From an uncultured Anaerolineales bacterium (lineage in GTDB: Bacteria; Chloroflexota; Anaerolineae; CG2-30-64-16), in NCBI GenBank assembly GCA_964551735.1, contig CAZKEF010000014.1, positions 54,820 through 118,819 of the forward strand: a stretch of 64,000 bases of DNA. The letters are read 5' to 3'. The notes beneath the pieces were generated by a model. It was not told the DNA's origin, made no database searches, and worked only from the letters and a program-made list of their open reading frames with translations. Positions within the stretch are counted from its first letter, which is position 1; each line of letters starts with the position of its first letter. Shown one piece after another: positions 1 through 64,000 of the stretch. A program made the position numbers and the translations under genes.

Positions 1-122
1 CCAGCGCCGCGGCCACATCGGCCAGCTCGTGGTCGAGCGATACCGGCCTTTGAATGCGCGCCAGTTGCCCGGCGGCTTCAAGGACTTGAAGATAGGAGCG
101 TAGATCGTGAATTGCGGGCATG
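1..122 (-). CDS. Partial CDS (N-terminus only; rest lies beyond window start): UbiD-family decarboxylase-like
   Basis: Reverse strand translation MPAIHDLRSYLQVLEAAGQLARIQRPVSLDHELADVAAALA resembles the conserved UbiD N-terminus. A GAGGAAAC Shine-Dalgarno-like motif precedes the ATG at 120-122. Confidence 0.45.
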
Positions 123-325
123 GGTTTCCTCTAACCTGGAACTCAAGTATCCCACCCAGAAGACAGCATCACATGTCACCCTGAGCGGGTCTACAGTTCA
201 ACTCCCGTGACACGCCAAAGCCAGCGAAGGGTCTTGCTGGTCGCGCCGAGATCCTTCGCTGGGATTTCGCCGTAACGAACTTTGAGCAGTTAACCCGCTC
301 AGGATGACGTTATTCATGCCATCGC

Positions 326-1387
326 TCACGGCTTCCCAAATGCCTCAATCGCCTCGGCAATAACCGGCAGGCTGATCCGCCAGCGGTCCAGCGGCACGTT
401 CTCCGAGATCTGGATCTGCAAACGGCCGGTGTGGCCCGCGTCAGCCAGGATTTGGTCGGCCACGGCCCGGATTTCTGCGGGCGGCGCCAGGTGCACCGAT
501 GACGGGAAATTCAGCCACAGCCGCTTCTCGGGCCACATCGCGACCGCTTCGGCCACCGTCGTGTCGCAATCGGGTGTGGGCGTGAAGGAGTCCAGCCCGC
601 CCACCCGGCTGCGGGCGATATCCTTCCACAACGGCTTCAGCATCCCATCCATATGCGAAAAGACGGGGATTCCCCGGTCAGCCAGCATCGCGTCCAACTC
701 ATCATACAACCGCGCGCAGTATTTGCGGAAGCGCGCCGGACCGATGGCCGAGGCCGTGATGTTGTCCACCATGACGATGAACGGCGCCGGTGAGCGCCGG
801 GCGATCTCGAAGGTCTGCCGGGCGCGGCGCTCCAGCAGCTCCAGCGTGTGCTCGACATGCTCGGGCCAGTCGGCCAGATGATACGCCAGCGGCTCCAGCC
901 CCACCCATTCGATCCAGAGCTGCTGCCACGGCGTGCGCTCGATCTCGGTCTTGGGGATGCCGTCGTCGCCCAGCTCGGCGCAGTCGCGGTAGTACTGATC
1001 GTAGTTGTCCAGGATGACCGCGTCCTCCAGGTAGCTCCACAGCCGCTCGTAATCCTCCCGCGTCTCGATGAAGTGCTTGCGCGCCACCGAGCTGTCGAAG
1101 GCCGGCTCGAAGGCGCGCAGCTCGGTCAGCTCGCCGGCCGGCGTGTGGATGACGTTGCGCTCCCACTTCGCGCCGCCCTCGAAGAAGATCTCGCTCTCGC
1201 GGCGGCAGTGCGGCGTCTCAGCACGGAAGATCGAGCAGAAGCGGATGCGCCCGATGTTGCCGCGGCCGAGCACTGCGCGCACTTCGTCGTAGGGCAGCAG
1301 GATCTCGTACATGGCAAAGGGCACGCGGTCGTGCTCGCGGCCCTGGATAACGGCGAGCATCCGCTGGCGCATGGTCATGCTGTACAA
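326..1387 (-). CDS. URO-D-like (uroporphyrinogen decarboxylase / MtaA-CmuA methyltransferase superfamily) protein, paralog 1
   Basis: 353-aa ORF with the URO-D/TIM-barrel family pattern shared with 5 other ORFs in the window. Carries HMDG instead of the H-x-C motif. Confidence 0.65.
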   Translation of the reverse strand: MYSMTMRQRMLAVIQGREHDRVPFAMYEILLPYDEVRAVLGRGNIGRIRFCSIFRAETPHCRRESEIFFEGGAKWERNVIHTPAGELTELRAFEPAFDSSVARKHFIETREDYERLWSYLEDAVILDNYDQYYRDCAELGDDGIPKTEIERTPWQQLWIEWVGLEPLAYHLADWPEHVEHTLELLERRARQTFEIARRSPAPFIVMVDNITASAIGPARFRKYCARLYDELDAMLADRGIPVFSHMDGMLKPLWKDIARSRVGGLDSFTPTPDCDTTVAEAVAMWPEKRLWLNFPSSVHLAPPAEIRAVADQILADAGHTGRLQIQISENVPLDRWRISLPVIAEAIEAFGKP

Positions 1388-1414
1388 GGTAGTGCGTTCT
1401 CCTCTGGCAAGAGT

Positions 1415-1482
1415 CCTGGAATCGAGGCTTCAGCCGGTTATGTGCTCCGCCCAGAGAGACCGGCTAAAGCCTCGATTCCGGA
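1415..1482. repeat. REP-like palindromic interspersed element, family A (core GAATCGAGGCTTYAGCCGG ... CCGGCTRAAGCCTCGATTC)
   Basis: Near-identical copies at 11695-11757, 11782-11847, 12880-12948 and 28835-28897, plus a half-copy at 41929-41956. Confidence 0.7.
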
Positions 1483-2678
1483 TGATTTCCGGCCGCTTCG
1501 TTCAGTTCCGCCACCAGCCGCGCCAGCGCCGCCCCGCCGATGCCCCGTGCCGCGGCCGCCTGGCTGATCGGCTCCCAGAACGGCACGGGGCTGTCCGCAC
1601 ACGGGATGCCGTAACGCTCGAAGACTGCCCGCGTCCCCGGCCAGGCCTCGGCCACGAACACCGTGGACATGGTGGGCGTCACCTCTCCCCCTGCCCCCTC
1701 TCCTGCCAGGCGAGGGAGTACCGCTCCGCCCCCTTCCCTCGCAGGGAAGGGGGATGGGGGGTTAGGTCCCAACACCCGCGTCGCATTCCCGCCCAGGATG
1801 TCCGCCCGCACATCGTCCGGTAGCCCCAGCGCAGCGATCTCCGCCAGGAACGGCCGGAAGTCGGGCTCGGCCTGGCTTCGGGGGTAGAGCCGCAGCGGGT
1901 AGTCGGAGGCGTAGAGCAGCTTGCGGTGATCCACGCAGCGCAGCGCCACGTCGAAGATCTCGTGCGTGCGGTATTGCAGCGGCGACGCGGCGGTGTCGTA
2001 CCACACGTTGCGCAGCGTCCGCCGCACCTCCGGCATCAGCTCGTAGAAGAAGAGCCCACCGCCCCAGTGCGCCAGGATCAGCCGCAGCTCCGGGTAGCGG
2101 CTCGCCAGGCGATAATAATCGCGCAGCGGCGTCGTGGCCTTGCCCGGATAGAAGCCGCCGACCTCCTCGTTGGTGTGCAGGTTGATCGGGATCTCGTAGC
2201 CGATGCACGCCTCGGCCAGGCGCAGAAACGCGGGATCGTCCAGGCGGTAGCCCTGGCCGTAGGGGCCGAGCTCGCCCACGCCGACCATGCCGCCGTCCAG
2301 GCAGCGGGCGAGCTCGTCCAGCGCGGCCTGGCCGGCCAGCGGCTGGAGGATGGCGAACGCGCTCACCCGGTCCGGCCAGCGGCGGATGATTTCGAGCGCT
2401 TCGCTGTTGCGCGCCGCGCAGCCCTCGTGCGACCGGCGATACTCGCCCATCAGCACGACGCGATCCACGCCGGCCGCGTCCATGTGCGCGATCATGCACT
2501 CGGCCGTGGCCCAGCCCTGGAGGCTCTGCCCGCCGGGCCGGGGCGCCAGCATCTGGCCCCAGAACGGCTCGGCCGCGATGAACGCGTCCAGGTCGGCCGC
2601 CAGCGACGGCGGGGTGTAGTGGACGTGTGCGTCAATCAGCATGGTGCCCCTCCACCGGTTCGTCCGGCGCTGATGCAC
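1464..2678 (-). CDS. Amidohydrolase-2 family metal-dependent hydrolase with C-terminal DUF1858-like extension; ORF contains two interspersed palindromic elements
   Basis: The N-terminus has IDAHVH, then the family motifs HTNE, ILAHWGG and YASDYP. The C-terminal ~70 aa FERYGIPCADSPVPFWEPIS resembles DUF1858. A ~110-nt GC-rich palindromic element (1681-1790) is translated in-frame, and the stop codon TAG lies inside a REP-like element (1415-1482). Confidence 0.6.
   Translation of the reverse strand: MHQRRTNRWRGTMLIDAHVHYTPPSLAADLDAFIAAEPFWGQMLAPRPGGQSLQGWATAECMIAHMDAAGVDRVVLMGEYRRSHEGCAARNSEALEIIRRWPDRVSAFAILQPLAGQAALDELARCLDGGMVGVGELGPYGQGYRLDDPAFLRLAEACIGYEIPINLHTNEEVGGFYPGKATTPLRDYYRLASRYPELRLILAHWGGGLFFYELMPEVRRTLRNVWYDTAASPLQYRTHEIFDVALRCVDHRKLLYASDYPLRLYPRSQAEPDFRPFLAEIAALGLPDDVRADILGGNATRVLGPNPPSPFPAREGGGAVLPRLAGEGAGGEVTPTMSTVFVAEAWPGTRAVFERYGIPCADSPVPFWEPISQAAAARGIGGAALARLVAELNEAAGNHPESRL
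1681..1790. repeat. GC-rich double-hairpin element, family E, in-frame inside a CDS
   Basis: ~85% identical to 3878-3990. Contains palindromes CCCTTCCCTCGCAGGGAAGGGG and CTCTCCTGCCAGGCGAGGGAG. Confidence 0.65.
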
Positions 2679-3162
2679 GGGCGCGCGTAACCTTGCGCAG
2701 CGCGACAGCCAGCGAGTCGCCGGGCTGGATGTCCACGTCGGCCAGGATGCGCGTCACGTAGGCTTCGATCTCGTTGAAGCCGCTGGCGCGGGCCACTGAC
2801 ACCCGATGGTTGCCATCGGAGACAAAGTAGACGCTGCCCACCTGAAAGACCTCGATGGGCGGCACCCCGATGAACTCGGCCATGGTCACATCAATCCGCA
2901 CCCAGCGATCCCGATCCACCGCGCCGCGCGGGTGGAAATGCCGCGTGAAATCCTGCGACCGGCCCGTGCTGCCCACGATCCGGTCGAGTGGGATGGACTG
3001 CGGCTGAGGCAGGCGCAACCGGCCGTAGTCGCGCAACGCGGCCATCAGGGTGTTGAACGGCAGCAGGTCGGCCGGCCGGCCCGTCAGGCGCGCGCAGAGA
3101 TCCTCGCGGATCGCTGCCCAGCGAGCTTTGAAAAACAATTGCCGGCCGACGTAAAAGCTCAC
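2632..3162 (-). CDS. Hypothetical protein with ParB/sulfiredoxin-like domain
   Basis: Motif IEVFQVGSVYFVSDGNHRVSVARASG resembles the ParB/Srx DGxHR..A core. Start codon uncertain. Confidence 0.4.
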   Translation of the reverse strand: MSFYVGRQLFFKARWAAIREDLCARLTGRPADLLPFNTLMAALRDYGRLRLPQPQSIPLDRIVGSTGRSQDFTRHFHPRGAVDRDRWVRIDVTMAEFIGVPPIEVFQVGSVYFVSDGNHRVSVARASGFNEIEAYVTRILADVDIQPGDSLAVALRKVTRARASAPDEPVEGHHAD

Positions 3163-3180
3163 TTTGCTCCTGCCTGCATC

Positions 3181-4412
3181 TCACCCAAAAACGGTGCGCA
3201 TCCGCTCGCAGTAATACTGCACATTCTCCCACCGGGCATCTGGCGGGATGCGGTGGTCGGGGCAGGGGATGTAGCCGCCCAGGTCCACCAGTGGCCGGAG
3301 CCGTTCGATCTCGGCGTCAATCGCCGCGTAGTCGTAGGCAAAGACCTTCTTGTCCATGCCACCCACGCCCCGCAGCGCCCGGCCGTACTGCGCCCGCCAC
3401 GGCGCGATGCTGGCGTGCCAGGTGCCGACCTCGATGGGAAACATGGTGTTCACGCCGTTCTCCAGCCAGATCGGCAGCAGCTTATCAATCATACCGTCGC
3501 AGTCCAGCGACACGATGCCGATGCCGTGGTCGTTCAGCAGCCGCGTGATCCGCCGGTAGTGCGGGCCGACCAGCCTGGCAAACAAGCGCGGGTTCACCAG
3601 CGGGCCGTTCTTGAAGCAGATGTCCTCCCAGAAGTGACCGTAGTCGAAGGGGATGCCCGTTGCCAGCACCGCAGTCGTGCCTTGATAGCTCAGCTCGGCC
3701 ACGGTCTCGATCATCTCCTCCAGCAGGGCGGGATCATCCGCGGTCAGATAGCTTAACCCCACCACGCCCAGCCAGTTGCGGATGACGCCGAAGAGGCTGC
3801 CGCACCACAGGCCGCGTGGGAACGAGGGCTCCTCGGCCAGCAGGACCTCCCGGCCGCCCCCGTCGAAGCGCAGGGACCTCACCCCCCTGCCCGCCCTGCG
3901 GGCGTCTCCTGCGAGGAGAGGGGGAATCTGCTCCCCTTCCCTGGCAGGGAGGGGGCTGGGGGGTAGGTGAACCCTTGCGCGCCCTAACCGGCTTTCGGTG
4001 TACCGCAGCCGCGGCCGGAAGATGCGCTCCCACTCGACACGCCCCTTCAGCAGGTGGTCAATCTCCGCCGGGATCGAGACGACGTCATCCTTCTCCAGCA
4101 CGATGGCGCCATCCCTGTCGAGCACGTGCCGCGCGCCATCAGGCAGCTCGGCGACCACGCGGCGGCGGAAGGCGGGCTGCAAGCCCAGGTACGGGCCGAA
4201 GACGCCGCCCCAGCCGAAATCAAAGCCCAGGCGCTCACACAGGGCGCGATCATAGGCGTTGTTATCGTACCAGCCGGCGGCCAGGGTCTTGCTGATGTGC
4301 CCCTCGGCCGCCCACTTCTCCAGCGTCTCGTCCCAGTAGCCGAAATGGACGATCGGCAGCCGGTCGTAGGGCTGATAGTTCAGGATCGCCAACGTCTGCT
4401 CGCGGTTGTTCA
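3181..4412 (-). CDS. URO-D-like family protein, paralog 2, with in-frame palindromic element insertion
   Basis: The likely true start is the internal ATG giving MNNREQTLAILNYQPYDRLPIVHF, a typical URO-D-like N-terminus. The N- and C-terminal halves are family-like, separated by an in-frame GC-rich palindromic element (3878-3990) encoding PPSPLPAREGEQIPPLLAGDARRAGRG. Confidence 0.6.
3878..3990. repeat. GC-rich double-hairpin element, family E, in-frame inside URO-D paralog 2
   Basis: Paired with 1681-1790. Same orientation and same reading frame (PPSP[FL]PAREG). Confidence 0.65.
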
Positions 4413-5975
4413 TCGTATGCTCTCGCTGCTTGCAGTCATCCTGCCCTTGTCTGCGGCAGCGGCGTTGGCGCGAGCCGCGGTCACGTCCGCTGCCATCTGC
4501 TCGACCGTCTTCACGTGCAAACGCGCAGCGCCACGGTAGTCGCGCGTTCGAACTCGCGTGCCATTGCGCTCGGCCTCCGCCAGGCCCGCGGCGGCCTGGG
4601 AAATCTCGGCGGCGTATTGCGGAAGCCATTGGGCCTCTGCGACCAACATCTCATCGGTCATTTGCCAAACCTCCTCCGGGTTGCACACCGCGCCGACCAG
4701 GGGATCGTGTAACATGGCCTGCTTGAGCAGCAGCACATCACCCCGCACCGCGGCCTCCATGCCCATCTCCTGAACGCGCACGCTGGCTGCGCAGGTGGCC
4801 GCACACGCCAGAGGCAAAGCGCCCACCACCGGCATGTTGATGCCGGTCCTGTCCACATAGCCAGGAATCTCGACCACGCACCCGTCAGGCAGGTTGGTGA
4901 TGTGGCCACGGTTGATCACATTGAAATGGCCTCGGTAGATGCGACCGGTCTCCAAGGCCTCGATAATGTAGGAGCCGTGCTCCTCGCTCCGATTGGCTGG
5001 GGTGATCGCGGGCGGCTCCTCGGCCAGCCACTGTGGGAAGTCGGTCTCGAACCAGTGCCGTCCCTCGGAACACACGCGCAGATAGCCGCCGGATTCGCCA
5101 TTGATCCAACTCGAAAGATCGATCCATTGCCCGATCTCTTCCGGCCGCTTCCGGTACCACGGCAGGTATTCGCTCAAGTGGCCGTTAGATTCGGTGCTGT
5201 AGTAGCCGAAGCGTCGCAGGACGTCCACGCGCACCTTCTCGCTCTGCCGGTACTCCGGGTGGCGCCCGAAAAGCTCGGGCAGAAGCGGGATCATGTCCCG
5301 CCCGCGCCATTCCGCTTTGACGAACCAGGTCTGGTGGTTGATGCCGGCGGCGACGACGTCAACCTCGCGGCGGTGCATTTCGTAGTCCGGCGGGATGAGG
5401 CCCTGCTCCTTCGCCCACATCTCCACGCAGCGCGTGATCTGCCAATGCGCGCCCTGCACGCCGTGACACAGCCCCACCGTGGGCACGCCACCGTACCGAT
5501 TGCAGGCCCATGTGTTCATCGCCATCGGGTTCGAGTAATTCAGGAGGAGCGCTCCCGGCTTGGCAACTTCGCGCATATCCCGACAGATGTCGAGCAGCGC
5601 CGGAATGGTGCGCTGCGCATAGAACAGGCCACCAGCACAGATCGTGTCGCCGACGCATTGATCCACCCCGTACTTGAGCGGAATGTCTATGTCGAACTGG
5701 AAGGCCTCCAACCCTCCCTGGCGGATCGTGCAAATCACGTAATCGGCGTCCGCGATGGCCGAGCGGCGCTCCAGCGTGCTGATGATCGTTGCCGGCAGCC
5801 CGTTCGCTCGGATGTCACGTTCGCAAAGCTGGGTTACCATGTCCAGGTTGGCCTGGGAAATGTCCATCAGGGCAAAGGCAGTGTCGGCCAACTCCGGCAC
5901 TGCGAGGATATCACGCATCAAGCGGCGCGTGAAACCGATGGATCCTGCGCCGATCATCGCGATCTTGATGGGCAT
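4410..5975 (-). CDS. Glycoside hydrolase family 4 (NAD/Mn-dependent alpha-glucosidase/alpha-galactosidase type)
   Basis: N-terminal Rossmann motif MPIKIAMIGAGSIGF, 521 aa, and the conserved GH4 core (CHGVQG, NHQTWF). Confidence 0.8.
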   Translation of the reverse strand: MPIKIAMIGAGSIGFTRRLMRDILAVPELADTAFALMDISQANLDMVTQLCERDIRANGLPATIISTLERRSAIADADYVICTIRQGGLEAFQFDIDIPLKYGVDQCVGDTICAGGLFYAQRTIPALLDICRDMREVAKPGALLLNYSNPMAMNTWACNRYGGVPTVGLCHGVQGAHWQITRCVEMWAKEQGLIPPDYEMHRREVDVVAAGINHQTWFVKAEWRGRDMIPLLPELFGRHPEYRQSEKVRVDVLRRFGYYSTESNGHLSEYLPWYRKRPEEIGQWIDLSSWINGESGGYLRVCSEGRHWFETDFPQWLAEEPPAITPANRSEEHGSYIIEALETGRIYRGHFNVINRGHITNLPDGCVVEIPGYVDRTGINMPVVGALPLACAATCAASVRVQEMGMEAAVRGDVLLLKQAMLHDPLVGAVCNPEEVWQMTDEMLVAEAQWLPQYAAEISQAAAGLAEAERNGTRVRTRDYRGAARLHVKTVEQMAADVTAARANAAAADKGRMTASSESIR

Positions 5976-5981
5976 CTGAGT

Positions 5982-7064
5982 TTACTCCTGATATGACCCC
6001 AGCCGCTTCGCCATTTCGACAATCGCGCGAAAAGCGGCCAGGCTGACGCTGGAGGGCACCGAATGATCGGACGAGAAGATGTAGCCGCCCGATTCCTTGA
6101 GCGCCGGCACGAGGCGCTCCATCTCAGGCCGGACGAGCGCCGGATCATCCCACAGCACGGCGTTGATCCCGCCGTGCAGCACCAGATCCTTGCCGAACTC
6201 CCGCTTCAGCGCCAGCGGGTCCATCCCGGCTTTCACTTCCAGCGGATTGAGCGCATCGAGCCCCATCGAGACCAGCTCCGGGACGAACGGGCGGATGTCG
6301 CCGCACGAGTGTAGGTGCGCCTTGATCCCCTTGGCGTGCGCCCAATCAATCGCCCGCTGGTGGAACGGCTTGAGCACCTGCCGGTACTTGCGCAACGAGA
6401 AAAACTGGTGTCCCTTATAGCCCATGTCATCCCACCAGAAGACGCTGTCGAAGCGATACCCCGCGTCCCACACGCGGTCCCAGAGCGCCAGGCTGGTCTC
6501 CAGCATCGTCTCGAAAACATCCATCAGCCAGGCGGGATCTTCGACCAGGTTCATCAGCACGCGCTCCGTGCCCAGCGTCCAGGAATGGGTGACGTCGAAC
6601 CCGAACCAGAGGGCCGCCTGCAGCCAATCCCCGCGCGCCTGCCAGATCGGATAGTTCGCGGCCAGGTACGCCCAATCAATGCGATCAGGGCTGGTCGTGA
6701 TGCGCTTCTTGGCCACCTCCCAGCTCGCCCGATCCACGATGGTGAAATCGAGGAACTCCGGTGTGGAAGCCTCATGCTTCCACTCGCGCATGGTCACGCC
6801 CCAATCGCTGGTGTAGATCCTGTACTCGTCCGTTTCTTCCAGCGTCCGTTTTTCATACTGCGGCGAGCCGTCCACGAAGAGCAGGTTGACGCGGTCAATA
6901 TCGAAGTAATCCTCGAAGTCAACCCCCTCGGGCAGCCCTTCGCCGCGCCAACGCTCAATCGTGGCATGCCACGGCACGTCGGTGATGGGGACGCGGTCCG
7001 CCGCGCGGTGCTCGAACATGCGCGTGAAGCGCTCTTTGGTTGTGAGTTTGGGTTGAATCATCAT
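5982..7064 (-). CDS. URO-D-like family protein, paralog 3 (H-x-C motif present: HLHSCGD)
   Basis: 360-aa ORF, family-like throughout, with an HSC motif. Confidence 0.65.
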   Translation of the reverse strand: MMIQPKLTTKERFTRMFEHRAADRVPITDVPWHATIERWRGEGLPEGVDFEDYFDIDRVNLLFVDGSPQYEKRTLEETDEYRIYTSDWGVTMREWKHEASTPEFLDFTIVDRASWEVAKKRITTSPDRIDWAYLAANYPIWQARGDWLQAALWFGFDVTHSWTLGTERVLMNLVEDPAWLMDVFETMLETSLALWDRVWDAGYRFDSVFWWDDMGYKGHQFFSLRKYRQVLKPFHQRAIDWAHAKGIKAHLHSCGDIRPFVPELVSMGLDALNPLEVKAGMDPLALKREFGKDLVLHGGINAVLWDDPALVRPEMERLVPALKESGGYIFSSDHSVPSSVSLAAFRAIVEMAKRLGSYQE

Positions 7065-8323
7065 GACAGGCCGACCACCCGTCCCTCGCGCCGCGCCTGC
7101 TCGGCTGCAAACACCATCAGGTGCGTCTCCAGCGACTCGGCCGGGCCGGAGAGGATCAGCGACGGGTCGCCCGTGCGCAGCGCGCCGACGAAGTGCGTCA
7201 TCAGCGCCAGGTCTCCGCCGCCGTGGCCGCTCAGAATCGAGCCATCGCTGGCGGTCTCCGCGTCGATCCGTTCCGTCGTGTCGGTCATGAAGTCGTACAC
7301 CTCGATGAACCGCCCGTTGCCGTAGAGCTCCCCGCGCGTCCCGAAGATCCGCGTCTCGCGGTCGCGCTGGCGGTTGAAGGCGGTCATGGTGAAAGAGGCC
7401 GTCGCGCCGCCTTCGAACTGCATGGCGACCACCTGGTGGTCCACCACGTCGTTGTCGCAGGCGTAGACGCAGCGGCCGTACGGCCCCGTGCGCAGCGCGG
7501 CCAGCAGCCCCGCCTCGCTCACGTCCGGCGTCAGCACGTTGAGCGGCCAGCCGGTGATGCCGCGCCGCAGGCCGGTCAGGTAGATGCGCGGCGCCGAGTA
7601 GGGACAGGATGTCTCAACGGCGCAGTCCAGGCAGCGGTCGGCCGCGCCGGCGGGCCGGTTTTCGGGCCGGAAGTGCAGCAGGCTGCCGAAGGAGGAGACG
7701 AGCGTGCAGGGCCGGCCCATGATGTGCCGGAGCCAATCCAGGTCGTGGCACGATTTCGCCAGCAGCATGGAGGACGACTCGGCCTCGTTGCGCCAGTTGC
7801 CGCGCACGAAGGAGTGCGCCTGGTGCCAGAAGCCCACCGGCTCCAGGTGCTGGATGCTGGCGATCTCGCCCAGCCGGCCGGAGTCCACGATCGCCTTGAC
7901 CTTCTTGGTGTAGGCCGTGTAGCGCAGCACGTGACACACCGCGAACATGGCCCCGCTGGCCTGCGCCGCGGCGGCGATCTGCCGGCACTCGGCCGCGGTC
8001 GGCGCCATCGGCTTCTCCAGCAGGATATGGTAGCCGCGCTCCGCGAAAGCGACCGCCGGCTCGGTGTGCAGCGCATCGGGCGTGGCGATGATGACCGCAT
8101 CGGCGAAGCGGGGCTGCGCAGCGGCCTCCCGCCAGTCGGCGTAAACGTTACCGGCCGGGATGCCGTGGCGGGCAGCCAGCGCCGCGCGGTAATGCTCGCG
8201 CGGCTCGGCCACGCCCACCACCTGCGCCTGGTCGGGATGCCAGTGCGCGTACTCGGCGTAGTTGGCCCCGCGGCTGCCGGCGCCAATGATGAGCAATTTG
8301 ATCGGTGACATCAAGATACACTC
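7061..8323 (-). CDS. Gfo/Idh/MocA-family NAD(P)-dependent oxidoreductase (in-frame with upstream GT1, no intervening stop)
   Basis: The internal start MSPIKLLIIGAGSRGANYAEY is preceded by GAAGGAGTG. Gfo/Idh/MocA N-terminal Rossmann fold, and the C-terminal domain is family-like. Confidence 0.65.
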   Translation of the reverse strand, partial: ECILMSPIKLLIIGAGSRGANYAEYAHWHPDQAQVVGVAEPREHYRAALAARHGIPAGNVYADWREAAAQPRFADAVIIATPDALHTEPAVAFAERGYHILLEKPMAPTAAECRQIAAAAQASGAMFAVCHVLRYTAYTKKVKAIVDSGRLGEIASIQHLEPVGFWHQAHSFVRGNWRNEAESSSMLLAKSCHDLDWLRHIMGRPCTLVSSFGSLLHFRPENRPAGAADRCLDCAVETSCPYSAPRIYLTGLRRGITGWPLNVLTPDVSEAGLLAALRTGPYGRCVYACDNDVVDHQVVAMQFEGGATASFTMTAFNRQRDRETRIFGTRGELYGNGRFIEVYDFMTDTTERIDAETASDGSILSGHGGGDLALMTHFVGALRTGDPSLILSGPAESLETHLMVFAAEQARREGRVVGLS

Positions 8324-9598
8324 CTTCTGCAGGCTAGTTTCCACCCGCGCCACCACCGCCACGGCACGGGCGATGCCATCCTCAGCCCGAATCTTGCGCC
8401 CCAAATCGGCCGCGCGCCGGCGCATCTCCGCATCGGTCACGGCCCGGTGAATCGCGGCCGCCAGCCGCTCGGCCGTGAGCTGCTTGCGCGGGATCGGCGC
8501 CGGCCCGACCCCCAGGTCGGCCACGCGGCGGCCCCAGAACGGCTGATCCCCGAAGAAGGGCACGACGACGGACGGCACACCCGCTCGCAGCCCGGCCGCT
8601 GTGGTGCCCGCGCCGCCGTGATGCACCACGGCCGCCATGCGCGGGAAGAGCCAGGCGAAGGGCGCGGTTTCCAGCATGAAGACGGAATCCGGCAGGTCAG
8701 CCACCTGCAAGCCGCCCCAGCCGGCCAGCACCACCGCCCGCTCCCCCGTTTGCCGCAGCGCGTGCACGATCAGGCCGGCGGTTTGGGCCGGGTTGCTGAT
8801 GCTCATGCTGCCGAAGCCGATGTAGACGGGCGGCGGGCCGGACTGCAAAAACGCTGCCAGGGTCGGCGGCGGCGTCCAATCTTCCCCCGCATCCAGGAAC
8901 CAGTAGCCGGTGACGTGTACCTCTGGTCCCCCGTCGTCCGGCGGCGGGATCACGGCCGGGCTGAAGCCGTAGAGCACCGGATGCCGGCAGAAGCGCTCGC
9001 CCCGGAACGGCCCGGCCAGGGGCGACGGCGGCAGTCCCAGCACCTTCTGGCGCACCAGGCGGTCGGCGGCCCGAAACGGCTGCCACATCATCTGCCGCGC
9101 CAGGTGATAGGAAGGACGGTTGAGGGCCCCGCCCAGCCAGGACGGCAGCCCCGGCAGCAGGAAGCTGGGATAGGCGCGGGTCGGCGTGAAGGGGATGTAG
9201 TGCGCCTGGATGAACGCCAGGTCCAGCTTCTCGGCCAGCGCGTAGCCCACGAACAGCCCGCCGACGCCGGCCAGCACCGCGTCCATACCGCGGCAGGCCG
9301 CCAGCCCGCCCTCGGCCAACTCCACCGCGCCCCGCTCCGCCTCCCGCGCCATGCGCGCCAGGATGGCGGCGAAGTTGCCCCGCTCCAGCAGTGCGCTCAT
9401 CTCCTGGCCTTGGGCGACCTGCTGCGAGTCGCCCACAATCGGCCAGAACTCGACCCCGTGCGCCGCGGCCAGGCCGGCGAAGTTGCCGTGCGTCACCAGT
9501 CGCACGGCATGGCCGGCCGCAGCCAACCCCTTGCCCAGCGCCAGATACGGCTCGACGTCGCCGCGGCTGCCCGGCGCAACGATTGCGATACGCATTAT
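8324..9598 (-). CDS. GT1-family UDP-glycosyltransferase (MGT/OleD-like)
   Basis: MRIAIVAPGSRGDVEPYLALGKGLAAAGHAVRLVTH is an N-terminal GT1 motif, and the C-terminal half carries the PSPG-like UDP-sugar motif (HHGGAGTTAAGLRAGVPSVVVPFFGDQPFW). The ORF track joins it to the downstream oxidoreductase as one 907-aa ORF. Confidence 0.65.
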
Positions 9599-9599
9599 G

Positions 9600-11666
9600 T
9601 CACCCTCGCCCTGCAAACAGCGCCAGCAGCGCCGGACCGCGCACGAAGACCGGGATGCGCGCCAGCGGCGCGTCGGCGGTGATGGTGACGCCGCCCACCT
9701 GCGCCGCGCCCGTCCAGGCATCGTACCACACCGCCCCCGCCGCCGCATCATCGTAGGGGCGGGGTTCCCCTGCCCTGGCTGCATCGGCGGTCTGCGGCCG
9801 CGGGCAGGGAGACCCCGCCCCTACGAGCGCCGGCAGGTAGACCGAGCGGCCGGTCGCGCCCTGCCGCAAGACCGGCGCCACCAGCACATCCGGCCCGAAC
9901 ATGAACTGATCCTCGACCTCGTAGCAGGCCGGATCATCGGGGAAGTCGAAGAAGAGCGGCCGCATGGGCGGCGCGCCGGTCGCTGCAGCAGTCGCCATCT
10001 GCGCCAGGATATACGGCTTCAGGCGCTCCCGCAAGAACAACAGGTCGCGGATGATAGCGTAGGCCTCGTCGCCGAACGACCAGGCCTCGTTGGGGCCGCC
10101 GGCGTCCCACCCCACCGTCGGCTGGCGCATCCCGTGCAGCCGGAAGAGCGGGCAGAAGACGCCGTACTGGAACCAGCGCACGATCAGCTCGCGGAAGATC
10201 GGATCGGCCGGATCGCCGCCGTGGAAGCCGCCGATATCGGTCGTCCACCACGGGATGCCGCTGAGGCCGATGTTCAGCCCGGCGCGTACCTGGGCCCGCA
10301 GCGCCTCGAAGGTGGAGGGGATGTCGCCCGACCAGACCGCCGCGCCGTAGCGCTGGCTGCCGGCCCATGCGGAACGGCAGAGGGTCACGACGTCCGCCTC
10401 CCCCTCGGCCTTCATGCCTTCCCAGAACGCCTGCTGGTGCAGCAGCGGGTAGAGGCCGGCCACCTCCAGCCCGTTGCCCAGGTGATAGCGCAGGTTCTCG
10501 TGGTCGGGCGGATAGACCTCCGGCTCGCACGCGTCCAGCCACCAGACCCTGACGCCGTGGCGATAGTAGCCCTCGCGCACGCGCTCCCAGATGAAGCGCC
10601 GCGCCTCCGGGTGGGTGGCGTCGTAGTAGCGCAGGTGCACCGGGCCGTTCGCACCCACATCGGTGAACGCCATGTGGCTGGGCTGGCCGCGCTCGGCGCG
10701 CACCAGCAGGCCACGGCGGTCCATCTCCTCGTAGGTCTCAGCGGCCGGGTTCACTGCGGGCCACACGGACACCATCAGCTTGACCCCCAGGTCGTCCAGC
10801 TCACGCACCATCGCCGCCGGATTGGGCCAGGCGGCCGGATCGAAGCGCCACTCGCCCATGCGGGTCCAATGGAAGAAGTCGGCCACAATCACGTCCAGCG
10901 GCAGGCCGCGGCGGTGATACTCGCGCGCCACGGCGAGCAGTTCCTCCTGGCTGCGGTAACGCAGCTTGCACTGCCAGAAACCGACCGCCCACTCGGGTAG
11001 CACAGGCGCGTGGCCGGTCGCGTCAGCGTAGTGGGTCATGATCTCGGCGCAGGAGCCGGCCGTGACCCAATAATCCAACTGGCGGCTCGCCTCGGCAACC
11101 CAGCGCGTGCCGTTGCAGCCCAGTTCCACCCGGCCGACCGCGGGGTTGTGCCACAGGAAGCCGTAGCCGCGGCTGGAGACCAGGAAGGGGATGCTGACCT
11201 CGGTGTTGCGGTGCCACAGATCCACTACGCAGCCCTTCTGATCCAACAGGCCGTGCTGGTGCTGGCCCAGGCCGTAGAAGCGCTCCCCGACGGCGGGCTG
11301 GAACTCGGCCGAGATGTGGTACAGGTCGCTGCTGGCCGGCTTGAACCCGCGCGCCGGCGGCCGGATGAAGCGCGGCGTTGGCTCGGCCAGCAGCAGCGCG
11401 CCGGTGGCCGTATCGGTAAAGCTGATCTGCCCCTCGACGGTCACGTCGGCGCGCAGCCGGCCAACCCGAATAGTGGCAATCTCCGCCCCGACCGTGATCT
11501 CGGCCGCGACCGGCGCAGGCGCCAGCAGCGCGCCCGGCAGCTCATCGCATACTTCGATGCCCTGGGTGGCGCGCACGCGCAAGCTATCGGCGCCCCACGG
11601 CTCGATGCGCACCGTCTCATGTCCGCCCCGCCACAGGAGGGCGTTTGGTTCGTGTGTAAATGACAT
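9600..11666 (-). CDS. Glycoside hydrolase family 31 (alpha-glucosidase/alpha-xylosidase, YicI-like)
   Basis: GH31 catalytic region WWLDACEPE and a conserved N-terminus MSFTHEPNALLW. The C-terminal region contains an in-frame ~70-nt perfect hairpin element (9752-9825). Start chosen at the internal ATG (11664-11666) just downstream of a REP-like element. Confidence 0.75.
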   Translation of the reverse strand: MSFTHEPNALLWRGGHETVRIEPWGADSLRVRATQGIEVCDELPGALLAPAPVAAEITVGAEIATIRVGRLRADVTVEGQISFTDTATGALLLAEPTPRFIRPPARGFKPASSDLYHISAEFQPAVGERFYGLGQHQHGLLDQKGCVVDLWHRNTEVSIPFLVSSRGYGFLWHNPAVGRVELGCNGTRWVAEASRQLDYWVTAGSCAEIMTHYADATGHAPVLPEWAVGFWQCKLRYRSQEELLAVAREYHRRGLPLDVIVADFFHWTRMGEWRFDPAAWPNPAAMVRELDDLGVKLMVSVWPAVNPAAETYEEMDRRGLLVRAERGQPSHMAFTDVGANGPVHLRYYDATHPEARRFIWERVREGYYRHGVRVWWLDACEPEVYPPDHENLRYHLGNGLEVAGLYPLLHQQAFWEGMKAEGEADVVTLCRSAWAGSQRYGAAVWSGDIPSTFEALRAQVRAGLNIGLSGIPWWTTDIGGFHGGDPADPIFRELIVRWFQYGVFCPLFRLHGMRQPTVGWDAGGPNEAWSFGDEAYAIIRDLLFLRERLKPYILAQMATAAATGAPPMRPLFFDFPDDPACYEVEDQFMFGPDVLVAPVLRQGATGRSVYLPALVGAGSPCPRPQTADAARAGEPRPYDDAAAGAVWYDAWTGAAQVGGVTITADAPLARIPVFVRGPALLALFAGRG
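9752..9825. repeat. ~24-bp-stem perfect hairpin element inside the GH31 C-terminal coding region; its 5' end GTAGGGGCGGG matches family C
   Basis: CGTAGGGGCGGGGTTCCCCTGCCC ... GGGCAGGGAGACCCCGCCCCTACG seen directly. Confidence 0.55.
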
Positions 11667-11694
11667 AGGATTACCCGAGATAGGATCATGCTCT

Positions 11695-11847
11695 GGCATC
11701 GAGACTTTAGCCGGTTTGTTGCTCAACGCGAGTGACCGGCTGAAGCCTCCATTCCATCGGATCGCGATGTTGCAGGATTCCTGGATTCGAGGCTTTAGCC
11801 GATTGGACTCGCAACTCAGAGAGACCGGCTGAAGCCTCGAATCCGGG
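11695..11847. repeat. Two tandem family-A REP-like elements immediately upstream of the GH31 start
   Basis: Direct comparison with the other family-A copies. Confidence 0.7.
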
Positions 11848-12981
11848 CTATCTCGTCTCCAGCGCCGCGCGAATCATCGCAAAATACCCCGCATCCGGCA
11901 CGTAATCCGGCACCGAGTTGCCCGTGCCCAGGGCATAGCCGCCGCGGCCGGCCGTGCGTTCCAGCATGGCGCGGGCGCGGGCGTAGACCTGGTCGGGCTC
12001 GGCCCGACAGACGAAGTCCACATCGATCCCGCCGATAATGGCGAAGCGGTCATGGTAGCGTTCATAGGCCTCTTCAACCGGCAGGATGGTGTCCTCGTAA
12101 GAATGGCGGGCATCAATGCCAATGTCGGCCATGTCACCCAGGATGCGCTCGAAGTGCCCGCACGAGTGCAGGATCACTGGCTTGCCGGCCGCGTGGATGG
12201 CCGCGACGATGCGCTTGTGCCACGGGAAGACGTACTGGCGCATCTGACGCGGGGAGAGCATGGTCTGCGTCTTGAAGCCCCAGTCGTCGTTGTCAATGCA
12301 CGCGCCCACGGCGGGATGCGCCGCGGCGATCTCATAGTAGCGCACCAACGTCTCGCCCACGGCCTCGAAGACGCACTCGACCAGGTCCGGGTCGTCGGCC
12401 AGCAGCAGGCAGAGCTTCTCGAAACCCATGATCTCAGTCACATTCTCCAGCACGCCGCCCGGCCCGTAGGCGATCAGCTTCATCCCGTCCGGCATTACCC
12501 CAGCCAGCGCGTCGAAAATACCATAGTCGGCCGCCTCGACATCCGGCCAGCGGTAGGCCTCGTAAGAGGGCCAATCCACGATCAGCCCGCCGGCGTTGAG
12601 CGACACCGTGCGGCCGGTGAAATCGCGGCCGGTGGGGAAATCGAAGCCCGGCACGCGCACGTTGCTGAAATCATAACCGGCGCGGTAATAGGCCTGCAAG
12701 ACCCGGCGCTCGGTGCGATACGGGCTGTCGGGAATGGAAGCCAGCGGCGCCAGCCGCTCGTGCAGCCGGTCGTTGAGGAAGAACTCGAACAGGGTAGGCC
12801 GCGCAGGGACCTCCCGGCGCAGGACGGCCAGCAGGTTGTTGAAATCAGGCCTGGGGGCCGGCAAATCGTACCAGTCATCCTGGAGTCGAGGCTTTAGCCG
12901 ATCTGTCTCCTCAAGGGAAGCAACCGGCTGAAGCCTCGATTCCGGATATTCTGCTGACACACTGGAAACCCCATCAATCAT
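11848..12981 (-). CDS. URO-D-like family protein, paralog 4 (H-x-C: ILHSCGH); N-terminal region reads through a REP-like element
   Basis: GGAGGGG SD 6 nt upstream of the ATG at 12979-12981 (MIDGVSS). Residues PESRLQPVASLEETDRLKPRLQ are encoded by REP element 12880-12948. A downstream in-frame TTG is an alternative start. Confidence 0.6.
   Translation of the reverse strand: MIDGVSSVSAEYPESRLQPVASLEETDRLKPRLQDDWYDLPAPRPDFNNLLAVLRREVPARPTLFEFFLNDRLHERLAPLASIPDSPYRTERRVLQAYYRAGYDFSNVRVPGFDFPTGRDFTGRTVSLNAGGLIVDWPSYEAYRWPDVEAADYGIFDALAGVMPDGMKLIAYGPGGVLENVTEIMGFEKLCLLLADDPDLVECVFEAVGETLVRYYEIAAAHPAVGACIDNDDWGFKTQTMLSPRQMRQYVFPWHKRIVAAIHAAGKPVILHSCGHFERILGDMADIGIDARHSYEDTILPVEEAYERYHDRFAIIGGIDVDFVCRAEPDQVYARARAMLERTAGRGGYALGTGNSVPDYVPDAGYFAMIRAALETR
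12880..12948. repeat. Family-A REP-like element, in-frame within the 5' end of URO-D paralog 4
   Basis: Sequence identity to the other copies. Translated as PESRLQPVASLEETDRLKPRLQ. Confidence 0.65.
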
Positions 12982-14161
12982 GGTAACCCCTCCATGCGCG
13001 GGCAGTCTCATACATCGCCGCCAAGTTGACGGCCGGGGTGCGCGGGGCCAGGTTGTTGGCTTCGCGCAGCACGAACCGCCCGCCCTCGCAAACGCCCGAA
13101 CCCAAGATGCGCGCCGTCTCGGCCCGCACGTCCTCCGGCGATCCATCACGCAGGATCATCACCGTCGGGCCGCCGTGGATCGTCACGTCCGGCCCCAGCT
13201 CGCGGCGGAGGCGGCCGTGATCCACCGGGAAGCCGGTCTCGAAGTCGTTGACGCCCAACTCATCCTTCAACCAACGGAAGTGCCGGGTCGCGTCGCCGCA
13301 CAGGTGGATCTTAACCTGCTCTGCGGTCGTAATACCCGCCTTCAGCTTGCGGTAGACGGGCAACATGAACTCACGCGCCATCTTGACCGAGATCAGTTGC
13401 AGGGCGTCATCGGCGAACCACATAGTATCCGGCGGATCCGGCAGCCCGAAGAAGCGGGCATGGGCGCGCACGCGAGCAATGGTGACTTCGGTGAGGAAGT
13501 CGAGCAGCGTGCGCGCATAGTCCGGGTCCTCGTAGAAGTCAGTGAACAACTCATGACCGCGCAGAGATACAGCCAGCGTCAGCGGGCCGCCGCTCCACCA
13601 GCCGAACGGGTCAACCTGCACCGGCCAACCGCGATACTCCGGCTCACGACGCAACCGCTCCTGCCACCGTTCGAGCATCTCGTGCGCCCGCCGGTACCAG
13701 CCCCTTCGACTTCGCTCAGGACAAGCGCCGGTCAGTGGATCGGGCAGGCCCGCGTCGAACAGCGCGTTCTTGCGATCGCCGGCCAAGATGGGTGGCGTAT
13801 CGGGCACCTGGCCCGGCAGAAAAAGCACCGGTGCGCCCAGATACGCGGCCTCGTCGAAGTTTTGCAGGTCAATCCGCACCAGCCACGCCTCTCGGTTCGG
13901 CGGCATCCCGACCGGATCATCGCAGAAGGGCGCGATGTGCTCGGCCCGCCAGGCCGCCGCGCGTAACTGGAAGTCCAGCATCGTATCGGCGTCCGTGCAA
14001 TAGCGCTCCCAGTCCACCGCACCGCCGGGGTTCACCGCATCGTTGTAGATGAAGAACTGCGTGGCCGTGCCCAGCGCGACCGGCGGCCGGATCGGCGCCC
14101 TCGCGTTGAACGCGTCCCAAACGGCCTGGGCTTCGGCGTTGTGTTCTTCACTGGAAGTCAT
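12974..14161 (-). CDS. URO-D-like family protein, paralog 5 (H-x-C: KIHLCGD, distal Cys SGVCEGG)
   Basis: Start MTSSEEH is preceded by GGAGCATCC. Family-like throughout. Confidence 0.65.
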   Translation of the reverse strand: MTSSEEHNAEAQAVWDAFNARAPIRPPVALGTATQFFIYNDAVNPGGAVDWERYCTDADTMLDFQLRAAAWRAEHIAPFCDDPVGMPPNREAWLVRIDLQNFDEAAYLGAPVLFLPGQVPDTPPILAGDRKNALFDAGLPDPLTGACPERSRRGWYRRAHEMLERWQERLRREPEYRGWPVQVDPFGWWSGGPLTLAVSLRGHELFTDFYEDPDYARTLLDFLTEVTIARVRAHARFFGLPDPPDTMWFADDALQLISVKMAREFMLPVYRKLKAGITTAEQVKIHLCGDATRHFRWLKDELGVNDFETGFPVDHGRLRRELGPDVTIHGGPTVMILRDGSPEDVRAETARILGSGVCEGGRFVLREANNLAPRTPAVNLAAMYETARAWRGYHD

Positions 14162-14275
14162 GGATGCTCCGTGGTGCGTATTGCGTATTACGTACTGCAC
14201 GCTGGCCCGATCTCCCTCGTCCCCCGTGTGTCATCGGTCGTCAGTCATCCGTCGTCGGTCGTCATTCGTCGTCCG

Positions 14276-15370
14276 TCACTCCCCCAACAACCCCTCCGCC
14301 CGAAACGCCTCAACGCACGCTGCGGCCTGCTCAGGGGTCAGGAAGCCGTCGTCACCGGTCAGGCAGAAGACGAAGCCCCTGCCGCCCAGCTCGCGCGCGA
14401 TGGTGAGCGCGCCCTCGGGCGACACGAAGAGCTGGCACAGCTTACCGCCGTCGCGAATGCGCTTCAGCAGCGGCAGCCACTCCTCCGGCGGCGGCGCGCC
14501 GTCGCCGGGGATCCACTGGATGCCCCGCAGCCGCTCGATGGTCAGCAGCATGTCCAGGTGTTTGATCTCGCCCTTGCCGTCCAGGTGGTAGAACGCATAG
14601 TCCAACGCATCACAGCACGCGGTCAGGTCCGGCAGGATCAGCCGCTCGAACATGCGCGGGGAAATCATGTAGGAGAAATCGCTTTGCAGCATGTAGCACG
14701 TGCCCGGCGCCCACAGCGGGCTCCAGCAGGAGGTGCCGCGGTTAGTAGCGGCTACCAGGCGGTGGAACTCATCGTAGTAGCGCAGCCAAAGCGGCGTGAT
14801 CTGCCGCGCCAGGCGGTCCACTTCATCCGGCGCGTCGTATAGATCGAGCAGGAGCTGCTGCGTGTCGCGCAGCGAGGCCAGGATGTCCAGGTTACCGCCC
14901 AGGTCGGTATGGCCGATCACCACGCGATTCCCCCAACGCTCGACTGCGGCGCGCGTGACCGCGGCGACGCGCTCCCACCAGGGGTTCTCCAGCGTGAACG
15001 CCAGGTTCGTCTCGGCCAGCGACGTGATGCCGCTGGGGTAGAACCATGTAGTGCCCTCGGATGCGCCAACGGGTGAGCCGAGAAACGCGGCGATGACGCC
15101 CGGCCCGAAGTTGGGCCACCACTTGGGGAACGCGTCGCCGGCCCACAGCAGCGCATCCATCTCCGCGGCGTAGTGGTCAATCACCGCTTCGGCCGACATG
15201 CTCAGCGGGAACCCGGTGATGTGATCCCACCAGGCACCGCCGCGATCCCGCCGTCGAGCCATGGCCTCGATCACGACCAGCGGCCGATCCAGTTCACCCT
15301 GCCACCAGGCGTTCCAATTGCGTGCGTTGCGAGCCCAATCCTCGTCATTGAATTGCAGGTAATGTTTCAT
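14276..15370 (-). CDS. URO-D-like family protein, paralog 6 (no H-x-C; YHLDG)
   Basis: 364-aa ORF, family-like. Repeat family C element lies in its 5' region (15387-15440). Confidence 0.6.
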   Translation of the reverse strand: MKHYLQFNDEDWARNARNWNAWWQGELDRPLVVIEAMARRRDRGGAWWDHITGFPLSMSAEAVIDHYAAEMDALLWAGDAFPKWWPNFGPGVIAAFLGSPVGASEGTTWFYPSGITSLAETNLAFTLENPWWERVAAVTRAAVERWGNRVVIGHTDLGGNLDILASLRDTQQLLLDLYDAPDEVDRLARQITPLWLRYYDEFHRLVAATNRGTSCWSPLWAPGTCYMLQSDFSYMISPRMFERLILPDLTACCDALDYAFYHLDGKGEIKHLDMLLTIERLRGIQWIPGDGAPPPEEWLPLLKRIRDGGKLCQLFVSPEGALTIARELGGRGFVFCLTGDDGFLTPEQAAACVEAFRAEGLLGE

Positions 15371-15386
15371 CTTGTCAACTCATATG

Positions 15387-15440
15387 TGGTAGGGGCGGGT
15401 CTTGCACGATTAACGCCAATCCGCCTTACCCGGCTGCAGG
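15387..15440. repeat. Family-C interspersed element (TAGGGGCGGGTTTCTGCGCGTTAAC ... CCGCCTTACYCGG)
   Basis: Copies at 24851-24908, 40468-40520 and 54770-54822, all immediately adjacent to gene ends. Confidence 0.6.
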
Positions 15441-15484
15441 ACCATCGCCATAAAAGCTCACTGTTGATGCAGAGCATTCCGTCC

Positions 15485-16498
15485 CTACCCCAACGCTGCT
15501 GGCGCAGGTCCGGAGGTCTCACCCAGCGTGAAACCCGGCGCCAGCAGGATCCCCTCGCTGCTGGACGTGCCTGCCAGGATAGCAAGTAGCATTTCAGCTG
15601 CACGGCGAGATAACTCTTCGGGGCGAACGTCCACGAATGTCGGGTGGAATGGCACGAGATTGCCGATGTTCGACTGGTCATGGCACACGATCGAAAGGTC
15701 GGCCGGGATGCGGCGGCCTGCCGCGGCCGCGGCCTGTGCTGCCCCCCACGCGGCCAGATCGTTCCACACGATCACGCCGGTGGTTTCGGGATGTTCTTGC
15801 AACAAGGCTGCGATGGCCTGCCGCCCTCCCTCCGTAGAAAGGCCACACGGCCAGACCACCGGCGCCAGGCCGTGCGCTGCACAACTGGCGCGATACCCGG
15901 CCAACATGCGCGCGCCGAAGCCGAACTCCGGGTCGTCCTGGTGCAGGCAGGCGACGTGACGGTGGCCCAACCCCACGAGGTGCGCCACGCTCTGCGCCAT
16001 CGCCGCCAGGATGTCAACGTCCACATACGCCAGGCCCGTGTTATCAGCGGTTTGGCCGATCAGCACGAACGGCAAGCCCGCGGCCTGCAAGGCTGCAATG
16101 CGAGGATCCTGTCGGCGCACCTGCATCAGGATGACGCCATCCAGCAGGCCGCTGTGAAAAAACGACGCCAGGCCATCGCCGGCGCGATCGGGCTGGGTCA
16201 GCAGCACGAACGCATAACCCGCCTGGCTGACCGCATTGGCCGCGGCCGAGATGGACCGCATCTCATAGCCGGCGATCTGAGGTGCGTACAACGGATAGAC
16301 AAAGCCGATGGCCCGCGAGCTGCCGGCCGCCAGGCGCTGGGCGATGGGGTTGGGATGGAAGTTAAGTTCAGCGATCGCCTGCTCGATGCGCAGTCGAGTC
16401 TCGGCCGCCACCGGCCGCTTGCCGCTGAGCGCGTGGGATACCGTGCTCTTGGTGACGCCCGCGCGGGCTGCGACATCGGCGATGGTGGCTCGTGCCAT
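15485..16498 (-). CDS. LacI-family transcriptional regulator
   Basis: N-terminal HTH MARATIADVAARAGVTKSTVSHALSG plus a periplasmic-binding-protein-like effector domain. GGGGAAAG SD before the ATG at 16496-16498. Confidence 0.85.
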   Translation of the reverse strand: MARATIADVAARAGVTKSTVSHALSGKRPVAAETRLRIEQAIAELNFHPNPIAQRLAAGSSRAIGFVYPLYAPQIAGYEMRSISAAANAVSQAGYAFVLLTQPDRAGDGLASFFHSGLLDGVILMQVRRQDPRIAALQAAGLPFVLIGQTADNTGLAYVDVDILAAMAQSVAHLVGLGHRHVACLHQDDPEFGFGARMLAGYRASCAAHGLAPVVWPCGLSTEGGRQAIAALLQEHPETTGVIVWNDLAAWGAAQAAAAAGRRIPADLSIVCHDQSNIGNLVPFHPTFVDVRPEELSRRAAEMLLAILAGTSSSEGILLAPGFTLGETSGPAPAALG

Positions 16499-16628
16499 CA
16501 GCTTTCCCCTATACTCAAAACTACCCGAACATGCCGGGCACTGACGGAGTGCCCGACGCGTTGCAGATGCAACCTTCTCCTGTGGATTGTGGCATATATG
16601 AACGGAGAGAATACCAAGTTGGTCTGCG

Positions 16629-16661
16629 CAAACCGGTTTGAGGATAACACAAACCGGTTTG
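16629..16661. promoter_or_regulatory. Two tandem perfect 12-bp palindromes CAAACCGGTTTG (16629-16640 and 16650-16661), candidate LacI-family operators
   Basis: Seen directly in the sequence. The sites are 21 bp apart centre to centre, in the divergent intergenic region between the lacI-like gene and the FabH-like gene. Confidence 0.45.
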
Positions 16662-16796
16662 ACTGTCAAGCGGCAAAAGTGCCTTTTTCCCCAATCCTCA
16701 GGACAGCGCCGAAATGGCGCGCAGAGCGCAACTCTCGCCTACGCCAGGTGTTGTGCCTGCTAAACCGACGTTAACTGTCATAAGGAAGGAAAACCC

Positions 16797-18080
16797 ATGA
16801 ACGAGACACCACGAGACGGAGGATCAGGCCCCCAGCCTATGTCATCGTTCTTCATGCGCTCTGGGGTCCAGGTGGATACGATCCCCATCGGCCCCGGTGT
16901 GCCAATTGGCATCGAGCGCGTCACACATCCTGGCATCGCGATCGGCGGCGCGTATGGCGCATGGGGCGCGGCATATGATAATGCAACGTTGCCAGCGCTG
17001 GTGGAGAAACACCTGGGCCAACCACTGCGGGACGACGAAAGGCTCAACCTGGCCGAGCTAGGGTTCCTCTCACGCCACCACGTGCCGGAGCTGGCAAACG
17101 AAGAACACGTAGCACTGGAAATGGAAGCAGGGACGCGCTACCTGACCGAAGCATGTCGCGCCAGCGGTTGGGACCCGGCTGAGGTGGATGGAGTGCTCCT
17201 GGGCATCACCACACCGGTCGTTCCAGACTTTACGGAGCGTATCGCGGCCAGGGCAGGCATTCCGGAGCGCGCGCTCAAAGTCACCATCCACAAAGCATGC
17301 GACGGCGCTGTGGCCGGCTTGAACCTGGCCCTGAACCCGGAACTAGTGAACGGCAATCTACCCGGCGACAACCTGGCGCAACTTCTGAACGGAAAGAAGG
17401 TGTTGGTGGGCGGCATCGAGGGTCTGAGCCGCGTAATGAAGGCGACCTTCGACCGGCAGGCGCTGCAACTATTCGGTACCGGCGCAGGGGTCTTTGGTGT
17501 CATACCGGGCCGGACTATGCGCTTCCTGGCGGGCGGCGCCCACGAAGCTTACGATGAAGAGGGCATGCTGCAAGTGCGAATGGCCTATCCGCATGCCGGC
17601 CGGCGGAGCCAGGGTGAGTCACTGATCGAGGTGACGCAGACTGGCGCACACAGTTACCGCGTGGCCGGCTTGATGCACGAACCCGCCACCGATTCCGACG
17701 CGGTGATCATGGCCGGACCGATGGGCATGGTCAAGCTGTTCGTGCGGAACGGTGTATCGGCGGTGCGCAGCGTCTATCGGGCGTACCAGGAGCGGTTGGG
17801 CCGTCTATCCATGCCGGGAAAGGAGCTGGCGGTCGCCATCGTGCACCACGCCAACTACAAGATCAACCAGCTCAAGGCGAAACAACTGGAGAAGGAAGGC
17901 ATCAACCTGCCGATGCCCTGGCTGTTGAGCGATTTCGGCAACGTCAGCGCGGCCTCAGCGATGATCGCGTTCCTGCGCAAGCTGCGCGACCTGGCGCCGG
18001 GCGACCACGTGCTGTTCGATGGCTTTGGGGCCGGCACATACTATGACGTGTTGGCGGTTGAGATGGGCGCAGGGGCATGA
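16797..18080 (+). CDS. FabH-like 3-oxoacyl-ACP synthase III family (thiolase fold) protein
   Basis: Catalytic triad context HKACDGAVAGL (Cys), HHANYKIN (His) and FGNVSAAS (Asn), plus the C-terminal GFGAGTYY. AGGAAGGAAA SD before the ATG. Confidence 0.7.
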   Translation: MNETPRDGGSGPQPMSSFFMRSGVQVDTIPIGPGVPIGIERVTHPGIAIGGAYGAWGAAYDNATLPALVEKHLGQPLRDDERLNLAELGFLSRHHVPELANEEHVALEMEAGTRYLTEACRASGWDPAEVDGVLLGITTPVVPDFTERIAARAGIPERALKVTIHKACDGAVAGLNLALNPELVNGNLPGDNLAQLLNGKKVLVGGIEGLSRVMKATFDRQALQLFGTGAGVFGVIPGRTMRFLAGGAHEAYDEEGMLQVRMAYPHAGRRSQGESLIEVTQTGAHSYRVAGLMHEPATDSDAVIMAGPMGMVKLFVRNGVSAVRSVYRAYQERLGRLSMPGKELAVAIVHHANYKINQLKAKQLEKEGINLPMPWLLSDFGNVSAASAMIAFLRKLRDLAPGDHVLFDGFGAGTYYDVLAVEMGAGA

Positions 18081-18094
18081 GCGTGTTGTTAGCA

Positions 18095-18146
18095 ACGACT
18101 TCAGTCAGCCGATAGCTGCAAGGCGACTGAAGTCGCTACTACGAGC
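18095..18146. repeat. Family-B palindromic element (AACGACTTCAGTCR ... CGACTGAAGTCGCTACTACGA)
   Basis: Second copy at 40399-40450. Confidence 0.6.
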
Positions 18147-18158
18147 AAACGTCTTCCC

Positions 18159-20135
18159 TCACCCTCGCCCTGATTGCGCGGCAGCCCCGATCAACACATC
18201 CAACCCCAGGGCCGCCAGCCGCTCCGGCGTCGGGACACCATCCGCTGTCCACCCCATGCGCGCATACCACGTCTGCCGGGCCTGACAAAAGGCTTCTTCG
18301 GTGATCGCAGCGCCGGCCAGCGGGCCTTCGGTGAACGCCTGCATCACCCGGTTGGGCAGCCGGTCGTCCGCGGCGGTCAGCCCTTCGCGCAGGTTGAAGA
18401 CCCGGGACAGTTGCTGGGCCCGCTCACCCACGGCCAGGATATCAGCCAGCCCGTACTCGTGGCCAGTCACGCCGCTGATCGCTTGGGCCAGGTGGGCGTA
18501 GTCGTAAGGGTAAAACATGCACGTAATGGCGCAGTCCTGGAAGTGCTGCCAGTTGACCTCGTGATAGAACAACTCCATCTTCTCCGGACCCAGCGGCTGC
18601 AGCTCTGAGGGTGAGGCGCTGTTGGCCGGCAGCGGCCCGACGGAATACACCGCGTTGACACGCGCCAGACTCTCGCCGGGGCTGCTGTAACTGGTGTCAT
18701 GAATGTTCATCATGTGGTCGGCGCCCACGGGCGCGACCGCGTAGCCGACGCCCAGGGCGTGCTTCAGCCGCGGCTCGTGCATGGGCAGCTCCTGGCCCTT
18801 CACCTCCACGGTGTATGCCTCGGCCCCGCCGCCGATCCACGCCGCCAGACGCCGCGTGCCTTCGGCCATCGGCGCGCCGAAACCGCGGCGGTGGGCGATC
18901 AGGTCCACGGCCTCCACCAGGGCCGCGGCATCGCCCCAGCGCGGCAGGAAGCCGCCGGTGCGCTCCGCGGTCAGCAGGCCGCGCTCGACGCACTCCATGA
19001 CAAACGCGATGGTCATGCCGGTGCTGATGGTGTCCAGCCCCCACCGCGCGCACAGTTCGTTGGCCTTGCACACCGCCACCAGGTCATCCACGCCGCACGC
19101 GCTGCCCAGGCCGCCCAACGTCTCATACTCCGGCCCGCCGTAGACTGGCTCGATGCGTTCCACGGCCGGCGTGGGCGTACGCAGGCCACTCTCGGTCCAC
19201 GCCGCCAGGTGTTCCGGCGTGGCCTCAGCATCATATGCCACAACCTGCTTGCACGAAATGGGGCAGACCTGGCACGAGTCGCGGCCGGTCAGGATCGTGG
19301 TGTGCATCGTTTTGCCGCTGATGGCCGCAGCGCCCGAGAAGCTGGCATCCTGGAAATTGCGGGTGGGCAGGCCGCCAACCCGGTTCAAATAGGTGACGCT
19401 GCCGGGGGTGCCCATCTGCACAGCCCAACCGGAAAGCTCCTTGTAGTTGTCGCCGAGCCATTTGGACACCGGTAGCACACGCTTGCGGTCGGCCACCGGC
19501 ACGTTGCGCGTGCCGCGCACCGCCACCGCCTTCAACCGCTTGCTGCCCATCACCGCGCCCAGGCCGTTGCGGCCGGCCGCCCGGTTGACATCGTGCATCA
19601 CCGCAGCATAGCGCACCCCGTTTTCGCCCGCCACGCCGCACTGAGCCACCCGAATCTTCGCGTCCCCCAGCTCGTCTCGGATGGTCCGCTCGACGTACGC
19701 GGTATCTCGACCCCACAGATAATTGGCGGGCCGAATGGCAACCTCGCCATCGCGGATCCACAGATACACCGGCGCGGCCGCGCGGCCATGCACCACCAGG
19801 GCATCAAAGCCGGTCCGCTTGAATTCGTGGCCCCACCACCCGCCAGCCTCCGAGCTGCCCAGGCCACCGGTGAGCGGGCTCTTGCCGCCCACGCCGTGGC
19901 GGCCGCTGCCGGGCAGGTTGGTCCCTTGCATGACGCCCGGCGCGAAGATCAGCAGGTTATCCGGCCCCAGCGGGTCGGCCCCGGCCGGCAGATCGCGCAA
20001 CAGCAGATACGCGACCAGGCCGCGGCCCCCCACCAACTTGAGATACAGATCATCGGGCGGCGTCTCCACCCAGGTCTTGCCGCTTGTGAGATCGACATGC
20101 AGGATCTTGCCCCACGTACCACCAACCATCATCAT
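18159..20135 (-). CDS. Aldehyde:ferredoxin oxidoreductase (tungsten/molybdopterin AOR family)
   Basis: 658 aa with the AOR N-terminal domain GKILHVDLTSGK, the Cys ligands for the 4Fe-4S cluster and the pterin-binding C-terminal domain. Confidence 0.8.
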   Translation of the reverse strand: MMMVGGTWGKILHVDLTSGKTWVETPPDDLYLKLVGGRGLVAYLLLRDLPAGADPLGPDNLLIFAPGVMQGTNLPGSGRHGVGGKSPLTGGLGSSEAGGWWGHEFKRTGFDALVVHGRAAAPVYLWIRDGEVAIRPANYLWGRDTAYVERTIRDELGDAKIRVAQCGVAGENGVRYAAVMHDVNRAAGRNGLGAVMGSKRLKAVAVRGTRNVPVADRKRVLPVSKWLGDNYKELSGWAVQMGTPGSVTYLNRVGGLPTRNFQDASFSGAAAISGKTMHTTILTGRDSCQVCPISCKQVVAYDAEATPEHLAAWTESGLRTPTPAVERIEPVYGGPEYETLGGLGSACGVDDLVAVCKANELCARWGLDTISTGMTIAFVMECVERGLLTAERTGGFLPRWGDAAALVEAVDLIAHRRGFGAPMAEGTRRLAAWIGGGAEAYTVEVKGQELPMHEPRLKHALGVGYAVAPVGADHMMNIHDTSYSSPGESLARVNAVYSVGPLPANSASPSELQPLGPEKMELFYHEVNWQHFQDCAITCMFYPYDYAHLAQAISGVTGHEYGLADILAVGERAQQLSRVFNLREGLTAADDRLPNRVMQAFTEGPLAGAAITEEAFCQARQTWYARMGWTADGVPTPERLAALGLDVLIGAAAQSGRG

Positions 20136-20155
20136 CGATAGCCTCCCTATCAGGA

Positions 20156-20374
20156 TTAACCCCCGCCGACCGCGGGCAACAGCTCAATCACATCATCATC
20201 TTGCAGCGCTGTCTCCCAACTGGCCAGGCGGCCATTGACCAGGATCATCACACCCGTGCGCAACGACAGGCGCAGCATGCCCACCGCCTCCGCCACGGTG
20301 CGCGCGCCATCCACCGCGGCGGAGGTGACAGCCGGAGCCGGTATCAAGGCATGGCTCTTGACGACAACAGACAT
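20156..20374 (-). CDS. MoaD/ThiS-family sulfur carrier protein (C-terminal GG)
   Basis: Small ORF MSVVVKSHALIP...LLPAVGGG ending in Gly-Gly, directly downstream of the AOR gene. Confidence 0.55.
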   Translation of the reverse strand: MSVVVKSHALIPAPAVTSAAVDGARTVAEAVGMLRLSLRTGVMILVNGRLASWETALQDDDVIELLPAVGGG

Positions 20375-20574
20375 GATTGAAATCCCAGAACAAGGTCTTT
20401 GCACATTGAGAGAACGAACAAATGCTAAGTCTACACCGTCTCACGCACAGGCGCAAACTCTGGCCCCGGCCGGGGCCGATGGGCTCTCTTTGTATCCACC
20501 CCCAAGCCGTTCGCGCATGGGCACGACTTATGCTATACTATCCCCTCGATCACCGGTTCCAACTGGAGGCACCC

Positions 20575-21132
20575 ATGAACATCTTCAACCGTGTGTTGGT
20601 CGTTTTGCTGCTGATCCTGTTGCTGGCCCTGGCGGTGCTGATCGCCATCCTGCCCATCCAGACCGTGCAGGCGGTCGAGGCCGCCATGCGCAACTTCGGC
20701 GCCTTTCTGGCCAACACTGAGACATCGCACCTCTGGCTGTTCGTCATTGCGCGTGTCGCACTGGTGCTGATTGCCCTGGCCGTCATCCTGCCGCTGCTGT
20801 GGGGCGAACTGAAACCGCGGCGGCCCAAGGCGGTCCACGTGCTCACCGAGACGGGCAGCAAAGCCAGCGTCACCACCGACTCAGTGGCCCGGCGGCTAAC
20901 GTGGCATATTGACCAGTTGGCTGACGTCATCTCGGTGACACCCGATGTGACGGCCAGCGGCAAGGCGGTCAACGTCGTGTTGAACCTGGAGACCCAACCG
21001 GAGATTGACGTGCCGATGAAGACCGATGAGGTGGTGCGCGTGGCTCGCGAGGTGATCGTGGAGCGCATGGGCCTTCAACTCGGCAAGGTTGATGTCCGCA
21101 TCAAACATGCGCCCTATCAGGATATTGCGTGA
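20575..21132 (+). CDS. AmaP-like membrane protein (N-terminal TM segments plus Asp23/Gls24-like domain)
   Basis: GGAGG SD before the ATG. Hydrophobic N-terminus MNIFNRVLVVLLLILLLALAVL, then a C-terminal Asp23-like region. Confidence 0.5.
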   Translation: MNIFNRVLVVLLLILLLALAVLIAILPIQTVQAVEAAMRNFGAFLANTETSHLWLFVIARVALVLIALAVILPLLWGELKPRRPKAVHVLTETGSKASVTTDSVARRLTWHIDQLADVISVTPDVTASGKAVNVVLNLETQPEIDVPMKTDEVVRVAREVIVERMGLQLGKVDVRIKHAPYQDIA

Positions 21133-21728
21133 GCACAGCGCTCAATCCATCTCAGCCATCCAGTGACGCAACACCGGCCCCTCAGTCCCCTGAGGCAGTG
21201 GGCCCGGCGCCTCAGGGGACCGCGTTACGCGCCCTGCTGGAAAGCTTGCTCTTCGTCGCGCCCGTGCCCACGCCGGTCGAACGGCTGGCCCAAGTGATCG
21301 GCCTGACAACCGAGCAGATCGAGGCTGCGTTGGCTGACCTGACGGCCGCCTACCTCGCTGAAGATCGCGGGCTCCGGCTGCTGCGCAAAGCGGATCGCGT
21401 CCACCTGACCACCGCGCCCCAGGCCAGCGCGCACATCGAGCGTTTTCTGGGGCTAGATCTGAGCAGCAGGCTCTCCAACGCTGCGCTGGAAACGCTGGCC
21501 GTCATCGCCTACCGGCAGCCGTTGACGCGCGCCCAAATCGAGGCGGTACGCGGGGTCAACTGCGACGGCGTCCTGCGCACCCTCCTGGCCCGCGAACTTA
21601 TCGAACCTGTGGGCCGGTTGGAGCAGGCAGGCAGGCCGATCCTGTACGGCACGACCGTCCAATTCCTCCACTACTTCGGCCTGGAAAGCCTGGAGCGCCT
21701 CCCCCCACTGCCCGCCAGCGAAAGCTGA
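21129..21728 (+). CDS. scpB: Segregation and condensation protein B
   Basis: ScpB winged-helix repeats: LLESLLFVAPVPTPVERLAQVIGLT and ALETLAVIAYRQPLTRAQIEAVRGVNCDGVLRTLLARELIE. Confidence 0.8.
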   Translation: MSTALNPSQPSSDATPAPQSPEAVGPAPQGTALRALLESLLFVAPVPTPVERLAQVIGLTTEQIEAALADLTAAYLAEDRGLRLLRKADRVHLTTAPQASAHIERFLGLDLSSRLSNAALETLAVIAYRQPLTRAQIEAVRGVNCDGVLRTLLARELIEPVGRLEQAGRPILYGTTVQFLHYFGLESLERLPPLPASES

Positions 21729-21775
21729 AAGGTAACACGCCCTTAAACGTAAAACGCGCTACTTACCTTTCAGCC
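21723..21775 (+). terminator. Perfect 12-bp stem hairpin (GCTGAAAGGTAA...TTACCTTTCAGC) starting at the scpB stop codon
   Basis: Inverted repeat seen directly. No downstream U-run. Confidence 0.4.
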
Positions 21776-21844
21776 GTTGTGCGCTAAGCTACTCATGAGA
21801 TCATGAGCCCGGGCTCCGAATCGGGCTCCGCACAGGAGCACCTT

Positions 21845-22612
21845 ATGTCCGAAAATCTGTGGGCACTGCGTGAACAACGGAAATTGAGCGTTGCAATGCT
21901 GGCCGGCCGAGCCGGCCTGCCTATCGGCCTGATCATGGAATACGAATCGGGCCAGCGCAGCATTGACGTGCGACATATCGCGCGGTTGGCACGCGCGTTG
22001 TATGTCGAAGAAACCGCGATCCGCCTGCACTCCGACCCGCGACCGGGCTCAGGCCCCTTGGAGCGGGCGTCGCGTCGCGCAGACGAGCGGCCCTCTCGGC
22101 CGACGGGTGAAACGGCGGAGGCTGCGCCCCCCGCGCAGCGCGAGCGGCCCGCACGCCCCCCCCGGCCTGCCCAGGCCCCGCGGCCACCCTTACCAGCTCG
22201 ACCGAGCCAGATCGCACATCTACAAGACCTGCTGCAGCGGTTGGGACGCAGCCAGGCCGAGCTCGAGGCGCAACTGGGCCAACCGCTCGCTGAGCTGGAT
22301 CGCCTCAGCGCCAGCAGGGCACTGGTCGCGCTGCAAACCGAACTCCGCGAAGGCGCCACACCGAACAGGCATCGCGCCTATCTGCCCGAAGCGGTAGACC
22401 AGTTCGAGCACAAGTACCTGGCGGCCGCGCAAGGGTCCGGCGCTACCCTGCGCTTCAACCTGTTCGACGGCACAACCCTCAGCGGCCAGGTGAGCGGCTA
22501 CGGCCCCTACAGCATAACCGTCCGCCAGTCCGACGGCAGCGAGACTACACTGAACAAGCTAGCGCTGGTCAGCTACACGCGTCCGCCGGGCAGCGAGGAG
22601 CCAACCCCATGA
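21845..22612 (+). CDS. HTH (XRE-like) domain protein with Pro-rich linker and C-terminal Sm/Hfq-like domain
   Basis: N-terminus LREQRKLSVAMLAGRAGLPIGLIMEYESGQRS is HTH-like. The C-terminus LRFNLFDGTTLSGQVSGYGPYSITVRQSDGSETTLNKLALVSY matches the Hfq Sm1/Sm2 pattern. AGGAG SD present. Confidence 0.5.
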   Translation: MSENLWALREQRKLSVAMLAGRAGLPIGLIMEYESGQRSIDVRHIARLARALYVEETAIRLHSDPRPGSGPLERASRRADERPSRPTGETAEAAPPAQRERPARPPRPAQAPRPPLPARPSQIAHLQDLLQRLGRSQAELEAQLGQPLAELDRLSASRALVALQTELREGATPNRHRAYLPEAVDQFEHKYLAAAQGSGATLRFNLFDGTTLSGQVSGYGPYSITVRQSDGSETTLNKLALVSYTRPPGSEEPTP

Positions 22613-23052
22613 GCCTGGGCGACATGCTGCGCGTGCTGCGCGCCAAGCGCGGCGGTATCACACCGCTTGACATCGAGGCTGCCCTGCCCGACCTGCCCAA
22701 AGGCATTTATCGGCAGATAGAGCAGCGCTACCGCGCGGTCGGCGACGACGCGTCCATCCGCCTGCTGGCCGATTTCTACGGCGTGCGGTTCGAAGATCTG
22801 CGTTGGCGGTTGGACTGGCCGCGCAAGGCGTTGAGCCGCGCGCTGGTCCATGCGCAGCAAAACGATCTGCCCATCACCCTACACCTGTGGGACGGCCGGA
22901 CAGTCACGGGGAAAGTCATCTGGTGGGACCTGGGCGCCGCGGCGCTGACCACCGATGAGGGCGAAATCGTGGTGCAGCGGCATGCTGCGGAGCAGTGGGA
23001 GCCGCGCGCGCCGGAAGCAAGCGATGACACGGGCGAGCTAGAGGCGGAATGA
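22609..23052 (+). CDS. Paralogous HTH-like plus Sm/Hfq-like domain protein (ATGA overlap with upstream gene)
   Basis: C-terminus ITLHLWDGRTVTGKVIWWDLGAAALTTDEGEIVVQRHAAEQW has the same Sm-like pattern. 4-nt start/stop overlap. Confidence 0.45.
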   Translation: MSLGDMLRVLRAKRGGITPLDIEAALPDLPKGIYRQIEQRYRAVGDDASIRLLADFYGVRFEDLRWRLDWPRKALSRALVHAQQNDLPITLHLWDGRTVTGKVIWWDLGAAALTTDEGEIVVQRHAAEQWEPRAPEASDDTGELEAE

Positions 23053-23116
23053 GAGCGGGCGGCTGTTGCACGATTGCGAAGCCGCCCGCGGATGCGATGA
23101 CCCTTGCATTATCCGA

Positions 23117-23581
23117 CTAGGGCACCATCGCATCACCCTCGATCCCAGCCACCAAACGCGCCCGCATCGCCTCTGGAATGCGCCGTACCTGGCCGCGCGC
23201 ATCCACCGAGATGTGGCGCGTGCTCCCGCTGACCAGCAATTCGCCATCGGCCGCGCGGCGCACCTCATAGCCAAAATTCATGCCCCGGCTGAGCAGCCCG
23301 GTCAGGCAGGTGGCGACGATCACCTCATCGTCGTAACGCGCCGGACGGTGATAGCGCGCCGCCACCTCCGCCACGGCCAGCGAGACCCCTTCAGCCTCCA
23401 TCTGGCTGTAAGGATAGCCGATAGCGCGCGTGAACGCGCTGCGTCCCTCCTCGAACCACGTAATGTAGGCCGCGTGATGCACCACCCCCATTTGGTCGGT
23501 CTCGAAGAAACGGACACGGAAACGGGTTTCGACGACCAGGTTGTTGTCCGCGTCGCGGTATAGGTGTGCTGGTTCGATCAT
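23117..23581 (-). CDS. Acyl-CoA thioesterase, 4HBT/YbgC family (hotdog fold)
   Basis: RVRFFETDQMGVVHHAAYITWFEEGR is the hotdog thioesterase signature. Confidence 0.75.
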   Translation of the reverse strand: MIEPAHLYRDADNNLVVETRFRVRFFETDQMGVVHHAAYITWFEEGRSAFTRAIGYPYSQMEAEGVSLAVAEVAARYHRPARYDDEVIVATCLTGLLSRGMNFGYEVRRAADGELLVSGSTRHISVDARGQVRRIPEAMRARLVAGIEGDAMVP

Positions 23582-23691
23582 GGCGCCAGGCTCCAGGGTG
23601 GGTTGTGAATTGCATACGCCTTTTCCGCACTTATGGTATTATATTCATCTGATAATCGCAACATCAACCTAATGCGAGGATAGCAGCCGTC

Positions 23692-24852
23692 ATGAATGCC
23701 ATCGTCCTGTCCCCCCATTTTCCGACCAACTTCTACAATTTCGCCGTGGCACTGCGCCGGGCTGGGGTCAACACCCTGGGTATCGCGGATGAGCAATACG
23801 ACAGCCTGCGGCCCGAGCTGCGCGCTGCGCTGTCGGAGTACTACCGCGTGACCAACATGGAGGACTACGACCAGCTTTTCCGCGCGGTCGCGTATTTCAG
23901 CTTCAAGCACGGCAAGATTGACCGCTTCGAGTCGCACAACGAGTATTGGCTGACCACCGAGGCGCGCATCCGCACTGACTTCAACATCCCCGGCATCAGG
24001 ACCGACCAGATCGCCTTCATGAAGCACAAGTCGCTGATGAAGGCGAAGTTCATCGAGGCCGGCGTGCCGGTGGCCCGCGGCCGTGTGGTCCGCTCCTGGG
24101 ACGAGGCGCACGCGCTGCTCGCTGAGACAGGCTATCCCGTGGTGGCCAAGCCGGACAGCGGCGTGGGGGCGGCGCATACTTACCGCATTGACAACGACGC
24201 CGCGCTGGCTCACTTCTTCGCCACCAAGCCGCCGATCGACTACATCATGGAAGAATTCATCCGGGGCGTGATCTATTCATTCGATGGGCTGGCCGGGCAC
24301 GACAGCGAACCGATCTTTTGGACCTCCCACGTGTTCGCCCAGGGGATCATGGAGACGGTGAACGAGGATCACGACCTCCACTACTACTCGCTGCGCCAAC
24401 TGCCGGCCGACCTGGAAGATGCCGGCAAGCGCACCGTGCGGGCGTTCGGCGTGCGTGCACGCTTCTTCCACATCGAGTTCTTCCGCACCCCTGATGGCCG
24501 CATCGTGGCGCTGGAGGTGAACATGCGGCCGCCAGGTGGCTTGAGCATGGACATGTTCAACTACGCCAACGATGCCGACCTGTACCAGGAATGGGCCAAC
24601 CTGATCGCAGGCCAACCCGTGCGCACGGAATACGGCCGGCCCTACCACGTGGCGTTTGCGGGCCGCAAGCAGCACAAGGCCTACCGCCACACCCACGAAG
24701 AGGTCTTGGCCACCCTTGGCGGCATCGTAGCGCACCACGAACCCATGAGCCCCATCTTCGGCCCGGTGATGGGTCACTATGCCTACCTGCTGCGCTCGCC
24801 CGACGAAGGGACGATCCGGGACGCGATCGGGTATGTGTTGGAGTTGGCGTAG
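23692..24852 (+). CDS. ATP-grasp domain protein (carboxylate-amine ligase-like)
   Basis: ATP-grasp core GYPVVAKPDSGVGAAHTY plus a C-terminal ligase-like region. Confidence 0.65.
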   Translation: MNAIVLSPHFPTNFYNFAVALRRAGVNTLGIADEQYDSLRPELRAALSEYYRVTNMEDYDQLFRAVAYFSFKHGKIDRFESHNEYWLTTEARIRTDFNIPGIRTDQIAFMKHKSLMKAKFIEAGVPVARGRVVRSWDEAHALLAETGYPVVAKPDSGVGAAHTYRIDNDAALAHFFATKPPIDYIMEEFIRGVIYSFDGLAGHDSEPIFWTSHVFAQGIMETVNEDHDLHYYSLRQLPADLEDAGKRTVRAFGVRARFFHIEFFRTPDGRIVALEVNMRPPGGLSMDMFNYANDADLYQEWANLIAGQPVRTEYGRPYHVAFAGRKQHKAYRHTHEEVLATLGGIVAHHEPMSPIFGPVMGHYAYLLRSPDEGTIRDAIGYVLELA

Positions 24853-24976
24853 GGGGTAGGGGCGGGTTTTGCCCGGTTAACGCAAGCTCGCCTTACTCGG
24901 CAGCAGCATGATGGCGACAAATTCCCCGTTGACGCGGAGAAATCCGCCCCTACAACTGGTTTTGAACACACTCAAA

Positions 24977-26260
24977 TCAGAACGGCCGCGGGGCACTCCC
25001 GGCCAGATATCCATAACGCGCCTTGAACTCATCGAGGGACAGCCTGGTCTGCATCGCCATGCGGGCCAGCAACAGCGGATCCTGTGCGTGCTGCGGCTTC
25101 AGCCGAATCATGAACCGGTAAGCCGATTGGTAAGTAAAGGAGTCAATATTCACCAGGCGCACCTCGGTGCGGCCCGTCTGCCCGTCCATCATCCGGTCGG
25201 CCGCCAGCGGCACCACCTGGTTGCCCTGCAGCGTGATGGTCGCGTTGCTACCGCCACCCAGCAAAAAGCTGACCGCCGCCTCGCCCAGACTACGGGTGTA
25301 GTCGATGTCGTAGGCGATGGGCGCGGCGCACCTCAGCTCATAACCCAACTCCTTGTCAACGATCTTGGCCTGGACCCCCAGCGCATCCAGATCGGCCTTG
25401 ACCGATCGCTTCAGGATGTCTGCAAAGTTCACTTCGGCCAACCGCACGTGGCCGTGCTCGTCCCGCTCGATCCGCTCCAGCGTTTGCAGATCATCGTGGC
25501 GCAGATACTCCAGGATGCCCTCGGCCACCAGAGCGACCCCGTAAGGCTTGCCCTCGCTCAACCGGCGGATCAGCGACGTGACCAAGATATCCACCACCTC
25601 TTGCAGGCGGATCTCGGCTCCCCGCCACTCTTCGGGGATAATGGTGAGCGTGGCGCCTGAGCTCTTACCGATGCCCAGCGCGAGGTGCCCCGCCTTGCGC
25701 CCCATGGTCACCACCAGGAACCAATGCTGGCCGGTGAGCGCATCCTCCATGAAGTTCATCACCATGCGGGTGCCCAACTCGCGCGCGGTCTCAAAGCCGA
25801 AGGTGGGGATGCCTTCGGGCAGGGGCAAGTCGTTGTCAATAGTCTTAGGGACGTGGACGTAGCGCATTGCCAGGCCCATCTTCTCCTGAGCATAGCTCAC
25901 CACGCGATGGAGCGAGAACGCAGTATCGTCCCCGCCGATGCCAACAAGCAGCGAGATGCCTGCCTCGGTGAGCGCACACACGCAGTTGCGCAGCACCTCG
26001 GTGCTGCGGGTGGGGTTGGCCCGCGAGGTGCGGAGGATCGAACCGCCGTCCAGGTGGATGCGGCTGACATCAGCGATAGTCAGATCCTTGCTCACCAGCT
26101 TACCTTGCATCAGGTGCTTGAACCCATCGTAAATGCCGACCACCCCAAGGCCATTGTTGATCGCTTCGATGGTTGCTGAATGGATAACGCCGTTGATACC
26201 TGGAGCGGGGCCACCACCCACCAAGATGCCAAGGCGGTTAGTCCCTGTTTCGCCTACCAT
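24977..26260 (-). CDS. 6-phosphofructokinase (PfkA family; possibly PPi-dependent)
   Basis: LGILVGGGPAPGINGVI and GIGGDDT PFK motifs. GGAAGGAGAG SD before the ATG at 26258-26260. Confidence 0.8.
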   Translation of the reverse strand: MVGETGTNRLGILVGGGPAPGINGVIHSATIEAINNGLGVVGIYDGFKHLMQGKLVSKDLTIADVSRIHLDGGSILRTSRANPTRSTEVLRNCVCALTEAGISLLVGIGGDDTAFSLHRVVSYAQEKMGLAMRYVHVPKTIDNDLPLPEGIPTFGFETARELGTRMVMNFMEDALTGQHWFLVVTMGRKAGHLALGIGKSSGATLTIIPEEWRGAEIRLQEVVDILVTSLIRRLSEGKPYGVALVAEGILEYLRHDDLQTLERIERDEHGHVRLAEVNFADILKRSVKADLDALGVQAKIVDKELGYELRCAAPIAYDIDYTRSLGEAAVSFLLGGGSNATITLQGNQVVPLAADRMMDGQTGRTEVRLVNIDSFTYQSAYRFMIRLKPQHAQDPLLLARMAMQTRLSLDEFKARYGYLAGSAPRPF

Positions 26261-26592
26261 AAGAGTCTCTCCTTCCCGACGCATCGCCTGCGCGGCACAT
26301 GTATGTGGACATGAACACCTGTGGATTTTAGCGCAAAAACCCGCGCTGTGCCAGAATGCTTCTATCGCGCAAAACCCGGATCTCGCTTTTTCCCAAAACC
26401 GCCGTTTCCGTGTAAACTATCCACATCTGGCATCCTCTCAACAAGCCGGGGGACGCCGGTCTGCGGTCGACGTAAGCTTGCGCAGAGGGGGCCTGCGCTT
26501 CTCGTCGCCCCTTTTTGGCGAGAAGATACCACATCGGGCATCCGATGATATTCCAGCATCCAACACCTAACATCCAGACAAAGGAGTCACCC

Positions 26593-27453
26593 ATGAGCGA
26601 ACAACGCAGAAAAGTCACCCTCCCGGTCCTCTTTGACAAAATGGCAAAGGGCATCCCCCTCACCATGATCACCTGCTACGACTACCCCATGGCCCACCTG
26701 GTAGAACAAGCAGGGATTGACATCGTGCTTGTCGGTGACAGCCTGGGCATGACCATGCTGGGCTTCGACTCGACCCTGCCCGTCACCATGAACGACATGA
26801 TCCGCCATGCGGCTGCAGTGCGCCGCGGCACGCCCAACGGTTGGCTCATCGGGGATATGCCCTACATGAGCTACCAAGCCTCCGACGAGTCGGCCGTGCT
26901 GAACGCGGGCCGCTTCATGGCCGAGGCCGCATGCGACGGCATCAAGCTGGAGGGCGGCCAGGAGGTCTGCTCCCGCGTGCGCGCCATCGTCGCCGCCGGC
27001 ATCCCCGTGATGGGCCATCTGGGGCTCACCCCGCAGAGCGTGTCCAGCCTCGGCGGCTTTCGCCTGCAAGGGAAAAGCGCCAAGCAGGCCAAGAAGATCG
27101 TGGACGACGCCAAGGCGCTTGAGGAAGCCGGCGCGATGGCGATCCTGCTGGAGCTGGTGCCCGACCAGGTGTGCGGCCTGATCACCGAACGGGCCAAGGT
27201 GCCCATCATCAGCCTGGGCAGCGGGCCAAATGCCCACGGCCAACTCTTGATCTTCCATGACATGTTCGGCCTCTATCCGCGCTTCACGCCGAAGATGGCG
27301 AAGCAGTACGCGAACGCGGGCAAAGCCATCGGCGACGGCCTGAAGCAATACGTGGCCGAGGTCACCGGCAGGGTCTTCCCCGAGCCGGAGCGGTATTTCG
27401 GGATCAAGGAAGAGGAGTACGCGGAGTTGCGGCGGCTGGTGGAGCAAGGCTAA
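26593..27453 (+). CDS. panB: 3-methyl-2-oxobutanoate hydroxymethyltransferase
   Basis: LTMITCYDYPMAHLVEQAGIDIVLVGDSLGMTMLG is the PanB signature. AAAGGAG SD. Confidence 0.85.
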   Translation: MSEQRRKVTLPVLFDKMAKGIPLTMITCYDYPMAHLVEQAGIDIVLVGDSLGMTMLGFDSTLPVTMNDMIRHAAAVRRGTPNGWLIGDMPYMSYQASDESAVLNAGRFMAEAACDGIKLEGGQEVCSRVRAIVAAGIPVMGHLGLTPQSVSSLGGFRLQGKSAKQAKKIVDDAKALEEAGAMAILLELVPDQVCGLITERAKVPIISLGSGPNAHGQLLIFHDMFGLYPRFTPKMAKQYANAGKAIGDGLKQYVAEVTGRVFPEPERYFGIKEEEYAELRRLVEQG

Positions 27454-27465
27454 GATTGAGGTTAA

Positions 27466-27499
27466 GGTCAAGGCTAAGGCTGAGCCTTAGCCTTGACCT
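27466..27499 (+). terminator. Perfect 15-bp stem hairpin GGTCAAGGCTAAGGC-tgag-GCCTTAGCCTTGACC after panB
   Basis: Seen directly, 12 nt after the panB stop. No U-run. Confidence 0.45.
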
Positions 27500-27523
27500 C
27501 GAAATCGAAGAGGAGTGAGAAAC

Positions 27524-28804
27524 ATGACCACAAGAGACGACCTGCGCGCACGCCTGCGCATCCCCTATGACCGGCTGGACGCGATCAACGCGGTGCTGCT
27601 GGACCCGGACACGCGCGTGGTCAACGATCTACTAGACGTTGTCACCAAATATGGCACGCCGGAGCAGATCAACGCCAAGGCAGCCAAGGCGCGCGACTTC
27701 GACACCCTGATGACCCGGTTGGCCGAGCACGACTGCCGCTACCTGGATGACCTGATCTGGCTGCAAGGGCAGCGGGACGCTCGCGCGTTCATCAGCGAGG
27801 CCGAGTATCGCCGCATGGTGCTGGGCGACAAGGCCGAGGGGATGACTTTCAAGGATGAGTTCGCGGTCACGCTGGAGATCAGCGCTGCGCAGTATTTCCC
27901 CTGGATCATCGAGCAGGCCAGACAGGCCGTCGCCAACCGCGAGCTGATGCCCGGCCGCTTTATTCGCGTGCGCAAGATGCGCGAGTCGGAGGCGGACTGC
28001 GGCGACATGCTGGCGGTCGCGGCCGCGATGCAGATCATGGGCGCGTCCTACGTCGAGACGCTGGACACCAAAGGCACCGACGGCTCCAACGTGCACCTGG
28101 GCGGACCGGACACCATCACCGGCTATTTCGGCGGCATCGGCCAGCCCAACGAATATGTGCTGAAGTGGGTGGACGAATTCCTGTACTACTTCACTACCTA
28201 CGGCACGCCGCAAGTGCTCAACATCAACCCCGGCACGGTGCTGGCCGGCTATCTGCTCCACAAGCTGGGCATCAACAACGAGTTCAAGATCAGCGTCTAC
28301 ATGGGCAACGACAACCCCTACGCTGCGCTGTGGACCCTGCTGGCCGCCAAGTTGTTCTCCCGCGATGACGGCTCCAGCCCGCTGATCGGCTTTAACTGGA
28401 GCAACTCGGTCAAAAACGAGACCATCGAGATCACCGCGCAGTTCCGCAAAGCGCTGGGCTTTGAAGATGTGGTGCGCTTCGAACACCACATCACCGAAAC
28501 CTACAAACACATCGTGCGCCAGCCGTACAACCGGCGGGCCGAACTAGTGGCGCTGGCCGACCACGTGCCCAACATCTCGGCGAAGCACGAGGGCGGCGAC
28601 CCGGACGTCGAGGTGACGCGGGATCACCCGTCAGACATCCTGGAATACTTTCGCGCCCAGGACGAGATCGAAGCGGCCGGCGACATGCCGCTGCTGCTGC
28701 GGAATTACCTGGACAAACACGAGGCGCTCAACCGCACCGCCCGCGCGCTGACCGAACACGGCCTGAGCTTCATCGCCGCGCCGAAATTGCACCATCGTGG
28801 GTGA
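27524..28804 (+). CDS. Conserved hypothetical protein (no confident family assignment)
   Basis: 427-aa ORF with protein-like composition. GAGGAGTG SD 7 nt before the ATG at 27524. Confidence 0.4.
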   Translation: MTTRDDLRARLRIPYDRLDAINAVLLDPDTRVVNDLLDVVTKYGTPEQINAKAAKARDFDTLMTRLAEHDCRYLDDLIWLQGQRDARAFISEAEYRRMVLGDKAEGMTFKDEFAVTLEISAAQYFPWIIEQARQAVANRELMPGRFIRVRKMRESEADCGDMLAVAAAMQIMGASYVETLDTKGTDGSNVHLGGPDTITGYFGGIGQPNEYVLKWVDEFLYYFTTYGTPQVLNINPGTVLAGYLLHKLGINNEFKISVYMGNDNPYAALWTLLAAKLFSRDDGSSPLIGFNWSNSVKNETIEITAQFRKALGFEDVVRFEHHITETYKHIVRQPYNRRAELVALADHVPNISAKHEGGDPDVEVTRDHPSDILEYFRAQDEIEAAGDMPLLLRNYLDKHEALNRTARALTEHGLSFIAAPKLHHRG

Positions 28805-28834
28805 TGGGAGACTAACGATCTGGGCTTTGCGGTC

Positions 28835-28897
28835 CAGAATCGAGGCTTCAGCCGGTCTTTCAGGGCAACCCAAGCAGCCGGTTGAAGCCTCGACCCC
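28835..28897. repeat. Family-A REP-like element in a convergent intergenic region
   Basis: Sequence identity to the other copies. Confidence 0.65.
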
Positions 28898-28923
28898 CGA
28901 GCGCTATTGCCCCGCAACAACTG

Positions 28924-29958
28924 CTACGGCGCGACCGGCGGCGACCAGCCGCGCGTGGTCCAGGCGTGGGGGATGCCGCGGGCGTCCAGCGCGGCCTCGT
29001 AATCCTTCAAGTTAGCGGCCATCACCACATCCACCCCGGTGCGGATGATGCCATCCGTGGCGTTCATTTCAGCCAGCGCCATCGCCATCCCCTTTTCCGC
29101 CATCAGCTTGATGGTCTGCACCGACAGATAGCCCATGTCGTACTCACGCTGCGCGATGGTGGCGTCAATCACCCCTTCCTTGATGCCGTTGATGGTATCG
29201 GCGTTGGCGTCGAAGCAGACCACTTTGATCCGACCAGCGGCCCGCGCCTCCTTGATCGCCGTGGCCCAGGCCGAGCCGTTGTAGGCGTAGACGCCGAACG
29301 CGCCCGCCAGGTCCGGGTGGGCCGAGATCAGCGAGTTCGCCATCGCCAGCGCCGCGGCCGGATCCGCCTGGTCGTTCAGCGGCGGCAGGGGCACGATGCC
29401 TGTGCCGCCCACCGCATTCAGGAACCCCTCTGTGCGCTGGAGCGCGTTCAGCGCCGTGTCTGAGCCGCGCACGATGCCCACCTTACCGCCCGCGGGCAGC
29501 AGCCGGGCCAGCGTCTCGCCGGCCAGCCGGCCGGCCGCATAATTGTCGGTGCCAATGTAAACGCGGGAGACGCTACCTTCAACCGGCGGCGTGTCCAGGG
29601 TGATCACGATGATCCCGGCAGCCACAGCCTGGCGCATCAACCGCTCCAACGCCCCAGGGTCCGAGGGCGCAATCGCTATGCCGGTCACGCCTTGTGCGAT
29701 GTAGGTCTCCAGGGTCTGGATTTGAGCGGCCACATCCTCTTTGGGCGGCACAAACACGACAGTCTCCACACCCAACTCCCGCCCGGCCGCGATCACCCCC
29801 TGTTGCACGTTCGACCAGTACGGATTCACTGACTTGCCGATCACGACGACCTTGAGGGGATCTGGCGGCCCGCCGGATTGCCCCACCGGCACGCAGCCGG
29901 CCAGCGCCAACGCCACCAGCGCCACCAGAACCCTGTTGAACCACGCGTTCTTGATCAT
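28924..29958 (-). CDS. Sugar ABC transporter substrate-binding lipoprotein (CUT2/ribose-binding-like periplasmic binding protein)
   Basis: Signal peptide with lipobox LALAGC, then a type I PBP fold pattern. Confidence 0.7.
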
Positions 29959-30099
29959 GTCGCCTCCAGGCAGGAATATACCTCACAGGACCGAAATGAT
30001 GCAAGCAACCCAAGCCGGGACGATAACTTGAAGTTGCAGGGAGGACCTTGCTTGCGGTCGGCGGTCAGCGGTTAGCATTTCGGGCCGGCCCGCGCCCGA

Positions 30100-30128
30100 T
30101 TGCCTTTCACCGCTTGACCGACTATAAT
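30100..30128 (+). promoter_or_regulatory. Sigma70-like promoter: TTGCCT, 17-bp spacer, TATAAT, ending 7 nt before the response-regulator ATG (leaderless transcript likely)
   Basis: Hexamers and spacing seen directly. No SD between the -10 element and the ATG at 30136. Confidence 0.45.
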
Positions 30129-30135
30129 ATCGCTC

Positions 30136-31182
30136 ATGACAACCATCCGCGTCCTCCTGGCCGACGACCACGCGGTCGTGCGGTCGGGCATCCGCAACGC
30201 GCTGAACGACCTGCCGGGCCTGGTGGTGGTGGGCGAGGTGGGCGACGGTCGCGCGTTGGGGAGCGCCCTGGAGACGCTGCGGCCCGACCTGCTGCTGATT
30301 GACGTGACCATGCCGGATTTCGAACCGGTCGCGGCCATCCGCCAGATCCGGGCGCGCCACCCCGCGCTGAAGATCCTGATCGTCAGCGCCTACGACGATG
30401 ACGCCTACGTCCAGGGCTTGCTGGGCGTGGGGGTCAACGGCTACCACCTGAAAGATCAGCCACTCAGCGACCTGCGCCTGGCCGTGCAGCGCGTCCTGGC
30501 CGGCGAACGTTGGATCTCCAGCTCGCTCATCAGCAAGCTGCTTCACACTGCTGACGTGCCCGCGGCGGCCGCCTCGCTCACCAGCCGCCAACGCGAGCTC
30601 CTGCGCCTCCTGGTACAGGGTTATGACAATCAAAGCCTGGGCCGCGAGACCGGCCTCAGCGTCAAAACCATCGAAAACCACCTGACGCGCCTGTACCGTC
30701 AACTCAACGTGCAGAGCCGGCTGGAGGCGGTTCACTTTGCCAGCCAGCATCCTGATCTGCTGAGCCCAGTCCAGCCCGCGGCCGAAGGCAACCTAGCAGA
30801 TTTCCTGCCCCAGGGCCGGTTCACCGTGCTGCTGGTAGATGACAACCCGCGCTATCGCAGCCAGTTACAGCGCATGGTCAGCCGGACCAGCCCGCAGGCA
30901 GTGATTCACGAAGCCGGCAACACGGCCGAGGCCCTCCGGCTAGTCGAGCAGACGCAGCCCCAGCTTGTGCTGGTGGACGTGCTCCTGGGAGATGAAGACG
31001 GCATCCGCTGCGCCCGGCGCATCAAGGCGCTGCGGCCTCAAGCACGCATCATGCTGATCAGCGCGTATCCCGACCGGGAGTTCCGCCGCCTGGGCATGGA
31101 GGCTGGCGCCGCGGCTTTCCTGGACAAAAAAGACCTGGACGCGGCCACCGTGCGCCAGATGATCGAGGACATGCTGGCATGA
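30136..31182 (+). CDS. Response regulator with REC, LuxR-type HTH and a second REC domain
   Basis: REC1 has LLADDH, LLIDV and YHLK. The HTH is LTSRQRELLRLLVQGYDNQSLGRETGLSVKTIENHL. REC2 has LLVDDN, LVLVDV and FLDKK. Confidence 0.8.
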   Translation: MTTIRVLLADDHAVVRSGIRNALNDLPGLVVVGEVGDGRALGSALETLRPDLLLIDVTMPDFEPVAAIRQIRARHPALKILIVSAYDDDAYVQGLLGVGVNGYHLKDQPLSDLRLAVQRVLAGERWISSSLISKLLHTADVPAAAASLTSRQRELLRLLVQGYDNQSLGRETGLSVKTIENHLTRLYRQLNVQSRLEAVHFASQHPDLLSPVQPAAEGNLADFLPQGRFTVLLVDDNPRYRSQLQRMVSRTSPQAVIHEAGNTAEALRLVEQTQPQLVLVDVLLGDEDGIRCARRIKALRPQARIMLISAYPDREFRRLGMEAGAAAFLDKKDLDAATVRQMIEDMLA

Positions 31183-32183
31183 AACAGGTGCTTGAAACCA
31201 CCAGACCTGGCCGCACGGGGGGCGCTAAACCGGAAAGGCCCTGGAAACGCCTGGTGAGTGAGCAGCTCTTCATTTCTGTCACCCTCTGCCTGATCGTCTT
31301 CGCCTTTCTTAGCCTCAACACGGCCACCTTCCTCAGCCGCAACAACATGGCCAGCCTGGCCCGGAACTTCTCATGGTTGGCGATCGTAGCGTTCGGCCAG
31401 AGCCTGGTGATCATTATCGGTGGGATTGACCTTTCAGTGGGCGCGACCATGGCACTGGCCGGGCTGGCCGCAGCCCAGGGGATGCAATGGGGGCTGCCCA
31501 TACCGCTCGCCATCTTGCTGGGGCTGCTGGTGGGCGGCGTGATGGGCTGGATCAACGGGATGCTGATCGCGCGCATCCGCCTGCCCGCCTTCATCGCCAC
31601 CCTGGGCACCATGAGCATCGCGCGCGGCGGCGCTTTCGGTCTCACCCAGGGTTGGTCCATCACCAACCTGCCGGAGACATTCCTGCGCCTGGGCCAGGCC
31701 GATGTGACCCTGGGGCCGCTGTCCCTCTCAATGCCTTTCGTGATTGCCCTACTGATCGCGCTCCTGGTCTGGCTGTTGCTGCGCCACACCGTCCTCGGCG
31801 CCGACATCTACGCCATGAGCAGCGGCGAGCGTGCGCTCCGGGCCACGGGCGTCAATGTGGTGCGGTTGAAGGTGGTTGTCTACACCCTATGTGGGTTGCT
31901 GGCGGCCATCGGCGGGCTGCTGATCACGGCACGGCTGGGCGTAGCGGCCCCCGCCGCAGCGGTTGGCTACGAAGTGGACGTCGTCGCGGCCGCGGTCATC
32001 GGCGGCACCAGCCTCTTTGGCGGGGTCGGCAGCACCATGGGCGTGCTGTTGGGCGCAGCCATCATCCAGATGTTGAACAACGGGCTGGTGCTGCTGGGCC
32101 TCCCCACCTATTGGCAAACCGCGGCCATCGGCGCCATGATCCTGATGAGCATCCTGCTGGACTATTGGCGCAGGCGGCAATAA
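31179..32183 (+). CDS. Sugar ABC transporter permease (RbsC/branched-sugar permease family)
   Basis: Multiple TM segments and the family pattern GGIDLSVGATMALAG. ATGA overlap with the response-regulator gene. Confidence 0.8.
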   Translation: MKQVLETTRPGRTGGAKPERPWKRLVSEQLFISVTLCLIVFAFLSLNTATFLSRNNMASLARNFSWLAIVAFGQSLVIIIGGIDLSVGATMALAGLAAAQGMQWGLPIPLAILLGLLVGGVMGWINGMLIARIRLPAFIATLGTMSIARGGAFGLTQGWSITNLPETFLRLGQADVTLGPLSLSMPFVIALLIALLVWLLLRHTVLGADIYAMSSGERALRATGVNVVRLKVVVYTLCGLLAAIGGLLITARLGVAAPAAAVGYEVDVVAAAVIGGTSLFGGVGSTMGVLLGAAIIQMLNNGLVLLGLPTYWQTAAIGAMILMSILLDYWRRRQ

Positions 32184-32195
32184 GGGGCGTCACGC

Positions 32196-33785
32196 ATGGA
32201 ACCGTTGCTGCGAGCCGTCAGCCTCTCCCTCACACTAGGCACGCTGCCGGCGCTCCGCCAGGTGAGCCTGGAGATTTTCCCCGGCGAAGTCGTCGGGCTG
32301 GCGGGCCAGAGCGGCGCCGGCAAGACCGCGCTCGCCATGCTGTTAGCCGGCGCCTATACGCCCACCGCGGGCGAGCTCTACCTGGCCGGCCGGCGGCTGC
32401 GTCCCCCTTTCCGTGCACGGAGCCTGGGCATCGAGGTGATCCACCAGCAGCCCGAAATGGCCGAGGGGTTGGACATCAGCCGCAACCTCTTTTTGGGCAG
32501 CGAGCTCGGCTGGCCGAAGGGAGCCGGCCGCTGGCTCAGGGTTCTGCAGCGCCGCCGGATGGACGAAGAGGCGGCGCACATCCTGGCGCGCCTGGGCATG
32601 TCGTGCCCCTTCCTACACGAGCGGGTGGCAAACCTGTCAAGCGAGCAACGCCAGTTGATCGCCATCGCCCGCGCGCTGACGCGGCCGGCACGGCTTGTCA
32701 TCATTGATGACCCCAGCTTGCTGCTCGGTTATCCCGCCCAACAAAGACTGCTGGGGCTCATCCGCGAGTGGCAACAACAGGGCACAGCCGTGTTCTTTGC
32801 CAGCGACAATGTGGACCTGCTCATGGCCGTGACCGACCGCATCCTGGTGCTGCGCCACGGCCGCTGTGAGGTTGAATTCCGCACCGACGCGGCCACCCGT
32901 GAGAGCATTCTCAGCGCTACGGTCGGCGCAGCCGATCAGCAACAGCTCACCCCCATCATCTGGGCGCTGGACAGTTATTACCGGGCGCGCGAACAGGCCG
33001 AAAAGCTGCACCAGCGGCAGGCGTTGTTGAAGCACGAGTTGAGCGCTGACGGCGAAGTGGATCGCCAACTCATTGACCACCTGGCCGATCAGATCACCGC
33101 GCTGGATCGCGCCAACCTCGCGCTGCAAGACGCACAGCGGCGGCTGCTGACCGAGTTGGAGCAAGAGCGCAAGCAGTTAGCGCGCGAGATTCATGACCAG
33201 GTGATCCAAGATCTGCTCGGAGTCGGCTACCAACTGGAAGAGCTGGAAGCCGAGGCGGGCGCGACCCCGGTGCTGCGCGCGGAGCTGCAAACCGTGCGTG
33301 ACAGCGTGCGCGAACTGGTGGGCGACCTCCGGCACATCTGCGGCGCGCTGCGGCCGCCGACGATTGACAGCCTGGGCCTGGGCTCGGCGCTGCAATCCTA
33401 CGCGCACGAGTGGCGCAGGCGAACCGGCATCGAGCTGACCCTCAACCTGGACCCCAACCTGGGACGCCTGCCCGAAGCTACCGAGCTCTCCATCTTCCGC
33501 ATCGTGCAAGAAGGGCTCAACAACGTGCGCAAACACGCCGCCGCGACGACGGTGACGATCAGCCTGGCGCATACCTCCCCCCGGCGGCTGATGCTGACCA
33601 TCGCGGATGACGGCCGCGGGCTAGGGGCAGACTTCGACCTGGCTGACCTTTCCACCCAGGGACATTACGGTGTGTTGGGCGTCACCGAGCGGGTGGCGCT
33701 GCTGGGCGGGCAGTGGCGTATCCACAATCGCCCCGAAGGCGGGACGTTGATCCAGGTGGAGATCCCACACCCGCGCGTGAGTTAG
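32196..33785 (+). CDS. Fusion protein: ABC-type nucleotide-binding domain (degenerate motifs), coiled coil, then HisKA_3/HATPase_c sensor histidine kinase
   Basis: Walker A GQSGAGKT and Q-loop HQQ are present. The signature is LSSEQ rather than LSGGQ, Walker B is IIDDP rather than DE, and the H-loop His is missing (FASDN). The kinase half has H-box LAREIHDQ, N-box QEGLNNVRKHA, G1 ADDGRGL and G2 GVLGVTERVALLGG. Confidence 0.75.
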   Translation: MEPLLRAVSLSLTLGTLPALRQVSLEIFPGEVVGLAGQSGAGKTALAMLLAGAYTPTAGELYLAGRRLRPPFRARSLGIEVIHQQPEMAEGLDISRNLFLGSELGWPKGAGRWLRVLQRRRMDEEAAHILARLGMSCPFLHERVANLSSEQRQLIAIARALTRPARLVIIDDPSLLLGYPAQQRLLGLIREWQQQGTAVFFASDNVDLLMAVTDRILVLRHGRCEVEFRTDAATRESILSATVGAADQQQLTPIIWALDSYYRAREQAEKLHQRQALLKHELSADGEVDRQLIDHLADQITALDRANLALQDAQRRLLTELEQERKQLAREIHDQVIQDLLGVGYQLEELEAEAGATPVLRAELQTVRDSVRELVGDLRHICGALRPPTIDSLGLGSALQSYAHEWRRRTGIELTLNLDPNLGRLPEATELSIFRIVQEGLNNVRKHAAATTVTISLAHTSPRRLMLTIADDGRGLGADFDLADLSTQGHYGVLGVTERVALLGGQWRIHNRPEGGTLIQVEIPHPRVS

Positions 33786-33817
33786 GGGATTTCCCCCAGT
33801 GCGGAGGGGGGAAATCC
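33786..33817 (+). terminator. Hairpin GGGATTTCCCCC-agtgcgga-GGGGGGAAATCC immediately after the NBD-HK stop
   Basis: Seen directly. Confidence 0.45.
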
Positions 33818-34011
33818 GATACTGCTGGCGCCATTTACCTGTATCCAAACGGGGTTAGCTGTGGTATACTGGCATTTGTCGTTTATTTCACCCCAATGAC
33901 AACATCGCAGTAAGAACACATGGAGGTGCGCTGCTGACTCAAAACTGCACAGAACATTCCCCACACATTCCATTCACGCATTCCGTTCACTTACCCAAAG
34001 GGAGGATCACA

Positions 34012-36201
34012 GTGAGAACCAATCTGTCACGTTTCATCATGATCGTCGTCGCCCTGGCGATGATCGCCGCATTCCTGACTGGCTGCCCCAGCCCTGCGAC
34101 CCCAGCCCCGGCAACGACCGGCGGCCAGACCGAGGCAGGCAAGGTGCCGGTAGGCATCGTGCTGCCGACCAAGGACGAACCCCGCTGGATCCAGGACCAG
34201 ACCCGCTTCCAGGATGCACTGAAGGCCGCGGGCTACGACGTCCAGATCCTGTTCAGCCAGGGCGATTCCGCCAAAGAGAAGGCCAACGTCGAGGCGCTGA
34301 TCAGCCAGGGCATCCAGGTCTTGGTCATCTGCCCGCATGATGGCACAGCGGCGGCGGCCGCCGCGGATGCTGCCCGCGCTGCGGGCGTGAAGGTCATCTC
34401 CTACGACCGCTTGATCCGCGACACCGACGCGGTAGACTACTACGTCACCTTCGACTCGGTCGCGGTCGGCGAGGCCTGGGGCCAGTACCTGGCCGACATG
34501 GCCGGCGCCACCAAGGGCAACAACCTCTACCTCTACGCCGGCGCGGCTTCCGACAACAACGCCTTCCTCTTCTTCGAGGGTGCCTGGAACAAGCTGCAGC
34601 CCAAGATCGCCGACGGCACCTTCGTCATCAAGAACTCCAGTGAAGCCGTCGCCCTGCAAGGCAAGGCCACGCTGACCCGCGACGAGATGGCCAAGATCAT
34701 CGGCCAGGTCACCACCAACTGGGATTTCGCCGTCGCCAAGAACCTCGCCGAGGCTAACCTCACCGCGGCCAAGCCCGAGGATAAGGGTACCGTCTTCATC
34801 GCCGCGCCCAACGACGGCACCGCCCGCTCCATTGCCGATGCCTTCGCCGCCGACAAGGAAGTCACCAAGTACTACATCACCGGCCAGGACGCCGAGAAAG
34901 CCTCCGTCCAATACATCATTGACGGCAAGCAGTCCATGACCGTCCTCAAGGACGTCCGCACCCTGGTCAGCGACGCCATCACCGCGGCCGTCGCCTACCT
35001 CAAGGGCGGCACGCCTGAGAAGACCACCACCTACAACAACGGCAAGATTGACGTGCCAGCCAAACCGTCCGCCATCGTCACCGTCACCCAGGACAACGTC
35101 AAGGCCGCCATCGTTGACTCCGGCTACTACCCGGCCAGCGACTTCCCGACCCTGGGCGCGGCCGCCCCTGCCCCGACCGGCAAGGTGCCGGTAGGCATCG
35201 TGCTGCCGACCAAGGACGAACCCCGCTGGATCCAGGACCAGACCCGCTTCCAGGATGCACTGAAGGCCGCGGGCTACGACGTCCAGATCCTGTTCAGCCA
35301 GGGCGATTCCGCCAAAGAGAAGGCCAACGTCGAGGCGCTGATCAGCCAGGGCATCCAGGTCTTGGTCATCTGCCCGCATGATGGCACAGCGGCGGCGGCC
35401 GCCGCGGATGCTGCCCGCGCTGCGGGCGTGAAGGTCATCTCCTACGACCGCTTGATCCGCGACACCGACGCGGTAGACTACTACGTCACCTTCGACTCGG
35501 TCGCGGTCGGCGAGGCCTGGGGCCAGTACCTGGCCGACATGGCCGGCGCCACCAAGGGCAACAACCTCTACCTCTACGCCGGCGCGGCTTCCGACAACAA
35601 CGCCTTCCTCTTCTTCGAGGGTGCCTGGAACAAGCTGCAGCCCAAGATCGCCGACGGCACCTTCGTCATCAAGAACTCCAGTGAAGCCGTCGCCCTGCAA
35701 GGCAAGGCCACGCTGACCCGCGACGAGATGGCCAAGATCATCGGCCAGGTCACCACCAACTGGGATTTCGCCGTCGCCAAGAACCTCGCCGAGGCTAACC
35801 TCACCGCGGCCAAGCCCGAGGATAAGGGTACCGTCTTCATCGCCGCGCCCAACGACGGCACCGCCCGCTCCATTGCCGATGCCTTCGCCGCCGACAAGGA
35901 AGTCACCAAGTACTACATCACCGGCCAGGACGCCGAGAAAGCCTCCGTCCAATACATCATTGACGGCAAGCAGTCCATGACCGTCCTCAAGGACGTCCGC
36001 ACCCTGGTCAGCGACGCCATCACCGCGGCCGTCGCCTACCTCAAGGGCGGCACGCCTGAGAAGACCACCACCTACAACAACGGCAAGATTGACGTGCCAG
36101 CCAAACCGTCCGCCATCGTCACCGTCACCCAGGACAACGTCAAGGCCGCCATCGTTGACTCCGGCTACTACCCGGCCAGCGACTTCCCGACCCTGAAGTA
36201 A
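34012..36201 (+). CDS. Sugar ABC substrate-binding lipoprotein with two identical tandem SBP domains (perfect 1041-bp in-frame duplication)
   Basis: GTG start after AAGGGAGG. Signal peptide with lipobox LTGC. Residues ~44-390 and ~391-729 are identical, matching nucleotides 34138-35155 and 35179-36196. Confidence 0.7.
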   Translation: MRTNLSRFIMIVVALAMIAAFLTGCPSPATPAPATTGGQTEAGKVPVGIVLPTKDEPRWIQDQTRFQDALKAAGYDVQILFSQGDSAKEKANVEALISQGIQVLVICPHDGTAAAAAADAARAAGVKVISYDRLIRDTDAVDYYVTFDSVAVGEAWGQYLADMAGATKGNNLYLYAGAASDNNAFLFFEGAWNKLQPKIADGTFVIKNSSEAVALQGKATLTRDEMAKIIGQVTTNWDFAVAKNLAEANLTAAKPEDKGTVFIAAPNDGTARSIADAFAADKEVTKYYITGQDAEKASVQYIIDGKQSMTVLKDVRTLVSDAITAAVAYLKGGTPEKTTTYNNGKIDVPAKPSAIVTVTQDNVKAAIVDSGYYPASDFPTLGAAAPAPTGKVPVGIVLPTKDEPRWIQDQTRFQDALKAAGYDVQILFSQGDSAKEKANVEALISQGIQVLVICPHDGTAAAAAADAARAAGVKVISYDRLIRDTDAVDYYVTFDSVAVGEAWGQYLADMAGATKGNNLYLYAGAASDNNAFLFFEGAWNKLQPKIADGTFVIKNSSEAVALQGKATLTRDEMAKIIGQVTTNWDFAVAKNLAEANLTAAKPEDKGTVFIAAPNDGTARSIADAFAADKEVTKYYITGQDAEKASVQYIIDGKQSMTVLKDVRTLVSDAITAAVAYLKGGTPEKTTTYNNGKIDVPAKPSAIVTVTQDNVKAAIVDSGYYPASDFPTLK
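34138..36196 (+). repeat. Perfect tandem direct repeat, 2 x 1018 bp joined by a 23-bp linker (period 1041 bp = 347 codons)
   Basis: Identical ORF-track entries 34533-34868 and 35574-35909, and identical nucleotide lines offset by 1041 bp. Confidence 0.85.
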
Positions 36202-36300
36202 GCGCCTGTAGCCAGTTCAGCCAGGAATAGTGATGGTGATGCAAGCCATCACTATTCCTGTGTCTTCTCGCCATTTCCTACTTCACCAGGAGATCTTGCC

Positions 36301-38862
36301 ATGCCAAACCAGCCTCCCATCTTGGAGATGAAGCACATTAGCAAATCTTTCCCCGGCGTGAAAGCGTTGAACGACGTGACCTTTCAAGTCGCCGCGGGTG
36401 AGATTCACTGCCTGGTCGGCGAAAATGGCGCCGGTAAGTCTACACTCATGAAGGTGCTGAGCGGTGTCTACCCCTATGGCATGTACACGGGTGATATCCT
36501 CTTCAACGGGGAAGTGCAGAAGTTTTCCGGCATCAGCGACAGTGAGAGGGTCGGCATTGCCATCATCTATCAGGAGCTGGCGCTGGTCCCTGAGATGACG
36601 GTCTATGAGAACATCTTCCTCGGCAATGAGATCCGAAAAGGCCTGACCATTGATTGGAACGAAACCATCAAGCGGGCGACGGAAGCACTCAAAAAGGTCA
36701 GGCTTGATGTCAACCCCGAGACCAAAGTCAAACATCTGGGCGTGGGCAAGCAGCAACTAATCGAAATTGCCAAGGCGCTGAGCAAGGATGTGAAACTGCT
36801 CATCCTGGATGAGCCGACTGCGGCACTGAACGAGGATGACAGCGAGAACCTGTTGAACCTGATCCGCGAGCTCAAAGGGCACGGCGTCTCGTGCGTCATG
36901 ATTTCGCACAAACTGAAAGAGGTTATCGCCATTGCAGATACGGTCACCGTTCTACGCGATGGCCAGACCATCTGTACGCTGGATGCCCACAAGGGCGAGG
37001 TGTCGGAACATGTGTTGATCAAACACATGGTTGGCCGCGAAATCAACAACATCTATCCGACCAGGCAGCGCAATCCGTTCAAAGCCACTGGGGGCGCCGT
37101 CGAAGCGGCGAAAGCGGCCGGGGTGAAGGTCATTTCGTATGATCGCCTGATCACCAACACCAAAGTCGTGGACTATTTTGTGACCTTTGACAGCATTGCG
37201 GTCGGCGTGCAACAGGCGCGCTACCTGGTTGACCGTGCACAGGGCAAGGGCAACCCGTTGTACCTCTATGCCGGCGCCCCGTCAGACAACAACGCCTTCC
37301 TGTTCCTCCAGGGCGCGTGGGGCGTGTTGCAGCCCAAGATTGCGGATGGCACGTTCGTCATCAAGAATTCGAGCCAGGCCAGTAAGCTCCAGGCAAACGT
37401 CGCGCTGACGCGTGACCAGGCCAGCGCGATCTTCGGACAGATCACCACCAACTGGGATCGCCATACTGCCCACAACCTGGCGCAGTTCAACCTGGCCGGC
37501 GTCACGGCGGCTGATAAGGGCAACGTCTTTGTTCTTGCGCCCAACGATAACACCGCGCGGGCAATCGGCGACGTATTCGCTGCCGATCCGGACGTCAAGA
37601 GCTACGTGATCACCGGTATGGATGCCGAGGAGGCCTCCCTCCCTTACATCCTCGAAGGCAAGCAGTCCATGACCGTTTTCAAGGATGTCCGCACACTGGT
37701 GCAGGCCGCGGTTGACGCGGCGGTCGCCCTGCTTAAGGGTCAGGCGCCCGCGACCAATGGCGTCTTCAACAACGGCGCCATGGACGTCCCGGCATTGCAG
37801 TCTCCGGTCATCGCCGTGGACCAGACGAACGCGAAAGCCATGCTGGTTGACTCTGGTTATTACAAAGTCAGCGATGCGGCCGGCGCGGCCCAGAAGTCCG
37901 CTGTCGCAGGCAACGTTGCCATCGGGGTCGTCCTCCCGACCGCCGACGAGCCGCGCTGGCTCCAGGATCGGGCCCGTTTCCAGGCCGCGTTCAAAGCAGC
38001 CGGGTACAATGCCGAAATCCTGTTTAGCCAGGGCAATGCCGCCAAGGAGAAAGAGAACATCGAGACGCTGGTGGCGAAGGGTATCAAAGTCCTTATCATC
38101 TGTCCGCAGGGCGGCGGCGAAGTGGTGCTCGAGGTCAAGAACTGGAACGCCTACGACCCCGCCGTGGGCCGGGAGATCCTCAAGGATGTAAACTTCAACG
38201 TCAAGAAGGGCGAGATCGTCGGCTTTGCGGGCCTGATGGGGTCCGGCCGCACCGAGCTGGCCTTGAGCCTGTTCGGGAATCCGAAAAACTATCGGACCCG
38301 GGGCGAGATTTACATCCAGGGCACGAAGCAGCACTTCACCCATCCGCACGAGGCTATCGCCGCGGGCATCGCGTATGCGACCGAGGACCGCAAGGCGGCT
38401 GGCCTGATCCTGATCCAGGATGTGAAACAAAACACCACGTTGGCGAACTTGCAGGAGATCGCCCGGCGTGGCGTCGTGGACGGCAATGCCGAGATCAAGG
38501 TGGCGGAAGAATACCGGAGCTCCCTTAACATCAAGACGCCGTCCATCGTGCAAAAGGTGGGCAACCTGAGCGGCGGCAACCAGCAAAAGGTCCAGATTGC
38601 GAAGTGGCTGTTCGTGAAGCCCGACCTGCTCATCCTGGACGAGCCGACGCGCGGCATTGATGTCGGCGCCAAGTATGAGATTTACACCATCATGACCCGG
38701 CTGGTGGAGCAGGGCATGAGCATCATCATGATCTCGTCCGAGTTGCCCGAGGTCCTGGGCATGAGCGATCGCGTGTATATCGTCTCGGCCGGTCGGATCA
38801 CCGGCGAGCTGCCGATCGAGGAAGCGACGCAAGAGAAGATCATGCAACTGGCCACAAGTTAA
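36301..38862 (+). CDS. CUT2-type sugar ABC ATPase (two NBDs, RbsA/XylG-like) with a ~340-aa circularly permuted SBP-like domain inserted between NBD1 and NBD2
   Basis: NBD1 (aa 1-261) and NBD2 (aa ~593-853) are complete: Walker A GENGAGKST and GLMGSGRTEL, signatures LGVGKQQ and LSGGNQQ, Walker B LILDEPT twice. The segment between them (GVKVISYDRLITNTKVVDYFVTFD ... KVLIICPQGG) is ~70% identical to the upstream SBP and is ordered C-half then N-half. Confidence 0.7.
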   Translation: MPNQPPILEMKHISKSFPGVKALNDVTFQVAAGEIHCLVGENGAGKSTLMKVLSGVYPYGMYTGDILFNGEVQKFSGISDSERVGIAIIYQELALVPEMTVYENIFLGNEIRKGLTIDWNETIKRATEALKKVRLDVNPETKVKHLGVGKQQLIEIAKALSKDVKLLILDEPTAALNEDDSENLLNLIRELKGHGVSCVMISHKLKEVIAIADTVTVLRDGQTICTLDAHKGEVSEHVLIKHMVGREINNIYPTRQRNPFKATGGAVEAAKAAGVKVISYDRLITNTKVVDYFVTFDSIAVGVQQARYLVDRAQGKGNPLYLYAGAPSDNNAFLFLQGAWGVLQPKIADGTFVIKNSSQASKLQANVALTRDQASAIFGQITTNWDRHTAHNLAQFNLAGVTAADKGNVFVLAPNDNTARAIGDVFAADPDVKSYVITGMDAEEASLPYILEGKQSMTVFKDVRTLVQAAVDAAVALLKGQAPATNGVFNNGAMDVPALQSPVIAVDQTNAKAMLVDSGYYKVSDAAGAAQKSAVAGNVAIGVVLPTADEPRWLQDRARFQAAFKAAGYNAEILFSQGNAAKEKENIETLVAKGIKVLIICPQGGGEVVLEVKNWNAYDPAVGREILKDVNFNVKKGEIVGFAGLMGSGRTELALSLFGNPKNYRTRGEIYIQGTKQHFTHPHEAIAAGIAYATEDRKAAGLILIQDVKQNTTLANLQEIARRGVVDGNAEIKVAEEYRSSLNIKTPSIVQKVGNLSGGNQQKVQIAKWLFVKPDLLILDEPTRGIDVGAKYEIYTIMTRLVEQGMSIIMISSELPEVLGMSDRVYIVSAGRITGELPIEEATQEKIMQLATS

Positions 38863-38934
38863 GCAGGAACAAGCTCACAGCGGGTGGCGCGATTATCGGC
38901 CCCCGGCAGAATTCATGTTACCAGGAGGATTCCG

Positions 38935-40170
38935 ATGAGTTCACAGCAAGCTAGTCCGGCCCAGGCCAAGGGCGGCACGGCTCAAATGTCGTTCATGCAG
39001 AACCTGCAGAAAATGATCCAGTCGAACATCCGCGACTACGGCATGTATATCGCCCTGGTCGTGATCATGTTGTTCTTCACCTGGCGGACGGACGGCCTGT
39101 TCCTTACGTCGCGGAACATCTCTAACCTGCTGGATCAGACAGGTTACATCGCCGTCATCGCGGTCGGCATGACGCTGGTCATCGTCATCCGGCACATTGA
39201 CCTGTCGGTCGGCTTTCTTTCCGGATTCCTCGCCGCAATAGCGGCTATCCTCATGAAATCCTTTGGCGTGCCCGCCTTTCTCGTCATCCCGCTGGCGTTG
39301 GCGCTCGGCATCGCGGCAGGCGCCTTAACTGCCTTCATGGTGGCGCAACTGGGCATCCCGGCCTTTGTCGCAACCCTGGGCGGGTGGCTGGTCTACCGCG
39401 GGCTCCTGCTGCTCGTCCTGGCGGGCACGGGCACGATCATCATTGACAGTAAGTTCTTCAACGACATCGGTAATGGCTACATTCCCGATATTCCCGGCCT
39501 CAATTTCCTGCCGGAAGTGCATAAGCTGACGCTGATCCTCGGGTTGCTGGCCATCGTCCTGTTCATCTTCAGCCAGATCAACAGCCGCCGCCAGAAGGCC
39601 GCGTACAACTTCGAAGTGCTGCCGATGAACCTGTTCATCCTGAAGCTGGTCTTCCTGGCGGCCGTGCTCGGCGCTGTGACCTGGATCCTGGCGGGCTACA
39701 ACGGCCTCTCCTGGACGGTTGTGATTATGTTGATCGTAGTCGGCATCTATCACTTCATCACCACACAGACCGTGCTGGGCCGGCACATCTATGCGATCGG
39801 CGGCAACCCCGAGGCGGCCCAGTTGAGCGGCATCAACGTTAGGAAGATGACCTACCTGGTTTTCGCCTCGATGGGCATGCTGGCTGCCTTGGGCGGGATC
39901 ATGTTCGCCTCCCGCCTGCGCTCCGCCACGCCGCAAGCCGGCACCCTGTTGGAATTGGATGCCATCGCGGCCGCCTTCATCGGCGGTGCATCCCCTGCCG
40001 GCGGCATCGGCACGATCTTGGGCTCGCTGATCGGCGCGCTGGTCTACATGTCGCTGACCAACGGCATGAACCTGATGGGCACGGATATCGCCCTCCAGTA
40101 CGTCGTCCGCGGCTTGGTGCTGGTGCTGGCGGTAATCTTCGATGTGACGACGCGGCGCGGCAGCAGGTAG
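38935..40170 (+). CDS. Sugar ABC transporter permease (RbsC/XylH/MglC family)
   Basis: AGGAGG SD before the ATG. Ten predicted TM segments and the family pattern. Confidence 0.8.
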   Translation: MSSQQASPAQAKGGTAQMSFMQNLQKMIQSNIRDYGMYIALVVIMLFFTWRTDGLFLTSRNISNLLDQTGYIAVIAVGMTLVIVIRHIDLSVGFLSGFLAAIAAILMKSFGVPAFLVIPLALALGIAAGALTAFMVAQLGIPAFVATLGGWLVYRGLLLLVLAGTGTIIIDSKFFNDIGNGYIPDIPGLNFLPEVHKLTLILGLLAIVLFIFSQINSRRQKAAYNFEVLPMNLFILKLVFLAAVLGAVTWILAGYNGLSWTVVIMLIVVGIYHFITTQTVLGRHIYAIGGNPEAAQLSGINVRKMTYLVFASMGMLAALGGIMFASRLRSATPQAGTLLELDAIAAAFIGGASPAGGIGTILGSLIGALVYMSLTNGMNLMGTDIALQYVVRGLVLVLAVIFDVTTRRGSR

Positions 40171-40299
40171 GCATTCACACCATCGGATAAACCAAGCGAG
40201 GCGGTCTTATCGGCCGCCTCGCTGCGCGTAACGAGGCATCGCCACATAGGTGGATTCAGACCAGTGTCCATGTCGCGGGCGACACAAGCGGAGATGAAA

Positions 40300-40520
40300 A
40301 TGCAACGATCCGCGTTCATCCGCGCTCGTCCGCGTCCGATTTTTGGGTTAGTTTTTCATGCCGCGGGCGACGCCGAGGCTGGTGAGAATGTTCGTAATAA
40401 CGACTTCAGTCGTTCGCCGCGGGCCACGGCGACTGAAGTCGCTACTACGAACCGATCCGTTTTCAGGGCAGGGGCGGGTTTTCTGCGCGCTCATCGGTGG
40501 TCTGCCGTTGCCCCCAACTA
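40300..40520. repeat. Repeat nest in a 390-nt convergent intergenic region: family-D 30-mer (40308-40340; second copy 41879-41913), family B (40399-40450), family C (40468-40520)
   Basis: Direct sequence comparison. Confidence 0.55.
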
Positions 40521-40562
40521 TGCGGGTAACCAGGGTGCGTGGTATTGCCGGCAACCCCGCCC

Positions 40563-41753
40563 CTACTTCACCCACAACTCCCGCTGCGGCTCGCCCAGGT
40601 AGGCCGCGCCGTCCTCCGTCACCAGCACATCCTCCTCCAGGCCGATGTAGCCGTATCCCGGCACGGCCAGCCCAGGCTCCACGGTGTAGACGTGCCCCGC
40701 CTCCAGCAGGCGTTTGGGGGTGTCGCCGTAGCGCTCCCAGAGGGGGCCCAGCAGCGGGCCGCCGTCGTGGGCGTTGCGGCCCAAGCCGTGGCCGGTGGCG
40801 TATTTGTACTCTGGGTAGCCCGCGCCTGTGACCACGCCCCGCGCGGCCGCGTCCACTTCCAGGCCGGTCACGCCCGGCCGCATGGTCGCCACGGCCGCTT
40901 CGACCGCAGCTCGCACTGTGGCGAACCCGCGGCGCACCGGCTCCGGCGGCGCAGCCTCGCCCGACCGCAGCAGGTATACCACCCGCTGGATGTCGGAGCA
41001 ATACGCATCTTGCCGTACACCGAAATCCATGTGGACGATATGGCCCGGCGCCAGCACGATATCGCCCGGTGCACCGTGCCCCACTGCCGAATCCGGCCCC
41101 GAGTTCACCGCGGGGCAGCCGTCATCGTCCCACGCCGCGGCCACGCCCAACTCGGCCATCTGCCGGTGCATGAAGTCGCCCACCTGCCGCTCGGTGACGC
41201 CGGGACGGATGAAGTTGAAGGCCGCCTCATAGATGCGCACCGTCGTCGCCACCGCGGCGCGGATCGCAGCTACCTCGGCCGGTGTCTTGCGCGACCGCAG
41301 CGCGGCGATGATCCCCTCGGCCGAGATCAGCCGGTCGGCGTAGGGTGTGCCGGCCAGGTAACCCTGCAAGAGCTGATGCATCCCGTGAGTAAGACCATCC
41401 GCGTAAACGTCGTCTGTAGAAGTGTTAATCGCTATTTGCGCCGGGTCAAGTTGGGTCAGAACCTCCAGCAATGCTGGACGGATCGCCTCATCATAGGGGA
41501 TGACCATGTCATAGAGCCCTTTGCCCCGCACCGCGTCCGCTTCATAGCGACCGACGATGGCGATGCGCTGGCCGCGGGCCGTGAACATCAGGGCGCTCTG
41601 CCAGGTCAAGGTCTCCGGGCCGAAGATCAACGGCAGCACGGGGTCGGCCTGGGCAGAGGTTTCGCGCACAAACGTCAGCCAGGCGTCAACACCGGCTTTG
41701 TGCAGGATGCCGTTGGCTTGTTGCGCCTTTTCGTGGGTGATGGAAGATGTCAC
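40563..41753 (-). CDS. M24-family metallopeptidase (Xaa-Pro aminopeptidase/creatinase-like)
   Basis: Creatinase-like N-terminal domain plus a pita-bread C-terminal domain with metal ligands in HVYTVEPGLAV and GLEEDVLVTEDG. Confidence 0.7.
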   Translation of the reverse strand: MTSSITHEKAQQANGILHKAGVDAWLTFVRETSAQADPVLPLIFGPETLTWQSALMFTARGQRIAIVGRYEADAVRGKGLYDMVIPYDEAIRPALLEVLTQLDPAQIAINTSTDDVYADGLTHGMHQLLQGYLAGTPYADRLISAEGIIAALRSRKTPAEVAAIRAAVATTVRIYEAAFNFIRPGVTERQVGDFMHRQMAELGVAAAWDDDGCPAVNSGPDSAVGHGAPGDIVLAPGHIVHMDFGVRQDAYCSDIQRVVYLLRSGEAAPPEPVRRGFATVRAAVEAAVATMRPGVTGLEVDAAARGVVTGAGYPEYKYATGHGLGRNAHDGGPLLGPLWERYGDTPKRLLEAGHVYTVEPGLAVPGYGYIGLEEDVLVTEDGAAYLGEPQRELWVK

Positions 41754-41994
41754 GGGTTGCCTCCTGGGAGCAAATGTTGTACGATAGGCGTCGTAAATTG
41801 CTATGCCAGTATATCACAGGTGCTTGATCCATTCTGGATTCAATGCCCGCCTGCAATCCCGTCCAAAGACGAAACTGGGTATCCGCATTCATCCGCGCTC
41901 GTCCGCGTCCAATGCCTGGCGCAGCGCGTGTGACCGGCTGAAGCCTCGTTTTCACATCAACGAGAATGATACCGGTAGCCGATGAGTATCGCTT

Positions 41995-43581
41995 ATGACA
42001 ACACAAACCCATTCTGGTTGCCGGGGCCTGCCGGCCGCCTTTTGGCTGCTCCTGGCCTTCTGGATCCTCGTGCTGGCCGTGGCCGGCGCGGCGACCTATG
42101 GCCTGCTGGCGCTGTACAACAGTGACCGGATCGCGGGCGGCGTCACTGCGCTGGGCCGCGACTTGGGCGGGCGCACCCCTGCGCAGGCAGCGGCGATCCT
42201 GAACGAAACATGGCAGACCCGCCGGATCGGCCTGGATGCGGACGAGCAGGCATGGACCCTGGCCCCTACGCAACTTGGCATGATGCTCGATGCCGAGGCC
42301 ATGGCCCAGGCCGCGTACGCACAAGGCCGCTCGCTGGCCACGGGGCAGGAGGTGCTGCTGACCGGCCGGCGGCTGCTGGCGACCACGAACCTACTGCCGC
42401 TGGCCGTGCCGTCCACTGAGGTGCCGGTCGCCTGGCGCTTTGACCGGGACGCGGCCGCGGCCACCCTGCGCACCCTGGCCGGCCAGGTTGAAGTCCCCGT
42501 GCAGGACGCGGGCGTGCGGGTGACCGCAGGACGCGTGGAAACCACGCCCTCCGCCACCGGCCGCGCGCTGAACATCGCGGCCATGCTGGCAACACTGGAG
42601 ACCTACCCGTGGGAGCGATTAGCCGGAGACCAGGGGGATGCCCAGGCGCGCTTCGAGCTGCCCATCGTCGACCAACCGCCCGCGATCAGCGACGTCAGCG
42701 CGCTGGTGGCCGAAGTACAGCCCCTGCTGGCCAAACCCATCACCTTGCGCATGTACGATGCGATCCGAGACGAGCACACGACCCTGACTGCATCGCCGGA
42801 AGCGTTGGGCGAATGGCTGTCGTTCGCCATCTCCGGCACCGTGGCGTCTGGGCAGACGCTGACGTGGACCGTGAACGAGGAGGCGGTGGCCGCGTTCGTG
42901 CGCGGCCAGAACGAAGCGTTGCCCGACGATAATTATGTCAATGCTCGCATCGCCGTCCCCGCCCTGGTTGAGGCGTTCAAGAACCGCCAGGCCGAAGTGC
43001 GCCTGCTGATGAGCCACGGCGAGCGGGAGCACATCGTCAAGGCTGGGGAGACACTGTCCAGCATCGCGTTCGACTACGGCATGCCCTACCCCTGGATCCA
43101 GGCAGTGAATCAGGGTGTGGGCGATGCGCTGTTCGTGGGCGACCGGCTGCGCATCCCCTCACCGGACGTGCTGCTGCCGTTGCCGGTGGTGGAAGGGAAG
43201 CGGATCGTCGTCAGCCTGAAGGGGCAACGGGTGCTGGTGTACGAAAACGGCCAGCTCAAGTGGGACTGGCCCGCCAGCACCGGCATGGCCGAGAGCCCCA
43301 CATCGCCCGGCGTGTTCCAGGTGCAATCCCACGAGGAGCTGGCGTACGCTGCCAACTGGGACTTGTACATGCCGTGGTTCATGGGCATCTACCGGCCGGT
43401 GCCGGGGCAGGAATTCATGAACGGCTTCCATGGCTTTCCCAGCCGTGACCGCCGGCAGTTCCTTTGGGAGCGCAACCTGGGCGGCCCCATCACCTATGGC
43501 TGCATCCTGATCAGCACCACCAACGCCAAGCTGCTGTACGACTGGGCCGAGGCAGGCGTGGTAGTGGAGATTCGGGAGTGA
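41995..43581 (+). CDS. L,D-transpeptidase (YkuD/ErfK family) with N-terminal TM anchor and LysM domain
   Basis: LysM HIVKAGETLSSIAFDYGMPYPWIQAVN. Catalytic region FHGFP...GGPITYGCILIS. Confidence 0.75.
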   Translation: MTTQTHSGCRGLPAAFWLLLAFWILVLAVAGAATYGLLALYNSDRIAGGVTALGRDLGGRTPAQAAAILNETWQTRRIGLDADEQAWTLAPTQLGMMLDAEAMAQAAYAQGRSLATGQEVLLTGRRLLATTNLLPLAVPSTEVPVAWRFDRDAAAATLRTLAGQVEVPVQDAGVRVTAGRVETTPSATGRALNIAAMLATLETYPWERLAGDQGDAQARFELPIVDQPPAISDVSALVAEVQPLLAKPITLRMYDAIRDEHTTLTASPEALGEWLSFAISGTVASGQTLTWTVNEEAVAAFVRGQNEALPDDNYVNARIAVPALVEAFKNRQAEVRLLMSHGEREHIVKAGETLSSIAFDYGMPYPWIQAVNQGVGDALFVGDRLRIPSPDVLLPLPVVEGKRIVVSLKGQRVLVYENGQLKWDWPASTGMAESPTSPGVFQVQSHEELAYAANWDLYMPWFMGIYRPVPGQEFMNGFHGFPSRDRRQFLWERNLGGPITYGCILISTTNAKLLYDWAEAGVVVEIRE

Positions 43582-43605
43582 ATTTGGCAGGGGAGAGGGG
43601 GAGGA

Positions 43606-43638
43606 GGGGAGACAAGGGGATTGTCTCCTTGTCTCCCC
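43606..43638. terminator. Bidirectional hairpin GGGGAGACAAGG-loop-CCTTGTCTCCCC between convergent genes
   Basis: 12-bp perfect stem seen directly. Confidence 0.5.
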
Positions 43639-43647
43639 ATCTCCTTG

Positions 43648-44499
43648 TCACCCAGTCACCACCGCGATCCCCAACAGCCCCGCGCCCGTGTGCACCGACA
43701 AACCTGCGCTCATCTCGGCGATGATGATCTCAGCGGGACACGGAAGCACAGCCCGCACCTGGGCGGCGAAGGCCTGTGCTTCCTCCGGCACGTTGACGTG
43801 CAGCACGGCCATCCGGCTGATGGGCCGGTCGGCGACCGCCTCGCCGGTCAGCTCGATGACCCGTGCCAACGCCTTGCCGCGTGTTCGGACCTTTTCCAGC
43901 AGGTCGAGCTTGCCATCCCGCAACGTGAGCACCGGCTTGATGCTCAGCAGGTTGCCGAAACCCGCGGCCAGGTGCCCCACCCGGCCGCTCATGGCGAGGT
44001 ACTTCAACGTGGCCAGCGCGCCGTAGATGTGCGCGCGGGCGCCCACATCCTGCGCCGCAGCCACAACTTCCGCGACCGACGCGCCCTGGCGCACTGCTTC
44101 CACCGCGGCCATGGCCATGAACCCCTGCGCCATGGATACGCTCTGGGTATCAACCACCTCGATCTGCCGGCCGGGCAGCAGCTCCTTGGCGGTCACTGCG
44201 GCCTGGTAGGTGGCGCTGATGGCCGAGCTGACACAGAGGCAGATGACCGCATCTGCGCCCTCAGCAAATTCGGCCTCATATGCCTGCAAGAACTGGCCGG
44301 GGCTGGGCGCCGAGGTGGTCGGCAGCTTGCCCTCCCGGTCAATGCGCGCAAACAGCCGCGCGTCGTCGATGTCCACCCCGGTCGCCAGCACCTCCTCGCC
44401 GAAGTGAACGTTGATGGGTACCTGCCGAATACCGTAACGAGCTGCTGTTTCACCGGGCAAACTGGCATCAGTATCAGTGATGATCGCAATAGGCGCCAT
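43648..44499 (-). CDS. DegV-family fatty-acid-binding protein
   Basis: IAIITDTDASLPGE is the DegV N-terminus. 283 aa. Confidence 0.8.
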   Translation of the reverse strand: MAPIAIITDTDASLPGETAARYGIRQVPINVHFGEEVLATGVDIDDARLFARIDREGKLPTTSAPSPGQFLQAYEAEFAEGADAVICLCVSSAISATYQAAVTAKELLPGRQIEVVDTQSVSMAQGFMAMAAVEAVRQGASVAEVVAAAQDVGARAHIYGALATLKYLAMSGRVGHLAAGFGNLLSIKPVLTLRDGKLDLLEKVRTRGKALARVIELTGEAVADRPISRMAVLHVNVPEEAQAFAAQVRAVLPCPAEIIIAEMSAGLSVHTGAGLLGIAVVTG

Positions 44500-44708
44500 G
44501 AGTCCTCCTGTAAATCAAGAATTTGTGGTATAATCGCCCTGTGGCAAATTCATGCGCAAATTATAGCACACACTGGCCCCCAAACGGAACCTTAGGGCTG
44601 GCCCAGCGTCCAAGGAGAGAGCAGACGTCGCAGTTGGGCACAAAGCACCCGAGGAGCTGCGTGAACCAAGGTAAGTTCCGGCGTCTGACATAGCGAAAGG
44701 AGATAGCC

Positions 44709-45671
44709 ATGACAACCCACAAACGAGTCTCTCGGGCAATCCTGCCCGGCGTGCTATTGATCCTGGCCCTGGCCTTTGCGGGCTGCGTCCCCGTGCCGGA
44801 ACAACCTGGCGCGTCGGCGCCCGCAGCCACCGAAACGCCGCTGCCCGCCACCGAGACCCCGGCGCCGCCCCTGGAGCTTCCCACACCAACGACCTGGCTG
44901 CCTGCGCAGAGCGCTATCGAGGCCCTGGCCAGGCAACTCAGCATCGAGCCGTCCCAGGTGCAGTTGGTGTCATCCGAGCCTGCCGAATGGCCCGATGGCT
45001 GCCTGGGCGTAAGCCAGCCCGGGATTATGTGCACCCAGGCCATTGTGCCCGGTTATCGCTTCATCATGCAGGCAAGTGGACAGCAATACGAGGTGCGCAC
45101 TGATCAAACCGGCGCCGCGGCCGTGGTCGTCCCAGCGAAGCAAGCGAAGCCCGGAGACCCACCGGCGGTGATGGCTGCCCGTACGGCAATGGCTGTGCAG
45201 CTCGGCCTGGAACTGGACATGGTGAAGGTGTGGACGGTGGAGCCAATGACCTGGCCGGACGCGTGTCTAGGCGTGCCCCAACCGGATGAGATGTGCGCAC
45301 AGGTGCTGACGCCGGGCTATCGTATCGTGATCGAGGTGAACGGCGTGCGGTACGTGCTCCACACCGACGAGACGGGCGCGCAGGTGCGCGCGGCGCCGGT
45401 AGCCACCGAGGAACCGGCTGTCATCACCATCCTGCGCGACCTCATTGCAGGCCAACTCGGCATCAGCGCCGATGGGGTGCAAGTGATCTCGATTGAAGCT
45501 GTGGAATGGCCGGACGCCTGCCTGGGCGTACAAAGGGCTGACATCGTTTGTGCGCAAGTGGTGACGGCGGGGTACAAGATCGTACTGATAGCTGAAGGCC
45601 AACGCTTCACGTATCACACCGATGCGCCAGGGAACAGCATCCTGTTGGTGGAGGAGATCGTGATCGAGTAG
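44709..45671 (+). CDS. Lipoprotein with three tandem ~85-aa repeat domains (conserved EWPDxCLGV...C.Q...PGYRI...Y..HTD)
   Basis: Lipobox LAFAGC and three internal repeats, each with a Cys pair. AAAGGAG SD. Confidence 0.55.
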   Translation: MTTHKRVSRAILPGVLLILALAFAGCVPVPEQPGASAPAATETPLPATETPAPPLELPTPTTWLPAQSAIEALARQLSIEPSQVQLVSSEPAEWPDGCLGVSQPGIMCTQAIVPGYRFIMQASGQQYEVRTDQTGAAAVVVPAKQAKPGDPPAVMAARTAMAVQLGLELDMVKVWTVEPMTWPDACLGVPQPDEMCAQVLTPGYRIVIEVNGVRYVLHTDETGAQVRAAPVATEEPAVITILRDLIAGQLGISADGVQVISIEAVEWPDACLGVQRADIVCAQVVTAGYKIVLIAEGQRFTYHTDAPGNSILLVEEIVIE

Positions 45672-45699
45672 TGGATCCGGTGAGGTGCGCGGGCGGGCA

Positions 45700-45972
45700 T
45701 CATTCCTTCCTGCCGAGCAACTCCTCCGCCTTTGCCACGTAACGCCGCGCGGTCTCCACGTCGCCGGCCAGCAAATAGCTGGCAGCCAGCCGCGCGGCGC
45801 CGCGCACCTCAGCCGAATGCGTGCCAGCCGAAAAGCGCTCGATGGCGGCACGCAGCAACTGCTTCTCCGTCTGCGTGCGCAAGCTGGGATCTGCCCGGAC
45901 AACGTCACCGTCGTCGGTGACATTATCGGGCAGGCCGCTGCGCTTGTGCCACATGGCCACATCTGACGTCAT
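45700..45972 (-). CDS. Small hypothetical protein (ATGA-coupled to upstream MFS gene)
   Basis: ORF MTSDVAMWHKRSG...AEELLGRKE. The longer 186-aa ORF overlaps the MFS gene and is unlikely to be real. Confidence 0.3.
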   Translation of the reverse strand: MTSDVAMWHKRSGLPDNVTDDGDVVRADPSLRTQTEKQLLRAAIERFSAGTHSAEVRGAARLAASYLLAGDVETARRYVAKAEELLGRKE

Positions 45973-47213
45973 GGGCGCTGCCTTTCCCGCCCGAAGAACA
46001 CCCAATACAAAAAGGTCGAAATCGTATAGAGCACGATGGTCAACATGAACGGCGGCCCGAAGCCATAGCGCACTTGCAGCATGCCGCTGACCGTGGGCGA
46101 GAAGGCCCAGCCGAAATTCCACGACATGCTCACCAGGCTGGCTACCGTGGCGCGGGCCGATGGCTCCACCCTTTCCATGACGAAGGTCTGGTAGACCGGC
46201 CCACTCATGTTCATCAGCGCCACGCGCACCAGGTAGGCCGCGGTGCTGAGCCAGAACCACGGTGCGAAGCCAAGCAGAATCAGGAACGGGATGGAGAGCG
46301 CCTGGGTGACGACCACCAGCCGGATCTTGCCCATGCGGTCGGCCAACGGCGGCGCCAGAAGCAGACCGATGCCCATCGAGAGTGAACCCCAGGCGAACAG
46401 CGTGCCGATCACCGGATCGGGCTGGCGGTAAACCTGGCGGAAGAAGACGTTCATGAACGGCATGATCAGCCCAGCGCCGATGGAAGTGACCAGCATCGGA
46501 AGCACCAGCTTGCTGAGCAGTGCGGGATGTTCGGATGCATACGACAGCGGCGCAAACGCCGAGCGCTCATCCTGGGCCAACCGCGGGGTGCGCAGCAAGG
46601 CCAACGGGATCAGAGCCACCGCGGCCACACTCGCAGTAACCAGCAACGAGCGCCCATAGGCTGCGCTGCTCACGGCGCTAAAGCCGCGCCCGGCCGCCAC
46701 CCAGGTCGGCAGATAGCCGCCCAGCCAGTTGCCCACCGACGCAGAAGCCATCTGTAGGCCCGACCCGAAGCTGAACAAATAGGTGCGCTCATGCTCGGTG
46801 CTGTTTTCCATCAAGAAGGGGCTCATGGTGACCGCGGCCAGGCTCTGCGCCACCCCAAAGACCATGTTCATGGCATACAACATCCCGGCGCCGGGCTGCG
46901 CCACCATGACGACTACGGCCAGGGCTGTAGATCCGCCCGAGACCAGCAACGAGCGTTTACGGCCCAACAGGTCGGCCAGATAGCCCATAGGTAGCGCAAC
47001 CACCAGTGAGGTCAGGCTGTTAGCCGTCACCAGCCGCCCTAATAGCGCCTCATCATAGCCCTGGCTGAGCACGAAGAAATTGAAGAGCAAGCGGAACACG
47101 CCCATTGCCGCGCCGGTCAACACCACGTTAACCAGATAGAGCCGGGCATTGGGGCTGAACGCGCGCAGGCGCGTGCCGTAAGCACGCAAGGCTCGAGCCA
47201 GACGCAGCCCCAT
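45969..47213 (-). CDS. MFS transporter
   Basis: 12 predicted TM segments and the MFS signature region GYLADLLGRKRSLL. Confidence 0.75.
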   Translation of the reverse strand: MGLRLARALRAYGTRLRAFSPNARLYLVNVVLTGAAMGVFRLLFNFFVLSQGYDEALLGRLVTANSLTSLVVALPMGYLADLLGRKRSLLVSGGSTALAVVVMVAQPGAGMLYAMNMVFGVAQSLAAVTMSPFLMENSTEHERTYLFSFGSGLQMASASVGNWLGGYLPTWVAAGRGFSAVSSAAYGRSLLVTASVAAVALIPLALLRTPRLAQDERSAFAPLSYASEHPALLSKLVLPMLVTSIGAGLIMPFMNVFFRQVYRQPDPVIGTLFAWGSLSMGIGLLLAPPLADRMGKIRLVVVTQALSIPFLILLGFAPWFWLSTAAYLVRVALMNMSGPVYQTFVMERVEPSARATVASLVSMSWNFGWAFSPTVSGMLQVRYGFGPPFMLTIVLYTISTFLYWVFFGRERQRP

Positions 47214-47917
47214 CAGGGTTGCTCCAAGGCCTTGACCGGGCCCGTGGGCCTACTGTCAGACCGCTCGGCCACCAACCGTTGACATAGACGCACACCCTCC
47301 ATCGCATCAATAGACCAGTGATCCGCACCCACAAAGCGACACACTTGTTCATCCACCTGGCCGCCCAACAGGATCGGGAGCTGCCGCCCATCCTCCGCCA
47401 TCATAGCCCTGAGCGCGGTAACCGTATCGCGCATGGTGGGGTACGCCGCGGCGATCAGCCCCGACATGCCGATGATATCCGGCAAGAACGCTCGGGCCTC
47501 GGCTACGAAGCGGGCCGGCGCCACATCCACGCCCAGGTCCAGCACGGTAAAGCCGTAACACTGCAACAACATCAACAACAGGTTTTTGCCCAGGTCGTGG
47601 ATGTCTCCTTGGACAGTGCCCAGCAGCACCCGGCCCGAAGTGTGACCCGAAAAGCGCGCCTCGACCGAAGGCATCACGATATCCATTACCTCGCGCAAGA
47701 TCTCTCCGGCCATGATCAGGCCGGAGAGGAAGTAGCGCCGCTGTGCGTACCGCTCACCCACGTCACGCATGCCGACCTGGCACTCCTCAATGATCTGCAA
47801 AGGGTCATCCCCGCGGTCCATGCGCGCCTGCACCATCGCGAGCACTTCCTGTTCGCGCAGATCGGCCAACGCCGCAGCCAGCTCAGCTGCACTTGCCACA
47901 TGTAGATTGTCCGCCAT
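47213..47917 (-). CDS. Corrinoid (cobalamin)-binding protein, MtaC/MtbC-like (B12-binding_2 cap plus B12-binding domain)
   Basis: DxHxxG motif GDIHDLGKN and the B12-binding Rossmann region. 1-nt overlap with the MFS gene. Confidence 0.75.
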   Translation of the reverse strand: MADNLHVASAAELAAALADLREQEVLAMVQARMDRGDDPLQIIEECQVGMRDVGERYAQRRYFLSGLIMAGEILREVMDIVMPSVEARFSGHTSGRVLLGTVQGDIHDLGKNLLLMLLQCYGFTVLDLGVDVAPARFVAEARAFLPDIIGMSGLIAAAYPTMRDTVTALRAMMAEDGRQLPILLGGQVDEQVCRFVGADHWSIDAMEGVRLCQRLVAERSDSRPTGPVKALEQP

Positions 47918-47952
47918 CGTTACTCCCATGCACCCGCCTGGTTGGCCGACCG

Positions 47953-48723
47953 CTACACCCCGACACGGGCGTTGAAGCGGAGGCGATCACCGGGCACAAT
48001 GAACCATCCCCAGCTCACCGGCCGGTCCTCGAAATCATAGAAGACGTGTTCGATGCAAAAGGCGGAGCGGCCTACCGGAACGGCAAGCAGCTTCGACTCT
48101 TCCTCGGTAACCACCGTGGTCTCAATGGTAAGATCCCCCCGCTTGAGCACGGTTTCCCCGTGGCCGTGAAACAGGCCCTGCAAGGTGGTGATGCCCATCT
48201 CCGCCTCAACGATGGGCTGTGTCGGATCGAAGATCAGATACTCGCGATGATACGCGACCGGTTGGCCGTCCCGCGATAACAGACGACGGATGGAGATCAC
48301 CTTATCGTCCATCGGCACACCCAGCCGCTGGCTGACACGCGCGGTTGCTGGCGTCGTGCGCACGGACAGGAAACGCACGACCGTGTTTTCATCGTTGAAG
48401 AGATCCTCCAACGCTTGCAGCCCGAAAGTGGCCCTGCCCAGCACCAGCGGCCGGACGAAGGTGCCGCGGCCGCGCGTCGCGGTCACCAGGCCCTCGTCCA
48501 GCAAGATGTTGATCGCCCGGCGCACGGTCATGGGGCTGACCTCGTACCGCTCGCATAACTGCGCCTCGGACGGCACGCGGTCACCGGGCCGGAGCTCACC
48601 GGATGCGATCTGCTGGCGCAGAATGTGGGCAAGTTGGTAATACGGCGGCTCGAAAGAGTTGCGGTCAATGTTGGCCCCCCGCGCCGATCGGGTGCGGGCA
48701 GCAGGCATCTGGGTTGTCACCAT
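47953..48723 (-). CDS. GntR-family (HutC/FarR subfamily) transcriptional regulator with UTRA effector domain
   Basis: HTH YYQLAHILRQQIASGELRPGDRVPSEAQLCERYEVSPMTVRRAINIL, then a UTRA-like C-terminus. GGAGACAG SD. Confidence 0.8.
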   Translation of the reverse strand: MVTTQMPAARTRSARGANIDRNSFEPPYYQLAHILRQQIASGELRPGDRVPSEAQLCERYEVSPMTVRRAINILLDEGLVTATRGRGTFVRPLVLGRATFGLQALEDLFNDENTVVRFLSVRTTPATARVSQRLGVPMDDKVISIRRLLSRDGQPVAYHREYLIFDPTQPIVEAEMGITTLQGLFHGHGETVLKRGDLTIETTVVTEEESKLLAVPVGRSAFCIEHVFYDFEDRPVSWGWFIVPGDRLRFNARVGV

Positions 48724-48813
48724 ACCGGATCTGTCTCCACGGGCGGCGCGCGCAGCGCGACCACCGGTCTGAACCATGGATTTCAGGGTAACATCATACC
48801 ACGATCTTTCGAT

Positions 48814-48842
48814 TTGACAAGTTCCCTAGGGTATTATATAAT
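48814..48842 (+). promoter_or_regulatory. Perfect-consensus sigma70 promoter TTGACA, 17-bp spacer, TATAAT; the spacer contains palindrome CCCTAGGG
   Basis: Seen directly in an unusually AT-rich patch, in the divergent region between the GntR gene and the MtrH-like gene. Confidence 0.5.
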
Positions 48843-49135
48843 TAACTCAATTCTCAGCCCTGCTGCGACCCACGGAGGTCTGATGTCCCCCCGACTCGCG
48901 CTGATTGACACCGGCCGCGGGGACATGACACATTACCGCGAGGTTGCGCGGCGCCTGGCCGAGCGCTGGGATCTGCGCTCCGAAGAGATCTCCGGCTCGA
49001 ACGCGCTGGTGCGCAAGATGCTATTGGGTCCCTGGGACGACGGCTTCGTGGTGATCCCGCCGGGCGAAGCTATCCGCTACTATCATTTCTTCCCGGCTGC
49101 CGTGGAAGAACCAGCACCCCCAAAGGAAGGGCACA

Positions 49136-49918
49136 ATGAGAATCATCGGCGAGAAAATCAACGGCACCCGCAAAGCGGTGAAACAGGCCGTACTCGACCG
49201 CAACGTCGAGTCCATCCAGAAGCTGGCCGCGGCCGGCTCGACTTGGATCGACGTCAACGCGGGCACTCCAACGGACCGCGAGCCGGACGACCTGGTCTGG
49301 CTCGTGCAGACGGTGCAGGCAGCGGTGACCAAACCACTCTGTCTGGACAGCGCGAACCCGGATGCGCTGGCGGCCGCGCTGCCCCACGTCAAGCAGGCAC
49401 CCCTGATCAACTCCATCAGCGGCGAGACGGCGCGGCTGACCGGCGTGTTGCCGCTGGCTGCGCAGGCCAAAGGCGGGGTCATCGCCCTGGCCATGGACGA
49501 CAAGGGCATCCCTGCGGACACCGAAGGCCGGCTGGCGATCGTGCGCCGGTTGATTGACGAGACGCGCACCGCGGGCATCCCCGATGAGCAGGTCTATGTG
49601 GACCCGTTGGTGATGACCATCGGCGCCAGCGGCAACGCGGCGCGTGTGGCATTGGCCACGGTGCGCGCGGTCGAAGCCGAGTATCCCAAGGTCCACTTCA
49701 CCTCGGGCCTCAGCAACATCTCCTTCGGCCTGCCGGTGCGCACGCTGATCAACCGAGCATTCCTGACGTTGATGTTGGAGGCCGGCCTGGACACGGCTAT
49801 CCTCGACCCGCTGGACCGGGAGCTGCGCAAAGCGCTGCTGGCCGCCGAGGCCACGCTCGGCATTGACAGGCATTGCCTAAACTACACCCGCGCGTACCGC
49901 GCTGGGCTGTTGGAATAA
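49136..49918 (+). CDS. Methyltetrahydrofolate:corrinoid methyltransferase-like pterin-binding protein (MtrH/AcsE family)
   Basis: N-terminus MRIIGEKINGTRKAVKQAV...WIDVNAG is typical of MtrH/AcsE. AAGGAAGGG SD. Confidence 0.7.
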   Translation: MRIIGEKINGTRKAVKQAVLDRNVESIQKLAAAGSTWIDVNAGTPTDREPDDLVWLVQTVQAAVTKPLCLDSANPDALAAALPHVKQAPLINSISGETARLTGVLPLAAQAKGGVIALAMDDKGIPADTEGRLAIVRRLIDETRTAGIPDEQVYVDPLVMTIGASGNAARVALATVRAVEAEYPKVHFTSGLSNISFGLPVRTLINRAFLTLMLEAGLDTAILDPLDRELRKALLAAEATLGIDRHCLNYTRAYRAGLLE

Positions 49919-50145
49919 GACTGGCCCGGCGACTGGAAATCACGGCTACCTTCGCCAAGTCCACCTGCATGGACTGACAATCAGTTGGCGCAGGCCGACT
50001 TCGCAAGGGTGGCCGCGGTTTCAGCCGCCGAGACCCCATCACAAGGGAGGATTTTCATATCGGAGCAACTGAGCAACGCCATCGCCGAAATGGACGAGGA
50101 GGGCGCACTGGCGATGGCCTGGATAAAGGCAAACCCACTCACCCG

Positions 50146-50850
50146 CTACGCCACCCCCGAAGCCACCCCCAGCGCGCCCGATGGGAATGTGAACGCCCAC
50201 CAGGACAGCGCGTACGGCAAGTTTTGCTTACGGACATAATGTGACACCACCAGCAGTGCCATGATGAACCACCATAGGGCGAAGCCCCAGGTCATCAGAA
50301 TGCCCAATTTCGCCAGCGGCGCAAAAGCCTGCGGGTCAACTCCCAGCACCGGGGCAGCCTCAAACAACTGCTGCAGCTTGGACAGATCTACCGCCAAGAT
50401 CGCGGGCGGCGCGATGCCGATGAAGAAGGTGGCGGCGAACCTGCTCATAGGCAGCTCCTCGAAAATGTACCGGTGATAGACGGCCGCGCCCACGAATAGG
50501 AACAGGAAGAATCCCACCCCCAGGCCGATCATAGACAGGCCGAAAATCCACTCCGCCTGGTCCGGGAAGATATGGGCCAACTCAAACCCGGCGATCGGGA
50601 TCAGCAGCTTGGAGACTGGCGGGATATACCAGCCGAAGTTCGCGTGGCCGATCTTGATCCCCTCGTGCCGGTAGATGCGCTCCACGATCACGCAGCCCAT
50701 GCCGAAGATGCTCACTGTGCTGATCAGCCACAGCCAGAAGGCGATCTGATGCGACACCCCCGGCGCGAAGAATAGATCCGGGTATTTGATCAGATCCAGC
50801 GCGATGATAATCAACGAGATCGGCATCGTGGGAAAAAAAACTGGCCGCAA
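50146..50850 (-). CDS. Integral membrane transporter, C-terminal portion (TDT/TehA-like); N-terminal segment separated by an in-frame TGA next to an A8/T8 tract
   Basis: Hydrophobic 234-aa ORF. In the same frame, ~50 hydrophobic codons upstream (VIPLALSFIPAPIVRLVAGMFTVIAAAMFLAFL) end at a TGA five codons before the annotated start. The homopolymer lies at 50829-50836. Confidence 0.4.
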   Translation of the reverse strand: MRPVFFPTMPISLIIIALDLIKYPDLFFAPGVSHQIAFWLWLISTVSIFGMGCVIVERIYRHEGIKIGHANFGWYIPPVSKLLIPIAGFELAHIFPDQAEWIFGLSMIGLGVGFFLFLFVGAAVYHRYIFEELPMSRFAATFFIGIAPPAILAVDLSKLQQLFEAAPVLGVDPQAFAPLAKLGILMTWGFALWWFIMALLVVSHYVRKQNLPYALSWWAFTFPSGALGVASGVA

Positions 50851-51253
50851 CCGGGTGGTTCAGGTCGCCCTGAACCGCAGCCCAATGCTTGATGAGGCGC
50901 CACGTCCACGGCGTAAAAATGCCAGAAACATTGCCGCGGCGATCACCGTGAACATGCCGGCAACCAGCCTGACGATCGGCGCAGGGATGAATGAAAGCGC
51001 CAACGGGATCACCGCAATACATCCTTCGAGGCATGATCTCCGCCTGGTTTACCGCCATACTTATGAAACAAGGAGAAGACCGATGTCCGCACACGGACCC
51101 AACCTGATCCGACGTTTCCCCCTGGCCGCGTTCTTCATCCTGGCCTATGCGTTCAGTTGGGGCCTTTCCCTCTTCACCGCGCCGGGCGCGCTGCCTTCAT
51201 GGTGAAGGCCGGCCCTCTCTTAGGGTATCATGCGCCGGTTGACTTCCATGTAG

Positions 51254-52395
51254 ATGCTTCTGAGCTTTGCTTTGCTGTTGGCTGCGCCAAACCAGGCCGC
51301 GACCACGGACGCGGTGCCAGCCCACTCATGCAGCACTTTCCTGCTGCAAGCCGGTGAGGCGTTCTATGTGGGTCACAATCTGGATGATGACTACAACGTA
51401 CCGGGCACAGTGGTGGTTAACCCGGCCGGCGTGCGCAAGGAGAGCCTGAGTTGGGAGGATGACCTCTACGCCGCCTTTGGCAAGAGCCGCCGCGCGCCGC
51501 GCGTCCGTTGGGTAGCCCAATATGGCTCGATCACCTACAACACGCAGGGCCGCGATTTCATTGACGGCGGGATGAACGAGGCCGGACTGTACGTGGGCGA
51601 GATGACCCTGCGCAGTACGATCCGGCCGCCTCAGGGCAAGCTGCCCAGGATCGAACCGCGGTTGTGGATGCAATACTTGCTGGACAACTTCACCAGCGTG
51701 GATGAGGTCATCACCAGCCTCGAAACCGTTGCGGTCGGCGGGCCGACCACCTGGCACTTCTTCGTCGCTGACCGGCTGGGCGAGACCGCGGCCAGCAAAT
51801 ACTGGAGGGCCAGGTCGTGATCCGGGGCGGCGCAGCGATGCCGGTCAAGGCACTCTGTAACGCGCCCTACGAGGTGGAGTTGGCGAAGCTGACGCAGTTC
51901 GAGGGCTTTGGCGGACACATGCCGTTGGACATGGCAGACAAGGACCCGCAAGCCGATCGCCGCTTCGCCTGGGCTGCGGCGCTGCTGGCCGCCCACTCGG
52001 CCACCGGGGCGCCGGAGCCGGCCGCCTGCGCGTTCGACATCCTGGACGAGCTGGACCTAGGCAACAACCAGTGGCAGGTAGTCTACGATCTCACTCACGG
52101 GAGGATGTATTTCCGTACGGCGCAAGCGCGCCAGGTGCGCCAGGTGGACTTTGCAGCCTTCGACTTCGCCTGTCCCGCGCCGGCGATGATGCTGGACATT
52201 CAGCGCGACCTGGCGGGCGATGTCGCGGACGCGTTCGAACCGTACAGTGAGACGAGCAACCGTGCGTTCATCCGCCGCGCCCTCGCGCCGCTCGACCTGG
52301 GGGTGCCAGCGCCGCTGGCCCAGGCGTTCAAGAGGCTATGGGAGAAACGTCTGTACAATCATACGCACGGCTTCATCTGCACGGTTGAGAAATAA
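51254..52395 (+). pseudogene. Choloylglycine hydrolase/linear amide C-N hydrolase (Ntn hydrolase) family gene split by a frameshift near 51790-51820
   Basis: Signal peptide followed by nucleophile Cys (AHSCSTFLL). Two adjacent ORFs, 51254-51820 and 51817-52395, in different frames together span a family-sized protein. Confidence 0.55.
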
Positions 52396-52417
52396 CCCCC
52401 ATCAAAAGAACCCTTTG

Positions 52418-52446
52418 TTGATCGCTGGGTCAGACCATGTTACAAT
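52418..52446 (+). promoter_or_regulatory. Candidate promoter TTGATC, 17-bp spacer, TACAAT upstream of the Ldh_2 gene
   Basis: Hexamers and spacing seen directly. Confidence 0.35.
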
Positions 52447-52531
52447 GACGCCCTCTTTGACGACTAAAGGATCATCGCCATCTGAGATCAGTTTGCGTCG
52501 CACGACGAGATACTGCTGAGGAAGCCACACC

Positions 52532-53614
52532 ATGAACCCATCAGATCCCTATTTCAAAGTCAACATCGAAGACCTGACCGCTTTCTGCCTGGCTGCGTTG
52601 CGCAAAGTTGGAGTCAACGAAACGGATGCCCAACTGACCGCGGACGCCCTGGTGACCACCGACACGTTGGGCACGTTCACCCATGGCACTCGCCAACTGC
52701 GCGGCCTGATCAAGAACGTGCTCGATGGCCGTCTCGATCCGGCAGCGGCCGAAACAGTGGCCTCGGAAGGGCCGGCCTGGGCCATCTTAGATGCGAATTA
52801 TGCCATGCCGCCTGCGGTGGCCTGTCGCGCCATGCGCCTTGCCATGACGAAAGCGCGGGCCTGCGGCCTGGGTTACGTCGGGGTGCGCCGCACCAGCCAC
52901 TTCGGGGCCGCAGGCTACTACGCGCGCCTGGCCGCGGCCGAGGACATGCTGGGCCTGGCGGTGTGCAATGTGGACCCGGTGATGACTGTCACGGGCGCGG
53001 CCGGCAAGGTCATCGGCACCAATCCCATCGCGTGGGCCGCGCCAGCCGACGAGGAGCAAATGGTATACCTGGACATCGCTACCAGCCGCGTGGCAGCCAC
53101 CAAGGTATTCGCCGCCAAAGCCCTGGGCAAGTCGGTGCCCGACACCTGGCTGATTGATGCCGAGGGCCGGCCCACCACCGATCCCAGCCGCTTTCCGGAG
53201 GAAGGCGCGCTGTTGCCGTTGGCCGATTACAAAGGCTACGGCCTGGCGGTGCTGGTGGAGGTGCTCGGTGGCGTGCTGACCGGCGCTGCATTGTTAAGCG
53301 GCGTCGTGAGCTGGGCCGGCGCGTCGCTGGAACGGGTGAACCAGGGGCACGCGTTCATTGCACTGGACATCGCCGCCATGATGCCGGTGGCCGAGTTCAA
53401 GCAGCGCATGGACGCAGTGGTGCGCGAGCTACGCGCGGCGCCTAAGGCAGCCGGCCACGACCGGGTCTTCGTGCCGGGCGAGAAGGAGTGGGAGCATCGC
53501 GCCCTGGCCCTGGCAAACGGCATCCCACTGCCGCCCGACGTCGCCGCCGGCCTGCGAGGCCTGGGCCAGGATGTCGGCCTCGCGCCCGAGGATTTTGGGT
53601 TGAAGCTGGGGTAA
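52532..53614 (+). CDS. Ldh_2-family malate/L-lactate/sulfolactate-type dehydrogenase
   Basis: Family pattern throughout, e.g. GTFTHGTRQLRG and RTSHFGAAGYY. Confidence 0.75.
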   Translation: MNPSDPYFKVNIEDLTAFCLAALRKVGVNETDAQLTADALVTTDTLGTFTHGTRQLRGLIKNVLDGRLDPAAAETVASEGPAWAILDANYAMPPAVACRAMRLAMTKARACGLGYVGVRRTSHFGAAGYYARLAAAEDMLGLAVCNVDPVMTVTGAAGKVIGTNPIAWAAPADEEQMVYLDIATSRVAATKVFAAKALGKSVPDTWLIDAEGRPTTDPSRFPEEGALLPLADYKGYGLAVLVEVLGGVLTGAALLSGVVSWAGASLERVNQGHAFIALDIAAMMPVAEFKQRMDAVVRELRAAPKAAGHDRVFVPGEKEWEHRALALANGIPLPPDVAAGLRGLGQDVGLAPEDFGLKLG

Positions 53615-53687
53615 TCCTCAACGTGAGAAGGCCCCGCAGGGCCTGACGTCAAGCGGCTGCGGCCGCTTCTCACTTTCAGGCAGGGGT

Positions 53688-54770
53688 GTGCAATCCCTGA
53701 GCCATGAGAACTGCAGGAAGCTTGAAGGAGAGCTAGAATTGGCTACTGAAATTCGCGTCCCTTACGACACACTGGTCGCCACCATCGACCGCACATTGGC
53801 CGCCGAAGGGGTGCCAGAACACGTCCGCCGCATCGAGGCGGCGCTGACAGCCGAGGCCGACCTGTTGGGTGTGCCATCCCACGGGATCCGTATGCTGCCC
53901 CTGATCGTGCAAGGGCTGCGCGATGGTCGTGCTAATGGGGACCCACAGTTGGCATTGACGCGCGACGACCAGGCGGTCTGCGTGTTAGACGGGGACCGCG
54001 GGCTGGGGCGGTACGTAGCGCACCAGGGGATGGAACAGGCCATCGCCCGTGCCCGGCGCTTCGGCGTGGGCCTTTGCGTGGCTCACCGGGTGACGCACTG
54101 GGGTCGCGCCCACGCCTACGCCTGCCAGGCTGCCCGTGCCGGGATGATCGGCATCTGCACCACCAACGCGATCCCCAACATGACCGGCTGGGGTTCTCGA
54201 CAACCGGTGGTGGGCAATAATCCGTTGGGCATCGGTGTACCGCGCGGCGAGGGCCTCGACCCGATGGTGCTGGACATGGCGATGAGCCAGGCTGCCGTAG
54301 GCAAGATCGGCACCTATCTGCGCGAAGGTAAGGCCGCGCCCGAAGGATGGGGCCTCGACGCATCCGGGCAGCCCACCAACGATCCATCGGCGATCCTGGC
54401 CTCGGGCCTGGTACTGCCCATGGGCGAGCACAAAGGGGCCGGGCTGGCGCTGATGATGGAGGTCTTCACCGGCGCGCTGGCCGGCGGATTCCTCAGCTAC
54501 GAGGTGGGCCAGGCAGACAGCACCGGGCTGGATCCCGAGGGCAGCAAGTTCCTACTGGCGATTGATGTCACGCGCTTCATTGACCCGGCGCGCTTCGCCC
54601 AACGCGTGGCCGACCTGCTGGGCTTTGTGGATCAAGGGGTAGGCGCGGATGGGGAGTTCCTCTACCCCGGGCAGCGCGGCTGGCAAACCCGCGACCGCAA
54701 CCTGGTCGAGGGCGTGCCGATCCACCCGCAAATCGTGGAGCAGTTGGCAAAGATCAATGTAACGCTTTAG
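53688..54770 (+). CDS. Ldh_2-family dehydrogenase, tandem paralog
   Basis: Family pattern GVPSHGIRMLP. An alternative TTG start at 53739 is preceded by GAAGGAGAG. Confidence 0.7.
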   Translation: MQSLSHENCRKLEGELELATEIRVPYDTLVATIDRTLAAEGVPEHVRRIEAALTAEADLLGVPSHGIRMLPLIVQGLRDGRANGDPQLALTRDDQAVCVLDGDRGLGRYVAHQGMEQAIARARRFGVGLCVAHRVTHWGRAHAYACQAARAGMIGICTTNAIPNMTGWGSRQPVVGNNPLGIGVPRGEGLDPMVLDMAMSQAAVGKIGTYLREGKAAPEGWGLDASGQPTNDPSAILASGLVLPMGEHKGAGLALMMEVFTGALAGGFLSYEVGQADSTGLDPEGSKFLLAIDVTRFIDPARFAQRVADLLGFVDQGVGADGEFLYPGQRGWQTRDRNLVEGVPIHPQIVEQLAKINVTL

Positions 54771-54882
54771 TAGGGGCGGGTTTCTGCGCGTTAACAGCGG
54801 ACAGCCGTTGCCGCACTGTCGTCAACAACAGGCAGGCGTGCATTAACCGCGGAAGACCCGCCCTATTGAATTGGAGGATTCA

Positions 54883-55872
54883 ATGAAACGCGTTCCCTTC
54901 GGCAGCACCGGCGAACTGGTGTCGGAGTTCTGCCTGGGCACCATGATGTTCGGCGCGCGGTGCGACGAAGCTGAATCCGATCGCATCTTGAGCGCGGCGC
55001 TGGCGCGTGGGGTCAACTTCGTGGACACCGCGGCCATGTATGCGGCGGGCGGCACCGAGGAGATCTTGGGCCGCCTGTTGCGCGGACGCCGGGATCAAGT
55101 CTTCCTCGCCACAAAAGTACATCGGGACCTGGAGCCGGACACCATCCGAACCAGCATCGAAGAGAGCCTGGCGCGGCTGCAGACGGACACTGTGGATCTT
55201 TATTTGCTGCACTGGCCGCTGCCGGGAATGCGTCCCGTGGAAATCATGCAAGCGCTGGACCAGGTGGTGCGCGCAGGCAAGGCGCGCTACGTGGGATGCT
55301 CCAACTTCCCGGCCTGGCTGCTGGCCCACTGCAACGCCATCGCGGCTGCGCACGGTTGGCCGCGGCTGATCAATAACCAGGTGGCCTACAACCTGTTCGA
55401 GCGGGGCATCGAGGTGGAGATCTTGCCCCAGGCCGTGGCCGAGGAAATCGCCATCACCGCGTATCGCCCCTTGGCCGAAGGGGTGCTGGCGGGACGCTAC
55501 CAGGTGGGCGGGCCGTTCCCGTCCGGTGCGCGCGGGGAGAGCAGCGGACCGGTCATTACCTGGCTGGCGCAGCACGGGGCCAGCATCCAGCGGTTCAACC
55601 GCTACGCGGCGGATTTGGGCGTGCCGCCCGCGGCCTTGGCGCTGGCGTGGCTGCGCTACAGCCCCGGCGTGATTTCCGTTATCGTCGGCGCCAGCCGGCT
55701 CGGCCAGTTGGACGACAGCTTCGTTGGCTTCGAGCTTGACCTGACTGAACAACAGTACCAGGAAGTGACCGCGCTCTTTGCCACCGAGGTGTGGGAGGAA
55801 GGCTTGCAGTTGTTCCCTGGCCGCAAATACAACTTCCCGCGGCTGCGGCGGAATCTGGGGCTGCTGAGTTAG
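54883..55872 (+). CDS. Aldo/keto reductase
   Basis: GGAGG SD. AKR motifs GTMMFG, VNFVDTAAMY and LHWP. Confidence 0.85.
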   Translation: MKRVPFGSTGELVSEFCLGTMMFGARCDEAESDRILSAALARGVNFVDTAAMYAAGGTEEILGRLLRGRRDQVFLATKVHRDLEPDTIRTSIEESLARLQTDTVDLYLLHWPLPGMRPVEIMQALDQVVRAGKARYVGCSNFPAWLLAHCNAIAAAHGWPRLINNQVAYNLFERGIEVEILPQAVAEEIAITAYRPLAEGVLAGRYQVGGPFPSGARGESSGPVITWLAQHGASIQRFNRYAADLGVPPAALALAWLRYSPGVISVIVGASRLGQLDDSFVGFELDLTEQQYQEVTALFATEVWEEGLQLFPGRKYNFPRLRRNLGLLS

Positions 55873-55915
55873 AACTCTGCTTCCGCCGGGTCTAAGACCC
55901 GGCGGAAGCAGAATG

Positions 55916-56941
55916 TCACTTTGGTAACCCCCGTAACACCTGATCCATCACCCACGTCGTCCGCGCGCCGGTTTCGCCCGTGCTGGGACAGGCGCCCTGG
56001 TCGGTCAGTGCATCCACCACCGTCTGGATCAACGGCTGCTGCACGTGGGCAGGGTTCTCGATGGCGAACGCCTGTGTCCCCTCCGCAGTGATCAGCGTGA
56101 TCGGCTCCGCGTCGAAGCTGGAGAACGCGATCCGGCCCCGGCTGCCTACGATCTCCGTCACATCCCGGTTGGCCGAGGCGGCGAAGCACCACGCGCCCGC
56201 GCCCGGCACGCCCGACGCGAACTCGAACGCGGCCGTCACCGTGTCCTCGGCCGGGTAGAAGCCGCCGAGGTTGGCCGCCTGGCCGCTGACGCGGCGGATG
56301 GGGCCCAGCACATAGTCCAGGAAATCCAGGGTGTGCGAGCCCATATCCACGAAGCGGCCGCCCCCGGAAATCTCCGGCAGCACGCGCCAGGGCAGGTTCG
56401 CCGGGTCAATGTCCTCCGGCTGCGGCTTCTGTTCCAGCAGCACCGTCACGAAGCGCACCTCGCCGATGGCGCCGGCCTCGATCAGCGCCTTAACTTTGAG
56501 GAAGCGCGGCATGGCACGGCGATAGTAGGCCACGAAGAGCGGCACGCCGGCCCCTCGGCACGCCGCGATCATCTCCTGGCATTCCCCGAAGTTCAGCGCC
56601 ATGGGCTTTTCCACGTAGACCGGCTTACCGGCCTGCGCGCACGCCAGCGTGTAGGCCTTGTGCGAGGACGGCGGGGTCGCGATGTAGACCGCCTCCACTT
56701 GGGGGTCGGCGATCAGGGCCGCCGCGTCGGCGTACCAGCGGGGGACGCCGTGGCGTCGTGCATAGTCCTCGGCCAACGCCGCGTCCCGGCGCATCACGGC
56801 CACCAGCGCGGAGTTGCGCGCCTTCTGAAAGCCTGGGCCGCTTTTCACCTCGGTCACGTTGCCGCAGCCGATCATGCCCCATCGGATGGTTCGCATGGCT
56901 CCTCCTCGTGATAATGTTGTATCAGCAACCCGATCGCTTCC
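55916..56941 (-). CDS. Gfo/Idh/MocA-family oxidoreductase
   Basis: GAGGAGGAG SD before MRTIRWGMIGCGNVTE. The EKP motif VYVEKPMA is present. Confidence 0.75.
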   Translation of the reverse strand, partial: GSDRVADTTLSRGGAMRTIRWGMIGCGNVTEVKSGPGFQKARNSALVAVMRRDAALAEDYARRHGVPRWYADAAALIADPQVEAVYIATPPSSHKAYTLACAQAGKPVYVEKPMALNFGECQEMIAACRGAGVPLFVAYYRRAMPRFLKVKALIEAGAIGEVRFVTVLLEQKPQPEDIDPANLPWRVLPEISGGGRFVDMGSHTLDFLDYVLGPIRRVSGQAANLGGFYPAEDTVTAAFEFASGVPGAGAWCFAASANRDVTEIVGSRGRIAFSSFDAEPITLITAEGTQAFAIENPAHVQQPLIQTVVDALTDQGACPSTGETGARTTWVMDQVLRGLPK

Positions 56942-58341
56942 GCCACCGAGCCGGCCCGGCCCGTGAAGGCCAGCGCCAACGCCAGCAGGCCCAGCAGCGT
57001 GTCCTCGGCGGACGGGCTGAGCCGGCTTCGTCCGGTCGCTTCGGGATGCGGGATGCCGAATCGGTCGCAGATCACCTGCCGCAGCACGTCCATCTTCAGC
57101 GCCAGCCCGCCGGAAAAGACCAGTCGCTCCCAGGCGGCCGCAGGCGACAGGCGCAGGGCGCACGTGTGATAGTTCTCGGCCATGTCCTGGAACGCGGCCC
57201 GGAACAGGTGGCCGACCGTCAGGTTGTCCTCCCGGATGTTGGCGATCTCGCCCCGATCCCCGCGCAGGCTGGCGAAGAAGGCCAGGTTGACTCGCAGCTC
57301 CGTAGGGCCGGTCGCCGCGGCCATGCGCGCAATGGCGCCCCACGGATCGCGCAGCTGCACTCCTTCGGCTTCGGCCAATTCGGTCAGCAGCGCCACCAGT
57401 GTGTTCAGCGCCCGGCCTGCGGGGATGTGAGTAATCAGATTGATGTAGCGGTTATCGAAGAACGGCCGGGTCTGGTAGTCCCCGCGGGCCAGCACCGGGC
57501 TGATCATGCTGGCCTGCGAGCCGGTGGAGATGTTGATGGAAAGCTCCCCCTCTTGCAGCAGCGCGCCGGCCAACGCGCACGCCTGGTCGCCCACGGGCGT
57601 ATAGCAGGGGATTGCGCGGCCGCCCATGTCCAGCCGCCCGACGATCTCGCCGGCCCGGCGGACGCGGGGCCAACGCAAGCGCTCGAACCCCCAGGCCGCC
57701 AGGATATCCTCGAACCAGATCAGCGTTGCCAGGTCCAACGGGCCATGCACCGACGCGTTGGTTGCCTCAACCCCCGGCTCCCCGCGCTCCCGGCACAGGC
57801 TGGCCAGCACGAAATCGGGCAGCGAGGCCGGGATCAGGCCGGGGGCCAGCCGCCCCTCCTCGGCTAGCCGGAAGAGGGCGCAGAATGGCAGGCCCGGGTG
57901 CAGTTCTCCCAGCCGCGCCCGCTGTTGAGCCGAGAGGCGCGCGGCCAACGCATCGAAGTAAGCTCCGCCGCCGGGCCGCGGCGCCAGGCTGCGCTGATCC
58001 CGCCAGGTGATGCAGTTGGAGACTGGTTGCCCGGCCGCGTCGGTCAGCACCAGCCCTTGCATCTGGCTGGTCATCACCAGGCCCGCGGCTTCCGGCGCGT
58101 GCGCCAGCAGGGTGTCAATGAGGCGGCGTGTGGCGCCCAGCACTGCGGCGGGGTCAATCTCGCAGTGCAGCGGCGGCAAGTTGGGCAGCGGGTCGGGGAA
58201 GGGAAGCCGGTGGATGGCATGCAGGCGCAGCCGATCCAGGTCCAGCACCGCGCCTTTGATGAAGGATGTGCCCAGGTCAAGGGCAAGGAATTGGGCGCCG
58301 CAAGAAGCCGGGTTTCTGAGTTCGCTGCTACGCGACAGCAT
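56872..58341 (-). CDS. FGGY-family carbohydrate kinase
   Basis: N-terminus LALDLGTSFIKGAVLD is an ASKHA phosphate-1 motif. C-terminus LVFSGGLALKMDVLRQVICDRFG. Confidence 0.6.
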   Translation of the reverse strand: MLSRSSELRNPASCGAQFLALDLGTSFIKGAVLDLDRLRLHAIHRLPFPDPLPNLPPLHCEIDPAAVLGATRRLIDTLLAHAPEAAGLVMTSQMQGLVLTDAAGQPVSNCITWRDQRSLAPRPGGGAYFDALAARLSAQQRARLGELHPGLPFCALFRLAEEGRLAPGLIPASLPDFVLASLCRERGEPGVEATNASVHGPLDLATLIWFEDILAAWGFERLRWPRVRRAGEIVGRLDMGGRAIPCYTPVGDQACALAGALLQEGELSINISTGSQASMISPVLARGDYQTRPFFDNRYINLITHIPAGRALNTLVALLTELAEAEGVQLRDPWGAIARMAAATGPTELRVNLAFFASLRGDRGEIANIREDNLTVGHLFRAAFQDMAENYHTCALRLSPAAAWERLVFSGGLALKMDVLRQVICDRFGIPHPEATGRSRLSPSAEDTLLGLLALALAFTGRAGSVAEAIGLLIQHYHEEEPCEPSDGA

Positions 58342-59092
58342 CCCGGACCGCTTTCAGCGCCGCGGCGGGGGCGCTCAGCAGGAAGCGGGCGTCGCTGCCC
58401 ATCACCACGAAACGGAAGCCCTGGCGCACGCGCAGCGCGGCCTGTTCGGGGCTGCCGATGTCAATGCCGGGGATCTTGCCCGTGTCTCGGCATGCCTGCA
58501 CCACGCGTTCGAGGGCGCGCGCGTGTTCGTTGTGTTGGGCGGCCTCGCGCGGGTGAAAACCCATCGAAAGCGCCAAGTCGGCCGGGCCCACCATGCAGCC
58601 GTCAATGCCGGGCACGGCCAGGATCGCTTCAGCTTGCGCCACCGCCTCGGCGCTTTCGATCTGCACCGCGACGAAGAGCTGGTCGTTGATCCAATCGGCG
58701 TAATCCGCGCCGTAGGCGACGGCGCGGCCCCAGCCGAAGGAGCGCGTGCCGACCGGCGGGTAGCGGCACGCGGCTGCGACCGCCTGCGCCTCTGCGACGG
58801 TGTCCACCATGGGCACCACGATGCCCAGCACCCCGGCGTCCAGCAGTTGAGCCATGAGGTGATACTGGTTGTTCAGCACCCGGGCCATGGGGGTCGCCGG
58901 CCCCGCGCAAATGGCCGTGAGGCCCGCGACCAGCGAATCGGCGCCCCAGGAGCCGTGCTGGCTGTCCAGCGAAACGAAATCGGCCCCACAATGGCTGAGG
59001 AACTCGGCCGCGACCGGCGAGCCGAGCTTGGCGGCGTAGCCCAGAGCGGGCTCGCCCCGGCGCATTTTTTGGAGGGCGGTGTTGATTTTCAT
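58328..59092 (-). CDS. HpcH/HpaI-family 2-keto-3-deoxy-acid aldolase
   Basis: Family pattern [14 protein letters not shown]...[27 protein letters not shown]. Confidence 0.75.
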
Positions 59093-60108
59093 TTCAGCAC
59101 TCCGGCCAGGCTCAGCTCGGCCGCGCGGTGGCAGGCGACGTAGTGGTTGGGCAGCAGTTCCGTCAGGCCCGGGGTCTCCTGCGTGCAGCGGTCCACCGCG
59201 TAACGGCAGCGCGGGTGAAAATAGCAGCCGGGCGGCGGGTTGGCGGGATCGGCCACACTGCCCTCCAACACGATGCGTTTGGCGCGCAGCCGCGGGTCGG
59301 GTTTGGGCACCGCCGACAGCAGCGCCTCGGTGTAGGGATGCTTGGGCGCGTAGAACAGGTCGTGCGTGGGAGCCATCTCCACCAGGCGGCCCACATACAT
59401 CACCGCGATGCGCTCGCTGATGTGCTTGACCACGCTCAGGTCGTGCGCCACGAAGAGGTAGGTCAGCCCCAGCCCTTCCTGGAGCTCCAGCAGCAGGTTC
59501 AAGATCTGCGCCTGCACCGACACATCCAGCGCGGAGACCGGCTCATCGGCCACCACGAGCCGCGGCCGCAGCGCCAGGGCGCGGGCGATGCCGATGCGCT
59601 GCCGCTGCCCGCCGCTGAACGCGTGGGGGAAGCGGCGCATGTACTCCGGCCGCATGCCTACCAGCTTCAGCAGTTCGGCCACGCGCTCGGTGCGCTCCTC
59701 ACGATCGGTCACGCCATTCACCAGCAGCGGCTCCCCCACGATGTCCAGCAGCGTCATGCGCGGGTTGAGGGACGAGAACGGGTCCTGGAAGATCATCTGC
59801 ATCTGGCGGCGCAGCGGTTTCAGCTCGCTCTGCGATAGGGCAGCCACGTCCACCACTTGCCCCCCCTCGGTGCGGAACAGGATTTGCCCCGCGGTGGGCT
59901 TGACCGCGCGCAGGATGCAGCGCGAAGTGGTCGTCTTGCCGCAGCCGCTCTCGCCCACCAGCGACAGCGTCTCGCCCTGGCGGATGAAGAACGACACGTC
60001 GTCCACCGCCCGCACCTGGCCGACCACTTTCTGCAGGAAGCCCTTGCGGATGGGGAAGAACTTCTGCAGGTTGCGGATCTCGAGAAGAAGGGAGTTTTCT
60101 TGCCTCAC
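59089..60108 (-). CDS. Oligopeptide/dipeptide ABC transporter ATP-binding protein (OppF/DppF-like)
   Basis: Walker [10 protein letters not shown], signature FSGGQRQR, Walker [12 protein letters not shown] and an Opp C-terminal extension. Confidence 0.8.
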
Positions 60109-60133
60109 GATAACTCCGTTTTATTAAGAATAC

Positions 60134-60442
60134 TCAAGCCGGTAAGGCACCTTGCGCCTCCAAGGCTTCGATTTCAGCCCAGATGTCGTCGTGAGAATAG
60201 GTGCGTTCGCCCCGATCTATACGCGCCCGGATGGTGCGTGCTGCACGAGCATCCTCCGCGTCGATCAGCGCGTCATCTACATATTTTTCCAGCGCGGCCC
60301 GCACCACATCCGCCATCCGTTCCCCGCGGAGGGCAGCAACCGCATGTACACGCTTGCGCAGATTCTCAGGCACCCGCACGACCACCTGCACACTTGCCAT
60401 TTGACCCGTATCCATAATTCCATCTCCTGTTACGTATAGCAT
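60134..60442 (-). CDS. Ribbon-helix-helix (CopG/Arc-like) domain protein
   Basis: VRVPENLRKRVHAVAALRGERMADVVRAALEKYV is an RHH motif. It lies between the oppD-like and oppF-like genes. Confidence 0.45.
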   Translation of the reverse strand: MLYVTGDGIMDTGQMASVQVVVRVPENLRKRVHAVAALRGERMADVVRAALEKYVDDALIDAEDARAARTIRARIDRGERTYSHDDIWAEIEALEAQGALPA

Positions 60443-60480
60443 TACAGCAAGCTATACATTACAGCCAATTGAGATTGCTG

Positions 60481-61500
60481 TCAAGCCCTATCGTACAAAA
60501 AGCAGCTTACTGCCCCGCCATCCCCCAGATCGCGCAACGCCGGCTCTGACGCCTCGCAGACCCCGCGGATGCGCTCAGGGCAGCGGGGATGGAAGGGGCA
60601 GCCAGCCGGCCGGTTGTAGGGATGCGGGATCGAGCCGGTGATGGTGTGCAGCTTGACGCGCGTCGCGCCTTCGATGCTGGGGATGGAGCGCAGCAACGCG
60701 CGGGTGTAGGGATGTTTCGGGTGATGGAAGATGGCGTCCACCGGGCCGACTTCGACGACACGCCCCAGGTACATCACCACCACGTTGTCGCACATCTCGG
60801 CCACCACCCCCAGGTTATGGGTGATCAGCATGATCGCCATGTCCCGCTGCTGTTGGAGGTCGCGCAGCAGATCAAGGATTTGGGCCTGGGTGGTGACATC
60901 TAACGCGGTGGTCGGTTCATCCGCGATGAGCAGCCGCGGATCGCACGACAGCGCCACCGCGATCATGGCGCGCTGGCGCAGGCCGCCCGAAAGTTGAAAC
61001 GCGTAGTCATCAATGCGGCGGTCCGGTTTGGGGATGCCCACCTGGTTCAACGACTCGACGGCGCGCTGCCGCGCTTCACGCTTGGAAACGCCCATGTGTA
61101 ACTGCACAGCTTCGATGATCTGGTTGCCGACGGTGTGCACCGGGCTGAAGGAAGTCATCGGCTCCTGGAACACCAGGCCGATCTCGCGGCCGCGCAACGC
61201 GCGCATCTCCGGGCCATCGGGGTGGAGCGTGGTCAAGTCTGTGGCTTTGCCCTGGGCATCGTGCCACAGGATTTGCCCCTCCACGATCCGCCCCGGCTCC
61301 TCGACGATGCGGAGGATCGAGCGTGCGGTGACGCTCTTGCCGCAGCCGGATTCGCCGACGATACCCAACGTCTCACCCTGGGCGATCGCAAACGAAGCGC
61401 CGTCTACAGCTTTGACGATGCCTTCATCCGGGTAGAAGTAGGTTTTCAGATCATGCACATCCAGTAACGGGGTGCGTTTGTCTTGTGTAGCCATATTCAC
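60481..61500 (-). CDS. Oligopeptide/dipeptide ABC transporter ATP-binding protein (OppD/DppD-like)
   Basis: Walker A GESGCGKSV, signature LSGGLRQR, Walker B LIADEPTTALD. Confidence 0.8.
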   Translation of the reverse strand: MNMATQDKRTPLLDVHDLKTYFYPDEGIVKAVDGASFAIAQGETLGIVGESGCGKSVTARSILRIVEEPGRIVEGQILWHDAQGKATDLTTLHPDGPEMRALRGREIGLVFQEPMTSFSPVHTVGNQIIEAVQLHMGVSKREARQRAVESLNQVGIPKPDRRIDDYAFQLSGGLRQRAMIAVALSCDPRLLIADEPTTALDVTTQAQILDLLRDLQQQRDMAIMLITHNLGVVAEMCDNVVVMYLGRVVEVGPVDAIFHHPKHPYTRALLRSIPSIEGATRVKLHTITGSIPHPYNRPAGCPFHPRCPERIRGVCEASEPALRDLGDGGAVSCFLYDRA

Positions 61501-61556
61501 TCACGCCGGACGCCGGGGCTTGCCCCGGTTCACGCAGCAAGCTGCGACGCCCGTTT

Positions 61557-62753
61557 TTATCCATACGGGTCGGCGGCGTCGCGCAGGCCGTCGCCGACAA
61601 AGTTGAAGGCCAGTACGGCAAAAACCACCGGGATCACCGGGATCAGCAGCCACGGCGAGATGGCCAGCGCCTGGATGTTCTGCGCCTGCTCCAGCAGCAC
61701 GCCCCACGAGATGGCGGGCGGCCGCAGGCCCAGCCCCAGGAAGCTGAGGGATGTCTCGCTGATGATCATCGCCGGGATCGCCAGCGTGGTGGCCGCGATG
61801 ATGTGGCTGAGGAAGGAAGGCACCATGTGACGGAAGATGATGCGCATCCGGCCGCAGCCGGCCAGCTCCGCGGCCGTGATGAAGTCCTCCTCGCGCAGCG
61901 TGAGGAAGCGGCCGCGCACCACGCGCGCCAACTCGGTCCAGCCCAGCAGCGAGATGATCAGCGTGATCGCCAGATATATCTGTTGCACCGTCCATTCGCG
62001 CGGCAGTGCAGCGGCCAGGCCCATCCACAGCGGGATAGTGGGGATCGAGCGCAAGATCTCGATCACACGCTGGATGACCGTATCTATCGTGCCGCTGAAA
62101 TAGCCGGAGATGCCGCCCAAGAGCACCCCCAGGAACAAGCTGATCGCGACCGCGGCCAGACCGATGACCAGCGACATCTGCGTGGCGAACATCAAGCGGG
62201 ACCATAGGTCGCGGCCGTTCAGGTCGGTGCCCAGGATGAAGAGGGTTTCCTCGGTTTTGGCGCCCTCCACCCCCAACAGGTGCACATCCATCGGTATGAA
62301 GCCCAGAAGCTTGTACGAGAAGCCCTTGACGAAGAAACGGACGTTGTATTGGGTGTTCAGGTCGGTCTTGTAGATACGCTTGAACGTCACCGGATCGCGC
62401 GCGCCGGAGACGGCGTAGACGTGGGGATCGAGCTTACCTTCCTTGAACCAATGGATCGGCTGCGGTGGCATCAGGCCGCGCTGCGCCTCCGAGAGCTCCG
62501 GGTCGGCGTAGGCCAGGAACGGCGCAAAGACCGCGATCAGGTAGAACAGGATGAGCACGACGGCGCTGATCATAGCGAGGCGGTGCTTACGGAAGCGCCA
62601 CCACATGAGCTGGCCCGCGGTGGCGACCGAGATGCGCTCCTCCGCCTCGGTCATCTGCTCTTCGGGGATCTCGACGAATTCGATGGCGCTGGCGTCACCG
62701 GGCAAATCCGTGGCGCGCTGCTGAATTCGTTGTTGCGGTTGCGGCTCGCTCAT
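61557..62753 (-). CDS. Peptide ABC transporter permease (OppC/DppC-like)
   Basis: TM-rich with the binding-protein-dependent permease EAA-like region. Start assumed at MSEPQPQ. Confidence 0.75.
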   Translation of the reverse strand: MSEPQPQQRIQQRATDLPGDASAIEFVEIPEEQMTEAEERISVATAGQLMWWRFRKHRLAMISAVVLILFYLIAVFAPFLAYADPELSEAQRGLMPPQPIHWFKEGKLDPHVYAVSGARDPVTFKRIYKTDLNTQYNVRFFVKGFSYKLLGFIPMDVHLLGVEGAKTEETLFILGTDLNGRDLWSRLMFATQMSLVIGLAAVAISLFLGVLLGGISGYFSGTIDTVIQRVIEILRSIPTIPLWMGLAAALPREWTVQQIYLAITLIISLLGWTELARVVRGRFLTLREEDFITAAELAGCGRMRIIFRHMVPSFLSHIIAATTLAIPAMIISETSLSFLGLGLRPPAISWGVLLEQAQNIQALAISPWLLIPVIPVVFAVLAFNFVGDGLRDAADPYG

Positions 62754-63742
62754 CAGCGTCTCTCCAGGCGAATGCGCGGATCCACCCACATCAGCAGCAG
62801 ATCGGAAATGAAGGTCCCCACCACGGTCAACACGCCCAGCAGCAGCACGATGGTGCCGGCCAGGAACATATCCTGGGCCACCAGCGCCTTCAGCAGCAGC
62901 GGGCCGACGGTGGGCAGGCTGAGCACCAACGAGACGATGATGCTGCCCGACACGATGTAGGGCAGCAGGTAGCCGATGGTGCTGATGAACGGGTTCAGGG
63001 CCACACGCACCGGGTACTTCATAATGACACGCATCTCCGATAGGCCGCGCGCGCGGGCGGTCATCACGTAGGGCTTGCGCAGTTCATCCAACAGGTTCGA
63101 CCGCATGATGCGGATCATCTGCGCGGTGCCGGAAAGCCCCAGGACGACGGCCGGGATCGGCAGGTGCGCCAGCATGTCCTTGAATTTGACCCAGCTCCAC
63201 GGCGCATCCGCCAGCTCGGCCGAGAAAAGCCCGCCAACGTTAGCGTTGAAGTAGCGGAAGCCGACGTAGAGCACCACTAACGCCAACATGAAACCGGGCA
63301 CCGCCAGGCCGATGAAGCCGATGAAGGTGAAGATGTAGTCGCCGATGGAGTAGCGCCTGACCGCGGAGTAGATGCCGATGGGCAGCGCCAGCGCCCAGGT
63401 GAAGATGACCGCAGCCAGGGAGACGACGATCGTCAGGGTCAGGCGGTCGCCGATCACGTCCTTGACGGGGCGGAGGTATTCCATGGCCATGCCGTAGTTG
63501 CCCCGGACCACCTGCCCGGCCCACTTCAAGTATTGGACATACATGGGCTGGTTCAAGCCGTACTGCTCACGCAGCGCGGCCACCTCGGCCTCGGACACTG
63601 TCGCGCCGCCCGCCGACATCGAGGCGATGTAGGTGGTGACGAAGTCGCCAGGGGGCAGTTGGATGATGGCGAAAGCCAGGATGCTGATGGCGACAATGGT
63701 CACCAGCGCCAGCACCGTGCGGCGTGCGATATAGGCCAGCAT
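62753..63742 (-). CDS. Peptide ABC transporter permease (OppB/DppB-like)
   Basis: GGGGAGG SD before MLAYIARRTV. Family N-terminus and the EAA region. Confidence 0.8.
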   Translation of the reverse strand: MLAYIARRTVLALVTIVAISILAFAIIQLPPGDFVTTYIASMSAGGATVSEAEVAALREQYGLNQPMYVQYLKWAGQVVRGNYGMAMEYLRPVKDVIGDRLTLTIVVSLAAVIFTWALALPIGIYSAVRRYSIGDYIFTFIGFIGLAVPGFMLALVVLYVGFRYFNANVGGLFSAELADAPWSWVKFKDMLAHLPIPAVVLGLSGTAQMIRIMRSNLLDELRKPYVMTARARGLSEMRVIMKYPVRVALNPFISTIGYLLPYIVSGSIIVSLVLSLPTVGPLLLKALVAQDMFLAGTIVLLLGVLTVVGTFISDLLLMWVDPRIRLERR

Positions 63743-63801
63743 GGCGCCTCCCCGTTTTTTGTTTGTGTTTCGGCAGGGTCTGCGACCCCGCCGAAACACA
63801 A

Positions 63802-64000
63802 AGAAGGTTTCTTAGCTCCTGAAGAAGAAGGTCGGCGGCAGCGAGCTGCCCGGCGTGCGGGCGTGCTGCGCGTTCACCTGCCGTTCAGGGACGTTGCCCA
63901 TGTTGTTCTTGACCACGCGCACACCCATGAAGGCGGGCGACTGGCCTACGGTGCCGATGCTCCACTGTTGCTCGCAGATGATGCGCCACAGCTCCTTGCC
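63802..64000 (-). CDS. Partial CDS: C-terminus of a family-5 (OppA-like) substrate-binding protein
   Basis: Reverse translation ends ...GNVPERQVNAQHARTPGSSLPPTFFFRS*. It sits upstream of oppBCDF on the same strand. Confidence 0.45.

Follow-up and report, generated by a model that had tools for sequence, protein, structure and literature searches.

SBP-type regulatory domains on importer ATPases are known from cyanobacteria: in NrtC and CmpC, an NBD bears a cytoplasmic regulatory domain (CRD) that is homologous to an SBP (PMC10945777, PMC13287603). The CRD of CmpC locks both NBDs until nitrate binds, and that of NrtC recruits PII (PMC13287603, PMC10945777). Nitrate does bind to the SBP-like domain of NRT, but regulation stayed wild-type when the nitrate site was mutated (PMC10945777). 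These CRDs are NrtA-like, from an SBP family other than Peripla_BP_4, share about 30% identity with the SBP and are unpermuted; they lie C-terminally behind a hinge helix (PMC10945777) on one of two separate NBD subunits, and the transporter is a type I importer of anions. A second group comprises the cytoplasmic domains of MetN, ModC, PotA and MalK, which hold the importer inactive at high cytoplasmic substrate (PMC13287603, PMC4245157). These domains bind a ligand or partner, but they are small, C-terminal and unrelated to SBPs, and they act by dimerising, with two per transporter.

The type I PBP fold also serves as a cytoplasmic sugar sensor in the LacI/GalR repressors. In engineered switches, domain insertion is combined with circular permutation, e.g. 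permuted beta-lactamase in maltose-binding protein and cpGFP in binding proteins. For the tandem-NBD sugar importer ATPases RbsA, XylG, MglA, AraG and GguA, we know of no accessory regulatory domain, and none was found in the literature that we searched.

Here we describe an ATPase of this type that carries a binding-protein domain between its two NBDs. It is encoded in the window, the 64,000-nt stretch of DNA that was analysed, from an uncultured Anaerolineales bacterium. Like the CRDs of NrtC and CmpC, the domain is derived from the transporter's own kind of SBP, fused to the ATPase, cytoplasmic and predicted to be two-lobed with a ligand cleft. In contrast to them, it is of the ChvE-type Peripla_BP_4 family, shares 62% identity with the SBP, is permuted and lies internally in the linker of a single-chain tandem-NBD ATPase. 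It shares with the MetN, ModC, PotA and MalK domains the attachment to importer NBDs, but there is one PBP-fold domain per transporter and it lies between the NBDs, not C-terminally as in MetN/ModC trans-inhibition. Unlike LacI/GalR, it has no DNA-binding domain, and unlike the engineered switches, the combination of a permuted binding domain with an enzyme arose naturally, apparently from a neighbouring gene. The original prediction called a periplasmic-type fold in a cytoplasmic ATPase highly unusual, which is overstated in view of NrtC and CmpC (PMC10945777, PMC13287603). SBP-type regulators on NBDs are already known, and the present domain stands out by its permutation, its internal position and its transporter family. 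No published description of the NBD-permuted SBP-NBD architecture was found in the literature searched.

The tandem-NBD ATPase and its permuted insert

The transporter genes and the parts of the ATPase gene are as follows.

34012..36201, + strand: two-unit tandem ChvE-type sugar-binding lipoprotein gene (729 aa, lipobox leader)
34138-35154 and 35179-36195, + strand: SBP units 1 and 2, separated by a 24-nt linker encoding GAAAPAPT
36222..36270, + strand: hairpin of 16 bp with a U-rich tail, between the SBP and ATPase genes (terminator scan)
36301..37080, + strand: NBD1 (aa 1-253) and seven linker residues (aa 254-260, TRQRNPF)
37081..37869, + strand: first part of the insert (aa 261-523), starting KATGGAVEAAKAAGVKVISYD
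37870..37920, + strand: former inter-unit linker of a tandem SBP, now an internal loop (aa 524-540, SDAAGAAQKSAVAGNVA)
37921..38115, + strand: last part of the insert (aa 541-605), IGVVLPTADEPRW ... KVLIICPQGG
38116..38862, + strand: linker residue G606, NBD2 (aa 607-853, second ABC_tran stretch) and stop codon
38884..40170, + strand: GguB-type permease (BPD_transp_2; NCBIfam GguB, 416 bits)

The open reading frame at 36301..38862 on the + strand is continuous over 853 aa and encodes a GguA/XylG-type tandem-NBD sugar ABC ATPase, which belongs to a monosaccharide ABC importer of the ChvE-GguA-GguB type. Pfam ABC_tran was identified twice in the one polypeptide. NBD1 matches ABC_tran at aa 23-174 and NCBIfam GguA positions 1-252, and carries the Walker A motif GENGAGKS, LGVGKQQ, the Walker B motif LLILDEPT and the H-loop ISHKL. 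NBD2 carries GLMGSGRT, LSGGNQQ, LLILDEPT and ISSEL, a pattern that we take to be typical of NBD2 in CUT2 ATPases, and the overall two-NBD pattern is presumably the usual one for GguA/XylG/RbsA ATPases. There is no C-terminal extension, and NBD2 ends the protein at aa 853. Among the NCBIfam equivalogs, the best match was NF040905 (GguA) with 745.9 bits, below the cutoff of 810, probably because the insert divides the match into two parts. These results bear out the claim of an intact tandem-NBD sugar ATPase. The NBD sequences and motifs, the BPD_transp_2 permease and the ChvE-type SBP partner all match canonical GguA/XylG/RbsA systems, whereas the canonical 8-residue inter-NBD linker is here enlarged by 345 residues, placed between linker residues 7 and 8.

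The operon partners of the ATPase are the BPD_transp_2 permease, which may actually start downstream of 38884, and the Peripla_BP_4 (ChvE-type) SBP; relatives keep this gene order. The SBP gene contains Peripla_BP_4 twice (Pfam) and scored 499 bits against NCBIfam ChvE, above the cutoff of 460. The 1017-nt DNA sequences of its two units are 100% identical, and its product matched the Chloroflexus aurantiacus SBP in PDB 4RXU with E = 4e-170 and about 85% identity by eye. The hairpin downstream of it (RNA fold -37.5 kcal/mol, z = -4.0 against shuffles) looks like a terminator or attenuator. No second ATPase was found in the operon, either in the window or in the operons of relatives, indicating that the transporter must work with the insert-bearing ATPase. 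A conserved sensor module, in which an ABC_tran-HisKA_3 fusion is accompanied by a permease-like protein and a response regulator, was also observed just upstream.

The insert is a ChvE-type binding-protein domain of 345 aa (aa 261-605) within the 8-residue NBD1-NBD2 linker. Both of its DNA junctions, 37080/37081 and 38115/38116, are in frame and lie close to the positions first proposed (near 37095 and 38120). Its first residue, K261 (KATGGAVEAAKAAG), aligned with TAAAAAADAARAAG of the SBP, precedes by 13 residues the GVKVISYD stretch taken as its start in the original prediction; its last residue is G605, and the NBD2 side thus begins at 606 and not at about 593. Deletion of aa 261-605 leaves YP-TRQRNPF-G-EVVLEVKNW, a canonical 8-residue linker in length and pattern when compared with 508-aa orthologues such as L024 (YPRRERIRSDEVVLEVRNW), just as had been expected from removal of the middle block.

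We found that the binding-protein domain is circularly permuted, since its C-terminal three quarters precede its N-terminal quarter. In the Pfam search, aa 261-481 matched Peripla_BP_4 at profile positions 67-257, and aa 540-603 matched Peripla_BP_1 at positions 3-66. By BLASTP, the insert gave a single colinear alignment with residues 125-458 of the upstream SBP, spanning the junction of units 1 and 2, with 62% identity over 335 aa (E = 2e-141), lower than the 70% or so estimated before; at the DNA level the identity is about 74%. The first part, aa 261-523, covers the stretch of the SBP unit that begins with the helix following strand beta-3 and extends through the C-terminus (NCBIfam ChvE positions 70-322; BLASTP colinear from SBP residue 125). 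The last part, aa 541-605, corresponds to strands beta-1 to beta-3 (BLASTP to SBP residues 403-458 and 42-111) and ends just before the insert's opening point. Between the two parts, members of the insert family carry a sequence-variable A/P/S/G-rich segment of 13-17 residues, located between ...SGYY and VG(I/V)VLP, which resembles the inter-unit linkers of tandem SBPs in length and composition and not a lipoprotein leader. The insert equals one SBP repeat period within about 1 residue, with this linker-like segment kept inside.

The retained inter-unit linker and the one-period length indicate that the insert derived from a tandem two-unit SBP gene, in agreement with the original prediction, and the gene at 34012..36201 is of the kind that gave rise to it. 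Every secondary-structure element of a Peripla_BP_4 domain is present once, as judged from the profiles, the period, the pLDDT pattern and the Foldseek match, while the native chain order and the lipoprotein or signal peptide leader are absent. An intein, a mobile element and an exported insert were considered and rejected, since no hydrophobic segment is present and the full length is SBP-homologous.

Occurrence and selection among relatives

The search for the same architecture in related genomes, proposed with the original prediction, was positive. Identical junctions were found in 17 full-length genes from species-level Chloroflexota genomes, and at least 110 protein clusters (90% identity threshold, independent assemblies from NCBI, ENA, JGI and Logan) share the architecture and both junctions. 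The proteins of these clusters are 844-870 aa long, 73-88% identical and contain the same Pfam set. The same operon occurs on a 2.0-Mb contig, and the architecture on contigs of 2.0 and 2.5 Mb. Among the relatives surveyed, none of those that bear the insert was a cultured isolate, and the ATPase of Anaerolinea thermolimosa is of the canonical form.

Among 1.84 billion representatives at 50% identity, only one, P0046, carries the architecture, indicating that the family is narrow, and no second, distant NBD-PBP-NBD family was found in this set. Other long matches were of different kinds, namely a protein with additional ABC_tran stretches (P0129), a fusion of permease and ATPase (P0142) and tandem SBPs (P0121-P0123). 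In P0268, a CUT2 ATPase is followed by a C-terminal Peripla_BP_4 that is not permuted; this protein was considered as a second kind of fusion and set aside as a singleton cluster with no such relatives. The protein L016, from the MAG GCA_035315125.1, carries a second insertion in the same linker with a different opening point in the SBP unit; a full database search for further permutations of this type returned L016 only.

Sister genomes encode canonical 508-aa orthologues without the insert, whose NBDs are 73-89% identical. In the NBD tree, the insert-bearing ATPases were monophyletic in 0/100 neighbour-joining bootstraps, and the canonical L022 nested among the insert-bearing NBDs in 100/100, which may reflect loss, recombination or poor resolution. 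Together, the orthologous transporters without the insert and the nesting of L022 suggest that the domain is dispensable in some lineages.

The insert is under purifying selection. Its median NG86 dN/dS was 0.138, compared with 0.072 for NBD1 and 0.096 for NBD2 (61 pairs with dS < 2), and the true SBP of the same genomes gave 0.21. This selection could stem in part from the fact that an essential ATPase has to remain foldable. Moreover, the insert has persisted while synonymous sites neared saturation (dS around 1-2). The suggestion of a recent non-functional mosaic is therefore refuted by the spread over at least 110 clusters and 17 genomes, the DNA identity of about 74% and the dN/dS of 0.14.

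Predicted fold and possible function of the insert

The AlphaFold2 model of the ATPase had a mean pLDDT of 82.7 and a pTM of only 0.54. The insert was modelled at pLDDT 80-97 except for the old linker: aa 261-523 mostly at 80-97, aa 541-605 at 83-93, and aa 525-537 below 50. It showed an alpha/beta pattern, and its best Foldseek match in the PDB was the SBP 4RXU (target-normalised TM-score 0.73), so the structure prediction called for by the original prediction gave a confident SBP-like fold. The insert is thus predicted to fold as a normal two-lobed sugar-binding domain that keeps its cleft motifs. The highest 19-residue Kyte-Doolittle mean was 1.23, where a membrane segment is conventionally called at about 1.6. 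Without a signal peptide or a membrane segment, the insert is expected to be cytoplasmic together with the NBDs.

Candidate ligand positions were identified by alignment with E. coli XBP, whose sugar contacts we take to be R16, W17, D90, R91, D135, N137, N196, D222 and K242 (numbering checked on the sequence alignment). The insert motifs EPRW, YDR, D-x-N, PND, GQD and TVxK align with these positions, and most of them are invariant or nearly so across the inserts. The position before D in TGQDAE varies: 80 of 99 sequences have Q, 13 have M, as in the window protein, and 6 have another residue. In total, SBPs and inserts share the same residue at 125 alignment columns with a conservation of at least 90%, and F460, D472, L477 and K479, which lie on one helix, are conserved with a few others in the inserts but not in the SBPs.

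Our best overall reading, to which we give about even chances, is that the captured, permuted SBP copy serves as a cytoplasmic sugar-sensing regulatory domain of the ATPase. The insert would most likely bind the imported monosaccharide inside the cell. Since its two ends would both emerge from a single loop at the cleft edge of the N-lobe, closure or docking of the insert in response to ligand could alter the freedom of NBD1 and NBD2 to close on ATP. The most likely sign of such allosteric gating would be negative feedback, i.e. trans-inhibition of uptake at high cytoplasmic sugar. We regard the architecture, the origin from a tandem SBP, the conservation, the purifying selection, the retained motifs and the predicted fold as shown, and we infer sugar binding, coupling to the ATPase and the sign of regulation. 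An intracellular sensor had been offered as one of two alternatives in the original prediction, and it fits the purifying selection, the conserved candidate ligand positions and the confident predicted fold. As a whole, that interpretation is partly supported, and the observation behind it is confirmed.

Alternatively, the insert may be functional without being a sugar-gated switch, acting as a docking platform or a structural brace, which we consider unlikely. It might bind a signalling protein or the transporter-like histidine kinase encoded nearby, comparable to the recruitment of PII by the CRD of NrtC. The SBP-like domain of NRT works through PII binding, and the lack of a regulatory effect of its nitrate-site mutation (PMC10945777) means that a retained binding site is no proof of ligand gating. 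Moreover, the insert-only residues F460, D472, L477 and K479 could form a new interface, and the conserved module of ABC_tran-HisKA_3 fusion, permease-like protein and response regulator lies just upstream. However, this module equally adjoins canonical ATPases and does not co-vary with the insert, and the XBP-aligned ligand motifs are kept family-wide apart from Q/M in TGQDAE, although pure docking would not need them.

The retained binding-site motifs, in a domain tethered directly beneath the transporter, would also suit a cytoplasmic acceptor that takes the sugar leaving the permease and passes it on or buffers it with no regulation of the ATPase. We regard this as improbable: buffering by a single bound sugar per transporter would be negligible, the canonical orthologues do without the insert, and we know of no precedent for an acceptor in ABC importers.

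Still less probable is a tolerated passenger, an old accident kept only because its disruption would misfold the ATPase. The inter-NBD linker is permissive for insertions, the insert is missing from sister lineages, and a canonical gene nests among the insert-bearing ones, all of which would accord with a passenger. Yet the insert has a lower dN/dS than the real SBP (0.14 against 0.21), its polar cleft residues are specifically conserved, it has persisted through a divergence of dS around 1-2, and a useless 345-aa domain would have been expected to decay or vanish. Finally, an assembly chimera or a gene-calling artefact of one contig, for which the perfect 1017-nt repeat in the upstream SBP gene offers an assembler-confusing sequence, can be dismissed with near certainty, and chimeric misassembly is refuted for the main family, because the same architecture of 851-853 aa with the same two in-frame junctions recurs in at least 110 clusters across NCBI, ENA, JGI and Logan assemblies and the insert, at about 74% DNA identity to the SBP gene, shares no k-mers with it for a mis-join.

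A possible route of capture and its meaning

The two differently opened inserts have the same length relation to the SBP. In the main family, the insert runs from the residue after the SBP 'CPHDG' to the next 'CPHDG', i.e. 345 aa, and the SBP period in insert-bearing genomes is 343-350 aa. In L016, it begins at (D)EPRW and ends at ...VGIVLP(TK), which likewise amounts to one period. We propose that one repeat unit was probably excised as a DNA circle through recombination between near-identical SBP units, and that one illegitimate crossover then placed the circle in the ATPase linker. Such a route would yield a one-period insert with an arbitrary opening point and the inter-unit linker inside. 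This origin is deduced from two cases, one of them the singleton L016.

The reading of the insert as a cytoplasmic sugar sensor and the circle route can be combined into a natural allosteric switch, in which an SBP captured via a one-unit circle gates NBD closure by cytoplasmic sugar; we put this forward tentatively, at somewhat below even chances. If true, this would make it the first regulatory domain built into a sugar importer of the tandem-NBD (CUT2) type. Capture by this route may then have happened at least twice, given the opening point of L016, which would suggest tandem repeats as a general source of permuted domain insertions. That two differently opened versions each measure one period points to a concrete DNA mechanism for natural permutation and insertion, and this is a rare case in which the donor (the tandem SBP gene), the insert-free recipient (the canonical orthologues) and the product can still be observed together. 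A sugar-binding domain between the NBDs that is conserved and under selection would constitute a self-contained feedback device. The insert-bearing ATPase is a natural counterpart of permute-and-insert biosensor design, and it offers a directly testable system for the coupling of binding-protein closure to an ABC motor.

A circularly permuted binding domain in the linker of a sugar ABC ATPase

The sugar ABC ATPase is encoded by an uninterrupted 853-codon frame on the + strand (36301..38862). Pfam identified two ABC_tran domains in this protein, together with two pieces of a sugar-binding protein (SBP):

Binding-protein segments of the 853-aa ATPase (Pfam)
aa 261-481, between the ABC_tran domains: Peripla_BP_4, profile positions 67-257
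aa 540-603: Peripla_BP_1, profile positions 3-66

Because the last three quarters of a binding protein stand ahead of its first quarter, the circular permutation claimed in the original prediction is real. The pairwise alignment bears it out as well: BLASTP aligned the insert with the upstream SBP in a single colinear stretch (SBP residues 125-458) spanning the junction of units 1 and 2. Identity was 62% over 335 aa (E = 2e-141), lower than the roughly 70% first estimated, and DNA identity between insert and SBP in the window was only about 74%. The insert also matched ChvE positions 70-322 (NCBIfam), and it is like a ChvE-type binding domain in all respects except chain order and location.

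We then compared the junctions with the 508-aa insert-free orthologues, whose linker reads YP-x-R-x-(R/H)-x-x-x-(D/G)-EVVLEVKNW. The window protein carries linker residues 1-7 (TRQRNPF), followed by K261. The insert start KATGGAVEAAKAAG matches SBP TAAAAAADAARAAG, the segment directly after ...VICPHDG, residue for residue, while the C-terminal end ...IICPQGG605 is followed by G606-EVVLEVKNW, indicating that the first SBP position of the insert is the next one after its last. At 345 aa, the insert equals one SBP period within about a residue (343-350 aa in insert-bearing genomes). Inside it, a 13-17-residue A/P/S/G-rich segment, from ...DSGYYxxx to VG(I/V)VLP, resembles the inter-unit linkers of tandem SBPs in length and composition, unlike a lipoprotein leader, which identifies the donor as a tandem SBP gene, as had been proposed.

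Apart from its linker, the host protein is in every way a GguA-type tandem-NBD ATPase. GguA, the multiple-monosaccharide ABC transporter ATPase, was the best NCBIfam model for the NBDs, matched in two pieces at 746 bits, slightly below the cutoff of 810. Both NBDs show the usual motif pattern of GguA/XylG/RbsA-type ATPases. The upstream gene matched ChvE above its cutoff (499 bits), and the downstream gene matched GguB.

Conservation, constraint and predicted fold

A search of 5.8 billion proteins returned, besides the window protein itself, 119 further clusters with the same Pfam content, 74-88% identical and 831-870 aa long except for one partial of 805. They were drawn from NCBI, ENA, JGI and Logan assemblies, and both junction sequences are kept across the family, which refutes misassembly. 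In GTDB, surveyed with one genome per species, the window-type NBD-SBP-NBD architecture was found at 20 loci (L001-L015, L017-L021), all in Chloroflexota and mostly in Anaerolineae, apart from L012, which was binned as Bacteroidota; they include Candidatus Amarolinea aalborgensis. The insert-bearing operon is also present on a 2.0-Mb contig. At L019 (CP059258.1) and L020, both long-read-type MAG assemblies, frameshifts break the ATPase into at least three ORFs; these are probably sequencing errors and not pseudogenes.

Nei-Gojobori analysis of 17 genes gave median dN/dS values of 0.072 (NBD1), 0.138 (insert) and 0.096 (NBD2), compared with 0.21 for the genuine SBP unit of the same genomes, indicating that the insert is constrained at least as much as its source protein. 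This value, the 119 clusters and the low DNA identity to the SBP refute the earlier suggestion of a recent non-functional mosaic.

When the rotated inserts were aligned with 85 SBP units, 125 columns carried the same residue at 90% or higher conservation in both groups, covering EPRW, YDR, TFDS, D-x-N, PND, GQDAE and MTVxKD. By alignment, the conserved motifs map to R16, W17, D90, R91, D135, N137, N196, D222 and K242 of the E. coli xylose-binding protein 3M9W, which we take to be its xylose-contacting residues (numbering checked on the alignment). SYDR and MTVFKD are invariant among 99 family members, and APND and EPRW (97 each) and TG(Q/M)DAE (93) are nearly so.

AlphaFold2, run on a 112-sequence alignment, gave a mean pLDDT of 82.7. 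The insert scored 80-97 outside two stretches, the first junction at aa 245-260 and the former inter-unit linker at aa 525-537. With a pTM of 0.54, the position of the insert with respect to the NBDs is unreliable. Foldseek's top PDB match was a carbohydrate SBP, 4RXU (Chloroflexus aurantiacus Caur_1924; target-normalised TM-score 0.73), permutation notwithstanding. These results support the expected binding-protein fold between the NBDs. A Kyte-Doolittle scan of the whole protein found no 19-residue window with a mean above 1.23; by its sequence, the insert thus lacks any membrane or signal segment, and it must reside in the cytoplasm. Altogether, the insert is almost certainly a real, selected and folded SBP-derived domain.

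Origin of the insert

The window gene for the lipoprotein SBP (34012-36201, + strand) contains two identical units:

34138-35154: SBP unit 1, 1017 nt
35179-36195: SBP unit 2, 1017 nt, 100% identical to unit 1 and separated from it by 24 nt

Among loci L001-L075, units within one gene were 80-99.8% identical in DNA in 29 related genomes, whereas the protein identity of the window's unit to units of other genomes was only about 70-89%, indicating that the units evolve in concert. Two-unit genes adjoin both insert-bearing and canonical ATPases, and genes with one unit or three units (1006-1080 aa) were also found. The SBP array is recombinationally active.

In the SBP tree, the inserts with window-type junctions make up a single clade with all SBP units as its sister group, which indicates a single, old origin. 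Many sister genomes, that of the isolate Anaerolinea thermolimosa among them, have canonical 508-aa orthologues (NBDs 73-89% identical). In the NBD tree, the insert-bearing genes do not group as a clade: all 100 of 100 NJ bootstraps place the canonical L022 within them (NBD1 87-89%, NBD2 81-88% identical). The comparison covered the canonical loci L022, L041 and L075 and the loci L001-L018. Since the inserts themselves are monophyletic, this nesting suggests insert loss, or recombination of insert-bearing with canonical alleles.

A differently opened insert occupies the same linker in an 866-aa protein from one MAG (L016 6201-8801, the same as L082 10001-12601; DATFYI010000202.1). Here YPDRKHAR is followed by one SBP period, from YEPRW just past strand beta-1 to ...LAVGIVLPMA, and then by ME-EVILEVKNW; the main-family insert is opened after beta-3. 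The L016 insert branches with the SBP side of the tree, no second member was found in the protein database, and its operon lacks an SBP gene within 10 kb. Either an SBP unit was captured here independently, or L016 is an unverified one-off.

Such inserts may have arisen by the classical alternative, in which a duplication is trimmed by later deletion and lengths that can fold are selected. We infer instead that recombination of near-identical SBP repeats would excise a unit circle, which would re-integrate into the ATPase linker via one illegitimate crossover; two one-period inserts, differently opened in the same linker, are as expected from circle excision.

Another fusion, P0268 (794 aa, low-GC, Logan assemblies), is a CUT2-type ATPase with an unpermuted Peripla_BP_4 fused directly at its C-terminus and no signal peptide. 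Its cluster holds two member sequences on three contigs, and no relatives sharing the architecture were found.

Operon context and proposed function

G+C is 0.53-0.61 across the ATPase and permease genes (36250-40000), lowest in NBD1 (0.53-0.56), compared with about 0.62-0.66 in the SBP gene and mostly 0.63-0.72 in the flanking genes; the difference may reflect amino-acid composition, expression level or foreign origin. Between the SBP and ATPase genes, a perfect hairpin of 16 bp is followed by a U-rich tail (36222-36270). The 110-nt intergenic stretch folds at -37.5 kcal/mol (z = -4.0), and the hairpin is probably a partial terminator setting a high SBP-to-transporter ratio. Upstream of the SBP gene lie:

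30136-31182: REC-GerE-REC response regulator
31179-32183: RbsC-like BPD_transp_2 permease
32196-33785: one ABC NBD fused to a HisKA_3/HATPase_c histidine kinase

This module resembles a sugar sensor built like a transporter, one that could share this SBP. In L081, too, the NBD-kinase fusion precedes the SBP, and many canonical loci have ABC-ATPase-like ORFs of matching size near the operon (about 540-560 aa, matched on the ATPase part and size). Our literature search found no paper on such a module, nor a description of the NBD-SBP-NBD architecture.

An SBP fold in a cytoplasmic ATPase, first called highly unusual, has a precedent in CmpC and NrtC, each of which includes a homologue of its own SBP as a domain (PMC13287603, PMC10945777). 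The CmpC domain keeps both NBDs locked until nitrate binds, and MetN, ModC and PotA carry trans-inhibition domains (PMC13287603). The NrtC domain recruits PII, and NRT cautions that a binding site that has been kept is not necessarily the input for regulation (PMC10945777). The insert resembles the NrtC/CmpC domain in principle of action but is not a family member: it derives from another SBP family, is permuted and internal, and belongs to another transporter family.

In type I binding proteins, the loop after N-lobe strand beta-3 lies on the cleft-facing edge. Both ends of the insert exit this loop, tethered to the NBD1 C-terminus and the NBD2 N-terminus. The originally suggested intracellular sugar sensor is favoured by selection, retained cleft motifs and confident predicted fold; the allosteric gating that went with it we only infer. 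The insert would bind imported monosaccharide in the cytoplasm and would modulate NBD closure in a ligand-dependent manner. We give even chances to such ligand-dependent regulation of the ATPase, whose most probable sign would be feedback inhibition.

Follow-up and report, generated by a model that had tools for sequence, protein, structure and literature searches.

Why a corrinoid protein gene should be found next to genes for a GntR regulator, an MFS transporter and a methyl-THF:corrinoid methyltransferase (MT-II), with no gene for a substrate-specific methyltransferase (MT-I) beside them, was the question raised by a locus in a 64-kb stretch of DNA from an uncultured Anaerolineales bacterium (64,000 nucleotides; hereafter the window). 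A preliminary description regarded this architecture as atypical and as a possible mark of an uncharacterised methyl-transfer pathway. Comparison with related loci (labelled L001, L003, etc.) indicated that the locus is very probably a remnant, the regulatory end of a widespread corrinoid methyltransferase cluster of the Mtv/Odm/Mto O-demethylase type. The overall best explanation, which we hold to be slightly on the probable side, combines such a remnant with a role of the corrinoid protein, here called CP*, as cobalamin co-sensor of the repressor.

Gene layout and divergent promoter

The features of the locus are listed in Table 1. The MFS, CP*, GntR and MT-II genes of the window all showed coding-type GC3 (0.75–0.87) and dN/dS values of 0.08–0.19, which correspond to purifying selection, so that the reduced module may still be useful. 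Base 47213 belongs both to the CP* stop codon and to the MFS start codon; L001 and L099 have the identical 1-nt overlap. Between the GntR stop and the CP* start 23 nt were found, and a public gene call for GntR was 100% identical with the same start and length as in Table 1. The MT-II was shown to be of the pterin-binding MeTr/AcsE type (Pterin_bind 5.8e-18; NF005719 cut-off 259 bits), with PDB matches to 4o0q (218 bits) and to MeTr 2yci (153 bits). The preliminary description was thus borne out as to the parts of the locus, namely a corrinoid protein with the motif GDIHDLGKN (residues 108–116) that overlaps MFS by 1 nt, an adjacent GntR regulator, a divergently encoded methyl-THF:corrinoid methyltransferase and no adjacent MT-I gene.

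Table 1. Coordinates of the genes, gene remnants and promoter region at the locus (positions in the window).
Feature	Position	Strand	Description
MFS transporter	45969–47213	-	414 aa; Pfam MFS_1 2.5e-29
CP* corrinoid protein	47213–47929	-	238 aa; B12-binding_2 (PF02607) 1.6e-12, B12-binding (PF02310) 1.1e-17
HutC-subfamily GntR	47953–48723	-	256 aa from ATG 48723; longest ORF to 48777
Divergent promoter and predicted operator region	48793–48842	no strand	consensus boxes and conserved element
DUF1638 remnant	48883–49135	+	77% identity over 70 aa to L003 DUF1638 (tblastn, blastp)
MT-II, methyl-THF:corrinoid methyltransferase	49136–49918	+	intact, 260 aa; NF005719 306 bits
CP211 scar (start of catalytic corrinoid gene)	50057–50118	+	20 homologous codons (tblastn, blastn)
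SLAC1/TDT transporter gene, N-terminally truncated	50146–50850	-	Pfam SLAC1 match starts at profile position 73/331
Choloylglycine-hydrolase (CBAH) gene, split in two ORFs	51254–52395		after SLAC1/TDT gene

The plus-strand promoter toward MT-II matched the consensus at 12/12 positions (TTGACA 48814–48819, 17-nt spacer, TATAAT 48837–48842), and the minus-strand promoter toward GntR was found from 48820 down to 48793 (TTGTCA, 16-nt spacer, TATGAT). A conserved element, TTGACAAGTTCCCTA (48814–48828), includes part of the palindrome CCCTAGGG (48824–48831). The 15-nt motif TAGGGAA[CG]TTGTCAA was present exactly once per source in 34 sources, always upstream of GntR (chance expectation 0.007), and in 34/34 matching sources the predicted operator element spans the -35 box and the spacer of the divergent promoter. 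The GntR protein was shown to contain a winged HTH (Pfam GntR, PF00392, 7.6e-22) followed by a C-terminal UTRA domain (PF07702, 1e-22), and the locus resembles those of HutC, NagR/DasR, PhnF and TreR in this domain build, in the divergent autoregulated arrangement and in an operator, predicted here, over the target promoter.

Probable loss of the catalytic core

Related loci, approximately 100 in number and spread over three or more phyla, were found to have GntR-CP* beside a corrinoid methyltransferase operon. The canonical operon, divergent from GntR-CP*, contains genes for DUF1638, MT-II, a catalytic corrinoid protein (~22 kDa), one or more copies of a URO-D-type MT-I (~47 kDa), an MFS transporter and RACo. 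In the 31 loci whose sequence extended 6 kb or more upstream of GntR, a URO-D gene and a catalytic corrinoid gene were present in 25, DUF1638 in 18, MT-II in 17 and RACo in 11. The RACo of L004 scored 445 bits to the AcsV family. In L003, orthologous MT-II, GntR and CP* flank the full operon. The genomic context comparison thus placed the orthologs of GntR, CP* and MT-II in a canonical four-component corrinoid cluster, an outcome that the preliminary description had itself named as a refutation of its reading.

O-demethylase systems include MtvABC of Moorella and the Odm systems of Acetobacterium dehalogenans and Desulfitobacterium hafniense. Further four-component O-demethylase and chloromethane systems include MtoABCD of Methermicoccus (PMC8630106) and CdmBCA (PMC13222342). 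The operon of the relatives shares with such systems an MT-I, a corrinoid protein, an MT-II, a RACo/RamA-type activase, an MFS transporter and a regulator. The likeness to such systems was also seen in the PDB matches, the best being the D. hafniense O-demethylase corrinoid protein (4jgi) for CP* and 4o0q/MeTr for the window MT-II, with a match of the L003 MT-I to the chloromethane MT-I CdmB (118 bits). The cluster MT-II is of the pterin-binding PF00809 type, unlike MtoA (MtrH type, PF02007), and an extra regulator-coupled corrinoid paralog, not described for the O-demethylase systems, was present at every locus. Of the components of these systems, an MT-I, a catalytic corrinoid protein and an activase are missing from the window itself.

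The catalytic core has been lost by deletion in this genome. The DUF1638 remnant, preceded by a GGAGG Shine-Dalgarno sequence and starting with an ATG, retains residues 152–221 of a 228-aa protein and has no stop before MT-II, its frame continuing to 49557. The only part of the operon's catalytic corrinoid protein left in the window is the CP211 scar, which retains a conserved Shine-Dalgarno sequence, has ATA in place of the ATG start codon and keeps 20 codons up to a breakpoint at ~50118; residues 1–20 showed 75% identity (tblastn), and 89% identity was found to the beginning of the L096 gene (blastn). The MT-II showed 85% identity to that of the L003 operon by BLAST and 87–95% identity to L003, L099 and L096 in global alignments (dN/dS 0.08–0.10). 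GntR, CP* and MFS are arranged alike in the sister lineage L099/L100, where the catalytic corrinoid gene is still present after MT-II. L099 and L104 show independent decay of DUF1638, which is absent from L007, L008 and L096. An assembly join might, in principle, account for the breakpoint at ~50118 in this metagenome-assembled genome. Beyond the breakpoint, unrelated and partly broken genes (SLAC1/TDT, CBAH) were found. The deletions spared the operon promoter, the DUF1638 fragment, the intact MT-II gene and the 20-codon scar. An MT-I gene is not adjacent because it was deleted; the architecture does not mark a new pathway.

Within the 64-kb window, no gene for an MT-I, a RACo/RamA activase or an Hcy-methyltransferase was found; homologs of the cluster MT-I were not detected, and tblastn with the L004 RACo and with the L001 Hcy S-methyltransferase (PF02574) gave no match. 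The preliminary description had looked to URO-D-like paralogs elsewhere as MT-I candidates, or to the MFS transporter as a hint at an imported methylated substrate, which would amount to a working three-component system with CP* as carrier, the divergent MT-II, a distant URO-D paralog as MT-I and MFS as importer. Such a system would agree with CP*, MT-II and MFS being intact and under purifying selection, and with an H-x-C motif resembling the MtaA zinc site in URO-D paralogs w2–w4. However, the URO-D paralogs (326–14200) were shown to be of a different subfamily, inside a LacI-controlled sugar (LacI/glycosidase) cluster at least 31.7 kb from the CP*/MT-II locus, and without similarity to the cluster MT-I at E<1e-6. 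The MFS that follows CP* in L001 shared 81% identity with the window MFS, to which the operon MFS of L003/L004 is unrelated; orthologs of the window MFS in L101 and L102 (75–79% identity) had no GntR or CP* nearby, and the gene order MFS, repeat protein, YkuD was common to the window and L101. MFS is a chromosomal backbone gene outside the ancestral cluster, joined to CP* only in this lineage, where it became attached as the last gene of the GntR-CP* transcript, and it gives no indication that a methylated substrate is imported. As the deletion scars account for the architecture and no activase is present within the window, a working three-component system is improbable.

The module was also considered as part of a split cobalamin-dependent methionine synthase (pterin-binding and B12 domains), as in Phaeobacter/Ruegeria. 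The combination of DUF1638, a pterin-binding methyltransferase, a small corrinoid protein and a RamA-like activase is likewise found in the Roseobacter split methionine synthase and MtgBCD (PMC5764234, PMC12478193), a DUF1638-corrinoid fusion (P0159) supports a functional link, and in L001 a separate corrinoid gene adjoins a PF02574 gene. That L001 paralog, however, is only 31% identical to CP*, the partner in the relatives is a URO-D-type MT-I, and the window contains no PF02574 gene; the module has no Hcy-binding or MttB-type partner, and DUF1638 is decaying or absent in the lineage of the window. We regard a split methionine synthase as extremely improbable.

CP* and its coupling to GntR

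CP* was shown to consist of a four-helix cap and a Rossmann B12 domain. All base-off/His-on motifs were found, D109-x-H111-x-x-G114 (DxHxxG), S156-x-L158 (SxL) and G189-G190 (GG); these seven residues were invariant in alignment A1 and showed conservation of at least 0.97 over 87 CP* sequences, except for G190 (0.72). The best PDB match was 4jgi, CobDH of the D. hafniense O-demethylase (141 bits, 3.5e-40, residues 18–220), and the nearest solved structures, 4jgi and 1y80, are catalytic corrinoid proteins. The window CP* showed 81% identity to that of L003 and 38–40% identity to the catalytic paralog. The 87 CP* sequences formed a single pure clade apart from the catalytic paralogs, with the signature YFLSGLIMAG, in which Gly70 replaces Glu or Asp of the catalytic paralogs. 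The helix bundle is altered relative to these paralogs while the B12 ligand motifs are kept; in MtaC-MtaB the helix bundle is the partner-docking domain (PMC3727330). In an NCBIfam profile search, CP* reached none of the MtgC, MtbC and MtaC equivalog cut-offs, and the TIGR02370 scores of the window CP* (110.3 bits) and its L003 ortholog (120 bits) were below the cut-off of 215.3. CP* is a regulator-linked paralog and not the catalytic carrier, a point left unremarked in the preliminary description, and its clade is an undescribed branch of B12-binding proteins.

The window GntR showed 77–88% identity to its L003 (77%) and L001 orthologs. By automatic labelling, GntR was directly upstream, on the same strand, of 61 of the 63 CP* genes informative for the upstream neighbour; in the remaining two tblastn located GntR, adjacent in one (62/63) and ~1 kb off in the other. 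The gap between the genes was 0–40 nt in 45/79 pairs, and a start codon overlapping the GntR stop was available in 30/79 (19 with a 4-nt overlap). When GntR homologs were picked regardless of CP*, CP* was the next gene in 2/2. Catalytic paralogs were followed by MT-I in 31/39 cases, with GntR upstream on the same strand in 0/53. Of 53 CP* genes for which sequence was available downstream, none was followed by a same-strand MT-I, and an opposite-strand URO-D gene within 400 nt of CP* was seen in two loci. No recurring gene family was found downstream of CP* across the compared loci, and no GntR-CP fusion among the best 150 cluster representatives or the best 120 GntR matches. Members of Chloroflexota, Actinomycetota and Desulfobacterota carry the pair, among them the cultured Desulfosarcina variabilis; many of the hosts are sediment, digester or sulfate-reducing anaerobes. 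GntR-CP* is almost certainly a conserved unit.

Since CP* keeps all residues of a His-on catalytic carrier, it could simply be a third carrier. CP* would then be an ordinary catalytic or auxiliary protein (a spare carrier, a B12 reservoir or a chaperone loading the catalytic paralogs), whose place behind GntR merely gives it regulator-like, constitutive expression. Besides the conserved B12-binding motifs and the catalytic nature of the nearest structures, a surplus of MT-I over catalytic corrinoid genes in some loci (e.g., L009, L015 and L058) and the persistence of the intact MT-II beside CP* in the window fit this reading. However, CP* is also present where MT-I and catalytic corrinoid genes are balanced, at 1:1 (L004, L006) or 2:2 (L003), and in L041 it was found duplicated along with GntR, one of the two GntR-CP* pairs adjoining an MT-II gene and the other an MT-I/corrinoid pair. 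In a subclade (L069, L070, L079 and L082) CP* persists beside genes for Fhs (formate-THF ligase), FolD and FTCD_C; in L082 and L069 the 6.7–9 kb upstream of GntR revealed no methyltransferase gene. In L001 CP* was retained though the whole operon was lost. Together with the missing same-strand MT-I and the low TIGR02370 score, these loci make a carrier rather unlikely.

Possible function of the GntR-CP* pair

That CP* nearly always stands directly behind GntR suggests a B12-based sensor and not a part of an enzyme, and from sequence and gene context we tentatively propose that CP* may be a sensor. The more specific reading, in which CP* would be a non-photoreceptor cobalamin sensor recruited from a methyltransferase system and signalling to the HutC-type repressor, is possible, if doubtful. 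Gene order alone cannot separate co-function of GntR and CP* from co-expression. The usual ligands of UTRA domains are small molecules, with no need of a protein partner, and the known HutC-subfamily members sense small molecules through UTRA; to our knowledge, none has an obligately co-encoded protein partner.

In concept, the pair resembles AerR/PpaA-CrtJ/PpsR, where a separate protein with B12-binding_2 and B12-binding domains is encoded beside a DNA-binding regulator and acts upon it, the interaction of CP* with GntR being putative. Unlike AerR/PpaA, CP* has a HutC/GntR partner and not PpsR, has no evident light or redox role and is nearer to methyltransferase corrinoid proteins. A cobalamin module controls transcription in the B12-dependent photoreceptor repressors CarH/LitR also, as is putative for CP*. 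The AdoCbl-binding module of CarH, which has a Wx9EH motif, forms one protein with a MerR DNA-binding domain, whereas CP* is not fused to a DNA-binding domain. A CarH/AerR-like light sensor, in which cobalamin photolysis would relieve or impose GntR repression and so shield methyl-cobalamin enzymes, has a precedent in AerR-CrtJ, a stand-alone cobalamin-binding protein controlling a transcription factor (PMC6199135), and AerR has the same two-domain build as CP*. However, no CarH family match was found for CP* at E<=1e-3, whereas the catalytic paralog matched at 2e-06, the Wx9EH motif was not found in the CP* cap sequence, and the many anaerobes among the hosts also speak against light sensing, which is therefore very improbable.

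Under the co-sensor reading, GntR would repress both divergent promoters through the conserved element, and CP* would bind cobalamin His-on and serve as the protein co-sensor of the repressor. It would report the corrinoid state, be it apo/holo, redox or Co-methylation, with Co(I)/Co(II) versus CH3-Co(III), or apo versus holo, as candidate signal states; Co-methylation of CP* may depend on MT-II, with methyl-THF as the methyl source, or on an MT-I. Methyl-group and C1-THF genes would then be expressed only when useful, and in this genome the module would now control only MT-II, itself and MFS. If this is true, a HutC-type repressor would in most lineages govern operons of the O-demethylase type and in one subclade C1-THF genes (Fhs, FolD), and the cobalt state of CP* would report methyl-group/methyl-THF flux or B12 supply.

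Eroded methyltransferase locus in the window

The four genes named in the preliminary description, encoding an MFS transporter, a corrinoid protein (CP*), a GntR regulator and, divergently, a pterin-binding methyl-THF:corrinoid methyltransferase (MT-II), were all present, and their types were confirmed with Pfam and NCBIfam profiles. The described 1-nt overlap was also confirmed: the CP* stop codon and the MFS start codon have one base in common. For GntR, a public gene call that is 100% identical to the window protein starts at 48723 (256 aa). An adjacent substrate methyltransferase (MT-I) is indeed missing. By Pfam search of essentially all credible ORFs and tblastn with reference proteins, no cluster-type MT-I, activase or Hcy-methyltransferase was detected in the window, where the sole URO-D-like genes lie at 326–14200. 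No cobalamin riboswitch or any other Rfam family was found in the window.

Features of the window and regions of the Fhs/FolD-linked subclade (other loci)
Feature	Position	Strand	Remarks
URO-D-like ORFs, clear	326–1387, 5982–7064, 11848–13149, 12974–14200	-	
URO-D-like ORF, weak	3244–4410	-	
ABC_tran + HisKA_3/HATPase_c	32196–33785	+	
Two Peripla_BP_4 domains	34012–36201	+	
ABC_tran + Peripla_BP_4	36301–38862	+	
MFS transporter	45969–47213	-	
CP*, 238 aa	47213–47929	-	B12-binding_2 cap, B12-binding Rossmann domain, motif GDIHDLGKN
GntR/UTRA (HutC-type) regulator	47953–48777	-	Domain profile matches
Divergent promoter toward MT-II	48814–48842	+	TTGACA-17-TATAAT, 12/12 consensus
DUF1638 fragment	ATG at 48883	+	Between promoter and MT-II; GGAGG Shine-Dalgarno sequence
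MT-II, pterin-binding methyltransferase	49136–49918	+	NF005719, 306 bits (curated cut-off 259)
CP211 scar	50057–50118	+	Downstream of MT-II; Shine-Dalgarno sequence and first 20 codons recognisable
SLAC1/TDT gene	within 50146–52395	-	Beyond breakpoint, opposite strand; ~70 N-terminal profile positions missing
Choloylglycine-hydrolase-family gene, two ORFs	51254–51820, 51817–52395		Right of breakpoint
Fhs/FolD-linked subclade, L069	3236–12747		
Fhs/FolD-linked subclade, L082	1660–9518		
Fhs/FolD-linked subclade, L079	1–7991		

Besides the intact MT-II, three pieces of an ancestral operon survive in the window: the promoter region, a DUF1638 fragment and a scar of CP211, the catalytic corrinoid protein paralog of the operon. 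The DUF1638 fragment matched only residues 152–221 of the 228-aa protein (77% identity) and no longer ends in a stop codon. The CP211 scar showed 75% amino-acid and 89% nucleotide identity to the homologous locus L096; the ATG with which it began is now ATA, and the homology ends at about 50118. The region beyond (50146–52395) is either a pseudogene patch or the product of assembly indel errors. Two loci of a sister lineage (L099/L100) showed the same GntR-CP*-MFS order and the same 1-nt overlap, with a differently decayed DUF1638 and with CP211 kept after MT-II, and in a further relative (L001) 35 codons of DUF1638 are all that remains of the operon. The scars and these relatives together indicate that the absence of MT-I reflects a recent loss and not a new pathway. 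Thus, the uncharacterised methyl-transfer pathway suggested previously was not borne out: the locus is a deletion remnant of a common cluster, ordinary in itself, and annotating it as a new pathway is unwarranted. Pairwise dN/dS values against relatives were 0.08–0.19 for all four window genes, and the reduced module may therefore still be in use. Compared to L096, dS was 0.42 for MT-II, 0.95 for the adjacent GntR and 1.00 for CP*; the low value for MT-II could be due to codon-usage constraint or to different histories of the two halves of the locus.

The MFS gene had been taken as a hint of an imported methylated substrate. Its orthologs (75–79% identity) are common in Anaerolineae; those in the loci L101 and L102 were found in unrelated contexts with neither GntR nor CP*, and L101 and the window have the backbone order MFS, three-repeat protein, YkuD/LysM protein in common. 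Among about 100 loci, this MFS type followed CP* only in the window, L001 and L099/L100. Because of the ortholog contexts and the backbone synteny, it was rejected as a part of the methyltransferase system; it belongs to the backbone and in one lineage came to be the final gene of the GntR-CP* transcript, and it should not be read as a substrate importer. An origin of the CP*-MFS adjacency by deletion of a PfkB-MGS block, as seen in L096 and L101, found no support, since the two PfkB genes are unrelated. The three-repeat protein (320 aa; 44709–45671, forward strand) consists of three repeats of ~70 aa and has no Pfam or NCBIfam match; a homolog occupies the same backbone position in L101 (7991–9286).

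The distant URO-D paralogs, also proposed previously as MT-I, were found in a LacI-controlled sugar/glycosidase cluster with GH4, GH31, Amidohydro_2 and a LacI regulator, which also holds a GT28/UDPGT-GFO_IDH_MocA fused ORF. They showed no similarity to the cluster MT-I at E<1e-6, and their sole PDB match was a weak one to MtaA; three carry an H-x-C motif like the MtaA zinc site. No corrinoid protein is encoded nearby, and nothing ties them to CP*. Belonging to a different subfamily, embedded in a sugar cluster and more than 31 kb away, they were rejected as the missing MT-I. Elsewhere in the window, the long ORFs at 32196–38862 join domains that normally occur in separate proteins, and are either real fusions or frameshift-merged genes.

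Ancestral cluster in relatives

CP* homologs number in the thousands; the best 120 are 69–91% identical to CP* and come from Anaerolineae or Chloroflexota wherever the source names the organism. Homologous loci were gathered from contigs encoding close homologs, from a scan of one genome per species and from a metagenome scan with a CP* alignment, and neighbouring genes were labelled by comparison with reference proteins. The arrangement in relatives was uniform: GntR is directly followed by CP*, and the pair is divergent from an operon comprising DUF1638, the pterin-binding MT-II, CP211 (38–40% identical to CP*), at least one URO-D-like protein of 420–447 aa, an MFS protein of another family and a RACo/AcsV-type reductive activase. 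Among 31 loci with at least 6 kb of sequence upstream of GntR, URO-D and CP211 were found in 25, DUF1638 in 18, MT-II in 17 and the activase in 11. L003, a locus with the full operon, showed 85, 77 and 81% identity to the window for MT-II, GntR and CP*, respectively.

The operon activase scored 445 bits against the AcsV family, and the PDB match of the URO-D-like protein was the chloromethane MT-I CdmB. The window MT-II matched 4o0q and MeTr, and CP* matched CobDH, the corrinoid protein of one D. hafniense O-demethylase. Mtv/Odm/Mto systems with the same architecture have been described (PMC8630106). The catalytic cluster belongs to the known corrinoid methyltransferase systems of O-demethylase/chloromethane type, and the orthologous GntR, CP* and MT-II genes sit in a well-known module. 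In Desulfosarcina variabilis str. Montpellier (L103; CP159846.1, about 7.698–7.719 Mb), two genes for Phenol_MetA_deg outer-membrane channels are interleaved with the methyltransferase genes (3429–7849 of L103), an arrangement that suggests clusters of this type act on hydrophobic aromatic substrates. In this strain, CP* carries the probably mistaken annotation "MttC5: trimethylamine corrinoid protein".

In split methionine synthases, genetic links connect DUF1638 with the reactivation of B12 (PMC5764234). The representative search yielded a natural protein, P0159 (471 aa), in which DUF1638 is fused to a corrinoid protein with cap and B12 domain; as a Rosetta-stone case, it hints that DUF1638 may act directly on corrinoid proteins. 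Decay or loss of DUF1638 has occurred repeatedly in the lineage of the window: it is decayed in the window, L099 and L104 and absent from three further loci (L007, L008 and L096).

Upstream of the eroded locus in L001, the region 1–5371 encodes a RACo-like protein, a 223-aa corrinoid paralog, a PF02574 Hcy S-methyltransferase and a 655-aa protein without a Pfam or NCBIfam match, and may represent a split system resembling MetH or a methyltransferase system of a new kind. In L104, a MerR protein with a B12-binding_2 cap, a separate B12-binding protein, DUF1475 and a heliorhodopsin are encoded in a row (10577–13446), 2 kb downstream of the GntR-CP* pair; this array may be a split CarH-like photoreceptor beside heliorhodopsin.

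Coupling of GntR and CP*

Upstream sequence of 900 nt or more was available for 63 CP*-type genes, and GntR was immediately upstream on the same strand in 61 of them; in the remaining two, tblastn detected GntR, adjacent to CP* in one case and separated from it by a 1-kb insertion in the other. In 30 of 79 pairs, CP* has a possible start codon that overlaps the GntR stop (in 19 of these by 4 nt, ATGA), and gaps of 0–40 nt separate the genes in 45 further pairs. Of 53 CP211-type genes, none has GntR upstream on the same strand, and 31 of 39 are followed by a URO-D MT-I. When GntR homologs were picked without reference to CP* (66 and 63% identical), CP* was the next gene in both. No recurrent gene family was found downstream of CP* among about 100 loci.

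The promoter toward GntR is TTGTCA-16-TATGAT, and the divergent promoter region of the window is intact. A 15-nt element, TAGGGAA[C/G]TTGTCAA, occurred exactly once in each of 34 sources, always upstream of GntR and in the same orientation, with 0.007 chance matches expected in 1.9 Mb; in more distant loci, related variants rich in TATA(G/T) were present, frequently twice per locus. The conserved element of the window, TTGACAAGTTCCCTAGGG, contains the palindrome CCCTAGGG and spans the -35 box and spacer of the MT-II promoter. A promoter-occluding repressor would be expected to bind at a site so placed, and the element is a candidate GntR operator. The sequence comparison showed a conserved, predicted bicistronic GntR-CP* unit with a conserved promoter and putative operator element, the usual predicted target of which is the canonical methyltransferase operon, eroded in the window.

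Possible role of CP*

By neighbour-joining, 87 CP* sequences formed a single pure clade that excluded 4jgi, 1y80 and every CP211 sequence. The His-on cobalamin motifs are kept, and homology to solved corrinoid proteins is strong at the sequence level. The helix bundle has Gly53 in place of Ala, and at 69–70 Ser/Ala-Gly/Ala in place of Pro/Ser-Glu/Asp; CP* differs from CP211 also in the loop before the GG motif and at Trp205. In MtaC, the helix bundle anchors the protein to its partner MtaB (PMC3727330).

CP* has everything a catalytic carrier needs, and it might serve as a catalytic or auxiliary carrier or as a B12 reservoir. We consider this less likely than a sensor role, since CP* never has an MT-I neighbour and the GntR-CP* pair outlives the operon in L001. 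GntR and CP* have also been duplicated together in L041, a locus with one pair beside MT-II and the other beside an MT-I/CP211 pair. Further, in a subclade of four loci (L069, L070, L079 and L082; 57–66% mutual identity) the genes divergent to the pair encode formate-THF ligase, FolD and FTCD_C instead of methyltransferases, and those after CP* encode NuoE/NuoF-like or NfnB/GltD-like iron-sulfur flavoproteins; L069 additionally carries a NiFe hydrogenase small subunit, and no methyltransferase gene was detected in the 6.7–9 kb upstream of GntR in L082 and L069. These observations argue for a regulatory rather than a catalytic CP*.

As a working model, GntR would repress both divergent promoters, and CP* would be its protein co-sensor, relaying its cobalamin state, which might be apo/holo, redox or the Co-methylation that MT-II (with methyl-THF) or an MT-I would impose. 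AerR-CrtJ is a known case in which a stand-alone cobalamin-binding protein acts on a transcription factor, and CarH is a fused version. CP* is a member of neither: its partner is from a different family (GntR), and it has neither a CarH family match nor the Wx9EH motif. The sensor role of CP* is the reading we favour, but tentatively and at somewhat less than even odds. UTRA domains normally bind small molecules, CP* could function as a catalytic carrier, and a search of the 150 best 50%-cluster representatives and the top 120 GntR matches yielded no GntR-CP fusion; the only fusions in that search were DUF1638-CP, Pterin_bind-CP and URO-D-CP.

The GntR-CP* pair was present in Chloroflexota, Actinomycetota (Thermoleophilia) and Desulfobacterota, and in at least three phyla this conserved two-gene unit accompanies operons for B12-dependent demethylases. 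It is undescribed in the literature searched, which covered O-demethylases in Chloroflexi/Anaerolineae, D. variabilis, cobalamin-binding antirepressors and stand-alone B12 domains. Its occurrence in the cultured and fully sequenced D. variabilis str. Montpellier makes the sensor idea directly testable. If CP* is a sensor, this would help to sort orphan "MtbC-like" metagenome genes into regulators and enzymes, and cells could couple transcription to the catalytic state of the B12 cofactor.
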